Shown: piece after piece, positions 1 to 64,000 of the stretch
Layout: each line of letters starts with the position of its first letter
How positions within the stretch are numbered: position 1 is the stretch's first letter
Source of the DNA: Candidatus Magasanikiibacteriota bacterium
GTDB taxonomy: Bacteria; Patescibacteriota; Patescibacteriia; Magasanikbacterales; GWA2-37-8
Direction of reading: 5' to 3'
Assembly (NCBI GenBank): GCA_041666745.1
Contig: JBAYGI010000001.1
Location: 91,095 to 155,094 of the forward strand
Length of the DNA stretch: 64,000 nt
Notes under the pieces: generated by a model
Database searches by the model: none
The model's input: the letters and a program-made list of their open reading frames with translations, nothing else
What the model was told of the DNA's origin: nothing
Program-made: the position numbers and the translations under genes

Positions 1-7
1 TATTGAG

Positions 8-400
8 GTGTATCAATATTTGGTAAAAATGAATATTCCGGTAAAATCCGAGATTATTTTTCTTGAATTGGAAAAAGCGCAAAAAAAGATTTTTGAAGAT
101 GGAGAAAAAGATGAAGGCGCGCGAATTTTACGGATTGTGCTTGAAAAAACCATCCAGAAAATTGCACAAAAAAATAGTATAAGTATTTTTAATAGTAAAC
201 TTAAGGAAGAGAAAATTGCAATATTGAATGACAAGCTCAAAGAAAGCAAAGTGTTCAATCAGGTAGTATGGGAAGAAAATAAAACATATTTAACTATTGG
301 CAATAATGCTTCGCATGGCGACTATAACCAATATGAAATAAAACACGTCGAAAATTTTTATCGGTATATCCAATCGCTACTAAGTGATTTTGGAATATAA
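8..400 (+). CDS. hypothetical protein, possibly DUF4145-like (often found beside restriction/helicase genes); N-terminus may be truncated by the window edge
   Basis: Complete ORF in track, ends 10 nt before the helicase-nuclease gene on the same strand. Weak resemblance only; no named motif recognised. Confidence 0.45.
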   Translation: MYQYLVKMNIPVKSEIIFLELEKAQKKIFEDGEKDEGARILRIVLEKTIQKIAQKNSISIFNSKLKEEKIAILNDKLKESKVFNQVVWEENKTYLTIGNNASHGDYNQYEIKHVENFYRYIQSLLSDFGI

Positions 401-409
401 TAAAAACAT

Positions 410-2782
410 ATGCCTACCAAAGAATTAAAACAATATCAAGAAAAAGCGGTTGAAAAACTCGTTTCCAGAACGCAGGAACTTTTGGCAGAAAATTTTGAAA
501 AGAAAACAATTGTTTTCAAAGCGCCAACAGGAAGCGGGAAGACATTTATGATGTCGCAATATATTGCGCAAATGATTGAAGAAACGCGGGATCAAGATCT
601 TTGTTTTATTTGGCTTTCTCCTGGGAAGGGTGGCTTGCACAAACAAAGTTATAAATCACTCAAAAAAGAATTTGCGGGGTTTCCAGCGGTGTTTTTGCTT
701 GAGGAAGAATTTGTCGGTTCTCGGCGAACGATTGGTAGAACGGAAGTGGTAGTAGGGAACTGGGAAAAGTTGAGTAATAAAGACGCGAAAACGGGAGAGT
801 GGAAGTCGGTGCTGATGAAAGCCAAGGAAACGGTAAATTTTCGTGAGCTTGCAGAAAATACGCGAAATATTGGTACAAAAATAATTCTTATTATTGATGA
901 AAGTCATTCACGGGACAAAGCCGAACGAGCATTTGAATTGCGTGACATAATTATCAAGCCCCATTTGACTATAGAAATGAGTGCTACACCTATTTTGCAT
1001 GAGGGCGAATATAATGAGAGGGTGGAGGTGCAAGCGAACGATGTGATTGAGGAAGGAATGATCAAAAAAGAAATTATTATCAACGAAAATATTGATAAAA
1101 TTGATGATAATGAAATAACCTCGCAAGAATTAGTGATGACGATGGCATATCACAAGCGATTGGAACTGAAAAAAGCGTATGAAAAAGAAGGGACAGATAT
1201 TAATCCGCTCGTGTTGGTGCAAATTCCCGTGAGCGAGGCCGGAGATGATAAACAGAAATTTATTGAAAGTTTTTTGGCGGAAAAAGATATTACAAAAGAC
1301 AATGGGAAATTGGCTGTTTGGTTGACTGACGAAAAAGTAAATCAAGAGGCGGAATTGATAACAAGAAACGATGATCAAGTGGAGTTTTTAATTTTTAAAC
1401 AAGCGGTGGATACTGGTTGGGACTGTCCGCGCGCTCAAATATTAGTTAAATTTAGAGAAATACATAGTTTAGTTTTTGAAATTCAAACCGTCGGGCGGAT
1501 TTTACGGATGCCAGAGACGTTTCATTACCAAAATGATGAATTGAACAAAGCGTTTGTGTATACGAATGTTAAAAGTTTTACGGTTAAGTATGAAAAAGAT
1601 AATCCAAACATCATCAAATCTGTTTTGGTAAAACGAGATGAAAATTATAAGAAGCTTGCGTTGCAGTCGTATTATAGAAACCGTATTGATTACGGTGATA
1701 TTACTTTTGGTTTCAACGAGGTGATGGACGAAACTTTTTGCAAATATTTTGGGTTGAAGGAAGGTGATTTTTCTTCCGTGACTGTTGTGAAAAATTTGAA
1801 AAAAATAAAGAGTATTATTGATATAGAAAATCTTACAGGGAAGGACGAAATTATTCTTAACAAAAAAATTGACGCAAAATTGTTTGATCATTTATCCGGT
1901 GTAGAAATTGAATCTGGTGATAATTTTCAGGCGTATTTGTCGGAAGATGACAAAGAACGCGCTTTTGGAAATGTGATTAAAAGAAATCTCAATGGATACG
2001 CGCCAAAACGGTCTTTACCTATCGTGAAGAATTCACTGTATCGTTGGTTCAAAAAATATGCTGGAGTGAAACTGGAAGACAATGGTATTATTTATGTGCA
2101 AAATATTGTGCTTAATAATTTTGGAGAATTTGAAAAACTTTTTGATACCGCTGTGCGAGCGTATGAGCCAATAAAAAAGAAAGAAATACAAGAAAAAATC
2201 GCAGAAACGGAAGAGTGGAACAATGAGTGGGAAATCTCCGAGACGAGAAATTATAATCCAAATACTTATAAACCGTATCCTTATAAATTTTCACTCTATA
2301 AACACATTCAAGACAATAAAGCGTATTTGAATTTTGATAGCGAGATTGAAAAAGAATTTATTGATTTTCTCGAAAATCACAAAGAGAAAATTTTGTGGTG
2401 GTGGCAGAACGGCAATGAACACATGGCTTTGAATTTTGGCGTTAAATATGGCGATGGCTCAACTTTTCAGCCTGATTTTTTGGTAATGTTTAAAAATGGC
2501 ACACTTGGTATTTTTGATACAAAAGCGAGCGGGCAGAGAGAAGACGAAAACAAATTAAAAGCGGAAGCGTTGCAGAAATATATCAGAGAAGAAAACAAGA
2601 GAAAGAAAAAAGAAATTTTAATGGGTGGTTTGGTGATTAAAGAGGGTGAACATTTTAGAATAAATAGCGACGAAAAATATCAGCCGTTTAAATTGGCAAC
2701 GGAGGTTAGGGAAAATAAAGCGAAATACAAGACGGGTGCTAATATCAAAACACAAGAAGGGTGGAAGTATTTTGAGTTGTAA
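410..2782 (+). CDS. SF2 helicase (ResIII/DEAH-like) fused to a C-terminal PD-(D/E)xK nuclease-like domain
   Basis: Walker A APTGSGKT, Walker B-like IIDESH, motif VI QTVGRILR. C-terminal PDFLV...IFDTKA fits PD-(D/E)xK. No adjacent Mod methyltransferase. Confidence 0.7.
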   Translation: MPTKELKQYQEKAVEKLVSRTQELLAENFEKKTIVFKAPTGSGKTFMMSQYIAQMIEETRDQDLCFIWLSPGKGGLHKQSYKSLKKEFAGFPAVFLLEEEFVGSRRTIGRTEVVVGNWEKLSNKDAKTGEWKSVLMKAKETVNFRELAENTRNIGTKIILIIDESHSRDKAERAFELRDIIIKPHLTIEMSATPILHEGEYNERVEVQANDVIEEGMIKKEIIINENIDKIDDNEITSQELVMTMAYHKRLELKKAYEKEGTDINPLVLVQIPVSEAGDDKQKFIESFLAEKDITKDNGKLAVWLTDEKVNQEAELITRNDDQVEFLIFKQAVDTGWDCPRAQILVKFREIHSLVFEIQTVGRILRMPETFHYQNDELNKAFVYTNVKSFTVKYEKDNPNIIKSVLVKRDENYKKLALQSYYRNRIDYGDITFGFNEVMDETFCKYFGLKEGDFSSVTVVKNLKKIKSIIDIENLTGKDEIILNKKIDAKLFDHLSGVEIESGDNFQAYLSEDDKERAFGNVIKRNLNGYAPKRSLPIVKNSLYRWFKKYAGVKLEDNGIIYVQNIVLNNFGEFEKLFDTAVRAYEPIKKKEIQEKIAETEEWNNEWEISETRNYNPNTYKPYPYKFSLYKHIQDNKAYLNFDSEIEKEFIDFLENHKEKILWWWQNGNEHMALNFGVKYGDGSTFQPDFLVMFKNGTLGIFDTKASGQREDENKLKAEALQKYIREENKRKKKEILMGGLVIKEGEHFRINSDEKYQPFKLATEVRENKAKYKTGANIKTQEGWKYFEL

Positions 2783-2899
2783 AATTCAATTCTTAAAGTA
2801 TTTTTATATGCCAAAACAAAAACATGTTAGTGGTGAAATTTTTCAATTAAAAATAATTTTCAATCGTAGTTTTAAGAAATAAGTATAATTATTTTAGTT

Positions 2900-3256
2900 A
2901 TGGACAAAATTTATACAAAACAAAATAATCTCGTGATTGAAATTCCGCTCCAAGTTCGTCGTTGTAATCCTTATGACGAAAAAGAACAAAGTTTGATGTC
3001 TAATATAATTGGTGTGATAGATGGTAATGATTATGGATTCGCGCATTGTATAGATATGTCGTATAGTGGTAAAGCCGACCAGATATCCAGTATTTTTTAT
3101 CATTTTTATGGCTCGGAAGAACAGTTTGAGAAATTATGTTCTGAAGTCAAGATAGATTGTTATAAATATTCAAAATGCGTGAAATGTGGTAAAGTAATTT
3201 ATGGAGTATGCACTTGGGATAATGGAGAAGTGTGTTCTGAGTGTGATAATAAATAA
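2900..3256 (+). CDS. hypothetical protein with C-terminal Cys-rich zinc-ribbon-like motif
   Basis: CxxC...CxxC pattern (CVKCGK...CSECDNK). No other recognisable domain. Confidence 0.45.
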   Translation: MDKIYTKQNNLVIEIPLQVRRCNPYDEKEQSLMSNIIGVIDGNDYGFAHCIDMSYSGKADQISSIFYHFYGSEEQFEKLCSEVKIDCYKYSKCVKCGKVIYGVCTWDNGEVCSECDNK

Positions 3257-3270
3257 ATTTTAATTTTTTT

Positions 3271-3465
3271 ATGCCCCAAACCCGCGTCAACATCCACCCC
3301 GGCCTCGCCGTAGAGATTGTTCTCAAAGTCGATCAACCCACCGGCAAACTCACGCGCGGAATCGTGCGGGATATTTTGACTAACTCAAATTTTCATCCGC
3401 ATGGCATCAAAGTTCGGTTGGAGGGTGGAGAGGTGGGGAGAGTACAAAATATTTTGATACAATAA
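3271..3465 (+). CDS. YwbE-family small conserved protein (64 aa)
   Basis: NIHPGL...DQPTGKLTRG...HPHGIKVRL pattern recalled for YwbE/TIGR03833-like proteins. The ORF is conspicuously GC-richer than its flanks. Confidence 0.5.
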   Translation: MPQTRVNIHPGLAVEIVLKVDQPTGKLTRGIVRDILTNSNFHPHGIKVRLEGGEVGRVQNILIQ

Positions 3466-3486
3466 AAATAATTAAAAAAGAAGCTG

Positions 3487-3511
3487 GATTCCCGTTTTCA
3501 CGGGAATGACA
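3487..3511. repeat. hairpin-ATGACA motif copy a (gattcccgttttcacgggaATGACA)
   Basis: 6-bp stem tcccgt/acggga with loop tttc. ATG is the start of the PIF1-like gene. Confidence 0.7.
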
Positions 3512-4753
3512 AAAATCATGAACCAATCCCACGCCCTCAAAATTCTCAAATCCGGCGACAATGTTTTTCTTACCGGTTCCGCCGGTTCCGGTAAGACATT
3601 TTTGTTGAACCAATTTATTGACTATTTAAAAAGTAAAAAAATAAAAGTTGGGATAACCGCTTCCACCGGTATCGCCGCCACTCACTTGAACGGCAGGACT
3701 ATTCATTCTTGGTGCGGAATGGGGATTGCCAAAAAGATGAACAAAAAGCAACTTAAAAAAATATTAAGAAAGGAAGAGTTGTTTGAAAGAATAAGAAAAG
3801 CATCTGTTTTGATTATTGATGAAATATCCATGTTGGATGCCGATCGTTTGGATTTGGTGGACAAAATTTGCAAGGCGGTGAAAAATCCATTTTTTCCGTT
3901 TGGTGGAATTCAAATTGTTTTATGCGGAGATTTTTTTCAACTTCCTCCAGTAAGCAAAGATTCTCAATTTGCCTTTCATGCTTTTTCGTGGAAAAACTCC
4001 GGTTTCAAAGTTTGTTATTTGGACGAACAATTTCGTCAGGATGATGCAAACTTTTTAAATGTTTTAAATAAAATACGCGCCAATGAGGCGGGAGAAAAAG
4101 AAGTAAATATTTTAAAAAGCCGGCTATACGAGCCAGTCGCGCACGCGCCTATTTTGACAAAACTTTATACGCACAATATAAATGTGGATGCCTTAAATTA
4201 TTTTGAATTGTCAAAAATTTCGTTGGAAGAAAAAGCATACCAGGTTAAAGAGAATGGTCAAAAAGAACTGGTAGATTTTTTAAAAAAGAGTTTTCCGGCT
4301 GTCCAAGAATTAAAATTGAAAGTCGGCGCGGTGGTGATGTTTATAAAAAATAATTTTGACGCCGGTTATGTAAACGGCACACTTGGAGAAGTGGTCGCTT
4401 TTGATGCCGACGGCTATCCGGAAGTTAAAACAAAAAACAATGAAACAATCATTGCCACGCCGATTAGTTGGAATTTTGAAGAAGATGAAAAAGTTTTGGC
4501 AAGTATTCGACAGGTGCCGTTGCGGTTGGCATGGGCGATAACGGTGCACAAAAGCCAAGGGATGAGTTTGGATGCGGCGGAAATAGATTTGTCAAAATCG
4601 TTTGAACGGGGGATGGGCTATGTGGCTTTGTCGCGCGTGCGAACTTTGAACAGTATCCGTTTGATGGGTATAAACGAGATGGCTTTGAAAGTGGATGAGA
4701 CGGTTGTGAAAATGGATAGGGAATTTAAAAAGTTGTCGAAGAAAAATAGATAG
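3506..4753 (+). CDS. PIF1/RecD-like ATP-dependent DNA helicase (AAA_30)
   Basis: Walker A TGSAGSGKT, Walker B IIDEISM, QLPPV motif. Start ATG is embedded in the conserved hairpin-ATGACA motif at 3487-3511. Confidence 0.8.
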   Translation: MTKIMNQSHALKILKSGDNVFLTGSAGSGKTFLLNQFIDYLKSKKIKVGITASTGIAATHLNGRTIHSWCGMGIAKKMNKKQLKKILRKEELFERIRKASVLIIDEISMLDADRLDLVDKICKAVKNPFFPFGGIQIVLCGDFFQLPPVSKDSQFAFHAFSWKNSGFKVCYLDEQFRQDDANFLNVLNKIRANEAGEKEVNILKSRLYEPVAHAPILTKLYTHNINVDALNYFELSKISLEEKAYQVKENGQKELVDFLKKSFPAVQELKLKVGAVVMFIKNNFDAGYVNGTLGEVVAFDADGYPEVKTKNNETIIATPISWNFEEDEKVLASIRQVPLRLAWAITVHKSQGMSLDAAEIDLSKSFERGMGYVALSRVRTLNSIRLMGINEMALKVDETVVKMDREFKKLSKKNR

Positions 4754-4760
4754 AAAAAAT

Positions 4761-5396
4761 ATGCTCCAAACGATAAATCTTCCACCATCCAAACGCATTT
4801 TTGACATTGCAGTGTCAATTTTGTTATATTTATTATTTTTGCCGTTGATTTTATTTATCATCATCTGGATAATTATTGAACAAATTTTTGTCAAAGAATC
4901 TCGTGGGTCATTTTTATATTCTGAAAAGAGGGTTTCGCAAGGAAAAGTTTTTAATTTTTACAAATGGCGAATATTTAAAATGAAAGCAATCGCCGAGGCA
5001 TTAAAAAATGGACGTATAATTCACACCACCGACTTACAACAAAATCCGGAAAATATTACTTATTATGGCAAGTTTCTCAAAAGAATATACATGGATGAAT
5101 TGCCTCAACTGTGGAATGTGCTAAAAGGCGACATGACTTTGGTTGGTCCGCGTCCGACAAATTTGGAAAATTCGGAAAACATGAAAAAATCCGGAGACCT
5201 CACTAGAGAAGTAATGGTGTGTGGAATAACCGGACCATTTCAATCACAAAAAGGCCACCACATACAAAACCAATTAAATTTGGATGAAGAATATATTAAT
5301 TTTGTCGCAAATAATCCCGGCTGGAAAGTAGTACTAAAAGATGTTAAAATACTATTACAAACTATTCGGATAGTGTTGGAAGCAAAAGGAATTTAG
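4761..5396 (+). CDS. bacterial sugar transferase (polyprenyl glycosyl-phosphotransferase, WbaP/EpsL-like C-terminal domain)
   Basis: N-terminal TM helix and the hallmark DELPQLWNVLKGDMTLVGPRP motif. Confidence 0.8.
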   Translation: MLQTINLPPSKRIFDIAVSILLYLLFLPLILFIIIWIIIEQIFVKESRGSFLYSEKRVSQGKVFNFYKWRIFKMKAIAEALKNGRIIHTTDLQQNPENITYYGKFLKRIYMDELPQLWNVLKGDMTLVGPRPTNLENSENMKKSGDLTREVMVCGITGPFQSQKGHHIQNQLNLDEEYINFVANNPGWKVVLKDVKILLQTIRIVLEAKGI

Positions 5397-5415
5397 TTTT
5401 TCATCAAATGAAAAT

Positions 5416-5832
5416 ATGTCCAATGGAATAAACAACCACATTCGCATCCCTGAAAATGAAATCCTCGTCACCTTCGCCCGCTCGGGCGGAAAGGGAGGAC
5501 AAAATGTAAACAAGACATCCACCAAAGCCATCGTACATTGGTCGGTTGGGCGTTCGCGAGTTTTGAATTGGGAGGAAAAAATGCGCGTGCGGACTAAGTT
5601 GGCGAATAGATTAAATTATAACGATGAAATCGTGGTGACATCCGAGCAAGAGCGTTCGCAACCGCAAAATCGCGCGTTGGCGGTAGCGCGGTTGCAGGCA
5701 TTGGTAAAAAAAGCATTGCACGTCCAAAAAAAGCGTCGTCCAACCAAACCCACCAAAGCATCAAAATTGCGACTGGTTGAATCCAAAAAAATACATTCGC
5801 GGATGAAATTGGGTCGTCGAACTTTTGAATGA
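5416..5832 (+). CDS. arfB: peptidyl-tRNA hydrolase ArfB-like (class I release factor GGQ domain, about 140 aa, basic C-tail)
   Basis: SGGKGGQNVNKTSTKA GGQ motif, short length and Lys/Arg-rich C-terminus typical of ArfB/YaeJ. Confidence 0.7.
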   Translation: MSNGINNHIRIPENEILVTFARSGGKGGQNVNKTSTKAIVHWSVGRSRVLNWEEKMRVRTKLANRLNYNDEIVVTSEQERSQPQNRALAVARLQALVKKALHVQKKRRPTKPTKASKLRLVESKKIHSRMKLGRRTFE

Positions 5833-5923
5833 GCCGGTGGGTCAGGTCTTGTTTTTTTATGATGATTATGATAATATACGCTTGCCTAAATAAGGCTTGT
5901 TTTTGTTTTAATACTGAGATTTT

Positions 5924-8716
5924 ATGTCATTTTTAACCAAATTATTCGGCGATCCCAACATCAAAGCCGTCAAAGAAATAATGCCGATTATTGATAGTAT
6001 CAATGCGTTTGAACCGGAAATGCAGAAGTTGTCTTTGGAACAACTGAAAAATAAAACCGTTGAATTCAAAGAGCGACTAGCCAAAGGCGAAACTCTCGAC
6101 GATTTATTGCCCGAAGCATTCGCAGTCGTGCGTGAAACTTCCAAGCGGGTTACCGGCATGCGTCATTTTGATGTTCAGCTTATCGGTGGCGTTACTTTGC
6201 ATCGCGGACAAATTTCTGAAATGCGTACCGGTGAAGGTAAAACTTTGGTAGCGACTTTGCCGGTGTATCTAAACGCGCTGGCTGGCAAGGGTGTGCATTT
6301 GGTGACGGTCAATGATTATTTGGCCAAACGTGACGCGGTCTGGATGAGTCAAATTTATGACGCGCTCGGTTTGAGTGTTGGTATTATTCAACAGCTTTTG
6401 GTTTCATATAAATATAATCCAAACAAATTAAAAATTCTTGATGAAAATGGACAGGATGCCATGAGTGAAGGTGGATCGATAGACAAAGAACGCGACGCGA
6501 CCGGGGCGTACAAAGTTGAATATGAATATTTGGAAACTTGTTCTCGCAAAGAAGCCTATGCCTGCGATATTACTTATGGTACCAACAACGAATTTGGTTT
6601 TGACTATTTGCGCGACAACATGGTGGGTAGTCTGGAAGAAATGTCTCAGCGCCCATTTTATTTTGCTATCGTGGATGAGGTGGATTCGATTTTAATAGAT
6701 GAAGCGCGAACGCCGTTGATTATTTCCGCTCCGGCCGAAGAAGCGGCGGACATGTATTACAAATTTGCGGATATTGTGGCGCGAATGGAAATCGACGTGG
6801 ATTATAATGTTGATGAAAAAATGCGTTCATCCACTTTGACTGAAGCCGGTTTGAAAAAAGTGGAACAAGCCTTGAATGTAGAAAATATTTATGCCGAGGG
6901 TGGTATGACGATGGTGCATCACATCGAACAAGCGTTGCGCGCTCGAGCGCTTTTCAAACGCGATCGTGATTATGTGGTGGACAATGGTGAGGTGATTATC
7001 GTGGATGAATTTACCGGACGTAAAATGCCGGGGCGTCGTTATAGTGAAGGTTTGCATCAGGCTATCGAAGCGCAAGAGCATGTCAAAATTCAGCGCGAGA
7101 GTCAAACCATGGCGACGATTACTTTTCAAAATTATTTCCGTCTGTATGAAAAATTGGCGGGCATGACCGGTACTGCGGTGACTGAGGCGGAAGAATTTGC
7201 CAAGATTTATAAATTGGAGGTGGTAGTAATTCCAACCAATAAAAATAATTTGCGCAATGATCATCCGGATAGAATTTATAAAACTGAAGAAACAAAATAT
7301 CAGGCGATTGCCAAAACTGTCAAAGAATTACAACAAAAAGGACAGCCGGTTTTAATCGGCACAATTTCGGTAGAAAAAAATGAAGAACTCAGTTTGTATT
7401 TGGAACGTGAAGGAATTAAACACGAAATTTTGAATGCCAAAAATCATGAACGTGAAGGTGAAATTATCGCGCAAGCCGGTAGAGCGGGGGCGGTAACTTT
7501 GGCGACCAATATGGCCGGTCGCGGTGTGGATATTATTTTGGGAGGCAACCCGCCGGACAAAGATGCGGCCGACAAGGTGCGTTCAGTTGGTGGTTTGTTT
7601 GTGATTGGTACCGAACGTCACGAAAGTCGTCGTATCGACAATCAGTTGCGCGGTCGCGCGGCTCGTCAGGGAGATCCGGGAGAAACTCAGTTTTATCTTT
7701 CCACTCAAGACGATTTGATGCGGATTTTTGCCGGTGATCGAATTCGCAGTGTTATGCAAACTTTGCGTGTGCCGGATGATATGCCAATCGAACAACGTTC
7801 TATTACCAAAATTATTGAATCCGCTCAAAAAAAAGTGGAAGGTTTTCATTTTGATTCTCGTAAAAATTTACTTGAATATGACGATGTGTTGAATCGTCAT
7901 CGTGAAGTAGTATATGGAAAACGTCGTCAAGTTTTAGAATTATTTGATCAACAAAAAAATGACATTGCCACTGGCGATGTCATTCCGACCGCAGTGGAGG
8001 AATCCCTCAGCACTAAAACCCTCCAAACTCTAATTCTCGACATGATCGAAGCGGAAATTGAACAGGTAGTTTCATTTCATACCAACGCCGAAGATAAGCA
8101 CGAATGGAACATCCAAGAGATTGCCGAAGTAACAGCAACCATCTATCCGATATCCGATGAAGAAAAAAATAAAATTTTAAGTTTCGGTGAACACGGTGAA
8201 CAAAAACTGGAAGCAGTTACTGAGCGCACTCATATTATCGAATATTTGACTGAGTTGGCCAAAGAAAAATATCAGAAATTGTTGGTAGAAAAAATCGACA
8301 ATAAAGAAATGCAAATTGAAATGGAAAAACAGATTTTGTTGCGCTCGATGGATATACTTTGGGTTGATCATTTGGTGGCGGTAGATTATTTGCGCACCGG
8401 TATTGGTTTGCGTGGCTACGGTCAGCGTGATCCATTGGTGGAATACAAAAAAGAAACTTACCACATGTTCAATGAATTGCTTTCCGCGATGCAACATGAG
8501 GTGGTTTATGCTATTTTCAAAGTAACTTTGGGAATGCAAATGGCGCCAAGTATCATGAAAAAAAATAATTTGATTTTCAAAGGAGCCGGAGTGGAGGGTG
8601 GGGTAGTGGATATCAACACCAAAGTAAAAAACGAACAAGGAGAAAAAGTAGGTCGCAATGATCCGTGTCCGTGTGGGAGTGGGAAGAAGTATAAGAAGTG
8701 TCATGGGAATGGTTGA
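5924..8716 (+). CDS. secA: preprotein translocase ATPase SecA
   Basis: 930 aa, canonical SecA N-terminus and DEAD motor motifs, C-terminal zinc-binding tail CPCGSGKKYKKCHG. Followed by a perfect palindromic terminator at 8730-8760. Confidence 0.97.
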   Translation: MSFLTKLFGDPNIKAVKEIMPIIDSINAFEPEMQKLSLEQLKNKTVEFKERLAKGETLDDLLPEAFAVVRETSKRVTGMRHFDVQLIGGVTLHRGQISEMRTGEGKTLVATLPVYLNALAGKGVHLVTVNDYLAKRDAVWMSQIYDALGLSVGIIQQLLVSYKYNPNKLKILDENGQDAMSEGGSIDKERDATGAYKVEYEYLETCSRKEAYACDITYGTNNEFGFDYLRDNMVGSLEEMSQRPFYFAIVDEVDSILIDEARTPLIISAPAEEAADMYYKFADIVARMEIDVDYNVDEKMRSSTLTEAGLKKVEQALNVENIYAEGGMTMVHHIEQALRARALFKRDRDYVVDNGEVIIVDEFTGRKMPGRRYSEGLHQAIEAQEHVKIQRESQTMATITFQNYFRLYEKLAGMTGTAVTEAEEFAKIYKLEVVVIPTNKNNLRNDHPDRIYKTEETKYQAIAKTVKELQQKGQPVLIGTISVEKNEELSLYLEREGIKHEILNAKNHEREGEIIAQAGRAGAVTLATNMAGRGVDIILGGNPPDKDAADKVRSVGGLFVIGTERHESRRIDNQLRGRAARQGDPGETQFYLSTQDDLMRIFAGDRIRSVMQTLRVPDDMPIEQRSITKIIESAQKKVEGFHFDSRKNLLEYDDVLNRHREVVYGKRRQVLELFDQQKNDIATGDVIPTAVEESLSTKTLQTLILDMIEAEIEQVVSFHTNAEDKHEWNIQEIAEVTATIYPISDEEKNKILSFGEHGEQKLEAVTERTHIIEYLTELAKEKYQKLLVEKIDNKEMQIEMEKQILLRSMDILWVDHLVAVDYLRTGIGLRGYGQRDPLVEYKKETYHMFNELLSAMQHEVVYAIFKVTLGMQMAPSIMKKNNLIFKGAGVEGGVVDINTKVKNEQGEKVGRNDPCPCGSGKKYKKCHGNG

Positions 8717-8729
8717 TAAAAAATAATCA

Positions 8730-8762
8730 ACAAAAAAACATCGAATTTAATTTCGATGTTTT
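8730..8762 (+). terminator. rho-independent terminator of secA (perfect 11-bp palindrome plus T-run)
   Basis: acatcgaattt/aaattcgatgt followed by tttttaattt. Confidence 0.6.
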
Positions 8763-8872
8763 TTAATTTAAAGCGTTTAGATCACTCGCACAATCTGAAA
8801 ACAAATTTTATTTTCAAATTGCGCGGCGAGTGATCAACTTTCTATCCCCACCGCCTTTTGTCTTACCACTAG

Positions 8873-10189
8873 TCACAGACTACGGAGGAACTGTCGCGTG
8901 ACCGCAACAATGCGGTTTACGTCCATCTCCGTGTTGGCGTAGCCGAACGATGCTCGGATGGCACCGATCGGAACGTCACCACCAATGTGGCGACGCAGGT
9001 TGTCGATTGTGATCGCATCGTTACTGATGGTGCTGTTGTACAACGCCTTGAACGCATCGATCTTGTAACCGAAAACCTTCTCATTGACGCCGGGGTTGCA
9101 GAAACAGCCCGTCCGCACGAACACTGCCTGCTCATTCGCGTACCGTTCGAACACCCATGCGTCTACGATCTGCTGACCTCGTTTGACGCTGAAGGTGACA
9201 ATGTCGGTACCGCGTGGGCTGTGGATGATGATAGAATTGTCTCCTTCGTGCAGAGTCTGCAAACTATCATACAACTTCACTCCCAGCACGGTGGCGTGCT
9301 CGCAGATGTCGCCCAGACTCTCCATGAACTGGAGCCCGGGAACGACGGCCGGAATGTTGGCGAAGTTCAACGTCCCGTCTTCAAATCGGGCATAGCCCAA
9401 CGTTTCGGGTGCGTAGAAGTTCTCATCCGTGACGCTGACGAGCAGAATGGATCCGCCCGCGAACCAGCGTTTGTGGAGTTTCGCGTACGCGCTCCGCTTG
9501 ATAATCATACAGCCGACACCGGTTGGGTAACCGAACAGCTTGTAGAAGCTGATCGGAACGAAATCCGGTTTGACCTTTGAGAGATTCAAGCGTTTTCCAC
9601 CACAGTAGGCAGCCGCGTCCAAGAGGACGCTCCAACCGCACGACTGGGCATAGTTCACCCAGCTCAAGCTGTGGTGGATCCCGGAGTAGTTGGACTTCGC
9701 TGGGTAGGCGAAGAGTCTGTTCCCCATGGACCTCGGATAGGTCAACATGCGCGTCAGAGTTGCTTCATCCAGCGTCAGATCATCGCTGATCGGCGCATAC
9801 CGGACGATCGCACCCTGTCGTCTGGCATCCTCGCGGAGGCCGTTGACCGAGTTGTGGTTGTCGGCGGTGAGTAGGTACTCTCCACCTTCAAAAAGAAAAT
9901 GCTGCAGAATCCGGATCGCGGCCGTCGCTCCGGAGGTGAAAATCACTTCATACTCGTCGGCGTTGGCGTTGAAATATTGCAGAATGGCTGCTCGTGCTTG
10001 CGTAATACCCTGCATCGCCGTCGCCGACGGCTTGTGGTGGGAGTGCGGGTTGCCAAGCAGGGTGCTTTGCAAGTACCGGCTCCAGCCTTCGATGAGCGAG
10101 ATGGGGGGCAACGCTGCCCCCGTCCAGTCGGCGTAGACCTTACCCCCATTGAGTTGGGGGAATTGTCCGTTGAGCGAAGCTGAATTCAT
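8873..10189 (-). CDS. class V aminotransferase-fold protein resembling the molybdenum-cofactor sulfurase N-terminal / cysteine desulfurase-like domain; GC-rich
   Basis: Fold V PLP-enzyme pattern and VRTGCFCNPG motif recalled from MOCOS-type proteins. Likely true start is the ATG at 10187-10189 with an AGGAG RBS, so the track ORF looks N-extended. About 55% GC versus about 36% in flanks. Confidence 0.6.
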   Translation of the reverse strand: MNSASLNGQFPQLNGGKVYADWTGAALPPISLIEGWSRYLQSTLLGNPHSHHKPSATAMQGITQARAAILQYFNANADEYEVIFTSGATAAIRILQHFLFEGGEYLLTADNHNSVNGLREDARRQGAIVRYAPISDDLTLDEATLTRMLTYPRSMGNRLFAYPAKSNYSGIHHSLSWVNYAQSCGWSVLLDAAAYCGGKRLNLSKVKPDFVPISFYKLFGYPTGVGCMIIKRSAYAKLHKRWFAGGSILLVSVTDENFYAPETLGYARFEDGTLNFANIPAVVPGLQFMESLGDICEHATVLGVKLYDSLQTLHEGDNSIIIHSPRGTDIVTFSVKRGQQIVDAWVFERYANEQAVFVRTGCFCNPGVNEKVFGYKIDAFKALYNSTISNDAITIDNLRRHIGGDVPIGAIRASFGYANTEMDVNRIVAVTRQFLRSL

Positions 10190-10305
10190 GGCGTACTCCT
10201 TCTTTGTTTTTTGGTTGGGGGGTTGTAGAAATAAAAAGAACTTTCTCTCTCTATATATAACATAATACACAGAGAATGGATCATCTTATCACAATTAAAT
10301 GTTTT

Positions 10306-10335
10306 TTGTCACCCCCCCCCGCTCCAACCTTAATT
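10306..10335 (+). promoter_or_regulatory. candidate promoter containing a 9-nt poly-C tract (10312-10320) between a TTGTCA -35-like hexamer and a weak -10; possible slipped-strand switch
   Basis: ttgtca-C9-gctccaacc-ttaatt lies 80 nt upstream of the small peptide gene. It has the same poly-C-in-spacer architecture as the promoters at 40276-40305 and 40999-41027. Confidence 0.35.
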
Positions 10336-10414
10336 TGCATTTTATGTGCTATTGTTATAGGATAATTTCAGTGTCTATCTGCCAACCGGTTGATTTCCAA
10401 CCAACGGAGGGTAT

Positions 10415-10579
10415 ATGGACAATCTCGAACGAATCGTCGGGTTGCTCTTGGTCGTCGTTTGCTCATGCGTGGTAGTTCTCTGCTGGCGTAAGTTGCGGAA
10501 GATGGCCGGGGAGACAAGCGCGAACGACCGCCTGTACGGAAAGCTCAAGTTACGCTTTCCAAAATCAAGGCGTTCTTGA
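10415..10579 (+). CDS. small single-TM peptide (54 aa) with basic C-tail; not in ORF track (<60 aa)
   Basis: GGAGGG RBS 5 nt upstream of ATG. Hydrophobic core IVGLLLVVVCSCVVVLCW followed by RKLRK. Lies in the GC-rich island downstream of the poly-C tract. Confidence 0.3.
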   Translation: MDNLERIVGLLLVVVCSCVVVLCWRKLRKMAGETSANDRLYGKLKLRFPKSRRS

Positions 10580-11306
10580 CAAGAGGTGCTGTTTTGTGTT
10601 AACTTTTTATTACCTTCGTCCGTAGCTTCCGACGGATCCGTATGTACTTTAGGGGAAGTGCAACGGTAGATTGACTCGTTGTTTATCTTACAGAATTGTG
10701 TCATCGGCCGATGGCGCGAAATGTAGGGATACTTTCCAAACTCCGGCTTTAATAGGGTGGTATCCTGGCCAAGAAGGTCATGCACCTTGTCTGCAAAGGC
10801 AACTTGGAGGTGCTGTGGTTTACCTGCGAATGGTGAATCAAGGTCCGCGAGTCATCGTACGAAAACCTCTGGGGTTAGAAAACGCGTTACACGGAAGCAT
10901 TGGTCAGAAAAGGCGCGTTTGCCAACCAACTGAACGAAGAATCCTCGTGCATTAGTGCGAGAACCGCTCCTAGTTTAGGAGGGAGGCAGTTTCCAAGACC
11001 GCTCATCCCTCGCCATAATCGCAAAATATTTGTTGTTATGGCGAGAGCGGCCTTGTCCGATTAAAACACCTTGCATTTTGCGGGGTGTTTTGTATTTAGG
11101 TCATTGCATGCGCATCTTGACTTTTTTCCCATTTTGTAGTATTGTAATCCATTAGTTCTTTTTACAAAGTTGCAAGTGGGGATATTTACCTTACATTATA
11201 TCAATTAGGGTTTTTGTCCCCCCTTACGACTTCAACAACACGTACAGCACTGACAGGGGCGCACCAGGTAGGTGTGAGTGTTGTTCACTAGTTCGGGAGG
11301 AAACCC

Positions 11307-11969
11307 ATGTTCGTAATTCGCAAAGGGAACCAACTGTTCAACGCTCTCGGACTGCTCTACGGTGAAATCGTCATCGAAAGGCAGAGCCCGGTGCTCGTCT
11401 ACACCCAGGCGCATGCGATCCGGTTTTTGCTGCAGGCCGTCAAAGAGCAGGTCATCACGAAAGACGAAGCTGACGAGATCGCGCGGCAGATCGGTGACGC
11501 CGGTATTGCGGCAGATCGGCCCAAGGTCTTCGAGATCGTAGCTTCGGCTACTCTGGAAGATGGCTTCGTGCCGTCGTTCCAGTTCGTGATCTGCAAGGAG
11601 TGCACGTTCCCGATTGCTCACGGTTACGTACAGCACGTGGACGCTGACAACAAGAGCATGAGCGGCCAGGTTCGCAATCTCATCGACGGTCTGCAACTCG
11701 CATTTGAGATGTACGCCGACGGGGTTCACGTCCTCGACTGCGTCAACGTTCTCAAGCAGATGATCGAGGCCGATCTGCCCATCGACGAGGAGGCGGCGAA
11801 GGGGCGGTTCAGTTCTCTACCGGCAGACCAGCTTGCAAGGCTCGACGAGGAGATGTCGGCCATGACAAGGAAGATCAATGTTCCTGGATTCGGCGACGTC
11901 ACTGTGATGAAGATTCTGTTGCCGTCCGACATGACCGAGCTGATCGCCCTGCTCGACCTGCTCCGCTAG
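11307..11969 (+). CDS. hypothetical protein (220 aa), GC-rich island cargo
   Basis: GGGAGG RBS and codon usage unlike the host genes. A rho-independent terminator (ccgactcaattgggtcgg plus T-run) follows at about 12130-12165. Confidence 0.5.
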   Translation: MFVIRKGNQLFNALGLLYGEIVIERQSPVLVYTQAHAIRFLLQAVKEQVITKDEADEIARQIGDAGIAADRPKVFEIVASATLEDGFVPSFQFVICKECTFPIAHGYVQHVDADNKSMSGQVRNLIDGLQLAFEMYADGVHVLDCVNVLKQMIEADLPIDEEAAKGRFSSLPADQLARLDEEMSAMTRKINVPGFGDVTVMKILLPSDMTELIALLDLLR

Positions 11970-12185
11970 CCGCCCGGCCCAACTCGCGTCTGGCCAACGC
12001 AACCTCCTGCACGGAGGAAAACATCACAAAAGGCACCGTCTTCTAGTAGAAGATGGTGAAGGGGAGACAGTCGATCGTCCGTGCGCGATCGACTACTTCC
12101 AATGAATATAATGACTTGTATTTATTGAAAGGGAACCGACTCAATTGGGTCGGTTTTTTATATTTTACCGTTTTTGTTTATCCAC

Positions 12186-12214
12186 TTGCCAAAAATCGCA
12201 AAAAGGGGTAAAAT
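12186..12214 (+). promoter_or_regulatory. sigma70-like promoter upstream of secD (TTGCCA-17-TAAAAT)
   Basis: Hexamers with a 17-nt spacer about 45 nt upstream of the secD ATG. Confidence 0.4.
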
Positions 12215-12259
12215 TTGGCTGTTAATTCTATTTCTAAAATTATTAATTTTATCTAATTT

Positions 12260-14335
12260 ATGGCTAAGAATGCAAAACCGGTCGTCAGTTTATCACGATC
12301 TCAGATCAAATGGAGGGTATTGTGGATTGGAATTTTGTTAGTTGTTTGTCTTTTAATTGTAGCTCCAACTTATGCCAACAAGGGCGTTGATTGGGTTAAC
12401 AACAAAGCGAATTTAGGTTTGCCACGTTTGCCGGACAAAGGTTTTAATTTAGGTTTGGATTTGCAAGGTGGTGCGCATTTGGTTTATCAGGCAGATACAA
12501 AACAAGTTCCAGATGCCGATCGTGTGAACGCAGTTGAAGGTGTGCGTGATGTGATTGAACGTCGTGTGCGTGGTGGTTTGGGAGTTTCCGAACCATTGGT
12601 ACAAACTACCAAAGTTGGTGAGGATTTTCGTATCATCGTAGAATTGCCAGGCATAACAGATGTGAATCAAGCTATTAAAATGATTGGTGAAACTCCAGTA
12701 TTAGAATTCAAAGAAGAAAACAACGAACCGGCGCGTGAGTTGACAAAAGATGAACAAAAACAATTAGATACATTTAACAAAGAAGCCGAAAAAAATGCCA
12801 AGCTAGCTTTGAAAGAAGCAAATAGCGGTGCAGATTTTGCCAGTGTGGTTACCAAATATACTCAAGATGATAAAAGTAAAAACAATGGTGGTGACTTAGG
12901 TTTTATTACCAACAAAATTTATCCGGAAATTTTTGCTTGGGCCAGTAATCACAAAGATGGTGAAGTAAGTAAAGATATAGTAAAAAGTTTTGAAGGTTTA
13001 AATATCGTAAAAAGAATCGCTGAGCGTCAAGGTGAAAAACAAGTAGAGGCGGCTCATATTTTAATCTGCTACAAAGGAGCGGAACGTTGTGACAATCCTC
13101 TTTACACTCAAGAAGAAGCCAAAGCCAAAATTTTGGAATTAAAAAAACAAGCCAACATTAGTAATTTTGCAAATTTAGCCAAACAATTTTCCACTGAACC
13201 GAACGCCAAAATCAGTGGTGGTGATTTGGGGAAATTTGGTACCGGTCAAATGGTGCCTGAATTTGAAAAAGCAGTTTGGGATGCGCCGGTAGGAAGTATT
13301 TCTGATGTGATAGAAACTCAATTTGGTTATCATATTATTTATAAGAAAGGCGAAGATTTTGCCAAAGAATATCAGGTGGCGCGTGTGTTTATAAAAACAC
13401 AACAAAAAGGGGATATCGTTCCGCCGACCGAACAATGGAAAGCTACCGGATTGTCCGGTAAACAGTTGAAACGTGCGGAAGTAACTCAAGATTCTCGTTC
13501 CGGTCAGGTTCAAGTTAGTTTGAATTTTGATGAAAATGGCACAAAATTATTTGCAGATATCACTGGAAGAAATGTTGGTAAACCTGTCGCTATTTATTTG
13601 GATGGTCAACCAATCAGTATTCCAAAAGTAAACGAAGCGATTACCAGTGGTAGCGCGGTAATTTCCGGTGGATTTACTTTGGCTGAGGCCAAACAACTTT
13701 CTCAGAGATTAAATTCCGGAGCTTTGCCGGTACCGGTTGAATTGATCAGTCAACAAAAAGTAGATGCTACTTTGGGTGTTGATTCGTTGGCCAAAAGTTT
13801 TCATGCCGGTTTGATTGGTTTGCTTGGCGTGATGTTGTTTATGGTTATTTATTATCGTTTTCCTGGTTTGCTGTCGGTGTTCTCTTTGATAGTTTACGCC
13901 TTGCTCAGTATGGCCACCTTCAAATTATTGGGAGTGACTATGACATTATCCGGTATTGCCGGTTTCATATTGTCTATTGGTATGGCAGTGGATACGAATG
14001 TGTTGGTCTTTGAGCGTCTAAAAGAAGAATTACGTTCCGGTAAAAATTTACACTCGGCTTCGGAAGAATCATTCCGTCGCTCTTGGCCGTCTATTCGCGA
14101 TGGTCATATCGCCACTTTGGTGAGTTGTGTATTTTTGGTCTGGTTTGGTACCGGTTTCGTTCAAGGTTTTGCGGTGACTTTGGCCATTGGTGTGTTGTTC
14201 AGTTTGTTTACCGCCATTGTGGCCACGCGCGCCATGTCACGTTTGGTATTTAATTGGTTTGACGAAAAAGGCAACTTCTTGTTTTTGGGATATACCAAAT
14301 CCGACGAAACTTCTTCTGAAGTAATTAATAAATAA
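12260..14335 (+). CDS. secD: protein-export membrane protein SecD with tandem parvulin-type (PpiC) peptidyl-prolyl isomerase domains inserted in the periplasmic P1 head
   Basis: N-terminal TM plus GLDLQGGAHLVY, and a C-terminal six-TM SecD core. The insert of about 250 aa carries two PpiC signatures (GGDLGFI... and GGDLGKF...FGYHIIYK). The protein is 691 aa, against roughly 400-620 for typical SecD. Confidence 0.88.
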   Translation: MAKNAKPVVSLSRSQIKWRVLWIGILLVVCLLIVAPTYANKGVDWVNNKANLGLPRLPDKGFNLGLDLQGGAHLVYQADTKQVPDADRVNAVEGVRDVIERRVRGGLGVSEPLVQTTKVGEDFRIIVELPGITDVNQAIKMIGETPVLEFKEENNEPARELTKDEQKQLDTFNKEAEKNAKLALKEANSGADFASVVTKYTQDDKSKNNGGDLGFITNKIYPEIFAWASNHKDGEVSKDIVKSFEGLNIVKRIAERQGEKQVEAAHILICYKGAERCDNPLYTQEEAKAKILELKKQANISNFANLAKQFSTEPNAKISGGDLGKFGTGQMVPEFEKAVWDAPVGSISDVIETQFGYHIIYKKGEDFAKEYQVARVFIKTQQKGDIVPPTEQWKATGLSGKQLKRAEVTQDSRSGQVQVSLNFDENGTKLFADITGRNVGKPVAIYLDGQPISIPKVNEAITSGSAVISGGFTLAEAKQLSQRLNSGALPVPVELISQQKVDATLGVDSLAKSFHAGLIGLLGVMLFMVIYYRFPGLLSVFSLIVYALLSMATFKLLGVTMTLSGIAGFILSIGMAVDTNVLVFERLKEELRSGKNLHSASEESFRRSWPSIRDGHIATLVSCVFLVWFGTGFVQGFAVTLAIGVLFSLFTAIVATRAMSRLVFNWFDEKGNFLFLGYTKSDETSSEVINK

Positions 14336-14340
14336 TTTGT

Positions 14341-15258
14341 ATGAATATTCCTTTTGTAAAGTATTCTAAATTTCTCTTGACAGTTAGTGCGGTGGTGACG
14401 ATTATCAGTTTAGCCTCATTATTTAATTGGGGATTAAAACCGGGTATAGATTTTACCGGTGGTTCATTGCTCGAAATTAGTTTTAGTAAAGTTCGCCCGG
14501 ATAATCAAACCATTGAAAATGCTTTTACTGAACTTGGTCACAAAAATATCGTGATTCAAAAAACCGGAGAAAAAGGGTTGATTGTTCGAACGGCTTTTTT
14601 ACCGGAAGATGAACATCAAAGTGTCTTAAAAGGTTTACGCACACAGTTTGAAAAAGACGGCAACACAGTACGTGAAGATCAATTTCAAACAATTGGCGCG
14701 GCCGTTAGCAAGCAATTGCGCACACGTTCGGTTTGGGCGGTGTTTTTGGTAGTCATTAGTATTATTGCTTTCGTGGCTTATGCTTTCCGTACAGTTTCTC
14801 AACCGGTAGCCAGTTGGAAATATGGTGTGACCGCGATTATTGCGGCCGCTCATGATGTGTTGTTGGTATCGGGTATTTTTGCTTTCTTGGGACATTACAA
14901 TAATATCGAAGTGGATATTGGTTTTGTGGTAGCATTGTTAACGGTGCTGGGCTATTCAGTGCAAGATACGATTGTGGTGTATGATCGTATTCGTGAAAAT
15001 TTGTTACGCCGACGCAATGTTAGTTTCAGAGAGATGGTGGATATCGGTTTGAATGAAACTTTGATGCGTTCTATAAATACTACTTTGATTACTTTGATTC
15101 CACTTTCCGCTTTGTATTTCTTGGGCGGTATTACAATCAAAAATTTCGCGTTGGCATTGCTCATCGGTATCGCTAGTGGTGCTTATTCTTCGATTTTTGT
15201 GGCCAGTCCATTGTTGGCTTATGTAGATAAATGGCAGAGAAATAAAACTACAAAATAA
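14341..15258 (+). CDS. secF: protein-export membrane protein SecF
   Basis: GIDFTGGSLLEISF motif and six-TM SecF architecture, immediately downstream of secD. Confidence 0.9.
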   Translation: MNIPFVKYSKFLLTVSAVVTIISLASLFNWGLKPGIDFTGGSLLEISFSKVRPDNQTIENAFTELGHKNIVIQKTGEKGLIVRTAFLPEDEHQSVLKGLRTQFEKDGNTVREDQFQTIGAAVSKQLRTRSVWAVFLVVISIIAFVAYAFRTVSQPVASWKYGVTAIIAAAHDVLLVSGIFAFLGHYNNIEVDIGFVVALLTVLGYSVQDTIVVYDRIRENLLRRRNVSFREMVDIGLNETLMRSINTTLITLIPLSALYFLGGITIKNFALALLIGIASGAYSSIFVASPLLAYVDKWQRNKTTK

Positions 15259-15367
15259 TTTAAAAAAATTCAAAACTCCTCTGTTTAAATCGGGGAGTTT
15301 TTTGTTTTTTGTGATTTTGTGCTATACTATCTAAATGAATTAAGAGTTAATTTAAGATATTTAAAAT

Positions 15368-15538
15368 ATGGCAGGTCATAGCGAAAGCGGTTTGCGTCAC
15401 TTGATTGCCTTTTTGGGTACATTGGTGGCAGGGTTTGCCTTTTGGGGCGGTTATATTTCCGGGGCGCAGGGTTGGTGGTGGACAGCCTTTGGTTTGGTGA
15501 TTATTTACGGTGGAATATATAAAATTATCGACACCTAA
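15368..15538 (+). CDS. small two-TM membrane protein (56 aa); not in ORF track
   Basis: ATG start and hydrophobic sequence, with its stop 3 nt before the next gene. An extended -10 (TGcTATACT) lies upstream. Confidence 0.3.
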   Translation: MAGHSESGLRHLIAFLGTLVAGFAFWGGYISGAQGWWWTAFGLVIIYGGIYKIIDT

Positions 15539-15541
15539 TCT

Positions 15542-16978
15542 ATGGATCCGTTTACTTTTTCGTCCACTTTTGGCTTTACGATCAATTGGGAATTTTGGTC
15601 ATGGGTTTTTTCTCAACCAACTGCCGATTTGATCAACTATTTATTCGCCATTATTGGCTGGGTGGTTTTAGCTTTAATTTCTGTGAGCTTAAGCTCGCAG
15701 TTGTTGGCGTTGTATCGGGGTAGAAAGGCGATGTCTAATTGGCAATGGGTGTTGTTGGCGGTGGATGTGCCACCATTATATATTCAAACCCCAAAAGCGG
15801 TAGAACAAATTTTTGCTCATTTGAGTGGGGCGAAGGTAGGCATTCGTTTGTCCGAAAAATATTGGATCGGCAAGCGACAGAAAAATTTTAGTTTTGAAAT
15901 TATTTCCATTGAGGGATATATTCAGTTTTTGGTTCGCACTGAATTGGCTTATCGGGATTTGGTGGAGGCGGCAGTGTATGCTCAATATCCGGAAGCCGAA
16001 ATTACCGAGGTGGAGGATTATGTAGATCTCATTCCCAAAACTTATCCCAACGAAACCCATCACATGTTTGGGGCGGAATTCAAATTGTCCGATGTCGACG
16101 CGTATCCGATTCGCACTTATACCAGTTTTGAATATAAAATTAGTAAAGATGAAGTGTTTAGTGATCCGATGGCGGCTATTTTGGAAAATTTTTCACGCAT
16201 TGGTCACGGTGAACATTTTTGGTTGCAGATTATTATTGAGCCGGTTGGCAATGATTGGAAAGCCAAAGGTATTGAATTGGTAAAAGATATTATTGCCCAA
16301 AAAGTTGGTAAAAAATCTCCTAGTTTTTTTGGAGAAATGATAGCGATGATCGGAAATATTCCGATGGCGCTTACCAAAGAATTGTTGAGAAATTTACAGA
16401 ATACGGAATATGAACCGGTCGAGGTAAAAAAAGAAACACCTCCCAAATTGACCGATGTTTCCCCTGGAGGAAAAAATACGATTGAAGCGATCGAAGATAA
16501 GATTGCCAAGCTAGGTTTCAAAACCAAAATGCGAGCTTTGTATATTGCCAGAGATGAAGTGTTTAATCCGGGGCGTTGTATGGATGGATTTGTCGGCGCG
16601 CTCAATCAGTTTCATATCCAAAGTCGCAATGCTATTGTTCCGCGTTTTATTACCAAAACACATTTTTTATTTTTTAATAAAGCTCGAGAAATCATGGTGC
16701 AAAATAAATTTTTCAGAGCTTTTGCCGGTAGAAAAATTAAGGTAGGTGGTACCCCATATATTTTAAATATTGAGGAGTTGGCGACGGTGTGGCATTTCCC
16801 ATTACCATTTGTAAAGACACCGCTCATCCAAAAGGCTGGTGCCAAACGTGGCGAGCCACCAATGAATTTACCGATAGAAGCCGACGCCGGGCCACTACGA
16901 GCCAAGGTGAGGGCTGTAGAGCCGTCTGGGCCACTAGTGGATGTACCCGACGAACCGGAAGAAGTATTATACGGATAA
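15542..16978 (+). CDS. membrane-anchored protein paralogous to the N-terminal ~400-aa domain of the 853-aa ATPase at 27661-30222 (no ATPase domain); acidic C-tail
   Basis: Shared blocks AQYPEAEITEVEDY / AQYPHAEILVENDY and ELATVWHFPLP...PPMNLP / ELAGLWHLPIP...PPVNMP. N-terminal TM segments. Confidence 0.6.
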   Translation: MDPFTFSSTFGFTINWEFWSWVFSQPTADLINYLFAIIGWVVLALISVSLSSQLLALYRGRKAMSNWQWVLLAVDVPPLYIQTPKAVEQIFAHLSGAKVGIRLSEKYWIGKRQKNFSFEIISIEGYIQFLVRTELAYRDLVEAAVYAQYPEAEITEVEDYVDLIPKTYPNETHHMFGAEFKLSDVDAYPIRTYTSFEYKISKDEVFSDPMAAILENFSRIGHGEHFWLQIIIEPVGNDWKAKGIELVKDIIAQKVGKKSPSFFGEMIAMIGNIPMALTKELLRNLQNTEYEPVEVKKETPPKLTDVSPGGKNTIEAIEDKIAKLGFKTKMRALYIARDEVFNPGRCMDGFVGALNQFHIQSRNAIVPRFITKTHFLFFNKAREIMVQNKFFRAFAGRKIKVGGTPYILNIEELATVWHFPLPFVKTPLIQKAGAKRGEPPMNLPIEADAGPLRAKVRAVEPSGPLVDVPDEPEEVLYG

Positions 16979-16984
16979 ACGCAA

Positions 16985-17010
16985 AAACCTCCTTTATAGG
17001 GAGGTTTTTT
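16985..17010 (+). terminator. rho-independent terminator (acctcc...ggaggt plus T-run)
   Basis: Hairpin plus tttttt right after the stop of 15542-16978. Confidence 0.55.
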
Positions 17011-17054
17011 GTTGGTGTTTTGGCTGTGGGTAGCCGAAAAAACCTGTATTCCTA

Positions 17055-17083
17055 TTGACAAAACCTCGGTTTTGTGCTATACT
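17055..17083 (+). promoter_or_regulatory. strong sigma70-like promoter TTGACA-17-TGc-TATACT
   Basis: Consensus -35, 17-nt spacer and extended -10, at the entry to the GC-rich island 17150-18400. Confidence 0.55.
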
Positions 17084-17367
17084 TATCTATTGTTTAAATG
17101 ATTAACTTAAATTGGCGAATCGTCTTTACTTTTATAAAAAATTCTTTCAGTTAAGCTTCAAAATCTTTATGGGTTTTGTGTGGTTCGCTGAAGGGTGAGC
17201 TATTGTGTAGAGAGAGTGCCTAGACTGGTGCAATCTCGGACGTTTGTCCAACACAATGCTGAAATGGAAATGTGCGGAGACGACCTCGATCTTGGATCGT
17301 ATGGTTGGGCTCAAAGCAGTTGTCCAAATTGGCAACCTCTGTTCGTGTGAACGAACGGGAGAGGAAG

Positions 17368-17715
17368 ATGATAGAAGGTCTCGTAGATCGGGTTCTGGCG
17401 CGAAGCCAGAAAAGAATCGCTGACTTGAAGGAGCTACTTCACTTGCGCGACGATAACGCGAGGTTGAAGTCGAAGTTGGCGATGGTCGAGGGCAGACTGA
17501 GGGACATCGAAGTCTCTTGCTTGGACAACTATACGTTTCTCTTGGTGGCGATCATTGCTTCCAAGGGGGAAATAGAGAGCAAGATCCTGGGAGAGGCGAA
17601 TCAGAAGTTGAGGCACGTACTCGCGGATCTCAGCGTGGATCAAAACACAAAGAGTGCGTATATGCTTGATGCGCTCAACAGGCGTGGGCTCGTGCCGAAT
17701 ACGACCCCGAAATAG
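17368..17715 (+). CDS. hypothetical coiled-coil protein (GC-rich island)
   Basis: GGGAGAGGAAG RBS before the internal ATG. The track ORF is N-extended. Heptad-like charged sequence. Confidence 0.4.
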   Translation: MIEGLVDRVLARSQKRIADLKELLHLRDDNARLKSKLAMVEGRLRDIEVSCLDNYTFLLVAIIASKGEIESKILGEANQKLRHVLADLSVDQNTKSAYMLDALNRRGLVPNTTPK

Positions 17716-17966
17716 TTCACCAGTGTCGCAAGATTTTTGTGCGATATGGTGACGAAGATCAAGTTTTAAGCGGTGAAGGGGACGCCGCGTGAGTCGTAGT
17801 GTTAGTAATTCAACACTCCTCACAAAAGTCCCCAGTCCCCACAAGCCCCTATTTTTCAATGGAGACTTATGGGGATAGTAGTCAGGTCTGCCATTTTGGC
17901 GGACACTGGTTCACAATTGGCCAACGGGCCACGCGGAGGTTGTTAAATCAACCACTGGAGAACAGT

Positions 17967-18305
17967 ATGGACACGAGAGATTTGGTCATCATGGTTTCGA
18001 TGGCGTTTTCGTTGGTGTGCTTGATTCTCGCGATCATCCGCAAGGAGACCGCGCTGAAGAAGTACCCAATGTTCGAGGTCAGGGACATCGGGGCGAAGAA
18101 GGTCATAAATCCGATGATCGGCTATCGGATCATGGTCGCCAACACCATGTTCACGGTAGGGGTGATGATCACCCTCGGTGCGCGATACTTCGTCTGGCGG
18201 GACTACGATGCATGGATCACGTGGGGTGATCTGGCGTTCGTGGTTCTGGCGGGCGTCTTCTTCAGGCGCGCGCTGTGGAAGCTCGTCGAAGGAGTGATCG
18301 ACTAG
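17967..18305 (+). CDS. hypothetical three-TM membrane protein (GC-rich island)
   Basis: GGAGAA RBS before the ATG at 17967. Hydrophobic segments. The track ORF is N-extended. Confidence 0.4.
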   Translation: MDTRDLVIMVSMAFSLVCLILAIIRKETALKKYPMFEVRDIGAKKVINPMIGYRIMVANTMFTVGVMITLGARYFVWRDYDAWITWGDLAFVVLAGVFFRRALWKLVEGVID

Positions 18306-18476
18306 TATCGACTAGCTCGGTCAACAGTCAACGGCGTCCCGGAAGTGGTATGACACCACTTCCGGCGCCAAATGTTCTGCGAATTATATTCGCACTGATG
18401 AGTCCTATGAATTTTTTAAGGACGAAAACATTAATTAAAAAAATATCCCAATTGGGATATTTTTTTGTTCAGTTTT

Positions 18477-18998
18477 TTATTTTATTGCTTCAGCACTTGT
18501 TTCGAATGTAAGTTTTTTGATCATCTCATATCCGCCAATCAACACACCGCTATAAAACAAATCTCCCAGTATTTCATTGCGCCAAAATGGTAGAGCCATA
18601 TAATAGCTTTGGAATAAACCGGATAAATTGTGAGCATACATTGTTCCAAAAGCCCAGACCGCTGTATTGGTAAGTAAGAAAAAAATAGCACTGCCGGCAA
18701 CCGCGCCCAAAGCAATATTTCCTAAACGTATTTTATTTTTTAGATATTGTCCCAATAAAACCGTTATGACAAATCCAACATAAACCGAAGCCATGATATA
18801 TGGGTTGTAAAAACCAATAAAGATATCGCTGATAAACATGATGATGACAGGCAAACAAAGGGCCTGTTTTTTGTTGAGATACAAACCGCCAAATAGGGCG
18901 ATGGCGCCGATAGCTGTGAAGTTGGCCGGATGTGGAATAAAACGGGTGGCGACAGCTAGAATAATGAGCAGATAGATGAGAATATTTTTATTTTTCAT
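18477..18998 (-). CDS. small polytopic membrane protein, ECF-transporter S-component-like; putative substrate-capture protein of the downstream corrinoid-like uptake operon
   Basis: 173 aa, about 5-6 TM, last gene of the operon DUF4430 / alpha-toroid protein / this gene. Assignment is by context only. Confidence 0.4.
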   Translation of the reverse strand: MKNKNILIYLLIILAVATRFIPHPANFTAIGAIALFGGLYLNKKQALCLPVIIMFISDIFIGFYNPYIMASVYVGFVITVLLGQYLKNKIRLGNIALGAVAGSAIFFLLTNTAVWAFGTMYAHNLSGLFQSYYMALPFWRNEILGDLFYSGVLIGGYEMIKKLTFETSAEAIK

Positions 18999-19025
18999 AG
19001 ATGTTTTTTAATTACTTGAGTTATA

Positions 19026-27660: not shown

Positions 27661-30222
27661 CTACAAGGTCGCCTCACTTAAAGCAATATCCGCTTTCATT
27701 GGAACACCAAGTGCCGACCTCTCCATGATTTCCGCTTCCACAATTTCGCGTGGTCGGCCGTATTTTAGACGAGACAATTCTTTGATCGCTTCGGCTAGTT
27801 CTTTGTTGCCCGCTTTTGGAGGGTAGGTGACCATGCTAAAAGGTTTGGCGGCAGTATTGTTGATAAGTAGTTTTGTGTAGGCAGTATATTGTTCTACATT
27901 GACCAAGTCATAGGCGGAAAAAACAGGGGCAAATTCTTTTTGTAAAATATCCGCGTCTTCCACGCCAATACGAAAAGATACAATCGTACCGGCATTACCA
28001 AGCACCGCATCGCGTACGGTGGACTTGCCTTTGTTGTCCTCCAGCTGTTTCATGTATTGGTGGGCAATAATTAATTCCAAACGATATTTACGAGCCTCAG
28101 ACAAAATTGTGGCGATAGAATCGGTAATAAAGTTTTGGAACTCATCAATGTATAAATAAAAATCATGACGTTGATCTTCGGGCATGTTGGCACGTTCGAG
28201 CGCGGCCATTTGCAGTTTGGAAACGATAATCAAACCCATCAAATTGGAGTTGATTTCACCGGTTAAACCTTTGGCCAAATTTACAATTAAAATTTTCTTT
28301 TTATCCATCACTTCACGGAAACTAAAACCGGAATGACTTTGGCCAATAATATTTCGAACCATGGCATTTTCAGTGAAACGGCCCACCTTGGAAATGAGGT
28401 AACCAAGCATTTCAGATTTGTGAAAGTCGGAAGTCTTGGCCATTTCTTTATCCCAAAAAGCCATTACCACCGGATCTTTTAATTTCTTTTTCCATTTGGC
28501 TACATAAGAATCATCAGTAAACATACGGGGCACTTCGGCGATGGTGCCCGGATTTTCCATATCCGACATCAAAGTCAACATTACGTTACGCATTTGATGC
28601 TCGAACATCGGACCGATCATCGATGGATCAGTTACCATTTTGTAGAAAATGGAAATCATTTCTTGGGTGGCAAAATCTTTTTGTTCTTCGGTTTTGACTT
28701 CGAGCATATTCAAACCAATCGGGCGATCAGTGTCGGATGGATTGAAATAGATAACATCATCGGCGCGTTCTTTTGGAACATGTTGTAAAACATATTCGGC
28801 AAAGTCACCGTGGGGATCAACAATACAAACACCTTCACCATTTTGTACATCTTGAATGGCTAGATTTTGGATGAACACAGATTTACCACTACCGGATTTA
28901 CCGATAGTATAAAGATGGCGACGACGATCATCGCGGGTCATACGCACAATAGTTTCCTCGCCACGATAAACAGCACGTCCCAAAACTATACCTTCAGTCG
29001 GCATGTTGACTGGTGGTGGAGCTTTGCGCGCGCCTAGCCAGTTGATGTGAGGTGTTTCAGTATTTGGAATAGGTAAGTGCCACAAACCGGCCAGCTCTTC
29101 GGTATTGACTACCATGTATCGTTTGGTATCCATGGAGCGGTAAATAGAATCACGGATAAGTTTGTTTTGATTGCGAGGTACGGCCGCCGCGAAGGAATTG
29201 CCGTAACGATAAATATTGTATTGACTAAAAGAATTGACCATGTTTTCCAAATTTCGTTGGGCTACTTCTTTGTTGTCAGCCGAACTCACCATACGCACGG
29301 TCAGTTCCAATCCGCCATGAGAAATTTTTTCTTCCATACTTTTTACCATTTCTTCCTCCATTTGAGTGAGATGGTAATCTTGGGTATGACTTTGTTTGGC
29401 CGGATCTTTGCTTTTTGGAAAGATAGTTTTTTTCCATTTTACTATTGAGCGGAGAAAAGCACTACGACGGGCGACGTATTCAAATTTTTGACCCTCGCGA
29501 ATATCGCGGATCATATGTACACCTTGACGACGCCAATAAGTAGTAGCCGGTCGAACGATAAATTGAATCAACGCACCGTCATTTTCCGACATTTTACTGA
29601 GTGGATTTAAAATCGCCACCAAAGGATCGCTGTCCATTTTTTTGTAAGTTTTCAAAGGAAAAGCTGAACGATTTTTTAAATACAAATAAGCGCCAACAAT
29701 ATTGCTTTTTGGTTTGAAAATATTGTAATCATTTTCAACCAGGATTTCAGCGTGTGGATATTGAGCGTGGATTTGTTGTTCGACAAATTCTTTCCAACGA
29801 TCAGGTGTGGCGATATAAAAAGATATCGTGCCCTCTTTGACTACTATTTCAAAAGCAATATGATCATTGCGTCCGTATAGCCACTTGGAAAAGCCCTTTT
29901 CACCTTTTAAACCGGCAATGGACGAAAACATAGTTTCGGCGGTGGCGATATATTCGCGCGTCTGATTGATGTTTTGTTCTTGGGAGGATTGGTTTTGGGA
30001 GCCCTCATTTTTCTTTTCTTTTGGAACACGAATGAATAAGATAGTTTTGTGAAAAGCTTTGCCTTCGCGTCCTTTGACATGTAAAAATGCGCGCAACAAA
30101 AATAACAATCCGACCAATACTATCCAACCCAAAATAAAAAGAAAAATAGTCAAAAATATCGGTTTGGCAATCGCGTCGGAAATCATTTGTATTAAATAGT
30201 TGGAAAAGCTGGTAGAGTCCAT
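27661..30222 (-). CDS. membrane-anchored FtsK/HerA/VirD4-type P-loop ATPase with a large N-terminal domain of unknown function (853 aa)
   Basis: N-terminal TM helices, a ~400-aa domain paralogous to 15542-16978, then Walker A GKSGSGKS, IVDPHGD motif and Walker B LYIDEFQNF. Confidence 0.7.
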   Translation of the reverse strand: MDSTSFSNYLIQMISDAIAKPIFLTIFLFILGWIVLVGLLFLLRAFLHVKGREGKAFHKTILFIRVPKEKKNEGSQNQSSQEQNINQTREYIATAETMFSSIAGLKGEKGFSKWLYGRNDHIAFEIVVKEGTISFYIATPDRWKEFVEQQIHAQYPHAEILVENDYNIFKPKSNIVGAYLYLKNRSAFPLKTYKKMDSDPLVAILNPLSKMSENDGALIQFIVRPATTYWRRQGVHMIRDIREGQKFEYVARRSAFLRSIVKWKKTIFPKSKDPAKQSHTQDYHLTQMEEEMVKSMEEKISHGGLELTVRMVSSADNKEVAQRNLENMVNSFSQYNIYRYGNSFAAAVPRNQNKLIRDSIYRSMDTKRYMVVNTEELAGLWHLPIPNTETPHINWLGARKAPPPVNMPTEGIVLGRAVYRGEETIVRMTRDDRRRHLYTIGKSGSGKSVFIQNLAIQDVQNGEGVCIVDPHGDFAEYVLQHVPKERADDVIYFNPSDTDRPIGLNMLEVKTEEQKDFATQEMISIFYKMVTDPSMIGPMFEHQMRNVMLTLMSDMENPGTIAEVPRMFTDDSYVAKWKKKLKDPVVMAFWDKEMAKTSDFHKSEMLGYLISKVGRFTENAMVRNIIGQSHSGFSFREVMDKKKILIVNLAKGLTGEINSNLMGLIIVSKLQMAALERANMPEDQRHDFYLYIDEFQNFITDSIATILSEARKYRLELIIAHQYMKQLEDNKGKSTVRDAVLGNAGTIVSFRIGVEDADILQKEFAPVFSAYDLVNVEQYTAYTKLLINNTAAKPFSMVTYPPKAGNKELAEAIKELSRLKYGRPREIVEAEIMERSALGVPMKADIALSEATL

Positions 30223-30230
30223 TTTGTAAA

Positions 30231-30749
30231 TTATAAAAGTTTATTGGTATTATCCTTTTTTTCTTTTTTGTGCAGGTTGACTATCAGATCCGTCTTGATT
30301 TTGGCTTCTTGTTCCAGAAAGAAATTATTGATTCCGGGTAATATTTTTAGCCATTCAATAATCAGATAAAATATTTTTTTGACTTTGATATGGGTAGATC
30401 GAAGAAGCTCTCGGATTTTGGCGGTGGTTTCTTCTCCTTTGATTTTGAATTCTTGTTTTCCAATAGGGGATAATTTGGCGTATTCATCAGCCAGACCGGT
30501 TTCTAGTATTTTTTCAATTTTAACCATCATCTCATCTTGAACTTGAGGAATTGGTCGCGCGACTTTTTTGACTTTGACCGGAATCAGCTTCTTGGCGTAT
30601 TTTTCCAAGGTTGATTGTTTTTCACCGGATTTTTCGGTGGGTGATTTTTCACGTTCTTTTCCAACAGAAATTTCAGGAGTGTGACGTCCGGATTCGGTAT
30701 TGGCCTTTTCTACAGGGTCGTTTAAATTGTCTAGGTTTTTATCTGTCAT
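30231..30749 (-). CDS. hypothetical charged protein (172 aa), probably co-transcribed with the 853-aa ATPase
   Basis: Complete ORF 9 nt upstream of the ATPase gene on the same strand. Confidence 0.45.
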   Translation of the reverse strand: MTDKNLDNLNDPVEKANTESGRHTPEISVGKEREKSPTEKSGEKQSTLEKYAKKLIPVKVKKVARPIPQVQDEMMVKIEKILETGLADEYAKLSPIGKQEFKIKGEETTAKIRELLRSTHIKVKKIFYLIIEWLKILPGINNFFLEQEAKIKTDLIVNLHKKEKKDNTNKLL

Positions 30750-30863
30750 AATGGTTATTATTATACCACTAATTTATCCAAAATAAAAGTAAATGTTATT
30801 TACTTGTGGATTGTGAGGTAGTCTTGTTTTGGAGAAAACCAAATTTTGTGGTATAATGATTTT

Positions 30864-31790
30864 ATGAAAAATATATTTCAGTTGGAAAATCAAGGACGAT
30901 TGTGGGTCAATGTGACCAAACAAGGTGAAAAAGAATTGCGTGAAATCCAAAAACGGTTTGGGTTTGATGAGTTGGATATCAAAGAAAGCCTACCACCGTT
31001 TCAGCGTCCCAAAATCGTCAAACGCGACAGTTATTATTTTATGATCCTGCATTTTCCGGTATTTGACAGGGAAACGCTTCGTTTGGGTTTTACGGAAGTG
31101 GATTTTTTCTTGAGTCAAAATTATTTGGTTACTGTTCATGATAATAAATTGCCGGCTATCGAAGCTATGTTTGATGAATGTAAAAAGAATGTGTCTAGTA
31201 GTAATAAATATTTTTCCGGGACGGCTGTGCATATTTTGTTTGAGCTTTTAAATCGTTTGCTCGATTCGACTTTTCCGATTCTTTTGCATGTCAATGATGA
31301 TATTAGTATGGTAAACAGAAAATTGTTTACCAAAACATCCGGTCGTCAAATTACCGAAGAAATTTTGCGTCTGAAAACCAATGTGGTTACTTTTCGACGT
31401 ACTATGCAGGGGCACCGCACGGTATTGGATAGATTGTTGTCTTATGCCGGCCGAGAATTGGACATGGCGTCTTACCAAAGTTATATCAATTCTTTGCGAG
31501 AATTTGCCAATGAAATTTGGCATATGTTGGAAAGCCAAAAAGAAAGTGTCAATGCTTTGCATGAAACCAACGAGTCTTTGTTGACCCTGCGCACCAACAA
31601 TGTGATGAGAGTGCTGACGATTATTTCAGTAATTACTTTCCCTTTGACCTTATTGGCGACGATTTTGTCTATCAAAACCCCTGGTAATCCGATTGCTGAT
31701 TTGTCATATGGGTTTTTTGTGGTGTTGGGAGTGATGGTGTTTGTCGCGATTGCGATGTTTATGGTTTTCAAGAAAAAAGATTGGGTTTAA
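30864..31790 (+). CDS. CorA-family divalent cation transporter-like protein (divergent signature motif)
   Basis: Cytoplasmic domain plus two C-terminal TMs. The GMN position reads KTPGNP. The track ORF appears N-extended by 6 codons. Confidence 0.6.
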   Translation: MKNIFQLENQGRLWVNVTKQGEKELREIQKRFGFDELDIKESLPPFQRPKIVKRDSYYFMILHFPVFDRETLRLGFTEVDFFLSQNYLVTVHDNKLPAIEAMFDECKKNVSSSNKYFSGTAVHILFELLNRLLDSTFPILLHVNDDISMVNRKLFTKTSGRQITEEILRLKTNVVTFRRTMQGHRTVLDRLLSYAGRELDMASYQSYINSLREFANEIWHMLESQKESVNALHETNESLLTLRTNNVMRVLTIISVITFPLTLLATILSIKTPGNPIADLSYGFFVVLGVMVFVAIAMFMVFKKKDWV

Positions 31791-31828
31791 TCTTTAAAAA
31801 AGATTTGGTTTAACCTTTTAAATAGGTC

Positions 31829-31959
31829 AAAAATACAGGTGGCACATTCATTTTGAAACACGTGTCGGTTTTGTTTCGACAAAATCGCACTCTCACTCAT
31901 AACGGCGCGAGCCGTTATTCCGTGGCGGTTTCAAAACGAATGTGCCACCTGTATTTTTT
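31829..31959. repeat. long palindromic element, 31-bp arms (one mismatch) around a loop of about 70 nt with inner hairpins, including a GCGA-looped stem; bidirectional terminator between convergent corA-like and cysS
   Basis: aaaaatacaggtggcacattcattttgaaac ... gtttcaaaacgaatgtgccacctgtatttttt. Inner ataacggc-gcga-gccgttat. Confidence 0.6.
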
Positions 31960-31969
31960 AGTGCTGATT

Positions 31970-33340
31970 TTAGTTTTTGATCAGTTGTGTCCCGCTCGCG
32001 GTGTCTTTTACTACATATCCCAGCGCTTCCAGTTGAACTCGCAATTCATCGCTTTTCACCCAATCGCGATTGGCGCGCGCGGTGTTGCGTTGCTCCACAA
32101 GTTTGGTGGCTTCTTCCGAGACGGCGGTCTCGCGGTGGTGTAGATTTTCTTGAATTTTCAGGCCGAGTATTTTATCAAATTGTAATAATGTTGGTAGGGA
32201 AATTGTTTTTGTTTTTATTGCTTCCCAAATTTGTGCAATAGCTATCGGTGTGTTTAAATCGTCGTTGATTTTTTCGACAAATTTATTTTTTATTTCTTCT
32301 TCACCGCTCAAAGTTTTGTCCGGTAGTGCCGAAGCGACCGAATACAAATGATCCAATCCATTTTGCGCGCCGGCTAGAGCTTCCCAAGAAAAAGTCAGTT
32401 GTTTGCGATAGTGGGTTTGCAACAATAGAAAACGATAGGCGAGTGGGTTGATCTTTTTTTCTTTTAAAGTGCGCAAAGTGACAAAATTATCGCCGGATTT
32501 GGCCATTTTATCGCTTCCCATCAACAAAAATTCTCCATGTATCCAGTAGTTGGCCAATGGAGTATCATAGGCCGCTTCACTTTGGGCAATTTCGTTGGTG
32601 TGGTGTACCGGAATATGATCAACTCCGCCACAGTGGATATCAAAAGGTTGCCCCAAATATTTGGTAGCCATGGCACTACATTCGATATGCCATCCGGGAA
32701 AACCAACTCCCCATGGACTTTTCCATTCCATTTGACGTTTTTGCAATTTGGGAGAAAATTTCCATAGCGCAAAATCGGTGGTATTTTTTTTATCTCCAAT
32801 ATCTACTCGAACACCGGCACGCAATTCTTGGTTTTGCAAGTTGGCCAATTTGCCGTAGTCTTTTAATTTGCTGGTGTCAAAATATATTCCATCAGAAGTG
32901 GCATAAGTGAAACCATTTTTTTCCAATTTTTTAATTAATTTTATTTGTTCTTTGATATGATCGGTGGCACGACACCAAATCATCGGTTCCAAAATATTTA
33001 ATTGTTCCAGATCCAACCGAAATTCATGGGTATAAAATTCAGCCAACTGCCAAGCAGTTTTTCCTTCGCGGACCGAACCCTTTTCCATTTTGTCTTCACC
33101 AGCATCGGCATCGTCGGTCAAATGTCCCACGTCGGTGATGTTCATGACATGTTTTATTTTGTAACCGCCATATTGTAATGTGCGTTTTAAGATATCCTCA
33201 AAAACATAAGTGCGTAAGTTGCCAATATGCGCGTAGTTATACACAGTTGGTCCGCAGGCGTATAGGCCAACCTTGTTTTTTTTGATTGGTTTAAATTCTT
33301 CGATTCGACGAGATAGTGTGTTGTATAGGTATATTGACAT
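31970..33340 (-). CDS. cysS: cysteine--tRNA ligase
   Basis: HIGN(LRT) class I motif and KMAKS (KMSKS) motif over 456 aa. Confidence 0.92.
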
Positions 33341-33453
33341 AGTAAGTTTTTAGTATGATGTAATAATTTTACCTTATTTATCCACAGTTTTCAATAGTGG
33401 TATATCAGAGAAGCGATATATTTGATATAATTGGTATATGAAACTAAAAAAAT

Positions 33454-34587
33454 ATGTTATTTTTTAAACCTAAATCTCATCTGGGAATAGATTTGGGTGC
33501 TGGTGGTATAAAAATTGTTGAACTAAAATTGGAAAAGAAAAGGCCGGTATTGTATACATATGGCCTGACTTCGCAGATGCAGGATGTGCACCACTTGTTT
33601 GATGTATCCGCAAAAAATAATACCTCGGCATTATCAGCAGATCAAAAAAGTAAAAGTACTGCCGTGACGATAGACCCGGAACAAGTAAAAAAATATGCCA
33701 ATCTATTGAAAGCGGTGTGCACTGGATCTAGGACAACAGCATTGTCTGCGACCGTGAGTTTGCCGGTGTCGGTTGTTTTCCATGCTGTAATAAATTTGCC
33801 CTTATTAAAAAAAGAAGAATTGGATCGAGTGTTGCGCGCTGAAGTAAAAAAACTTTTACCGCGACCGATTGATGATATGGTGTTGGATTATCAGATGATA
33901 AAAAACGCCCCGGAATCCAAAACCCAAAGAGTGTTGGTCAATGCCGTACCAAAAGAATTGGTGGTTTTTTATACTCAGGTGTTTAAATTGGCCGGTATCG
34001 GGCTGGAATCTTTGGAACCGGAGTCGATAGCTTTGGAGCGTTCATTGATAGGGCGCGATCAGAGTGTGGCGATGATTATCGATATTGGAGCGGAGCGTAC
34101 GAATTTTTATATTATTGATCAGGGTTTTGCTATTACTCACAACAGCACAGAGATTGGTGGTGGACGGTTGAATAAGATTTTAGCCGGTGTATTAGGTATC
34201 AAAGAGGATATTGTTGAACAATTAAAATGTGATTATTTTGGCAGTTTGTTGAAAAAAAACAATCATAGCCAGATGACCAAAGATAAATTTTACAGTCTGT
34301 TTTCTACAATTATTGATCCGATAGTCAAAGAAATCGAATATAGTTTTGAAATATATCTAAAACAAACCGGTAACGAAAACAAACGACCGGAAAAAATAAT
34401 TTTAACCGGCGGTGGCAGTTCTATGCCATATCTGGCTGATTTTATTTCAGAAAAATTCAATATCAAATGTTATGTTGGTGATCCGTGGGGTCGGGTGGTT
34501 TATCAAGAAGGTTTAAAACCGGCTCTTGGAAAAATCGGTCCACGTATGTCAGTGGCGGTTGGACTCGCTTTAAGAAAATTAGTGTGA
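33454..34587 (+). CDS. pilM: type IV pilus assembly ATPase-fold protein PilM
   Basis: Actin-like fold pattern with GIDLGAGGIKIV at the N-terminus, next to pilin and prepilin peptidase genes. Confidence 0.75.
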   Translation: MLFFKPKSHLGIDLGAGGIKIVELKLEKKRPVLYTYGLTSQMQDVHHLFDVSAKNNTSALSADQKSKSTAVTIDPEQVKKYANLLKAVCTGSRTTALSATVSLPVSVVFHAVINLPLLKKEELDRVLRAEVKKLLPRPIDDMVLDYQMIKNAPESKTQRVLVNAVPKELVVFYTQVFKLAGIGLESLEPESIALERSLIGRDQSVAMIIDIGAERTNFYIIDQGFAITHNSTEIGGGRLNKILAGVLGIKEDIVEQLKCDYFGSLLKKNNHSQMTKDKFYSLFSTIIDPIVKEIEYSFEIYLKQTGNENKRPEKIILTGGGSSMPYLADFISEKFNIKCYVGDPWGRVVYQEGLKPALGKIGPRMSVAVGLALRKLV

Positions 34588-34625
34588 TATGATAAAAATA
34601 CAAGTTAATTAATTTTTTATTTAGT

Positions 34626-35003
34626 ATGGCAGAACAAATTCATGTGTTGCTGGTAGAGGATGATGTTTTTCTCTCTGGCATATACCAGAAAAAATTTGAA
34701 ATGGAGGGATACAAAGTTAGTTTGGCTGACAATGGCGAAAAAGCGCTTGTGGAGGTCAAAAAGAAAAAACCGGACATTGTAATGTTGGATATTTTGTTAC
34801 CAAAACTTGATGGTTTTGCGGTTTTGTCCAAAATTAAATCCGATCCGGCTACCAAAGATATTCCGGTGATTTTATTGACCAATCTCGGTCAAAAAGACGA
34901 TGTGGAAAAAGGTTTGCAAATGGGAGCGGCTGATTATTTGATCAAAGCCCATTTTAAACCATCCGAAGTTGTGGATAAAATAAAAAAGGTATTACATATT
35001 TAG
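34626..35003 (+). CDS. single-domain response regulator (CheY-like receiver, PilH-like)
   Basis: VLLVEDD...DIVMLDILLP...K motif set over 125 aa. Confidence 0.8.
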   Translation: MAEQIHVLLVEDDVFLSGIYQKKFEMEGYKVSLADNGEKALVEVKKKKPDIVMLDILLPKLDGFAVLSKIKSDPATKDIPVILLTNLGQKDDVEKGLQMGAADYLIKAHFKPSEVVDKIKKVLHI

Positions 35004-35081
35004 GTGATTCGTGCTATAATCCAGTTGTTAAATTAAAGATTTTGTTATGAAAACAATTTTGTATATAAAGGGGGTGAATTT

Positions 35082-35504
35082 ATGAATAAGAAAGGTTTTA
35101 CATTGATTGAATTGCTTATCGTGATTGCTATTATCGGTTTATTGTCTACTCTCGCAGTAGTCGCGTTGGGTTCCGCTCGTGTTAAAGCGCGCGATTCCAA
35201 ACGTCTAGCCGATTTGAAACAATTACAAACAGCACTTGAATTGTATTATACAGATCAGAATGCTTACCCAGCTGGCATTGCCATATCTTTGGGTGATACA
35301 AATCACGCTTGTTTGCACTCTGCTGGTTTTGCAGCCACTGGTTGCGCTTCCCCTTACATGGGTCAAGTTCCAGTCGATCCTCAAGCTGGTTACTATACAT
35401 ATACGGCCGCTACCAGTAGTTATACTATCGATGCTACATTGGAAGGAGCAGTTGCAGGTCTTCCTGCCGGTGCTATCCAGTTGAGTCCAGCTGGTATAAA
35501 ATAA
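35082..35504 (+). CDS. type IV pilin / pseudopilin (prepilin-type N-terminal cleavage/methylation domain)
   Basis: [28 protein letters not shown] upstream. Terminator hairpin ccctcctataatttaggaggg plus T-run at about 35518-35555. Confidence 0.8.
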
Positions 35505-35586
35505 CCTATTTTTTACACTTACCCTCCTATAATTTAGGAGGGTTTTGTTTTTTTACCGGTTGTGATATAATTTAGGTACAAAACAT

Positions 35587-36393
35587 ATGTTGGATTTAGG
35601 CTGTTATACCGTCTTATTGGGCGGAGTAATTTATTTTTTTGTTTTTATACTGGGATTGATACTTGGCAGTTTTTTGAATTCGTGGATGTGGCGGGTGCGA
35701 GACAATATCAGGATCTTGTCCAATAGCCGTAGTATGTGTCCGAATTGTCGTTATCAATTGCGTTGGTATGAAAATATTCCACTGGTTAGTTGGTTATTTC
35801 TACGAGCCAAATGTAGTAATTGTAAACAACCGATCCATTGGTCTTATTTTGCCGTAGAATTAGTCACTGGGTTTTTGATGATGTTTGTAGTTGGACAACA
35901 TGTGAAATTGGTGCATTTTAGTGAGTGGACGTTGTTGAGGGATGTTTGTTTTTTAACTTTATTAATAATTACTTTTGTTTATGATTTACGCTACAAAACT
36001 ATTTTATCTCGGATAGTTTGGGTAGGTACAATTATTGGTTTTTTAATAAATGTTTTGTCTTTAAATTTTACTGTCAAGTCATTGTTGTTGGGCATGGTAA
36101 TTGGCGGCGGTTTTTTTCTTTTTCAATATTTAATATCTAGTGGACGCTGGATTGGTGGTGGAGATATTCGCATGGGGATAATGATGGGCGCTTGGCTGGG
36201 TTGGCAAAATACGATCGTGGCATTGTTTATCGCCTATATTTTGGGAGCCTTGGTTGGGGTTGGGTTGTTGTGGAGTAAAAAAGCCAATGGTAAAACTGAG
36301 ATTCCGTTCGGCACATTTTTGGCCGTCGGTACATTCGTGGCGATTTATTATGGCGATAGCTTGGTGAATTGGTATTTGCAGATTTTGAAATAG
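35587..36393 (+). CDS. pilD: prepilin peptidase (A24 family) PilD
   Basis: CPNC...CSNC zinc motif followed by a polytopic membrane domain with catalytic Asp regions. Confidence 0.85.
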   Translation: MLDLGCYTVLLGGVIYFFVFILGLILGSFLNSWMWRVRDNIRILSNSRSMCPNCRYQLRWYENIPLVSWLFLRAKCSNCKQPIHWSYFAVELVTGFLMMFVVGQHVKLVHFSEWTLLRDVCFLTLLIITFVYDLRYKTILSRIVWVGTIIGFLINVLSLNFTVKSLLLGMVIGGGFFLFQYLISSGRWIGGGDIRMGIMMGAWLGWQNTIVALFIAYILGALVGVGLLWSKKANGKTEIPFGTFLAVGTFVAIYYGDSLVNWYLQILK

Positions 36394-36406
36394 TGGTAAA
36401 AAGTTT

Positions 36407-38425
36407 ATGTCAGAGATTAAAAAACATGTAGAAAAATTACACGCCCAGATTGATGACCTGCGGTATCGGTATCATGTTTTGAATGATCCGGAAGTGACGG
36501 ATGCGATGTATGATGGGTTGATGGATGAATTGCGTAAAATTGAACATGAACATCCGGAATTGGTTACAAAAGATTCTCCCACTCAGCGCGTGGCGGGAAT
36601 TCCTTTGGATAAGTTTGAAAAAATTACCCACACGGTGACGCAGTGGAGTTTTGATGATGCGTTTAGTGAAGAAGATGTGGTGGATTGGGAAGAACGAAAT
36701 TTGAATTATTTTGAAAAAGAAACCGGACATAGACCAAAAGATATTGAATATGTGTGCGAACTGAAAATTGACGGTCTGCACATGGTTTTGACTTATGAAA
36801 ATGGTGAGCTGGTGACGGCGGCCACGCGTGGTGATGGCAAAGTGGGGGAAAATGTGACACAAAATATTAAAACTATTTTGTCGGTGCCATTAAAATTAAA
36901 CATCTGTCATTCCGACCGACTGAAAGGAGTGGAGGAATCCCTTATCATCGAAGGTGAAGTGTGGTTGGATCGAAAAATGTTGGAGAAAATAAATGTAGAG
37001 CGAGAAAAACACGGCGAACAACTTTTTGCCAATCCGCGCAACGCGGCAGCGGGAACAATCCGCCAATTGGACGCAAAAATTGTGTCCGCGCGCAAACTTT
37101 CTTTGACTACTTATGATATCTCCGCCGGTGAAATTATCCCTTCGCAAGAACAAGAATTAAAGCGCCTCAAAGCTTTGGGTTTTGCGACCGATTCACATTG
37201 GAAAGTTTGTAAAAATTTACAAGAAGTTTTTGCTTTTCATAATGAATGGAAAAAGAAAAAAGATAGTCAGCCGTTTTGGATAGATGGCGTGGTAATAAAA
37301 ACAAATCAGAAAAAATATCAAGAGCAACTGGGATATACCGGCAAGTCACCGCGTTGGGCGATTGCGTATAAATTTCCAGCCGAGCAGGGGACAACAAAAA
37401 TAAAAGAAGTGTATGTGCAGGTGGGGCGCACGGGCGCTTTGACGCCGGTGGCTTTGATGGAACCGGTGTCTTTGGCCGGCTCTACTGTTACGCACGCGAC
37501 ACTACATAATTTTGACGAAATAGAACGCTTGGGAGTGAAAGTCGGCGACATGGTGGTGGTGGAAAAAGCCGGAGATATTATTCCCAAAGTGGTGCGAGTA
37601 TTGGAAAAAATGCGCACCGGTGATGAAAAAAGTATTAAACGCCCGACTAAATGTCCGGTGTGCGGTAATGATGTAGAAAAAAAATCCGATTCCGTGGCTT
37701 TGTATTGTCTCAACAAAAATTGTTACGCCAAGGAATTGGAAAACATAATTCATTTTGTCAGCAAATCCGCTTTTGACATTGATCACTGTGGTGAAAAAAT
37801 AGTGGAACAACTTTTAAATGTAGGTTTGATAAAAGACGCCGCCGATTTATTTACTTTAACTGTTGGCGACTTGGAACCGTTGGAAAGATTTGCTGAAAAA
37901 AGCGCACAAAATTTGGTGGAGGCCGTGGCCAAGGCAAAATATATTACTTTTGCGAGATTTATAAACGCGCTTGGTATCACCCATGTGGGTGAAGAAACTG
38001 CCGAGGACTTGGCGATACAATTTGGAACATTAGAAAAATTGATGGTCGTGGATAAAGAAAAATTATTGCAAATAAACGGAATCGGCGAAAGAATGGCAGA
38101 AGCGTTGGTGGATTATTTCGCGGATAAAAATAATCAAAAGTTTATTGAAAAATTATTAAATAACGGCGTAAAAATTTCCGCTGTGCATAAAAAAACCGGA
38201 AAATTATCCGGCCAGACATTTGTTTTGACCGGCACATTGGAAAGCATGAGTCGCGACGAAGCCAAAGAGAAAATAAAAGAATTAGGCGGAGAAATTTCCG
38301 AAAGTGTTAGCAAAAAAACCACCGCGGTAATTGTTGGCGCCGAGCCGGGGAGTAAATATGATAAAGCCAAAAAGTTGGGAGTGAAGGTTTTGGAGGAGAA
38401 GGAGTTTTTAATATATGTTAAATAA
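36407..38425 (+). CDS. ligA: NAD-dependent DNA ligase LigA
   Basis: KxDG adenylation motif (CELKIDGL), OB-fold, Zn-finger, HhH and C-terminal BRCT over 672 aa. Confidence 0.95.
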   Translation: MSEIKKHVEKLHAQIDDLRYRYHVLNDPEVTDAMYDGLMDELRKIEHEHPELVTKDSPTQRVAGIPLDKFEKITHTVTQWSFDDAFSEEDVVDWEERNLNYFEKETGHRPKDIEYVCELKIDGLHMVLTYENGELVTAATRGDGKVGENVTQNIKTILSVPLKLNICHSDRLKGVEESLIIEGEVWLDRKMLEKINVEREKHGEQLFANPRNAAAGTIRQLDAKIVSARKLSLTTYDISAGEIIPSQEQELKRLKALGFATDSHWKVCKNLQEVFAFHNEWKKKKDSQPFWIDGVVIKTNQKKYQEQLGYTGKSPRWAIAYKFPAEQGTTKIKEVYVQVGRTGALTPVALMEPVSLAGSTVTHATLHNFDEIERLGVKVGDMVVVEKAGDIIPKVVRVLEKMRTGDEKSIKRPTKCPVCGNDVEKKSDSVALYCLNKNCYAKELENIIHFVSKSAFDIDHCGEKIVEQLLNVGLIKDAADLFTLTVGDLEPLERFAEKSAQNLVEAVAKAKYITFARFINALGITHVGEETAEDLAIQFGTLEKLMVVDKEKLLQINGIGERMAEALVDYFADKNNQKFIEKLLNNGVKISAVHKKTGKLSGQTFVLTGTLESMSRDEAKEKIKELGGEISESVSKKTTAVIVGAEPGSKYDKAKKLGVKVLEEKEFLIYVK

Positions 38426-39296
38426 AAATGAACCGGCCATTAAACGACAATTTTGCCATATAGGTGATCTAAACCACGGAGAAGAAATAGACACTTTGGA
38501 AGAAGAAAAATACACTGTGTGCCGAGGGCTGATTCATAAATATCCACATGAAGTATTGGTGGTTTTAACCAGACAATGCGCGGCGTATTGTCTTTTTTGT
38601 ACTCGTAAAAAAACACTATCACATGAAACAGGCGAGTTGGGAGACAAAGATTTCGCGGCGATGGTAAAATATTTAAAAAACCATCCGGAAGTTTATGAGG
38701 TTATAATTTCCGGCGGTGATCCACTGACCCAGCCGGCACTATTAAAAAAAGCGTTGCGAATTTTTGGAAAATTATCTCAAATAAAAATAATTCGCGTGGG
38801 GACGCGGTTGCATTTTTCCAATCCCAAAAAAATTAATTCCGCGGTGATTGACGCTTTGAAAGTTGTAAAAAAACAGCCGTTGTATTTAATGCTTCATTTC
38901 AATCATCCGGCTGAATTAAACAAAATGACTTTGTCCGCAGTAAAGCGTTTGCGCCAAGTTTCCGCCATGATGTTGTCGCAAACAGTATTGCTTAAAGGCG
39001 TAAATGATTCCGCCGAAATTTTATCCGAATTATTTGCCAAACTGACGCAAATCGGCATCAAGCCGTATTATCTTTTACAATGCGACAAGGTGCGAGGGGC
39101 GGAACATTTTATGGTGGATACAGAAAAGGCGGCTAAAATATATACTGATCTTTATAAAAAAATAAATGGTTTGGCCAAACCCACATTGGTGATTGACACA
39201 CCTTTTGGAGTTGGGAAAATTCCCATTCCACCGAATTTTTGGAATTGCGATAGAGGAAAATATGTGGATTATAATGGGAAATACATTTTGATATAG
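38415..39296 (+). CDS. KamA-family radical SAM protein (lysine 2,3-aminomutase / EpmB-like), short form
   Basis: CAAYCLFCTRK radical-SAM cluster motif, with the RVGTR and YLLQCDKVRGAEHF blocks typical of the KamA family. Only 293 aa. Confidence 0.7.
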   Translation: MLNKNEPAIKRQFCHIGDLNHGEEIDTLEEEKYTVCRGLIHKYPHEVLVVLTRQCAAYCLFCTRKKTLSHETGELGDKDFAAMVKYLKNHPEVYEVIISGGDPLTQPALLKKALRIFGKLSQIKIIRVGTRLHFSNPKKINSAVIDALKVVKKQPLYLMLHFNHPAELNKMTLSAVKRLRQVSAMMLSQTVLLKGVNDSAEILSELFAKLTQIGIKPYYLLQCDKVRGAEHFMVDTEKAAKIYTDLYKKINGLAKPTLVIDTPFGVGKIPIPPNFWNCDRGKYVDYNGKYILI

Positions 39297-39337
39297 ATCA
39301 TTTTGTGGTATAATAATTTTTTAAAATATTATAAACT

Positions 39338-39736
39338 ATGTTGGAGGGGGAAAAATTGCAAAATTTTGTTGATTGGACAAAATTAAAAATAAAGTTGCAT
39401 CTTTCAGAGGTAAAAAAGTTTTTTAATGAGAGAGATATTTGGTGGGCAAGCTTGGGGGTGAATATCGGTTTTGAACAAGACGGAAAGCATCAAAATTTTG
39501 AACGACCAATTTTGGTGTTGAAAAAATTTAATAATGAAGTTTTGCTCATTTTGCCTATCACCAGTAAATACAAGAAAAATAAGTATTATTACGGTTTTGA
39601 ATATAATGGTAAAATTTTCGCGGTAATTTTGTCTCAAGTGAGATTGATAAGCAGCAAGCGCCTGTTAAGAAAAATACGCATGTTGTCAGAACGGGAATTT
39701 GATGAGATAAAGAAATTGGTCAAAGATATAATATAA
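39338..39736 (+). CDS. PemK/MazF-like toxin-fold protein (solo, no obvious antitoxin)
   Basis: ERPILVL...LILPITS...QVRLISSKRL resembles the MazF/PemK core. No upstream antitoxin ORF. Confidence 0.45.
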   Translation: MLEGEKLQNFVDWTKLKIKLHLSEVKKFFNERDIWWASLGVNIGFEQDGKHQNFERPILVLKKFNNEVLLILPITSKYKKNKYYYGFEYNGKIFAVILSQVRLISSKRLLRKIRMLSEREFDEIKKLVKDII

Positions 39737-39853
39737 AAAAACGACCCAAGTTCTTCAAAGAAGATCAAGGGTCTCGGAGGCCAAAGCCATTTGATGAATA
39801 TATAGTATCATTGATGTGGAATTTTGTCAATTTTTTATCCCCAGTAAAAAAGC

Positions 39854-39946
39854 AAAACCGCCTGTCGTCTAAAAGTTCAAATGTTTGAACGCTTAGACAT
39901 GTGCAGGCGGTTTTTAATTACCTCCATGTCTTTCCCCGGGGCCAAA
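39854..39946. repeat. 93-bp repeat copy 1: complex terminator hairpin downstream of holin-like gene 1
   Basis: Identical to 40544-40636. Nested stems aaaaccgcctg/caggcggtttt with inner gtctaa/ttagac and gttcaaa/tttgaac. Confidence 0.8.
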
Positions 39947-39976
39947 GTTGCCACCGGGGGTGCGTGGGCCGACTTG

Positions 39977-40204
39977 TCACTCCTCCTTCTCCTCGGTGTT
40001 GGGGGTTTTGGGTTTCCTGATTTCCTTGAGAACGCTTTTCTTTGCCTTGTCGATGTGATCGGCGATGAGAAGGGTTGTTATTCCCAGCATCGCCACCACT
40101 GAGGCCATCGCCGCAATAATTTCGGATTGGATTATCCCGAAATATCGAATTACGGCGTACCAGATAGCCACAACTATTGTAGCGAAAAGCACTTTTAGAA
40201 ACAT
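39977..40204 (-). CDS. small two-TM holin-like membrane protein (75 aa) with charged C-tail; cassette 1
   Basis: RBS aggagagggaat before the ATG at 40202-40204 (the track ORF begins at an upstream GTG). Two TMs then DHIDKAKKSVLKEIRKPKTPNTEEKEE. Confidence 0.5.
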   Translation of the reverse strand: MFLKVLFATIVVAIWYAVIRYFGIIQSEIIAAMASVVAMLGITTLLIADHIDKAKKSVLKEIRKPKTPNTEEKEE

Positions 40205-40275
40205 TTTATTCCCTCTCCTGCCCGCTGGCCAATATCCGTGCACCACGCACGAGGTACGACCAAAGCGAACATCTC

Positions 40276-40305
40276 ATAATACCACAGCTTCGGGGGGGGG
40301 CGTCA
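40276..40305 (-). promoter_or_regulatory. sigma70-like promoter TTGACG-18-TATTAT with a C8 tract (G8 on the + strand, 40292-40299) in the spacer; putative phase-variable switch for cassette 1
   Basis: Minus strand reads ttgacg-cccccccc-gaagctgtgg-tattat. The spacer is 18 nt, suboptimal. Confidence 0.5.
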
Positions 40306-40543
40306 AGAGGTTATTCTATCAAACCAATTTTTATGGTAAAATATATTCGCAATTTTAATGTTACTGAATTCCGTAATATTAAATGAAAATTTTAAAGTAT
40401 TAATATAAAAAAAACGAAACCTACTCTTGTGGAGTAGGAATCTCGGGGCTTTTTATAGGCGAACCTATAAAAGCAAAATGTAATTGTAATATACTATAAA
40501 ATTTCAATTTTGTCAAACACTTGTCCACATCATATAAAAAACA

Positions 40544-40636
40544 AAAACCGCCTGTCGTCTAAAAGTTCAAATGTTTGAACGCTTAGACATGTGCAGGCGG
40601 TTTTTAATTACCTCCATGTCTTTCCCCGGGGCCAAA
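40544..40636. repeat. 93-bp repeat copy 2 (terminator) downstream of holin-like gene 2
   Basis: 100% identical to 39854-39946. Confidence 0.8.
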
Positions 40637-40725
40637 TGCCGCGACCGGGGATGTCGGATGTCATTTTTATCCTCCTGTTCTGCCCTTGAGAGTAGCGCGC
40701 TCACACGGTGGTGCAGATGGAGTTG

Positions 40726-40923
40726 CTACTCCCGTCTGCCAGAGTGTTGAGCGTACGTGATCATGGCGAAAGCACATACGATTGCGGATCCAGCTCCAGG
40801 TGCGGATATCCACACCATCGGAATGGCGGGGTAGATTGAGTGGAACAGCATCGCACAGATCGCTATCAGCATCATCCAGATGCTACACATCAATGTTATG
40901 ACGATCCTCTGAAACGTAGTCAT
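40726..40923 (-). CDS. small two-TM holin-like membrane protein (65 aa); cassette 2 (paralogous flanks, divergent CDS)
   Basis: RBS aagagggtcaaa before the ATG. Two TMs plus a short charged tail. Upstream and downstream flanks are homologous to cassette 1. Confidence 0.5.
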   Translation of the reverse strand: MTTFQRIVITLMCSIWMMLIAICAMLFHSIYPAIPMVWISAPGAGSAIVCAFAMITYAQHSGRRE

Positions 40924-40998
40924 TTTGACCCTCTTTTGCCTGCCCGCTGGTCAATATTCGTGCGTTATGCACAAGATACGGCCAAAGCGGGACTTCGC

Positions 40999-41027
40999 AT
41001 CATACCACACAAACGGGGGGGCGTCAA
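40999..41027 (-). promoter_or_regulatory. sigma70-like promoter TTGACG-17-TATGAT with a C7 tract (G7 on the + strand, 41015-41021) in the spacer; putative phase-variable switch for cassette 2
   Basis: Minus strand reads ttgacg-ccccccc-gtttgtgtgg-tatgat. The spacer is 17 nt, optimal. Confidence 0.5.
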
Positions 41028-41052
41028 GGGGGTGGTGTGAAAAAAACAATTT

Positions 41053-41064
41053 TTGTGGTATAAT
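41053..41064 (+). promoter_or_regulatory. extended -10 promoter (TTGTGGTATAAT) 6 nt upstream of the ppsA ATG; probable leaderless transcript
   Basis: TGgTATAAT at 41056-41064 and ATG at 41071. A near-identical element (tttatggtaaaat) is duplicated at about 40335 with no downstream gene. Confidence 0.45.
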
Positions 41065-41070
41065 ATCCCC

Positions 41071-44022
41071 ATGCAATATATCCGCTGGTTTAAAGACCTA
41101 ACAATCAGGGATATATCTTTTGTGGGCGGGAAAAATGCGTCGCTCGGAGAGATGTATTCCAAACTTACCAAAAAGGGTGTACCAATACCAAATGGTTTTG
41201 CGTTGACCAGCGAAGCGTATTTTAAATTTCTCAAAGAAAATAATTTGGATAAAAAGATAAAAGAGATTTTGAAAAATTTGGATGTAAAAAATGTGCATGC
41301 GCTTTCGGTTGCCGGCAGTAAAGTTCGCCAGATGATTTTATCCGCTACTTTTCCAAAAGATATCGCGAATGAAATAAAAATCGCGTATAAGGATCTGAGT
41401 AAAAAAAGTAAACGCGCCAATGTGGACACTGCAGTGCGATCCTCCGCCACGGCCGAAGATTTACCCGATGCCAGTTTTGCCGGACAACAAGAAACATATT
41501 TGAATGTTCGTGGTGAAAAAGAAATTTTGATTGCTTGTAAAAAATGTATTTCATCGCTGTTTACCGATCGCGCGATTTCTTATCGCGAGGCCAAAGGTTA
41601 CGACCATATGTCCATCGCGCTATCTGTCGGTGTGCAAGAAATGGTACGCAGTGACCTTGGTGCTTCCGGCGTGATGTTTACATTAGACACCGAATCCGGT
41701 TTTCGCGGGGTGGTTTTGATAAATGCTTCGTATGGTTTGGGTGAATATGTGGTCAAGGGTCAGGTAACACCGGATCAGTTTTATGTTTTTAAAGATGGAA
41801 TAAAAAATGGATATAAATCTATTATCAGCAGAAAATTGGGGAGTAAAGAAGTGAAATTAGTATATGGAAAAATTGGTACTAAGCAAGAAAAAGTTTTGGT
41901 GTCTGACCAAAAACAATATTGTTTGACCGACGATGAAATTATTCAACTTTCCAAATGGGGTGTGCAAATCGAAGAACACTATGGCCATCCGATGGATATT
42001 GAATGGGCGAAAGATGGAAACACCGGAAAATTATACATCGTGCAGGCGCGCGGTGAGACCGTGAAATCGCAAGCGAAAATTACTGCCATTGAAACATATA
42101 TTTTACAAAGAAAAGGAGAAATTTTGGTAGAGGGTGTAAGTGTCGGGCAGAAAATCGGGCAGGGGAAAGCTCATGTCATCACTTCACCAAAACAAATGAA
42201 GGATTTCAAAGCTGGAGAAGTTTTGGTAACTAGAATTACTGATCCGGATTGGGAACCGGTAATGCGTATCGCCAGCGCAATTGTTACCGAGCAGGGTGGT
42301 AAAACATCTCACGCCGCGATCGTGTCGCGTGAATTGGGAGTGCCGTGTATAGTCGGCGCCGCCAAAGCGCGACAGTTGATAAAAAACACTCAAGAAATTA
42401 CTGTGTCTTGTGCCGAAGGTGAAGTAGGTTATATTTATAAAGGACGTTTGCCTTTTAGTGTAGAACGTACTGAACTGAAAAATTTACCACAAACCAAAAC
42501 CAAAATAATGATAAATGCCGGCAATCCGGACAACGCCTTTGCTCTGTCGGCCATTCCTAGCGATGGCATCGGGTTGGCGCGCGAAGAATTTATTTTTACA
42601 AATTTTATCAAAATTCATCCTCTGGCTCTGGTGCATTTTAAAGATATAAAAGATAAACAGGTAAGAGCAAAAATCGAATCACTGACCGTAGGTTATAAGG
42701 ATAAAACTCAATATTTGGTAGACAAACTCGCCGAAGGTATTGCTTTTTTGGCGGCGGCTTTTCATCCACATGATGTGATCGTGCGTTTGTCGGATTTCAA
42801 AACCAACGAATACGCTACTTTAATCGGTGGAAAAGATTTTGAACCGCACGAAGAAAACCCGATGCTCGGTTGGCGTGGAGCGAGTCGCTATTATGATCCA
42901 AAATACAAACCCGGATTCAAATTGGAATGCGCGGCCATCAAAAAAGCGCGTGAGGTTTGGGGATTAAAAAATATTATTGTCATGGTACCATTTTGTCGCA
43001 CGGTAGAGGAAGGCAAAAAAGTATTGGAAACCATGAAAGAATTTCATTTAGAGCGTGGCAAAGATGGTTTGCAAGTCTATGTGATGTGCGAGATTCCATC
43101 CAATGTAATTTTGGCCAAAGAATTTTCGCAGATTTTTGATGGATTTTCTATCGGTAGTAATGATTTGACCCAGCTCACTTTGGGGGTGGACAGAGATTCT
43201 TCGCTGGTGTCACATGTGTATGATGAAAATAACGCGGCGGTAAAAATATTAATTCGTCAAGTAATTCAGGTAGCGCATCAATACAAACGCAAAGTTGGAA
43301 TTTGTGGACAAGCGCCAAGTGACTATCCGGAGTTTGCGGAATTTTTGGTACAGGAGGGGATAGATAGTATTTCTCTCAATCCCGATACCGCCCTGAAAAC
43401 TCGCACCCGTATCGCGGCGATGGAAAAGAAATTGGGGAAAAGTAAAGGCGGTATACTCAAAGCGACGATGGCGGCCAAGTCACTATTGGTTTTGGGCGTG
43501 GTTGGTTTGACCTCAATATTGGGTGGGTATGGTTGTCAAACAATAAACAATCAAACTGTATCAGACAATCTCAAAGCCAGTATGCAACAACAAGTATTGG
43601 AAATGAAGGCGCAGTTGCGTCAAGAAATTACCAACGAACTTGCCAAACAATTACCAACAGAATCAACTTACAGCGACGATAGTTTTGTAAAAATTAAATT
43701 AAAATATCCAAATAGTTGGCAAACCAATCGTTGGGAGGACGGTGTGAAATTTTCAAATTCCGACGAGTCAGAATATTTGATGGTGTTTGTCCAAAAGATG
43801 GGCCATCCGATACCCGAAGAAAAAATCACGACTACTACTTGGAATAATTATCCAGCCAAACGCTTGACAGACGCTAATCAAAAAGATGGCACACCATATG
43901 AGGTGTTAGAAATTTATCCACTTGGATACAAAAAAACCAAAGAAATAATCGAGTTGCGCGGTGACCCAAAAACGTTTGAGGGTAGTTTGAAAAAGATCGA
44001 AGAATTTACAGTGCCGAAATAA
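41071..44022 (+). CDS. ppsA: phosphoenolpyruvate synthase with an in-frame C-terminal extension of about 190 aa containing a signal-peptide-like hydrophobic segment
   Basis: N-terminal ATP-grasp and PEP-utilising domains (GGKNASLGEM..., TSHAAIVSRELGVPCIVG). Canonical PpsA homology ends near ...RIAAMEKKLGK (about residue 795). MAAKSLLVLGVVGLTSILGGYGC and a ~170-aa domain follow. The track start at 41053 is a TTG; the ATG at 41071 matches PpsA N-termini. Confidence 0.88.
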   Translation: MQYIRWFKDLTIRDISFVGGKNASLGEMYSKLTKKGVPIPNGFALTSEAYFKFLKENNLDKKIKEILKNLDVKNVHALSVAGSKVRQMILSATFPKDIANEIKIAYKDLSKKSKRANVDTAVRSSATAEDLPDASFAGQQETYLNVRGEKEILIACKKCISSLFTDRAISYREAKGYDHMSIALSVGVQEMVRSDLGASGVMFTLDTESGFRGVVLINASYGLGEYVVKGQVTPDQFYVFKDGIKNGYKSIISRKLGSKEVKLVYGKIGTKQEKVLVSDQKQYCLTDDEIIQLSKWGVQIEEHYGHPMDIEWAKDGNTGKLYIVQARGETVKSQAKITAIETYILQRKGEILVEGVSVGQKIGQGKAHVITSPKQMKDFKAGEVLVTRITDPDWEPVMRIASAIVTEQGGKTSHAAIVSRELGVPCIVGAAKARQLIKNTQEITVSCAEGEVGYIYKGRLPFSVERTELKNLPQTKTKIMINAGNPDNAFALSAIPSDGIGLAREEFIFTNFIKIHPLALVHFKDIKDKQVRAKIESLTVGYKDKTQYLVDKLAEGIAFLAAAFHPHDVIVRLSDFKTNEYATLIGGKDFEPHEENPMLGWRGASRYYDPKYKPGFKLECAAIKKAREVWGLKNIIVMVPFCRTVEEGKKVLETMKEFHLERGKDGLQVYVMCEIPSNVILAKEFSQIFDGFSIGSNDLTQLTLGVDRDSSLVSHVYDENNAAVKILIRQVIQVAHQYKRKVGICGQAPSDYPEFAEFLVQEGIDSISLNPDTALKTRTRIAAMEKKLGKSKGGILKATMAAKSLLVLGVVGLTSILGGYGCQTINNQTVSDNLKASMQQQVLEMKAQLRQEITNELAKQLPTESTYSDDSFVKIKLKYPNSWQTNRWEDGVKFSNSDESEYLMVFVQKMGHPIPEEKITTTTWNNYPAKRLTDANQKDGTPYEVLEIYPLGYKKTKEIIELRGDPKTFEGSLKKIEEFTVPK

Positions 44023-44038
44023 AAATAAAAAGATAAAA

Positions 44039-44137
44039 AATCCAGCCAATAACCACCTTTTCGCTTTTTTTGCCCGCGAGGGCAAAAGGATGAGCCTCGG
44101 CTCATAACCCGCTCAAAGGTAATTATTGGCTGGATTT
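44039..44137 (+). ncRNA. structured repeat element copy Y (terminator-like) after ppsA
   Basis: Outer stem aatccagccaataa/ttattggctggatt plus T-run. The inner core matches the reverse complement of copy X at 27542-27638 with compensatory stem changes. Confidence 0.45.
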
Positions 44138-44143
44138 TTTGAT

Positions 44144-44416
44144 TTATAGATTACGGTAGATATCGTGTTTTCCGATGGAGATAAATAAAATATCGCCATT
44201 TTGTTGTCTTTCAAATATTATCCGATAGCCACCGGTTATAGAAATAGACCACAACCCCTCAAGTTTTCCATGCAGGGCGTGGAGACGAAGTGATGGGTGC
44301 AATGGGTTATCTTTAAAAATCTTTTCTTTTTTTGCGGCCAAGACCACTAATTCTTTCGGAAGTTTTTTAAGTTCAATTACAAATTTAGAAGAATATAAAA
44401 TTTCTTTTATTATCAT
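44144..44416 (-). CDS. RelE/ParE-family type II toxin
   Basis: HALHGKLEGLWSISITGGYRIIFE...ISIGKHDIY pattern over 90 aa. Overlaps the upstream antitoxin gene by 4 nt (ATGA). Confidence 0.6.
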   Translation of the reverse strand: MIIKEILYSSKFVIELKKLPKELVVLAAKKEKIFKDNPLHPSLRLHALHGKLEGLWSISITGGYRIIFERQQNGDILFISIGKHDIYRNL

Positions 44417-44640
44417 ACTAAATCAGCCAACGATTTTGCTTTTATTGATTTTCCCGCGTGATATTCTTTGCGCGCCTCATCTACAGTTTTTAATAATTCG
44501 GATTCAGAAATCAAATCAGAATCTTCTTTGAAAAGATATTTTATATATGAACTAACCGAATTGTATCCGCGCTTTATAGTAAGAAGCTTAATTTGCTTCA
44601 CATCAGTAGCGGGAAGTGAGATGCTGAGAACTTGACGCAT
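44413..44640 (-). CDS. putative antitoxin (RelB/Phd-like small protein) of the RelE-like toxin
   Basis: 75 aa, immediately upstream and overlapping the toxin gene. Sequence is not diagnostic on its own. Confidence 0.45.
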   Translation of the reverse strand: MRQVLSISLPATDVKQIKLLTIKRGYNSVSSYIKYLFKEDSDLISESELLKTVDEARKEYHAGKSIKAKSLADLV

Positions 44641-44772
44641 ATGATTTATTTTTAAAATATTATTATATTGTAATTGTAATACAATTGTAATACATTGTCA
44701 AGTTTTTTCAGCTTAATTGGCTAAACTTGACTAAAATAAGTTTTTGCCATATACTATCCTTTGTAAAAACTT

Positions 44773-44846
44773 GGGTCGGTAGTTCAACTGGTTAGAGCAC
44801 TGCCCTGTCACGGCAGAAGTTGCGGGTTCGAGTCCCGTCCGACCCG
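44773..44846 (+). tRNA. tRNA-Asp (anticodon GTC), CCA not encoded
   Basis: Acceptor GGGTCGG/CCGACCC, anticodon stem CTGCC/GGCAG with loop CTGTCAC, T-arm GCGGG-TTCGAGT-CCCGT, discriminator G. Confidence 0.9.
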
Positions 44847-46421
44847 CAGTTCGCAACGAAGTGAGTTTAAACGCTCACTTTTTGCTTTTGTTAAGGGTAA
44901 TTTGTCCAGTTCGAGCGTGATATATTTCTGCTCAATAGGTTTTATATAATTTTCGGTTGCAATTAACCATTTCTTCGGCTCAATAACGAGTTTTCTGTCT
45001 TTTAATTGTTGGTTCGAGCCTAATCGCAAAAGTATCTCTCTTTTGTCTTTTTCAGTTGCTTTTTTAAAGTTAGCTCGGGCTTGTATAGCAAATTTAATTT
45101 CTTCCGTTAAATTGTCGTTTTCGATACCATGTTTTTTGATTTCAACTACTTTTTGCGTGAGTTTAACAATTTCTTTTTCGTATTCGTTTTTTTGTGTGGT
45201 GTATTCGTCATCGGACAACAAGCCCTTGCAACTTAATTTTGTTAAATTACTTTTTTCCAACTTTACTTTGGTAACATTTTCTTCCAAATTTTTAATCACA
45301 TTTTGTTTTTCGTTAGGGTTGGTTTTTTCGTCTTTATCTAACATCTCAAAAAACAATTCTTTAAACTTTGGCCTAAACTCATATTTGGCGAGCATGGTAT
45401 CAATTTGTTTTTCCAATCCTTTTACCTCAATCGCTGGCTGTTCGCACTTGTATGACGGCTTTTTATGCGTACAACGATAATATGTATAGCTGGCTTGCTT
45501 ACCAGTGGTTTTAATTATTTTATTCTTCTGGTCGGCACAAACTAAACACCCACAATCGGCACAGCGAATTATTCCAGAATAGGCAAAATCATGCGTTCGT
45601 TTTCTCGGCTTTCCGTTATGGCCTAATAACATTTGTATGCGGTCGTATTCTTCCAAGTTTATCATCGCTTTGTGTTTGCCTTGCTTTTGCAAGCCATTAT
45701 ATTCGATAATGCCAGCGTAAAAAATGTTAGTAAACATTCTGTACAGTGAAGCTCTAGCCAATTTACCACTTTTATTTTTTCTTGTTGCCTTTGGCTTAAA
45801 ATTCCATTCATTGTTTAACTTGTCCAAAACTGCGGGAACAGAATAATTGCCCGAGAGCATTAAATCAAACGCTTTGCGAATTGTTTTAAATCTTTCGTCA
45901 TCTATTTCAATCGTACTCAAGCCGATATTTCTAACATTCACATAACCATTCGGACACATATTTGGTTGCCAACCCATTTGATATTTTTTCTCTAACCCAC
46001 GCCGAACATCCTTGCCTAATTTTGAAGAAAAGTATTGCGACTGGCTTAACGCCATTTGCAACATCATTATGCCCTCGGGGGAGTTATCGAAGTTGTACGA
46101 GCCAAATTTGAGGTCGTGGATAACACCAGTACGGACTAGGTAAGTAACTGTTGAAGCGTCAATTTCGTTTCGGCTTAATCGGTCTGGGTGCCACGCAATC
46201 ACTCCAGTGGCCTCGCCTTTGCGTATTCTTTTGATCATGTTCTCAAACACTGGTCTTTCGTATGGGCTAAAAGCCGAGTGTTTTTCCTCCAGTATTTCCA
46301 CAATATCCACATTACCAAAAAGTTCTTTAACTTTATCAATTTGGCTACTAATGGATAATGCTTGCCTTTCTTCGCCTTCGCTCGATTTCCGAACATAGGC
46401 AAAAAATTTAGTTGATTTCAT
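44808..46421 (-). CDS. large serine recombinase (resolvase catalytic domain, recombinase domain, zinc ribbon, coiled coil)
   Basis: N-terminal AYVRKSSEGEERQ, C-rich CADCGC...YYRCTHKK and a long C-terminal coiled coil. Likely start is M at MKSTKFF. Its 3' end runs antisense into tRNA-Asp. Confidence 0.8.
   Translation of the reverse strand: MKSTKFFAYVRKSSEGEERQALSISSQIDKVKELFGNVDIVEILEEKHSAFSPYERPVFENMIKRIRKGEATGVIAWHPDRLSRNEIDASTVTYLVRTGVIHDLKFGSYNFDNSPEGIMMLQMALSQSQYFSSKLGKDVRRGLEKKYQMGWQPNMCPNGYVNVRNIGLSTIEIDDERFKTIRKAFDLMLSGNYSVPAVLDKLNNEWNFKPKATRKNKSGKLARASLYRMFTNIFYAGIIEYNGLQKQGKHKAMINLEEYDRIQMLLGHNGKPRKRTHDFAYSGIIRCADCGCLVCADQKNKIIKTTGKQASYTYYRCTHKKPSYKCEQPAIEVKGLEKQIDTMLAKYEFRPKFKELFFEMLDKDEKTNPNEKQNVIKNLEENVTKVKLEKSNLTKLSCKGLLSDDEYTTQKNEYEKEIVKLTQKVVEIKKHGIENDNLTEEIKFAIQARANFKKATEKDKREILLRLGSNQQLKDRKLVIEPKKWLIATENYIKPIEQKYITLELDKLPLTKAKSERLNSLRCELRVGRDSNPQLLP
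44844..44912. repeat. attL-like 69-bp direct repeat
   Basis: ccgcagttcgcaacgaagtgagtttaaacgctcactttttgcttttgttaagggtaatttgtccagttc. Confidence 0.7.
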
Positions 46422-46810
46422 AATGAAAATGATTAAAAACAAAAAAGGACAGCCCTGGCTTACCCAACACAAATAGCCAAGAAGACTATTTCATCGGACA
46501 GGACTGCCCATCTCTGGTATGAAAATAAAAGAGTCTTCTTTTACGGCATTTTGAATTGTGTTGAGTAAGCCCTCATATAGTATCAATTTTCTTTGCTCAA
46601 TTCAAGAGCGTGTATATCCTGTTTACTCACAGGTCTTAATAGTATTTTTCCAAGGACGAACATGTCCATACATTCTGCATACGCTTTTTCGTAGCTCAAT
46701 TTCTCATGAAATTCCGCCTCGTAGATCATCTGGAATTTCAGGACAAAATTGTCCGTTAATTGCATACCGTTTTGTGTTGATGAAAGCCATAAAAATATGT
46801 TTAAACTTAA

Positions 46811-47680
46811 CTAGGAATCTTCTTTAAGAGTGTAGGCGGAATATTCCACCTTTCCAGTGTATTCACTGGTAAATATTTTTTCAAAGATCGGTTTAATGGT
46901 CGGCTTAACAAATCGATTGAAAAAACTAATTGCTTTACCGCCAGTCATTTCAACTGGCTTATTTAATTGTCGAGAACAAAAGAATTTCTTTTTGCCAAAC
47001 ATTCTTTTATCAAACATATCTTTTCCCAAGTATTTGCAGAAGTACGCACCCATATTGGTTACAGTATTCACCTCTCGTATTTTCACAAACCCATTTTTCC
47101 AATACTTCATCGCAAACCGTCTTTCCCACGCAAAGGTATCAACATTGTCGGGCAAGACAATGTTGCACAATAGGTGGTAATGAACAGATCCGCCCTTTTC
47201 TTTCTTGTTGCCGTAATAATCAACATCTTTCTGAAATTCAACGACGGCGATATATTCAAAGGCTGGTTTAGCTCGCAGTATTCGTTTCATGGCGGTGTTA
47301 AACAGGCGATTGGCCTCTAATAGCTCGGTTGTGCTTTCTGCAAAGGTTAGGGTGAGGAATTTACGCAGGTGTGGGTTGGCATTGGTGAGACGGCGAATGT
47401 TGGTTCTAGTACGAGATATGGAAAAGGTGGTTTTTTGATTTTGGGTTTGGTGCAAGTCAGCGACTTCTTGCTCGCAACCCCATTCTTCCACCAATTCCAT
47501 ATATTCAACGTCTTTTTGTTTGGCTTGAGCTTGTTTTTCTTTAATCAGTTCTTTTTGTTCATCGGTTCTATTTTTCTTTCGGGTGTATCCTTTGATTATT
47601 TTCTTTGTTTTATACACATACACCTCGATTTCTTTACCAGACTTTATTAGTTTAAAGTCATACAGTTCAATCATAGGCAT
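46811..47680 (-). CDS. rolling-circle replication initiator (HUH endonuclease, pC194/pUB110 Rep_1-like)
   Basis: Motif I FLTLTF, motif II HYHLL (HUH), motif III YFCKYLGKD with catalytic Tyr. Confidence 0.75.
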   Translation of the reverse strand: MPMIELYDFKLIKSGKEIEVYVYKTKKIIKGYTRKKNRTDEQKELIKEKQAQAKQKDVEYMELVEEWGCEQEVADLHQTQNQKTTFSISRTRTNIRRLTNANPHLRKFLTLTFAESTTELLEANRLFNTAMKRILRAKPAFEYIAVVEFQKDVDYYGNKKEKGGSVHYHLLCNIVLPDNVDTFAWERRFAMKYWKNGFVKIREVNTVTNMGAYFCKYLGKDMFDKRMFGKKKFFCSRQLNKPVEMTGGKAISFFNRFVKPTIKPIFEKIFTSEYTGKVEYSAYTLKEDS

Positions 47681-47699
47681 GATGTTGTTAAAAGAGCGG

Positions 47700-48130
47700 A
47701 TTACAATAGTAGCCTCATTCTGCGGTTAAATGTGTGCTTATAATCTAGTTAATGAGGCTAAACAGATTTATGTCAGTGCACAGGCCTGATACACTAACAA
47801 CGGGAATCTTTGTTTTCTCTTTTCTCCTTGGCAGGCAGCCAGTTTTTCGGGCGGGGCAACCGCCCGAAAAAACTGATCTGCACTGTACCCAAAGGTGGAA
47901 AGTAGATATAAAACAAAACACCTCCCTTAGTAGGGGGTGCAATCCTTCCCGAGCACAAATACAGTAGTATGTTCCGAGCGTTATATAATAGTTTCTCATC
48001 GGAACATTGTTATTATACTCTAATTTTTTAGAGTTGTCAAAGTTCGATAATAATGATTATGTGCGTTGTTAAAACTGGCAAATATAATGGAAATAATGTA
48101 TACTTTACGTTAAGTAAAAGATCGCTGTGT
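47700..48130. promoter_or_regulatory. non-coding region beside rep with strong hairpins; candidate replication origin (dso/sso) and divergent promoters
   Basis: Perfect 15-bp stem cagtttttcgggcgg-ggcaa-ccgcccgaaaaactg at about 47851-47885. 10-bp IR tagcctcatt/aatgaggcta at about 47711-47759. Confidence 0.3.
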
Positions 48131-48131
48131 T

Positions 48132-48929
48132 ATGCCAATTTTTAACGACTTAAATTTAAACGACTGGAAAAACTCGGAAATATGGACAGATAGTCTGTGG
48201 ATTATTTCAGAGAGGGACAAGTCGGGGAAACATAGTGGTTTTTACCATGGAAATTTTGTTCCACAAATACCACGGCAGTTAATTTTGAGATACAGCAAGA
48301 AAAACGAGGTAATTTTTGATCCATTTGTTGGAAGTGGTACAACCGCTTTTGAGGCGGAAACCTTGGGAAGAAATTTTATTGGTGTAGATATACAAAAAAC
48401 ACTTGTTGAGCAACTAAAAGAAAAAGTTGATAATAAAAAATATTTTTCAGAAATTGTTTTAGGTGATAGTTCCAAAGACGAAACATTTGACGAAGTCAAA
48501 GATATACTAAAAAAACACAAAAAGAAGAATATCGGTTTAGCGATTCTTCATCCGCCTTATGCCGATATTATAAAATTTAGTAATTTAAAAGGTGATCTTT
48601 CCAATACTAAAACTCTAAAAGAATTTTTAAATGGTTTCGGAGTGATTTTGAAAAATACGGTATCTATACTAGAAAAAGGTCATTATTTAGCCATAGTTAT
48701 GGGTGATAAATACACAAAAGGCCAATGGATTCCGTTGGGATTTTATTGTATGAATGAAGCCCAAAAATTGGGACTAACCTTAAAAAGTGTAATTGTCAAA
48801 AATATGGAGGGTAATAGAGCAAAACAGCACAAAGAAAGCATTTGGCGATACAGAGCATTATCAAGTGATTATTACATTTTTAAACACGAATATATATTTA
48901 TTTTTAAATATGAGCGAGATTCCATTTAA
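48132..48929 (+). CDS. DNA amino-methyltransferase (N6-adenine/N4-cytosine class)
   Basis: Motif I DPFVGSGTT and motif IV HPPY (a (D/N/S)PPY variant). Confidence 0.75.
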   Translation: MPIFNDLNLNDWKNSEIWTDSLWIISERDKSGKHSGFYHGNFVPQIPRQLILRYSKKNEVIFDPFVGSGTTAFEAETLGRNFIGVDIQKTLVEQLKEKVDNKKYFSEIVLGDSSKDETFDEVKDILKKHKKKNIGLAILHPPYADIIKFSNLKGDLSNTKTLKEFLNGFGVILKNTVSILEKGHYLAIVMGDKYTKGQWIPLGFYCMNEAQKLGLTLKSVIVKNMEGNRAKQHKESIWRYRALSSDYYIFKHEYIFIFKYERDSI

Positions 48930-49581
48930 ACCAAACACCACATCCTATAAAGATTTTGAGACATTAAGTGATCTAAAATGGCATTGTACTAAATGTGAAT
49001 TAAAATCTGGTCAAGCAAAAACTTGGCAGGTTTGGAGACAAGAAAAAGGCATACAAATGGATGTTGACGCAGATGGAAAGCATGCCGCCAGACTTTTTTG
49101 TAATAAATGTCAGAGCACAACTGTACATCGCAAACTTAAATCATTAGTTATAACTTCGGAAACAAAATCAAGGTCTGGCCTCCCGTCTTCTTTTACTAAC
49201 AAAGTAAAAAATTTATACAAAAATGTAGAGGCAATTTTTTTACGTAAACTTTCCCCTCGCCTTCTAGAAGTTGACCATAAATTTCCACAAGTGCGTTGGG
49301 GCAAGGATGAAGAAAAGAATAGCTCGGAAATGTCAGACGTAGAAATTAAAGAAAAATTTATACTTCTTACTCGTGATAATAATCTACTAAAATCGAGAGA
49401 ATGTGAAAGGTGCTATAAAACTGGAAAACGCGGATGTTTCCCAGGAATTAAATATTGGCATAAAGGAAAAGAAGATTGGGATAAGACGATAGACAAACAC
49501 GATAAAAAGGGGTGCGAAGGTTGTTTTTGGTATGATCCTTATAAATGGCGTGATGAGTTAAACGGTATTGTTAATAAATAA
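48910..49581 (+). CDS. putative restriction endonuclease partner (Cys-rich Zn-finger / HNH-like)
   Basis: Starts at an ATG overlapping the MTase 3' end by 20 nt (the track ORF is N-extended). Multiple CxxC pairs and a VDHKFP...W region. Assignment rests mainly on position. Confidence 0.4.
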   Translation: MSEIPFKPNTTSYKDFETLSDLKWHCTKCELKSGQAKTWQVWRQEKGIQMDVDADGKHAARLFCNKCQSTTVHRKLKSLVITSETKSRSGLPSSFTNKVKNLYKNVEAIFLRKLSPRLLEVDHKFPQVRWGKDEEKNSSEMSDVEIKEKFILLTRDNNLLKSRECERCYKTGKRGCFPGIKYWHKGKEDWDKTIDKHDKKGCEGCFWYDPYKWRDELNGIVNK

Positions 49582-49586
49582 TATGG

Positions 49587-49835
49587 ATGTTGTTAACAAA
49601 ATGCTTGTATTATATTTTCTTCTATGATATGATAATGATAGATAGATTTAAAGTTAAAGAGCTTATGTCTAAAAAGAAAATAGACAATTTTACCAAGTTG
49701 GCCAAAATGTTAGGTATTTCAAAAAACCAACTCTCTAATATTCTGTCTAACAAGTATAGACCAATAAAAAGCAACGTTGTTGAGATTGCAAAATTTTTAG
49801 GCGTCAATGCGTTAGATATTATTAAAAAAGAGTAA
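49587..49835 (+). CDS. HTH XRE-family regulator (likely R-M controller C-protein); true start probably the internal Met at about 49635
   Basis: Helix-turn-helix TKLAKMLGISKNQLSNIL, directly upstream of the second MTase. Confidence 0.55.
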   Translation: MLLTKCLYYIFFYDMIMIDRFKVKELMSKKKIDNFTKLAKMLGISKNQLSNILSNKYRPIKSNVVEIAKFLGVNALDIIKKE

Positions 49836-50914
49836 TGATTATGAATTACATTGGTTCAAAATTATCCTTGTTGACGTTTTTAGAAGAGTCTATAAACAAA
49901 GTTGTTAAGAACACAAAAAATAAAGTCTTTTGTGATTTGTTTGCCGGCACTGGAATAGTTGGGACATATTTTAAAAGAAAAGGATATAAAGTTATAGCGA
50001 ATGATATTCAATATTATAGCTATGTGTTAAGCCGTCATTATGTTGGCAATCATAATGAATTTTCTTTCTCAAAATTATTTCAAGAATTTCCAGAACTAAA
50101 AAATATTGAAGTGAAAAATAGAAAGAACTTTGTATGTGATTATTTGGCAAAACTAAAAGGCGAGAAGGGTTTTATCTATAATAATTATTGTTCTGGTGGA
50201 ACAATAAATAAAGCGGTAGAAAGATTATATTTTTCAGATGAAAATGGGATGAGGTGCGACGCTATAAGAAAAAAGATAGAGCAATGGAAAGTGCAGGGTT
50301 TAATAAATGATAATGAATATTATTTTTTGCTTGCTACTGTTCTTGAATCGGTTGATAAATACGCAAATACAGCCTCGGTTTATGGTGCTTTTTTAAAAAA
50401 GTTGAAGAAGTCCGCTCTTAACAGTCTTGTTCTGAAGCCAGCCGAATTGATTATTAACGACCAAGATCATCTTGTATATAACGAAGATATAAACAAAGTT
50501 GTTGAAAAAATTGAGGGTGATATTTTGTATTTAGATCCGCCGTATAATCATAGACAGTATGCATCAAATTATCATATTTTAGAAACTATCGCTAAATATG
50601 ATAATCCAAAAATTCACGGTAAAACTGGTTTGAGAGAATATGAAAATCAAAAATCTCTTTATTGTTCAAAATCACAAGTCAAAAAAGCCTTTACAGATTT
50701 AATCTTGAAATCTAAAGTAAAATATATTTTTCTTAGCTATAATAATGAGGGTTTGATGAGTGCAGATGACATAAAAGAAGTTATGAGCTTGCGTGGCCAA
50801 TACGGGGTTTTTACCAAAGAATATAATAGATTCAAAGCTGATAAGAGTGAAAATAGGGATTTTAAAGCAGAAAAAACAACAGAATATTTGCATTACGTTG
50901 TTTGTGAAAAATAA
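49835..50914 (+). CDS. D12-class (Dam-like) N6-adenine DNA methyltransferase
   Basis: YIGSK, DLFAGTG (motif I) and LDPPY (motif IV), in the order typical of Dam/DpnM. Confidence 0.85.
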   Translation: MIMNYIGSKLSLLTFLEESINKVVKNTKNKVFCDLFAGTGIVGTYFKRKGYKVIANDIQYYSYVLSRHYVGNHNEFSFSKLFQEFPELKNIEVKNRKNFVCDYLAKLKGEKGFIYNNYCSGGTINKAVERLYFSDENGMRCDAIRKKIEQWKVQGLINDNEYYFLLATVLESVDKYANTASVYGAFLKKLKKSALNSLVLKPAELIINDQDHLVYNEDINKVVEKIEGDILYLDPPYNHRQYASNYHILETIAKYDNPKIHGKTGLREYENQKSLYCSKSQVKKAFTDLILKSKVKYIFLSYNNEGLMSADDIKEVMSLRGQYGVFTKEYNRFKADKSENRDFKAEKTTEYLHYVVCEK

Positions 50915-50927
50915 AAAATGAGTAGAT

Positions 50928-52133
50928 ATGACAGATGCAACAACGCAAGAAGTACCTTTGAATAGTGCATTGAGACTTTTTGAAATAACAGAAGCAAATT
51001 TGGTTAAATTGGAAAGGTTGTGGAAAGAAATTAGCGATTTAACGCCAACTGGAATTGTATTTGGAAAAAATGATGAATATGAAAATAAGTGTAGATCGTA
51101 TTCTGAAATATTACCACACCTACCTAAAATCAAAGACTGGAAACCAACGGCTACTCCGTTGGATCTTGATGATGTTGCACAAATGAGGCTAGACGCCGCA
51201 GAATTACAAGAAATAAGCGTTACAGTTTCTACTGAAAACGAGGTTTCTTCGCCAGGGCGTGAACTTGGGAAATATCGATTTTTGTTAAACCAAAAAAGAC
51301 AAGAAATATTTCGTGATTCATTAGTTTCATTGATTGATTCTGTCGATGAAGATATTCGTGGAATTAGAAAATTTATTGATGTGTCAGAAGAAAAACCAGA
51401 AATTATGTCTGGGGATGAATGGGATCGTTTGCAGAGTAATATCGGGCAAATTGACACCTTGATAGGTAGTAGTACAGATAGGGCAAAAAGGTGGTTTGAT
51501 CTTCATAGACATTTGAAATTTGGACAATCGCAGGATTTTGATGATATTGAAAGAATGGATTGGCCTAGCGTAAAAAAGAGCCTTCGAGAAAGTATGTATG
51601 GCGAGAATGAGCCAATTCCAACTGATATTGATAATTTTGATGAATTAGTTACTAAAAAACCAATTGGGCAAATAGTTTCAAAATTGCAGTGGGAAAACAT
51701 AAGTCCAGAGGAATTTGAACGACTAATTTTTTCTTTGATTAGTAATGAAGAGGGTTATGAAAATCCTCAATGGCTTACAAATATCAGTGCCGCCGATCGT
51801 GGAAGAGATCTTTCAGTAGATCGTGTGTCTAGTGATAGATTGGCGGGTGTTATAAGACATAGAGTAATTATACAATGTAAACATTGGTTGAAAAAGAGTG
51901 TTTCGATTGATGATGTGGCAAGTCTACAGGCTCAAATGAAATTATGGGAACCACCGAGGGTTGATGTTCATATAATCGTTACAAGTGGGCGTTTTACTAC
52001 TGACGCTGTTTCGTTTATAGAGAAACAAAATCAATCAGATCAAGCACTTAGGATTGAAATGTGGCCAGAAAGTCATATTGAAATGTTGCTGGCCTCACGC
52101 CCTAATTTTATTGCCGAATTTAAATTACGATAA
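50928..52133 (+). CDS. restriction endonuclease with C-terminal Mrr-cat (PD-(D/E)xK) domain and a ~240-aa N-terminal domain of unknown function
   Basis: C-terminal EFERLIFSLI...GYENP...DRGRD...IQCKHW...V..DDVASL matches the Mrr_cat pattern. Confidence 0.6.
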   Translation: MTDATTQEVPLNSALRLFEITEANLVKLERLWKEISDLTPTGIVFGKNDEYENKCRSYSEILPHLPKIKDWKPTATPLDLDDVAQMRLDAAELQEISVTVSTENEVSSPGRELGKYRFLLNQKRQEIFRDSLVSLIDSVDEDIRGIRKFIDVSEEKPEIMSGDEWDRLQSNIGQIDTLIGSSTDRAKRWFDLHRHLKFGQSQDFDDIERMDWPSVKKSLRESMYGENEPIPTDIDNFDELVTKKPIGQIVSKLQWENISPEEFERLIFSLISNEEGYENPQWLTNISAADRGRDLSVDRVSSDRLAGVIRHRVIIQCKHWLKKSVSIDDVASLQAQMKLWEPPRVDVHIIVTSGRFTTDAVSFIEKQNQSDQALRIEMWPESHIEMLLASRPNFIAEFKLR

Positions 52134-52141
52134 AACTGTTT

Positions 52142-52200
52142 CAGTTCTGATAACGTCAATTACAACACTGCAGTTTGCAATAAAGTGAATTTAAACACTC
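52142..52200. repeat. degenerate att-like repeat copy A (inside the element, after the Mrr-like gene)
   Basis: cagttctgataacgtcaattacaacactgcagtttgcaataaagtgaatttaaacactc is alignable to the left part of the 52826-52920 site. Confidence 0.5.
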
Positions 52201-52218
52201 GGTATATTTTTCTAAGAT

Positions 52219-52806
52219 ATGGACAAAAAATTATCAGAACACATCTATTTCGCTCTAGTGATAACGGATTTTGACTACATTTCTGTTCGTCACTTAATGG
52301 CTGGTGCTTTGTTTCCTTCGGCTGGCGCTCTTGCAAACGTTGTAATAGACAGATACATAAAAATAGCACTTATGTCTGCTGGTAGGAATGATTTGATTGA
52401 CGTAATTAAAAAATGGAGAGGAAATAAAAGTCACAACGTTCCGGAGATTATGAAGTTATACAAAAATGAAGTGGGTGCGATTATTGAGTTGACCGTTGCA
52501 GAACAAAATATCCTAGATAATATCTATAAATGTTATTGTTTTCGCTATGTGGATGAGATGTTCAAGACGAAGGGGAGTTGTGAAATCCGCATGGCCGATA
52601 TGCATACCATCGATAAGGTAGTTTCTTTTTTTAGGAATAAAATTGAACTAATTTCGCCTCACTTGGGCAATACTATTATAGATGTTTTACTAAAGGGTGA
52701 TCCGCAAGCTGTAAGTGCATTAAGTACAGGGAATGTGGATTTACGTTCTGTTTTTCTGTTTGATAATCCATATTTTTCAGATGTCTCATCAGCAAGTGTT
52801 CATTAA
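52219..52806 (+). CDS. hypothetical protein (195 aa), cassette between att-like repeats A and B
   Basis: Complete ORF. No recognisable motif. Confidence 0.4.
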   Translation: MDKKLSEHIYFALVITDFDYISVRHLMAGALFPSAGALANVVIDRYIKIALMSAGRNDLIDVIKKWRGNKSHNVPEIMKLYKNEVGAIIELTVAEQNILDNIYKCYCFRYVDEMFKTKGSCEIRMADMHTIDKVVSFFRNKIELISPHLGNTIIDVLLKGDPQAVSALSTGNVDLRSVFLFDNPYFSDVSSASVH

Positions 52807-52851
52807 TGTTAAATATTAAATAGGCTCAGTTCTGATAACGTCAACCACACA

Positions 52852-52920
52852 CCGCAGTTCGCAACAAAGTGAGTTTAAACGCTCACTTTTTGCTTTTGTT
52901 AAGGGTAATTTGTCCAGTTC
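52852..52920. repeat. attR-like 69-bp direct repeat (preceded by cagttctgataacgtcaaccacaca at 52826-52851)
   Basis: 68/69 identical to 44844-44912. Confidence 0.7.
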
Positions 52921-53201
52921 AAACCTTGTAAATTTCTCTTCGAACGGTTTTATTTTTAATTATATAAAACAAATCCTTCACTAAAGTAAATCTTTAATAT
53001 ATAATATAAACAAATAAGCTACTATGATATGAAAAATAAACTTTTATTTTGGGTTTCGAAAATTTTAGCGATAATGCTGGGTATATTCTTTATTGTATTC
53101 GGTGAATTTGATGACAGTCCAGGACTGCAAGGAATTGGACTTGTACTCATTATTGTTATTATTGTTTCTATAATTAGAAGTAAGAAAAAAAATAATCTTC
53201 T

Positions 53202-53678
53202 ATGACTTTATACAAACACACTCAAATTGGATATTTGATGATAATTATCACACTGATTATATTGTCGTTTTTTATATGGGCTCAAATTACAGCCAGGGCT
53301 GAACCACCGTCGGTCAACTCTGGTACAAATTTTGCCGTTTCTTCTACAATGATATTAATTCTGTTTATCCTCGTATCGTTCACTACGCTAACAACGTCCA
53401 TTGATGAAAAATATCTTCAAATTAAATTTGGCTATGGAATTTTTAGGAAAAAATTTCTGCTTAGTGAGATAGTAACAGTAAAGCAAGTAAAGAATCATTG
53501 GTATTGTGGCTGGGGAATAAGATTCTGCTTACGGCCAAGGAAATGGATATATAATGTTTCCGGTTTTGACGCAGTTGAAATAGTTATGAAAAATGGGAAA
53601 GTCTATCGCATAGGAACCGACAGCCCAAATGATCTTGATACTGTAATCAAACAGGCAATAAGTTCTGTCCAGTTCTGA
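53202..53678 (+). CDS. hypothetical membrane protein (two N-terminal TMs plus a soluble domain); a ~43-aa hydrophobic upstream ORF (about 53083-53205) overlaps its start in an ATGA junction
   Basis: Complete ORF whose 3' end contains tgtccagttctga, i.e. the start of att-like copy C. Confidence 0.4.
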   Translation: MTLYKHTQIGYLMIIITLIILSFFIWAQITARAEPPSVNSGTNFAVSSTMILILFILVSFTTLTTSIDEKYLQIKFGYGIFRKKFLLSEIVTVKQVKNHWYCGWGIRFCLRPRKWIYNVSGFDAVEIVMKNGKVYRIGTDSPNDLDTVIKQAISSVQF

Positions 53679-53698
53679 TAACGTCAATTACACACCGC
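53666..53698. repeat. att-like repeat copy C (partial)
   Basis: tgtccagttctgataacgtcaattacacaccgc is followed by a terminator hairpin aatacgcca-ttttcg-tggcgtatt. Confidence 0.5.
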
Positions 53699-53935
53699 TA
53701 AGTTGTTTATACAAAATACGCCATTTTCGTGGCGTATTTTGTTTCTATATATATTACAAAATATAACTATATTTATTTCAAAAACAAAAAAGACCCTAGG
53801 AGTGTTCGGTATAAGCAATAAGTAAAGGAGGGGGTACTCACGCTCAACCAAACACTCTCAGGGTCTTTTTATTTTTTAGTAATCTAATTATAACAACCCA
53901 TTCCAATCGTGTCAAACTTTCGGGTTGTGGATAAA

Positions 53936-54283
53936 TTATTTTTTTACAGCTTCTACCAATTTGGCAAACACTGCAGGATAATTTAAAGCCAATTCAGACA
54001 ATACTTTGCGATCCATTTCGATGTTGGATTTTTTCAACAAGCTGATGAATTTACTGTAAGACAAATCGTATTTGCGAACAGCGGCATTCAAACGGATTGA
54101 CCACAATTGACGTGCGGTGCGTTTCTTGGTGCGACGGGATACGAAAGCGTGTTGACCGGCTTTCATCTTGGCCACCTTAGCTACTTTGATTTTGGATTTT
54201 CTTCCCCAGCGGAAACCTTTGGTGTGTTTCAATATGCCGGTTCTGCGTTTGCGGTGCAATAGACCGCCTTTAATTCTGGTCAT
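53936..54283 (-). CDS. rplT: 50S ribosomal protein L20
   Basis: Strongly basic 115-aa protein with the L20 pattern (QLWSIRLNAA...SYSKFI). infC-rpmI-rplT operon order. Large bidirectional terminator hairpin downstream at about 53795-53875. Confidence 0.92.
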   Translation of the reverse strand: MTRIKGGLLHRKRRTGILKHTKGFRWGRKSKIKVAKVAKMKAGQHAFVSRRTKKRTARQLWSIRLNAAVRKYDLSYSKFISLLKKSNIEMDRKVLSELALNYPAVFAKLVEAVKK

Positions 54284-54293
54284 AATTTAAAAA

Positions 54294-54488
54294 TTAGTTT
54301 GGTAAAGTAATTTGAATAACACGTTTTACAGTCGGACTCATGATTGTGTCGGATTTTTTGTTGCGTCCTACTTTGCCATTTTCACGGGAATTAAAATGGT
54401 TTTGTCCGCAAGTGCGTTTGATAACTTTTCCTTTTTTGGTCACACGAAATCTTTTCGCTGTTCCTTTATGTGTCTTTAACTTTGGCAT
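54294..54488 (-). CDS. rpmI: 50S ribosomal protein L35
   Basis: MPKLKTHKGTAKRFRVTKKGK matches the L35 N-terminus. Confidence 0.92.
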   Translation of the reverse strand: MPKLKTHKGTAKRFRVTKKGKVIKRTCGQNHFNSRENGKVGRNKKSDTIMSPTVKRVIQITLPN

Positions 54489-54497
54489 ATGTTTTAT

Positions 54498-54523
54498 AGA
54501 TTCCCGTTTTCACGGGAATGACA
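54498..54523. repeat. hairpin-ATGACA motif copy c (in the infC-rpmI intergenic)
   Basis: agattcccgttttcacgggaatgaca followed by the mini-ORF ATGACAATGAATTAA. Confidence 0.7.
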
Positions 54524-54528
54524 ATGAA

Positions 54529-55092
54529 TTAATTTTTTACAATAATAGTGGTAATTTTGTTGCCTTGTCTTTCGGTCATCTGTTCGAATCGGGTATTGAT
54601 TTCAGCATTTACTTCAGCAAGGAATTTTTTTAAACTTTCAAAAGCCAATCCGGCTTGTTGATTTTCACGTCCGCGTAAAACAATTTCTATCTTTACTTTA
54701 TCACCGGCGTTTAAAAATTTTAAAGTTTGAACTTTGCGAATATTTAAATCATTTTTTCCAATACGTAGTGACATACGAACCACTTTGGTATCTATCACAT
54801 GTTGGTGAGCTTTGCGAATACGCTGTTCTTTTTCTTGTTGGTAACGGAACTGTCCAAAGTCCATGATTTTGGCGATTGGTGGCTCAGCTTTTGGGTTGAT
54901 CACTACCAAATCCAACTCTTGCTCTCTGGCGGCGCGAATAGCATCGGCGGTATTCAATATGCCGAGCGAGGTACCACTGCTATCGAGAGTATAGACTTGC
55001 GGAAAAGAGATATTTTCATTGAATAGAAAATTCTTTTTTGGTTCTTCTTTTTTTCGTTTGTGTGAGATTCTCATAAAATTTGTTTTTGTCAT
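54529..55092 (-). CDS. infC: translation initiation factor IF-3
   Basis: LGILNTADAIRAAREQELDLVVINPKAEPPIAKIMDFGQFRY matches IF-3 core blocks. The start is ambiguous: ATG at 55090-55092 (inside a gggATGACAAAAAC motif) or at 55072-55074. The track ORF extends further upstream into the tmRNA-flanking hairpin. Confidence 0.85.
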   Translation of the reverse strand: MTKTNFMRISHKRKKEEPKKNFLFNENISFPQVYTLDSSGTSLGILNTADAIRAAREQELDLVVINPKAEPPIAKIMDFGQFRYQQEKEQRIRKAHQHVIDTKVVRMSLRIGKNDLNIRKVQTLKFLNAGDKVKIEIVLRGRENQQAGLAFESLKKFLAEVNAEINTRFEQMTERQGNKITTIIVKN

Positions 55093-55151
55093 CCCGACCG
55101 AGTGTCGCAACGAGTGGAGGGATCCCTCGGCTTCGCTCGGAATGACAGCTG

Positions 55152-55551
55152 TGGAGGTGGCGAGAGTTGAACTCGCGTCCAGATAATTTTGAATATACCT
55201 TCTACATGCTTAGTCCACTTAGTATTTAACTATAGAGATAATAGGTGAACGAAACTCTCTATGAGCGAGCCAGATTTACTTTCGGATAAAAATATCTGAC
55301 AATATTTTTAACCTACATCTCGTAAGTGACACCGCGATGTGCTACGAAATCTCACACAGACGATGGGAAGCGACAATTAAGCCGCAACCGGAGCAAAGTT
55401 GCAATAACTTCCGCCGAAGGCGTTGGCTAGAGCAATTTTAGCTTTTGAAAATAAGTTTGCACTTATAATTTGTTTTAGGGATTTATGAGGTCCAAAACAT
55501 CCTCAGCATGCGAGTGTACGCAGAAACTTCTGTCAAAAGCACGGCACCCCC
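55152..55551 (-). ncRNA. ssrA: tmRNA (ssrA), about 400 nt, 3' CCA not encoded; putative tag ANLFSKAKIALANAFGGSYCNFAPVAA
   Basis: 5' GGGGGTG pairs with 3' CACCTCC. The 3' tRNA-like end ctaagcatgtag...GGACGCGAGTTCAACTCTCGCCACCTCCA is nearly identical to the E. coli tmRNA 3' region. The resume context TAAGT-GCAAAC resembles E. coli TAGTC-GCAAAC, and the reading frame ends GCGGCTTAA. The gene starts 2 nt after the smpB stop. Confidence 0.85.
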
Positions 55552-55553
55552 GT

Positions 55554-64000: not shown

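What the first reader, a model, noticed from the sequence alone, without database searches (positions are those of the whole stretch)
12260..14335. SecD with tandem parvulin-type PPIase domains inserted into its periplasmic head
The SecD core (N-terminal TM, P1 head, C-terminal six-TM bundle) is intact. About 250 extra residues in the P1 region carry two PpiC/parvulin signatures (GGDLGFI...; GGDLGKFGTGQMVPEFEKAV...FGYHIIYK). This would fuse a PrsA/SurA-like foldase directly to the translocon accessory subunit that pulls substrates out of SecYEG, which is an unusual and elegant coupling.
Basis: partly seen in the sequence, partly recalled or inferred. Interest (0 to 1): 0.6.

Follow-up and report, generated by a model that had tools for sequence, protein, structure and literature searches.

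The report
SecD with built-in nested parvulin foldase
In this candidate-phyla-radiation bacterium, the SecD subunit that pulls secreted proteins out of the export channel has two parvulin-type folding-enzyme domains built into its outward-facing part, one nested inside the other; this design is widespread in the group but I found no paper describing it.

Summary
ORF 12260-14335 (+) encodes a 691-aa SecD from a Candidatus Magasanikbacteria MAG. TM1, P1 base, P1 head and the TM bundle are intact, and SecF follows 5 nt downstream. About 230 residues (152-384) sit exactly between Pfam SecD_1st and SecDF_P1_head. They contain two parvulin modules, each above Pfam threshold on its own.

It is not a frameshift artefact. 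All 120 listed close homologs, from independent assemblies, share the architecture. So do 73 of the 150 best 50%-identity cluster representatives.

- The domains are nested, not simply tandem. Module 2 (258-368) is a canonical parvulin with a complete, conserved catalytic set. It sits at the tip of a beta-hairpin of module 1.
- Module 1 (160-257 plus strand 369-379) is circularly permuted and has lost both catalytic histidines.
- The insert lies at the P1 base/head junction, not inside the head.

Related lineages carry a single permuted parvulin that keeps both histidines. One close subclade has deleted module 2.

The most likely function is a translocon-tethered foldase/holdase, a covalent counterpart of the PpiD-SecDF and Mycoplasma PrsA-like/SecDF partnerships. 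That function is inferred, not shown. I rate it a new variant of known kinds.

The parts
12260..14335 (+). secD ORF, 691 aa, carrying the parvulin insert
   Evidence: ORF list. TIGR01129 scores 369 bits against a cut-off of 244.4. Identical to P0001, a Candidatus Magasanikbacteria MAG protein annotated only as SecD.
12305..12373 (+). N-terminal transmembrane helix TM1 (about aa 16-38). The Lys/Arg-rich N-terminus faces the cytoplasm, so the P1 region is extracytoplasmic.
   Evidence: AF2 helix 13-34. Hydrophobic stretch IKWRVLWIGILLVVCLLIVAPTY read from the sequence. The topology is inferred.
12434..12721 (+). Sec_GG motif plus SecD_1st, the N-terminal part of the P1 base (aa 59-154). It ends with strand PVLEFKE.
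   Evidence: Pfam PF07549 at 59-80 and PF21760 at 93-154. Aligns to T. thermophilus SecDF residues 32-116.
12737..13030 (+). Parvulin module 1 (aa 160-257), running from alpha1 to beta4. It lacks an N-terminal beta1. Asn248 replaces the beta4 catalytic His. It is present in every homolog examined.
   Evidence: PF00639 55 bits, matching profile positions 11-96 only. pLDDT about 87-92. Asn248 in 108/120; Asn173, Asp203 and Gly211 invariant. The nearest solved relative is the PpiD parvulin domain 2KGJ.
13031..13363 (+). Parvulin module 2 (aa 258-368), canonical beta1-to-beta4 order. It carries His266, Asp322, Met331, Phe335 and His358, plus the conserved pair Cys270/Cys277.
   Evidence: PF13616 90.9 bits and PF00639 78.4 bits, profile 1-95. 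Pin1 PPIase domain superposes at rmsd 2.2-2.4 A. His266, His358 and Phe335 in 109/109; Met331 in 106/109. Codons verified.
13364..13396 (+). Trailing strand EYQVARVFIKT (aa 369-379). It is the displaced beta1 of module 1, with Arg375 at the catalytic-His position.
   Evidence: AF2 gives continuous strands 246-269 and 356-379. In the natural module-2-less variant P0016 it forms a hairpin with module 1 beta4. Homologs P0122 and L008 keep His here (NVSHIF, KASHIF). Single-type homologs have xxSHILx at this position.
13442..13732 (+). SecDF P1 head subdomain (aa 395-491), the substrate-binding swinging head
   Evidence: PF22599 100 bits. Aligns to T. thermophilus SecDF from residue 148.
13736..14251 (+). 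C-terminal transmembrane bundle (aa 493-664), including the essential TM4 aspartate Asp578 (nt 13991-13993)
   Evidence: PF02355 and AF2 helices 507-664. Asp578 aligns to T. thermophilus Asp340, is invariant in the family, and is named essential in PMC5974789.
14341..15258 (+). secF, 305 aa, starting 5 nt after the secD stop. It keeps Asp209 and Arg243, equivalent to T. thermophilus Asp637 and Arg671.
   Evidence: TIGR00966 269 bits against a cut-off of 160. Alignment to 3AQP. Codons verified.
12130..12214 (+). Terminator-like hairpin (12130-12159) followed by a promoter-like site TTGCCA-17-TAAAAT (12186-12214), upstream of secD
   Evidence: Consensus scan. These are pattern matches only.
5924..8716 (+). 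secA. In relatives it lies directly upstream of secD, giving a conserved secA-secD-secF order.
   Evidence: Pfam SecA domains. SecA ORFs end just upstream of secD in 9 related loci and in L081/L082.

Best explanation
The gene encodes a working SecD, the proton-driven partner of SecF that grips and pulls polypeptides emerging from SecYEG. Its extracytoplasmic P1 domain carries a two-module parvulin unit at the junction between the P1 base and the swinging P1 head.

Anatomy:
- Module 1 is a circularly permuted parvulin. Its central beta1 strand comes after beta4 instead of before alpha1. It has lost both catalytic histidines but remains strongly conserved.
- Module 2 is a canonical, catalytically complete PpiC-type parvulin. 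It is inserted at the tip of module 1's beta4-beta1' hairpin and joined to it by a long two-stranded ribbon.

Proposed mechanism (inferred). As the P1 head captures and lifts an unfolded chain leaving SecYEG, the adjacent parvulin unit meets that chain. Module 2 catalyses prolyl cis/trans isomerisation. Module 1 acts as a non-catalytic scaffold or peptide-binding module. The protein would then do in one polypeptide what PrsA does in monoderms, what PpiD does together with SecDF in E. coli and Vibrio, and what the PrsA-like dome proteins do on SecDF in Mycoplasma.

What is shown here: the gene is real, the domain identities, the insertion site, the permutation and nesting, the residue conservation, the intact motor residues, and the wide distribution in Patescibacteria.

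What is inferred: PPIase activity, action on Sec substrates, and any coupling to P1 head motion.
For: Architecture and significance.

Real gene:
- All 120 listed homologs (63-100% identity; NCBI, JGI, ENA and Logan assemblies) carry Rotamase plus SecD Pfam domains.
- 73 of 150 representatives at 50% identity carry a parvulin module, and in 72 of them it lies between the SecD N part and the head.
- Junction-spanning loci, each followed by secF, occur in MAGs named Magasanikbacteria, Uhrbacteria, Falkowbacteria, Komeilibacteria, Moraniibacteriota and Parcubacteria, over GC 0.29-0.64.

Insertion site: T. thermophilus SecDF residues 116 and 148 flank the insert.

Nesting and permutation:
- The AF2 model (insert pLDDT 87-94) has continuous 24-residue strands 246-269 and 356-379.
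- Natural short variants delete exactly residues about 262-369, a complete beta1-to-beta4 domain, and keep module 1 plus the trailing strand.
- AF2 of such a variant gives a beta4-turn-beta1' hairpin, 246-259 and 262-273, at pLDDT 88-89.
- Fifteen single-insert homologs have the order GGDLG, then G[YFW]H, then xxHIL.
- Moving that last strand to the front raises PF00639 from 87.9 to 92.6 bits and from 85.8 to 91.4 bits. It also extends the match to profile position 1. Reversed-strand controls do not change.
- The conservation pattern pairs His266 with His358 (109/109 each) and Asn248 with Arg375 (108/120 and 112/120).

Motor intact: SecD Asp578, SecF Asp209 and SecF Arg243 match the essential T. 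thermophilus D340, D637 and R671.

Functional precedent:
- The P1-head cavity contacts precursor proteins (PMC5974789).
- In Mycoplasma, PrsA-like PPIC proteins assemble with SecDF and SecYEG, and substrate density touches the active PPIC domain (10.1101/2025.04.25.650208; 10.1101/2024.09.05.611430).
Against: - No activity or substrate data exist for any member of this family.
- A close subclade (11 clusters of about 581-598 aa) has deleted the only catalytically complete module and keeps just the histidine-less module 1. Prolyl isomerase activity is therefore dispensable at least there, and the universally retained part is the non-catalytic one.
- The relative 3-D placement of the parvulin unit, the P1 head and SecYEG is not established. 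pTM is 0.45-0.52, and model coordinates could not be inspected.
- Nesting in the window protein itself rests on predicted models and comparative sequence logic. The sequence de-permutation test on the degenerate module 1 gained only about 1 bit.
- Whether these genomes lack a stand-alone PrsA/PpiD could not be tested. I only established that there is none in this 64-kb window and none within 10 kb of secD in a relative.
Confidence: 0.6

Rival explanations
1. The parvulin unit acts as a holdase or peptide-binding chaperone only. Prolyl isomerisation is irrelevant. The conserved, histidine-less module 1 is the functional core and extends the substrate-binding surface of the P1 head, much as the inactive parvulin domains of PpiD and SurA P1 do. 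Module 2 is an optional accessory.
For: - Module 1 is present in every homolog and has invariant Asn173, Asp203 and Gly211 despite losing both catalytic His.
- Module 2 is deleted in 11 close clusters while synteny is otherwise unchanged.
- Module 1's nearest solved and curated relatives are the PpiD parvulin domain 2KGJ and NCBIfam PRK10788 PpiD.
Against: - Where module 2 is present, its catalytic set is under very strong constraint: His266, His358 and Phe335 in 109/109 and Met331 in 106/109.
- The single-insert lineages keep both histidines in their only, permuted parvulin. Catalysis therefore seems to be the retained feature across most of the family.
Confidence: 0.22
2. The insert is mainly a mechanical or regulatory element of the SecDF motor. 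A rigid two-domain strut at the base/head junction would tune or gate the swing of the P1 head, or dock SecD onto SecYEG, YidC or the cell wall. It would have no direct action on substrates.
For: - The insert sits exactly at the base/head crossover that must move during the F/I transitions.
- The two modules are joined by a long, confident beta-ribbon, which suggests a rigid unit.
- This site tolerates unrelated inserts in other SecDs. E. coli SecD's head starts at about residue 319 against 148 in Thermus, and some representatives carry non-parvulin inserts of 85-189 residues there.
Against: A purely structural role would not explain retention of the complete parvulin catalytic and substrate-pocket residues in module 2 and in the single-type inserts.
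Confidence: 0.1
3. The fusion is an artefact: a frameshift, a mis-assembly, or a parvulin gene wrongly joined to secD.
For: None found. The only reason to consider it is that the window comes from a metagenome-assembled genome.
Against: - The parvulin modules are flanked on both sides, in frame, by the two halves of the SecD P1 domain.
- The same architecture and length recur in more than 100 independent assemblies at 63-100% identity.
- It also recurs in distant lineages at 35-50% identity, each with secF downstream.
Confidence: 0.01
4. The surface-exposed parvulin unit serves the episymbiotic lifestyle rather than general secretion. For example, it could bind or remodel host or cell-wall proteins, with SecD merely acting as a membrane anchor.
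For: Patescibacteria are inferred to be largely host-associated, and they expose P1 to the outside (general knowledge). No specific result here supports this reading.
Against: - The conserved secA-secD-secF operon context and the intact motor residues tie the protein to the Sec pathway.
- The insert sits next to the substrate-binding head rather than on a distal stalk.
Confidence: 0.04

Closest known systems
SecD/SecDF of Thermus thermophilus and Deinococcus radiodurans (PDB 3AQP, 5YHF, 5XAN; RND superfamily, TIGR01129)
   Same: TM1, P1 base, P1 head and the TM2-6 bundle are all present, along with the essential TM4 Asp and an adjacent SecF carrying the essential Asp and Arg. These structures are the top sequence and fold matches.
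   Different: About 230 residues forming two parvulin modules replace the roughly 30-residue connector between P1 base and P1 head. No solved SecD has such an insert.
PpiD (with YfgM) of E. coli and Vibrio
   Same: PpiD is a membrane-anchored periplasmic chaperone with an inactive parvulin domain. It sits at the SecYEG exit, contacts SecD's periplasmic domain and cooperates with SecDF (PMC9643414). Module 1's closest solved and curated relative is the PpiD parvulin.
   Different: PpiD is a separate protein with its own TM anchor and a SurA/trigger-factor-like chaperone domain. No such chaperone domain is detected here. Here the parvulin is covalently part of SecD, it is permuted, and it is accompanied by a catalytically complete second module.
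PrsA foldase lipoprotein of Bacillus/Listeria/Staphylococcus, and the PrsA-like Mdp/Mpn444 dome complex of Mycoplasma pneumoniae
   Same: These are extracytoplasmic PpiC-type parvulins held at the outer face of the membrane of an organism without an outer membrane, acting on chains that leave the Sec translocon. In Mycoplasma the PPIC proteins physically assemble with SecDF. Module 2's best solved matches are PrsA and PpiC.
   Different: PrsA and the Mdp proteins are lipoproteins whose parvulin sits within an N+C chaperone domain, and their association with SecDF is non-covalent. Here there is no lipobox and no chaperone domain, and the SecD P1 domain is the scaffold.
SurA (PDB 1M5Y)
   Same: SurA has two consecutive parvulin domains, the first inactive and the second active. 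One phmmer alignment spans both modules (query 172-360 to SurA 172-358).
   Different: In SurA, P1 and P2 are both in canonical strand order and are embedded in an N/C chaperone core. SurA is soluble, periplasmic and specific to diderms. Here module 1 is permuted and module 2 is nested inside it.

Membership tests
SecD (protein translocase subunit; TIGR01129, RND superfamily) | Scores above the curated equivalog-domain threshold | tested here: met
   TIGR01129 scores 369 bits against a cut-off of 244.4. The match falls in two stretches split by the insert.
SecD (protein translocase subunit; TIGR01129, RND superfamily) | Architecture of TM1, large extracytoplasmic P1 (base plus head), then a five-helix C-terminal bundle | tested here: met
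   Pfam Sec_GG, SecD_1st, SecDF_P1_head and SecD_SecF_C occur in order. The AF2 secondary structure agrees. Foldseek top hits are SecDF structures.
SecD (protein translocase subunit; TIGR01129, RND superfamily) | Essential proton-relay residues: TM4 Asp in SecD, and TM10 Asp and TM11 Arg in SecF (T. thermophilus D340, D637, R671) | tested here: met
   SecD Asp578, SecF Asp209 and SecF Arg243 align to them. The residues are named essential in PMC5974789. Asp578 is invariant in 91 homologs.
SecD (protein translocase subunit; TIGR01129, RND superfamily) | Adjacent or fused SecF partner | tested here: met
   secF at 14341-15258 scores 269 bits on TIGR00966 against a cut-off of 160. secF follows secD in all related loci examined.
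SecD (protein translocase subunit; TIGR01129, RND superfamily) | PMF-dependent stimulation of protein export | not testable with these tools
   This needs a biochemical or genetic assay.
Parvulin / PpiC-type PPIase domain (PF00639, PF13616): module 2, aa 258-368 | Profile match above the gathering score over the whole domain, with canonical beta-alpha3-beta-alpha-beta2 order | tested here: met
   PF00639 78.4 bits over profile 1-95 and PF13616 90.9 bits. DSSP element order in the model fits. The Pin1 PPIase domain superposes at rmsd 2.2-2.4 A with target-normalised TM-score 0.77-0.78.
Parvulin / PpiC-type PPIase domain (PF00639, PF13616): module 2, aa 258-368 | Catalytic and substrate-pocket residues: two His, Asp/Cys after GG, and Met and Phe of the proline pocket | tested here: met
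   His266, Asp322, Met331, Phe335 and His358 are present. In homologs, His, His and Phe are 109/109 each, Met is 106/109, and position 322 is Asp 76, Glu 12, Ser 8, Asn 4. Assignment of these positions to Pin1/Par10 residues rests on my own knowledge of the family.
Parvulin / PpiC-type PPIase domain (PF00639, PF13616): module 2, aa 258-368 | Measured prolyl cis/trans isomerase activity | not testable with these tools
   This needs an enzyme assay.
Parvulin / PpiC-type PPIase domain: module 1, aa 160-257 plus 369-379 | Profile match above the gathering score | tested here: met
   PF00639 scores 55.2 bits against a cut-off of 21.7, but only over profile positions 11-96.
Parvulin / PpiC-type PPIase domain: module 1, aa 160-257 plus 369-379 | Canonical strand order, with beta1 N-terminal to alpha1 | tested here: not met
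   There is no beta1 before alpha1. The equivalent strand lies C-terminal, at 369-379. Evidence: AF2 strands; the hairpin in the natural short variant; His retained on this strand in P0122 and L008; and a positive de-permutation test on single-type homologs. The same test on the window's own module 1 gained only about 1 bit.
Parvulin / PpiC-type PPIase domain: module 1, aa 160-257 plus 369-379 | Catalytic histidine pair | tested here: not met
   Asn248 (108/120) and Arg375 (112/120) occupy the two His positions.
PrsA / SurA / PpiD-type chaperone-PPIases | Trigger-factor/SurA-like N(+C) chaperone domain flanking the parvulin | tested here: not met
   No SurA_N, trigger-factor or related Pfam hit at E <= 0.01. 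The flanks are SecD P1 segments.
PrsA / SurA / PpiD-type chaperone-PPIases | Own anchoring or targeting: a lipobox (PrsA), a single N-terminal TM (PpiD) or a soluble periplasmic form (SurA) | tested here: not met
   The parvulin unit is internal to a six-TM SecD polypeptide.

The most novel reading that the evidence does not exclude
Patescibacteria have fused the folding catalyst to the pulling motor. A circularly permuted parvulin, a topology I found no report of for this fold, is integrated at the hinge of SecD's P1 domain. It has since been elaborated by nesting, duplication and degeneration. It would serve as the lineage's principal extracytoplasmic foldase in place of PrsA/PpiD. The proton-driven swing of the P1 head would physically hand each emerging segment to the PPIase site. 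This would be a natural 'Rosetta-stone' proof that parvulin chaperones work at SecDF, and a minimal single-chain system for studying how translocation and folding are coupled.
Probability: 0.35. Interest if true: 0.75.

Novelty: new variant of a known kind. Interest (0 to 1): 0.6.

Why it matters
How chains leaving SecYEG are handed to folding factors is an active question. Relevant work includes PpiD/YfgM-SecDF cooperation in E. coli and Vibrio, SurA contacts with the holotranslocon, and the 2024-2026 Mycoplasma 'dome' complex of PrsA-like PPIC proteins on SecDF.

A natural covalent SecD-parvulin fusion adds three things:
- It is conserved across many Patescibacteria lineages, so it gives independent evolutionary evidence that parvulins act at SecD's P1 domain.
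- It marks the base/head junction as the relevant site.
- It offers a compact one-polypeptide system for structural work and single-molecule study.

It also supplies natural experiments: forms with a single active permuted domain, nested active-plus-inactive forms, and forms with only the inactive domain.

The permuted, nested parvulin is of interest for protein-fold evolution. I found no report of such a topology.

For genome annotation, thousands of database entries are labelled only 'protein translocase subunit SecD', which hides a probable foldase.

Tried and rejected
- De-permutation Pfam test on the window's own module 1. The Rotamase_3 and Rotamase_2 alignments extended over the transplanted strand, but the score rose only about 1 bit. 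This is inconclusive, because the strand has lost its His. The same test was clear on single-type homologs.
- The listing of cluster members for taxonomy of divergent representatives. It returned no organism names.
- Foldseek against AFDB50 to obtain UniProt names and organisms. The library was not available.
- The Tsukazaki 2011 paper by PMC id was not held. I used the 2018 open-access review instead.
- Frameshift or mis-assembly was rejected on conservation.
- Record titles suggested occurrence outside Patescibacteria ('uncultured Gammaproteobacteria', 'Binatia', 'Lysobacteraceae'). I treat these as unreliable labels. The 'Lysobacteraceae' contig has 30% GC. The 'Gammaproteobacteria' loci cluster with Magasanikbacteria in the SecD-core tree and share 35-51% identity across the insert. 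The 'Binatia' locus (64% GC) remains unverified.
- The SecD-core NJ tree is rough and has no support values. I used it only as a hint that the insert is old and has been repeatedly remodelled.
- I could not test whether these genomes lack a stand-alone PrsA/PpiD. There is none in the window and none within 10 kb of secD in a relative.
- Seven full-text searches for prior descriptions found none. The library covers only open-access papers and bioRxiv.
Full report
OBSERVATION

A single ORF occupies 12260..14335 on the + strand and encodes 691 aa. Pfam places the following domains in order:
- Sec_GG at 59-80
- SecD_1st at 93-154
- two Rotamase stretches
- SecDF_P1_head at 395-491
- SecD_SecF_C at 493-654

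NCBIfam TIGR01129 (secD) scores 369 bits against a cut-off of 244.4. When each parvulin repeat is scanned alone, both pass the curated thresholds by a wide margin. The first scores 55.2 bits on PF00639. The second scores 90.9 bits on PF13616 and 78.4 bits on PF00639.

secF starts 5 nt after the secD stop. A terminator-like hairpin and a promoter-like site precede secD.

The protein is identical to a database entry from a Candidatus Magasanikbacteria MAG. That entry is annotated only as 'protein translocase subunit SecD'.

NOT AN ARTEFACT

All 120 listed homologs (63-100% identity) carry both Rotamase and SecD Pfam domains. They come from NCBI, JGI, ENA and Logan assemblies.

An exhaustive HMMER search of representatives at 50% identity returned 150 best hits. 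Of these, 73 have a parvulin module, and in 72 it lies between the SecD N-terminal part and the head. The one exception is a truncated fragment.

GC content ranged from 0.29 to 0.64, and secF followed secD in each.

A few records carry other names. The 'Lysobacteraceae' contig has 30% GC. The 'uncultured Gammaproteobacteria' loci group with Magasanikbacteria in the core tree. I treat these labels as unreliable. The 'Binatia' locus (64% GC) is unverified.

WHERE THE INSERT SITS

Against T. thermophilus SecDF (3AQP), residues 61-151 align to 32-116 and residues 385-659 align to 148-421. About 230 residues therefore replace a connector of about 30 residues at the transition from the P1 base to the P1 head. 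This is the boundary between Pfam SecD_1st and SecDF_P1_head.

The site appears tolerant of insertions. E. coli SecD's head begins near residue 319. Some representatives carry non-parvulin inserts of 85-189 residues there.

The motor is intact:
- SecD Asp578 matches T. thermophilus D340.
- SecF Asp209 matches D637.
- SecF Arg243 matches R671.
These are the three residues that the SecDF review names as essential. Asp578 is invariant in 91 homologs.

ANATOMY OF THE INSERT

Module 2 (258-368) is a canonical parvulin in beta1-to-beta4 order.
- It carries AAH266IL, GGD322LG, M331VPEF335 and FGYH358II.
- In homologs, His266, His358 and Phe335 are each 109/109 and Met331 is 106/109.
- A Cys270/Cys277 pair is also 109/109.
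- In the AF2 model the Pin1 PPIase domain superposes at 2.2-2.4 A.

Module 1 (160-257) matches the Rotamase profile only from position 11, so it lacks beta1.
- Asn248 occupies the beta4 histidine position.
- Asn173, Asp203 and Gly211 are invariant, and Trp227 is nearly invariant.

After module 2 comes the strand EYQVARVFIKT (369-379).

FOUR LINES OF EVIDENCE FOR NESTING

These lines show that 369-379 is module 1's displaced beta1 and that module 2 is nested in the beta4-beta1' hairpin.

(i) The AF2 model (insert pLDDT 87-94) has two continuous 24-residue strands, 246-269 and 356-379. They run from one module into the other.

(ii) Eleven close clusters of 581-598 aa have deleted exactly residues about 262-369, a complete beta1-to-beta4 domain. 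They replaced it with a short Ser/Thr linker and retain module 1 and the trailing strand. The locus is otherwise syntenic.

(iii) AF2 of one such natural variant (P0016) gives strand 246-259, a two-residue turn and strand 262-273. This is a hairpin at pLDDT 88-89.

(iv) The conservation pattern pairs His266 with His358, and Asn248 with Arg375. Two tandem-type homologs still have His on the trailing strand (NVSHIF, KASHIF).

In lineages with a single insert of about 560-625 aa, the permutation is visible in the sequence itself. The order is GGDLG, then G[YFW]HII (beta4), then a linker, then xxSHILx (beta1), and both histidines are kept. This was seen in 15 cases.

Moving that strand to the front raised PF00639 from 87.9 to 92.6 bits for P0132 and from 85.8 to 91.4 bits for P0146. 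It also extended the match to profile position 1. Reversed-strand controls were unchanged. The same test on the window's degenerate module 1 gained only about 1 bit.

Other variants exist:
- SecDF-fused forms of about 1,000-1,100 aa.
- Forms with inserts of 330-470 residues that contain further degenerate repeats.

A rough NJ tree of SecD cores places insert-bearing proteins mainly in two blocks, with a few insert-poor forms inside them. That is compatible with an old acquisition and repeated remodelling, but the tree has no support values.

MECHANISM (INFERRED)

The SecDF P1 head has an amphiphilic cavity that contacts precursor proteins. It swings between the F and I forms under proton flow (PMC5974789).

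Parvulin chaperones are already known to work at this place:
- PpiD contacts SecD's periplasmic domain and cooperates with SecDF late in translocation (PMC9643414).
- In Mycoplasma pneumoniae, PrsA-like lipoproteins with PPIC domains crosslink to SecD. They form a dome with SecDF and SecYEG, and substrate density touches the one catalytically conserved PPIC domain.

The patescibacterial protein looks like a covalent, minimal version of these partnerships. An active parvulin (module 2, or the single permuted domain in other lineages) is held next to the substrate-gripping head. A conserved non-catalytic parvulin (module 1) serves as scaffold and perhaps as a peptide-binding surface. Its nearest solved relative is PpiD's inactive parvulin.

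The main caveat is the subclade that has lost module 2. It shows that isomerase activity can be dispensed with, and it keeps a holdase-only reading alive.

The 3-D position of the unit relative to the head and SecYEG is not established. pTM is 0.45-0.52, and model coordinates could not be inspected.

COMPARISON WITH KNOWN FAMILIES AND NOVELTY

The protein is a bona fide SecD, and module 2 is a bona fide parvulin by every feature testable here.

It is not a PrsA, SurA or PpiD family member. It has no SurA/trigger-factor-like chaperone domain and no separate anchor.

Seven full-text searches found no description of a SecD-parvulin fusion or of a circularly permuted parvulin. No solved SecD carries such an insert. 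The paper library is limited to open-access papers and bioRxiv. The architecture is also visible in precomputed Pfam annotations.

I therefore rate this a new variant of known kinds, not a new kind.

VERDICT

- The domains are nested, not tandem.
- Only one module is catalytically complete.
- The insert sits at the base/head junction.
- The design is common in its lineage.

Interest is 0.6. Specialists in protein export would find a natural SecD-foldase fusion and a permuted parvulin noteworthy and experimentally useful. The components and the general principle are known, and function remains untested.

Noticed in passing
window 8750-12100: A GC-rich segment (0.48-0.61, against 0.35-0.42 for its surroundings) lies between secA and secD. 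It contains a class-V aminotransferase gene on the minus strand (8873-10270) and an ORF with no Pfam hit (11307-11969). In relatives secA ends just upstream of secD, or a different 283-aa ORF occupies the gap. This looks like a foreign insertion into a variable secA-secD spacer.
   Followed up: partly
window 13067-13069 and 13088-13090 (Cys270, Cys277): Two cysteines in the beta1-alpha1 loop of parvulin module 2 (HILICYKGAERCDNP) are present in 109/109 close homologs that have the module. More distant lineages (HILISYxGAERA) lack them. They could form an extracytoplasmic disulfide, which is untested.
   Followed up: partly
window 55151-55551 (-): A tmRNA gene with an unusually long predicted tag peptide, ANLFSKAKIALANAFGGSYCNFAPVAA (27 aa).
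   Followed up: no
window 15542-16978 (+): A 478-aa ORF downstream of secF has no Pfam hit in my scan. Its 477-aa counterpart in the syntenic loci L081/L082 is recorded as DUF8128 and keeps the same position after secF. It may be a conserved, uncharacterised neighbour of the sec operon.
   Followed up: no
P0159, P0166, P0171, P0172, P0179, P0181, P0182, P0254 (other lineages; not in the window): SecD homologs of about 775-940 aa carry inserts of 330-470 residues at the same site. Pfam recognises only one canonical parvulin in most of them. The extra 150-200 residues look like further, highly degenerate parvulin-like repeats.
   Followed up: partly
L003, L004, L006, L013, L014, L016, L017, L009 (genome contigs records): Public MAG records titled 'uncultured Gammaproteobacteria', 'Lysobacteraceae' (contig GC 0.30) and 'Candidatus Binatia' encode patescibacterial-type SecD-parvulin fusions. 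Their taxonomic labels are probably wrong, or the contigs are mis-binned.
   Followed up: partly
window 410-2782 and 3506-4753 (+): Two helicase genes lie upstream of secA: one ResIII/DEAD-type of 790 aa and one PIF1-like of 415 aa. Their context was not examined.
   Followed up: no
module 1 trailing strand, Arg375 (window 13382-13384): The His-to-Arg replacement at the first catalytic-His position parallels a substitution reported for the PPIC domain of Mycoplasma Mdp444, where PrsA His141 corresponds to Arg234. That paper still regards the domain as catalytically conserved. Module 1 may therefore not be entirely inert.
   Followed up: no

Follow-up and report, generated by a model that had tools for sequence, protein, structure and literature searches.

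Tandem small-membrane-protein genes with poly-C tracts in their promoter spacers between ligA and ppsA in a Magasanikiibacteriota genome: putative phase-variable units

Between ligA and ppsA, the genome of this Magasanikiibacteriota bacterium carries two tandem units (U1 and U2), each consisting of a gene for a small two-helix membrane protein and, inside the -35/-10 spacer of its predicted promoter, a poly-C tract whose length differs between the two copies. The best explanation seems to be that these are acquired and duplicated ORFan membrane-protein genes, whose promoters would be modulated by slippage in the poly-C spacers, a reading to which we assign a probability of about 0.4. All coordinates refer to the window, i.e., the whole stretch of 64,000 nt that was analysed.

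The insertion and its two units

Homology to the closest relatives ends at window position 38425 and restarts at 41055. In these relatives, whose ppsA genes are 84-88% identical, the insertion is absent and ppsA follows ligA after a gap of only 15 nt, which makes all 2.6 kb of the segment an insertion specific to this lineage. U1 (39845-40306) and U2 (40535-41027) lie in tandem on the minus strand within it, and comprise the following features:

38426-41054, no strand assigned: lineage-specific insertion of ~2.6 kb at the ligA–ppsA junction, with a radical-SAM gene, a MazF-like gene, U1 and U2
39977-40204, minus strand: ORF1, 75 aa, hydrophobic segments 1-19 and 29-47, 26-residue tail rich in lysine and glutamate
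40726-40923, minus strand: ORF2, 65 aa, hydrophobic segments 7-25 and 37-55, tail QHSGRRE
40205-40270, minus strand: 5' leader of U1, ~66 nt, predicted long hairpin, unpaired Shine-Dalgarno GAGGG 6 nt before the ATG
40924-40992, minus strand: 5' leader of U2, ~69 nt, homologous to the U1 leader, same hairpin
39934-39959, minus strand: 3'-UTR hairpin of U1, CCCCGG...CCGGGG, predicted fold
39853-39915, minus strand: long interrupted hairpin of U1 with an A-run before and a T-run after it, a predicted bidirectional intrinsic terminator, within the 93-nt block described below
40542-40651, minus strand: 3' end of U2, with a CCCCGG hairpin (40623-40651) and a terminator (40542-40606)

Each ORF contains two hydrophobic segments of 19 residues, and the AF2 models of both proteins are helical, ORF2 being modelled as two helices (3-30 and 37-63) that form a hairpin, followed by a short basic tail. 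Two minus-strand genes of 75 and 65 aa with two transmembrane (TM) segments and charged tails had been proposed from the sequence-only reading, and the ORF and hydrophobicity analysis bore this out. Among random frames of the same composition, 3.6% stay open for 65 codons and 0.06% of those contain at least two hydrophobic segments, which gives a joint chance of ~2e-5 per ORF for a combination that both ORFs display. Their ATGs are aligned between the units, each with a Shine-Dalgarno sequence, and GC3 is the highest-GC codon position in both. Judging from these signals, ORF1 and ORF2 are almost certainly coding. The idea that they are not genes, and represent accidental open frames in a non-coding RNA or in decaying foreign DNA, would fit the absence of homologues among 5.8 billion or 1.84 billion proteins, the conserved flanks around unconserved centres, and the output of the gene caller of the ENA contig, which called neither ORF and left 39737-41070 empty. 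Yet it is at odds with the open-frame statistics, the aligned starts and the codon-position signal, and ORF1 is annotated by NCBI PGAP, as a 64-aa version from an internal GTG. Moreover, Rfam covariance models found nothing at gathering score in the 5' leader or the 3' block, the best sub-threshold models (microRNA or rnk-leader, E of at least 0.15) scoring because of a hairpin and a U-run only. We consider this explanation very improbable.

The two ORFs are embedded in homologous DNA and cannot be aligned themselves. The promoter and leader regions (40217-40344 versus 40939-41066) are 76% identical in blastn, which aligns the flanks only, and BLASTP finds no match between the proteins; a global alignment scores marginally above shuffles (p ~0.014 for both protein and DNA), for which the common architecture may account. 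In the leaders (CGCTTTGGNCGTANCTNGTGC...CCAGCGGGCAGG), all four substitutions in paired columns of the consensus fold preserve pairing, and the Shine-Dalgarno sequence is unpaired in the minimum-free-energy and consensus folds of both units. At the 3' end, a block of 93 nt is 100% identical between the units (39854-39946 and 40544-40636), and such perfect identity beside flanks of 76% points to gene conversion. The homologous flanks, the identical block at exactly these coordinates and the high divergence of the coding sequences had all been described beforehand, and each of them stands. Collectively, this supports U1 and U2 as real, autonomous, tandem small-membrane-protein units, presumably transcribed from the promoters predicted below.

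Several other interpretations of the repeats were discarded. An integron cassette is disfavoured, as there is no IntI gene at the locus, the 59-nt hairpin shows by inspection no RYYYAAC / GTTRRRY core sites, and the units, unlike integron cassettes, have their own promoters and common 5' leaders. Read-through or frameshift extension of the ORFs into the 3' block was rejected by inspection, the frames differing between units, and so were plus-strand ORFs with their starts in the terminator, which have no Shine-Dalgarno sequence. An assembly artefact was also dismissed: at 93-102 nt, the repeat falls short of the k of 141 used by the assembler, and the same ORF1 occurs in a second, independent assembly at NCBI.

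Poly-C tracts in the promoter spacers

Promoter-like elements precede both genes, with the poly-C tract between them:

40301-40306, minus strand: U1 -35 hexamer TTGACG
40292-40300, minus strand: U1 poly-C tract, C9, in the -35-proximal half of a 19-nt spacer
40276-40284, minus strand: U1 extended -10 TGGTATTAT, core hexamer TATTAT
41022-41027, minus strand: U2 -35 hexamer TTGACG
41015-41021, minus strand: U2 poly-C tract, C7, inside a 17-nt spacer
40999-41007, minus strand: U2 extended -10 TGGTATGAT, core hexamer TATGAT

The layouts are TTGACG-C9-N10-TATTAT in U1 and TTGACG-C7-N10-TATGAT in U2, some 66-69 nt before the ATG, and a tract inside the -35/-10 spacer, as in porA/fim/vlp-type loci, is present in both units. 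The spacers measure 19 and 17 nt because the tracts are C9 and C7. The sequence-only reading had the hexamers of both promoters right, as well as the C7 tract and the 17-nt spacer of U2; for U1 it gave C8 and 18 nt, where we count nine C's (read from three overlapping C7 matches) and 19 nt. Its suggestion that one slipped C toggles between optimal and suboptimal spacing consequently fails for U1, which lies two slips away from the optimum. The promoters have in common the -35, the TGn, the -10 and seven C's, and differ in 4 of the 10 remaining spacer bases and in everything upstream of the -35. In both copies, the -35 hexamer (5/6) directly abuts the tract, and the neighbouring bases have diverged. 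The difference between C9 and C7 thus reflects an indel change within the tract, which is the sole length change in the promoter.

We propose that each gene is transcribed from its TTGACG / TGn-extended -10 promoter, with the poly-C tract setting the spacer length. Slipped-strand mispairing would change the tract length and thereby alter promoter strength heritably and reversibly, so that each gene would behave as a contingency gene that switches on its own. In the assembled state, high (on) expression is predicted for U2 with its 17-nt spacer, and low expression for U1 with its 19-nt spacer. The -10 hexamers of both units carry a TGn extension, and in extended -10 promoters the distance to the -35 may matter little. 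A damped dependence on -35 spacing is therefore predicted, and with such boxes expression would be expected to be graded, not switched ON/OFF. Evidence for slippage within the population is limited to the difference between the paralogues, C9 versus C7.

Precedents for such tracts point both ways. In porA of Neisseria meningitidis, a poly-G tract lies between the -35 and the -10 (PMC3639595), and in the C-stretch of Bordetella fim, C7 versus C8 gives a ~4-fold difference (PMC1891110). Variation in culture was confined to alleles longer than C8 in B. pertussis, where C7 and C8 alleles of fimX nonetheless segregate among strains (PMC1891110); the C7 tract of U2 is shorter than the Bordetella tracts that varied in culture, and U1 has C9. 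The T-tract of vpma illustrates that a promoter-adjacent homopolymer need not vary and can have no role (PMC2268961). From the sequence, phase variation of the porA/fim/vlp kind appears plausible for these putative poly-C switches.

The same acquired membrane-protein genes could also be expressed constitutively or conventionally from the extended -10, with the poly-C tracts being leftovers of a GC-rich donor and with no functional phase variation. We regard this as a serious possibility, if short of even odds. The host promoters in the window are usually of the TGnTATAAT type with weak -35 boxes, and both units carry the TGn; the tracts are short; and the vpma case offers a precedent. Runs of at least seven C's amount to 7 overlapping matches in the window versus 3.9 expected, a number reached by 11 out of 100 shuffles and hence not significant, and further C6-C9 runs in another GC-rich island are placed differently relative to promoters. 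Foreign DNA of 50% GC makes C-runs likelier anyway, and it also counts against the slippage reading that the chance of keeping seven C's at the local divergence of 24-40% is only about 0.03-0.15. However, incidental tracts would not readily explain that TTGACG was kept in both copies, abutting the tract and 17 and 19 nt from the -10, among diverged neighbours, or that the change in promoter length is confined to the tract, and G/C runs of at least 7 nt are absent from the loci fetched from related genomes. Should the tracts prove invariant, the locus would simply hold a pair of ORFan genes for membrane proteins that are specific to this strain.

The window contains three tracts of at least seven C's, each located in an intergenic promoter region within a GC-rich island. 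The third one, a C9 at 10312-10320, adjoins another small TM ORF, a hint that there may be more switches of this kind.

If the tracts of U1 and U2 do slip, stochastic surface or envelope switching would occur in the Patescibacteria, whose lifestyle depends on contact between cells and in which regulation has hardly been studied. A full-text literature search found no paper meaningfully linking Patescibacteria with phase variation. That this is the first contingency locus described in CPR/Patescibacteria, in which putative poly-C slippage would independently switch two unrelated ORFan two-TM envelope proteins, is a claim that we put forward as doubtful.

Neighbouring elements, origin and the toxin alternative

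Four further elements around the units inform on the history of the locus:

40329-40343, plus strand: orphan copy (13/15) of the ppsA / MazF-gene promoter TTTTGTGGTATAATA, with full copies at 39301-39315 and 41051-41065
39338-39736, plus strand: PemK/MazF-like gene, 132 aa, convergent with U1, with no adjacent antitoxin gene
39734-39830, minus strand: short unit downstream of U1, with promoter-like TTGACA-17-TACTAT (39802-39830), a hairpin (39741-39775) and a U-run
40410-40516, minus strand: paralogous short unit downstream of U2, with promoter-like TTGACA-17-TATATT (11/12 match, 40488-40516)

The first short unit runs antisense to the MazF-like gene's 3' UTR; the second one comprises a UUCG-loop hairpin (40446-40470) and a terminator (40420-40438) followed by a U-run. 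Positions 40394-40440 repeat the last codons and the hairpin of the MazF-like gene as a relic, from which it follows that this gene was once part of the duplicated module. An orphan copy of the ppsA-type promoter had been expected near 40335, carried along with the unit by the duplication, and this is what we find. The small RNA thought to run from it to the hairpins near 40420-40450 is contradicted by their orientation: at 40420-40470, the T-runs belonging to the hairpins lie on the minus strand, and the hairpins would thus terminate minus-strand transcripts rather than a plus-strand RNA from the orphan promoter.

As had been noted from the sequence, the units are GC-rich (~50%, versus 39.5% for the window), and the spacer between them has a GC content of 26%. 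GC3 amounts to 0.59 and 0.65 for the two ORFs against a host mean of 0.39, which together with the absence from relatives indicates a foreign origin. The nearest mobile element, with a serine recombinase and Rep at a tRNA-Asp, starts ~3.7 kb away, beyond ppsA. No prophage, phage genes or muralytic enzyme were found at the locus, the neighbours being the ligA, radical-SAM, MazF-like and ppsA genes.

Homologues were searched for extensively. ORF1 retrieved only itself from a word-index search of 5.8 billion proteins and from a HMMER library of 1.84 billion proteins, and ORF2 gave no candidate in the protein word-index search. Pfam, PHROGs, NCBIfam and PADLOC yielded nothing significant for either ORF; nor did tblastn of ORF2 and blastn of the units against phages and plasmids, or scans of viral contigs with ORF1, ORF2 and the MazF-like protein, return anything. 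Patterns of the leader and of the 3' block had no match in metagenome contigs and no real one in viral contigs, where five matches to the leader pattern were judged to be due to chance, their flanks being dissimilar. We found no extra copies of the units in the 64-kb window and a further 9.6 kb of the contig, and a ppsA-based scan of genome contigs revealed no close relative with a usable upstream region. Homologous cassettes in other genomes, which the sequence-only reading had put forward as worth looking for, were thus found in no metagenome, viral, phage or plasmid DNA.

We suggest the following scenario. U1 and U2 would descend from horizontally acquired, moron-like autonomous genes for ORFan two-helix membrane proteins. 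A module of ~0.7-1 kb would have been duplicated in tandem, comprising a plus-strand promoter, the MazF-like gene, a minus-strand unit for a short RNA and the gene of the small protein; the second MazF copy would later have been deleted. The coding parts may then have been replaced, or diversified beyond recognition. Retained would be the promoter, the hairpin-forming 5' leader together with its Shine-Dalgarno sequence, and the terminator with its two hairpins, which was probably homogenised by gene conversion. The locus also illustrates how conserved housekeeping junctions, here that between ligA and ppsA, serve as landing sites for small autonomous genes of foreign composition in these reduced genomes.

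The presence of the short units and of the MazF-like gene raises the alternative that ORF1 and ORF2 are membrane-damaging toxins, type I- or holin-like, restrained by the downstream short RNAs or by plus-strand antisense transcripts, and possibly forming an addiction or abortive-infection module with the MazF-like toxin. Like type I toxin-antitoxin systems and class II holins, the units encode small hydrophobic proteins in tandem copies, predicted to have two TM helices, with the N- and C-termini on the inside and a charged tail at the C-terminus. An sRNA-like unit (promoter, hairpins, U-run) follows each gene, its architecture conserved and its hairpin sequences different; the duplication also took in the MazF-like gene, which has no antitoxin gene beside it; and the surrounding DNA is accessory and near other toxin genes. 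However, the TM helices and charged tail are generic rather than diagnostic of a holin, and matches to holin, toxin or defence families all stay below significance: the best holin-type ones, for ORF1 only, are Pfam Phage_holin_9 (E=0.11, 12.7 bits, cut-off 27) and PHROG 2359 (E=0.03), ORF2 matching no holin family in Pfam or PHROG. The locus has no endolysin or other lysis genes and no phage context, and neither unit contains an antisense (plus-strand) promoter-like site. When the short RNAs were considered as antitoxins, duplex energies were no better than those of shuffles and complementary 7-mers were at the chance level of ~1.5. Type I toxins are small single-TM proteins, usually under 60 aa, encoded by an mRNA whose fold hides the Shine-Dalgarno sequence. 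Proteins of 65-75 aa with two TM helices are atypical in this respect, the Shine-Dalgarno sequences of U1 and U2 are not sequestered, and the two putative toxins are unrelated in sequence, unlike those of paralogous type I loci. The assignment to holins or type I toxins made in the sequence-only reading was based on topology, and these observations make it improbable. We thus retain slippage-modulated, acquired membrane-protein genes as our preferred reading.

Comparison with known systems

Given their own promoter and intrinsic terminator, atypical GC content and position between conserved genes, U1 and U2 resemble phage or prophage morons, although the locus is not within a recognisable prophage. 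With porA and the Bordetella fim2, fim3 and fimX genes, they share a G/C homopolymer in the core promoter of a gene for a membrane or surface protein. In these systems the length of the tract sets the spacing of the promoter elements and thereby the transcript level, in a graded rather than strictly ON/OFF manner (PMC3639595, PMC1891110). Their tracts are, however, usually 9-15 nt or longer with experimentally shown variation, whereas the tracts described here are C7 and C9. The hosts also differ, mucosal pathogens on the one side and a CPR bacterium on the other; the U1 and U2 promoters additionally have an extended -10; and their products are ORFan two-TM peptides instead of porins or fimbrial subunits.

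The vlp genes of Mycoplasma hyorhinis differ in that they encode lipoproteins whose signal peptide is conserved and whose external domains are repetitive. By inspection, ORF1 and ORF2 show neither repeats nor a lipobox ([LVI][ASTVI][GAS]C after an n/h-region), and their N-termini are not conserved between the copies. Furthermore, the vlp tract is poly-A rather than poly-C, and only two copies are present here, which also share the 3' terminator. The overall organisation is nonetheless similar: the vlp genes are paralogues arranged in tandem, in which the 5' regulatory regions are conserved and the coding regions diverge, and as each member has a homopolymer of its own between the -35 and the -10, they switch independently of one another (Citti and Wise 1995, cited in PMC2268961). 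The mycoplasma is likewise a host-dependent bacterium with a small genome. If our preferred reading is true, the logic of vlp and porA would extend to an ultra-small, probably host-attached environmental bacterium.

Two homologous units between a PemK/MazF-like gene and ppsA

Two homologous units on the minus strand, U1 (39845-40306) and U2 (40535-41027), each made of a promoter, a leader, a short ORF and a terminator, lie between a PemK/MazF-like gene on one side and ppsA on the other. ENA contig ERZ27249449:k141_1179167 (222 kb), from a Candidatus Magasanikbacteria MAG, is identical to the window across the 20.4 kb compared.

Features of U1, U2 and their neighbours (window positions)
39338-39736, plus strand: PemK/MazF-like gene (Pfam, 1.4e-11)
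40306-40301, minus strand: U1 -35 hexamer, TTGACG
40300-40292, minus strand: U1 C9 tract, then GAAGCTGTGG before the -10 hexamer
40281-40276, minus strand: U1 -10 hexamer, TATTAT, preceded by TGn
minus strand: U1 leader of ~66 nt, then Shine-Dalgarno sequence GAGGG
40204-39977, minus strand: ORF1, 75 aa
minus strand: U1 3' end, a CCCCGG hairpin, then a 59-nt interrupted hairpin between an A-run and a T-run
41027-41022, minus strand: U2 -35 hexamer, TTGACG
41021-41015, minus strand: U2 C7 tract, then GTTTGTGTGG before the -10 hexamer
41004-40999, minus strand: U2 -10 hexamer, TATGAT, preceded by TGn
minus strand: U2 leader of ~69 nt
40923-40726, minus strand: ORF2, 65 aa, then two hairpins as in U1
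41071-44022, plus strand: ppsA

The structural observation of the sequence-only reading is sound except for one miscount. The 93-nt identity between the terminators (39854-39946 and 40544-40636) holds to the base, within a block of 88% homology (39820-39962 versus 40506-40653, blastn), and the promoter/leader segments (40217-40344 versus 40939-41066) are 76% identical (blastn). As it had also stated, the units are GC-rich (50-51%, versus 39.5% for the window; the AT-rich spacer between them is at 26%) and the coding segments have diverged between conserved flanks: they are unalignable, with no match by BLASTP or blastn, and global alignments of ORF1 and ORF2 score only marginally above shuffles (p ~0.014). 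The tract of U2 is C7 as described, but that of U1, counted as C8, is C9 (three overlapping C7 matches), so that the spacers measure 19 nt (U1) and 17 nt (U2) rather than 18 and 17 nt. With spacers limited to 16-18 nt, a promoter scanner reports U2 (10/12 match, TG present) and not U1.

The repeated unit holds more than the small gene, including a plus-strand promoter (TTTTGTGGTATAATA at 39301, 40329 and 41051), the MazF-like gene's final codons with its hairpin (39722-39775 versus 40394-40440), and a short minus-strand unit of promoter, hairpin and U-run. It follows that the ancestral module had four parts, namely the promoter, the MazF-like gene, the gene for the small protein and the short minus-strand unit; the second MazF copy was lost by deletion following duplication. 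The 93 identical nucleotides adjoin flanks of 76% identity, a pattern that uniform divergence cannot yield (0.76^93, ~1e-11) and that points to recent homogenisation of the terminator by gene conversion. In the consensus hairpin of the leader, all four substitutions in paired columns preserve pairing and the loop differs at four of five positions, a modest sign, from two sequences only, that this 5' hairpin is functional.

The previously proposed orphan promoter between the units, a plus-strand copy of the ppsA-type promoter, is present at 40329-40343 (13/15 identical to that of ppsA), but the end suggested for its small RNA, at hairpins near 40420-40450, is on the wrong strand, the U-runs being on the minus strand. 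The hairpins there (40420-40438 and 40446-40470) close the short minus-strand unit, which begins at a TTGACA-17-TATATT site (40516-40488, 11/12 match). Plus-strand transcription from the orphan promoter would more probably continue to the bidirectional terminator at 40542-40606, and the RNA would then be antisense to that unit. Each cassette is followed by one such sRNA-like unit of ~60-75 nt (39734-39830 and 40410-40516, minus strand). Besides a strong promoter-like site, each contains hairpins, one of them with a UUCG loop, and a U-run; the two copies have different hairpin sequences but retain the architecture and a single-stranded CCGAGA motif. The first copy lies antisense to the MazF-like gene's 3' UTR; that gene has no neighbouring antitoxin gene. 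The 3' UTR of each cassette also holds a mini-ORF (39920-39983 and 40610-40666, minus strand) with the common peptide end WPRGKTWR and a stop codon 8 nt before the terminator stem. In U2 it encodes 18 aa from an AGGAGG-7nt-ATG start, in U1 20 aa from a GTG that overlaps the stop codon of ORF1; they differ by a 6-nt indel and the frame is thus preserved. They could represent a translation-coupled attenuator or a coincidence.

ORF1 and ORF2 as strain-specific membrane-protein genes

Several lines of evidence identify ORF1 and ORF2 as real small membrane-protein genes. Their ATGs align, with GAGGG as the Shine-Dalgarno sequence 5-6 nt before each, and the homology of the units ends at the start codon. 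Among random frames of equal composition, 3.6% stay open for 65 codons, and 0.06% of these have at least two hydrophobic segments (19 residues, mean Kyte-Doolittle hydropathy at least 1.6); ORF1 and ORF2 have two each. The third codon position is the most GC-rich in both (0.59 and 0.65). Single-sequence AlphaFold2 models are helical, giving a hairpin for ORF2 (helices 3-30 and 37-63, pLDDT 77) and one long helix without a turn for ORF1 (residues 2-62, pLDDT 81). The NCBI PGAP annotation includes ORF1 in a 64-aa form; the gene caller used for the ENA contig calls no gene in 39737-41070.

Both genes are strain-specific ORFans. Among 5.8 billion clustered proteins, and again when HMMER was run in full over 1.84 billion representatives, ORF1 matched nothing but itself; the protein homology search with ORF2 gave no candidate, and neither has a significant family in Pfam, PHROG, NCBIfam or PADLOC. 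The leader and 3' block, used as DNA queries against viral contigs, metagenome contigs, phages and plasmids, returned nothing real. The holin or type I toxin label, drawn from topology alone, is unsupported: there is no membership in such families, no endolysin gene or phage context around the units, and no antisense promoter inside them in the promoter scan; same-strand sRNA candidates downstream show complementarity not above chance, and the Shine-Dalgarno sequences are unpaired in the predicted folds. Paralogues in type I toxin loci are related, whereas ORF1 and ORF2 are not.

ppsA homologues at 84-88% identity belong to sister Magasanikbacteria. In four of these ligA is followed by ppsA after a 15-nt gap, and a fifth relative, also found in the same sample, has an unrelated 132-aa ORF at this position; none of the relatives compared carries the units. 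Homology to them ends at ~38425 (ligA end) and restarts at ~41055 (ppsA -10 region; blastn). This synteny decides the question of origin: U1 and U2, together with the radical-SAM and MazF-like genes, are a lineage-specific insertion of ~2.6 kb at a variable junction. The GC3 of both ORFs, ~2 standard deviations above the host long-ORF mean (0.39 ± 0.10), fits a foreign origin. In this clade, the ligA/ppsA junction (38426-41054; compared with loci L088-L096, fetched from related genomes) is a hot spot of strain-specific insertions, holding the 15-nt gap in four relatives, the 132-aa ORF in the fifth and 2.6 kb here.

Other variable and GC-rich regions

The region 3' of ppsA is as variable as this junction. 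An integrated element (44144-50000) begins with a HigB/YafQ-like toxin gene pair; its large serine recombinase gene overlaps by its own 3' end the 3' part of tRNA-Asp (44773-44847), and is followed by rolling-circle Rep, N6/N4 methyltransferase and HTH genes. The ppsA product itself has a ~190-residue C-terminal extension with a hydrophobic segment past the PEP-utilizers_C domain, and homologues across Magasanikbacteria have the same length (~980-990 aa).

Another GC-rich island (8797-12157) separates secA from a secD/F-type gene.

Features of the 8797-12157 island
8873-10192, minus strand: class-V aminotransferase gene
10580-11200: ORF-poor GC-rich stretch
11307-11969: 220-aa ORFan

The ORF-poor stretch lies downstream of a perfect extended -10 (TGATATAAT, 11195-11203, minus strand; G6 at the -35 position) and could be a long non-coding RNA; it has no match in Rfam. 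Within region 10283-10579 lies a third C9 tract (10312-10320). Read on the plus strand, the site is TTGTCA-C9-N10-TAATTT, the geometry of U1; ~79 nt downstream come the Shine-Dalgarno sequence GGAGGG and an ORF of 54 aa (10415-10579) that has a single TM and a basic tail. Read on the minus strand, the same hexamer is GTGACA, a -35 box 17 nt from the extended -10 TGATAAGAT of the aminotransferase gene. With promoter readings on both strands, the role of this tract is ambiguous.

Host promoters across the window seem to be extended -10 promoters in which TTTTGTGGTATAAT recurs as consensus and the -35 boxes are weak (e.g., 30768(-), 30849(+), 39306(+), 41056(+), 57875(+)).

Promoter C tracts and candidate phase variation

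The promoters of U1 and U2 share the -35 hexamer, seven C's, TGTGG and the -10 hexamer; four of the ten other spacer bases and all sequence 5' of the -35 differ, and the sole length change in the promoter is inside the C tract. Such a pattern is what purifying selection would leave. The tracts may also be incidental, which we regard as possible if somewhat doubtful. Extended -10 promoters depend less on the -35 box and on spacing; host promoters in the window combine weak -35 boxes with a TGnTATAAT-type -10, and U1 and U2 both carry TGn. Moreover, C7 is short, variation in Bordetella cultures being seen only in tracts longer than C8 (PMC1891110), and a homopolymer adjoining a promoter can be inert, as is the vpma T-tract (PMC2268961). 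Chance retention of seven C's (~0.03-0.15) is not very improbable, and taken alone, the window's number of C7 runs falls short of significance. Against incidental tracts, however, all three G/C runs of at least 7 in the window fall in intergenic promoter regions of GC-rich islands, and no such run occurs among the loci fetched from related genomes.

We hold functional phase variation through the promoter C tracts only tentatively (probability roughly 0.4), as a reasonable hypothesis of a known kind, not described so far in this phylum. The promoter-spacer geometry of U1 and U2 is the same as in porA, fim and vlp. In porA, the poly-G between -35 and -10 gives high expression at 11G, ~2-fold lower at 10G and much lower at 9G (PMC3639595); in the C-stretch of Bordetella fim, C7 and C8 at fimX differ ~4-fold (PMC1891110); and indels in the -35/-10 spacer of M. 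hyorhinis vlp switch transcription on and off, as cited in PMC2268961. On the model of these three systems, U2 (17 nt) would be on and U1 (19 nt) low.
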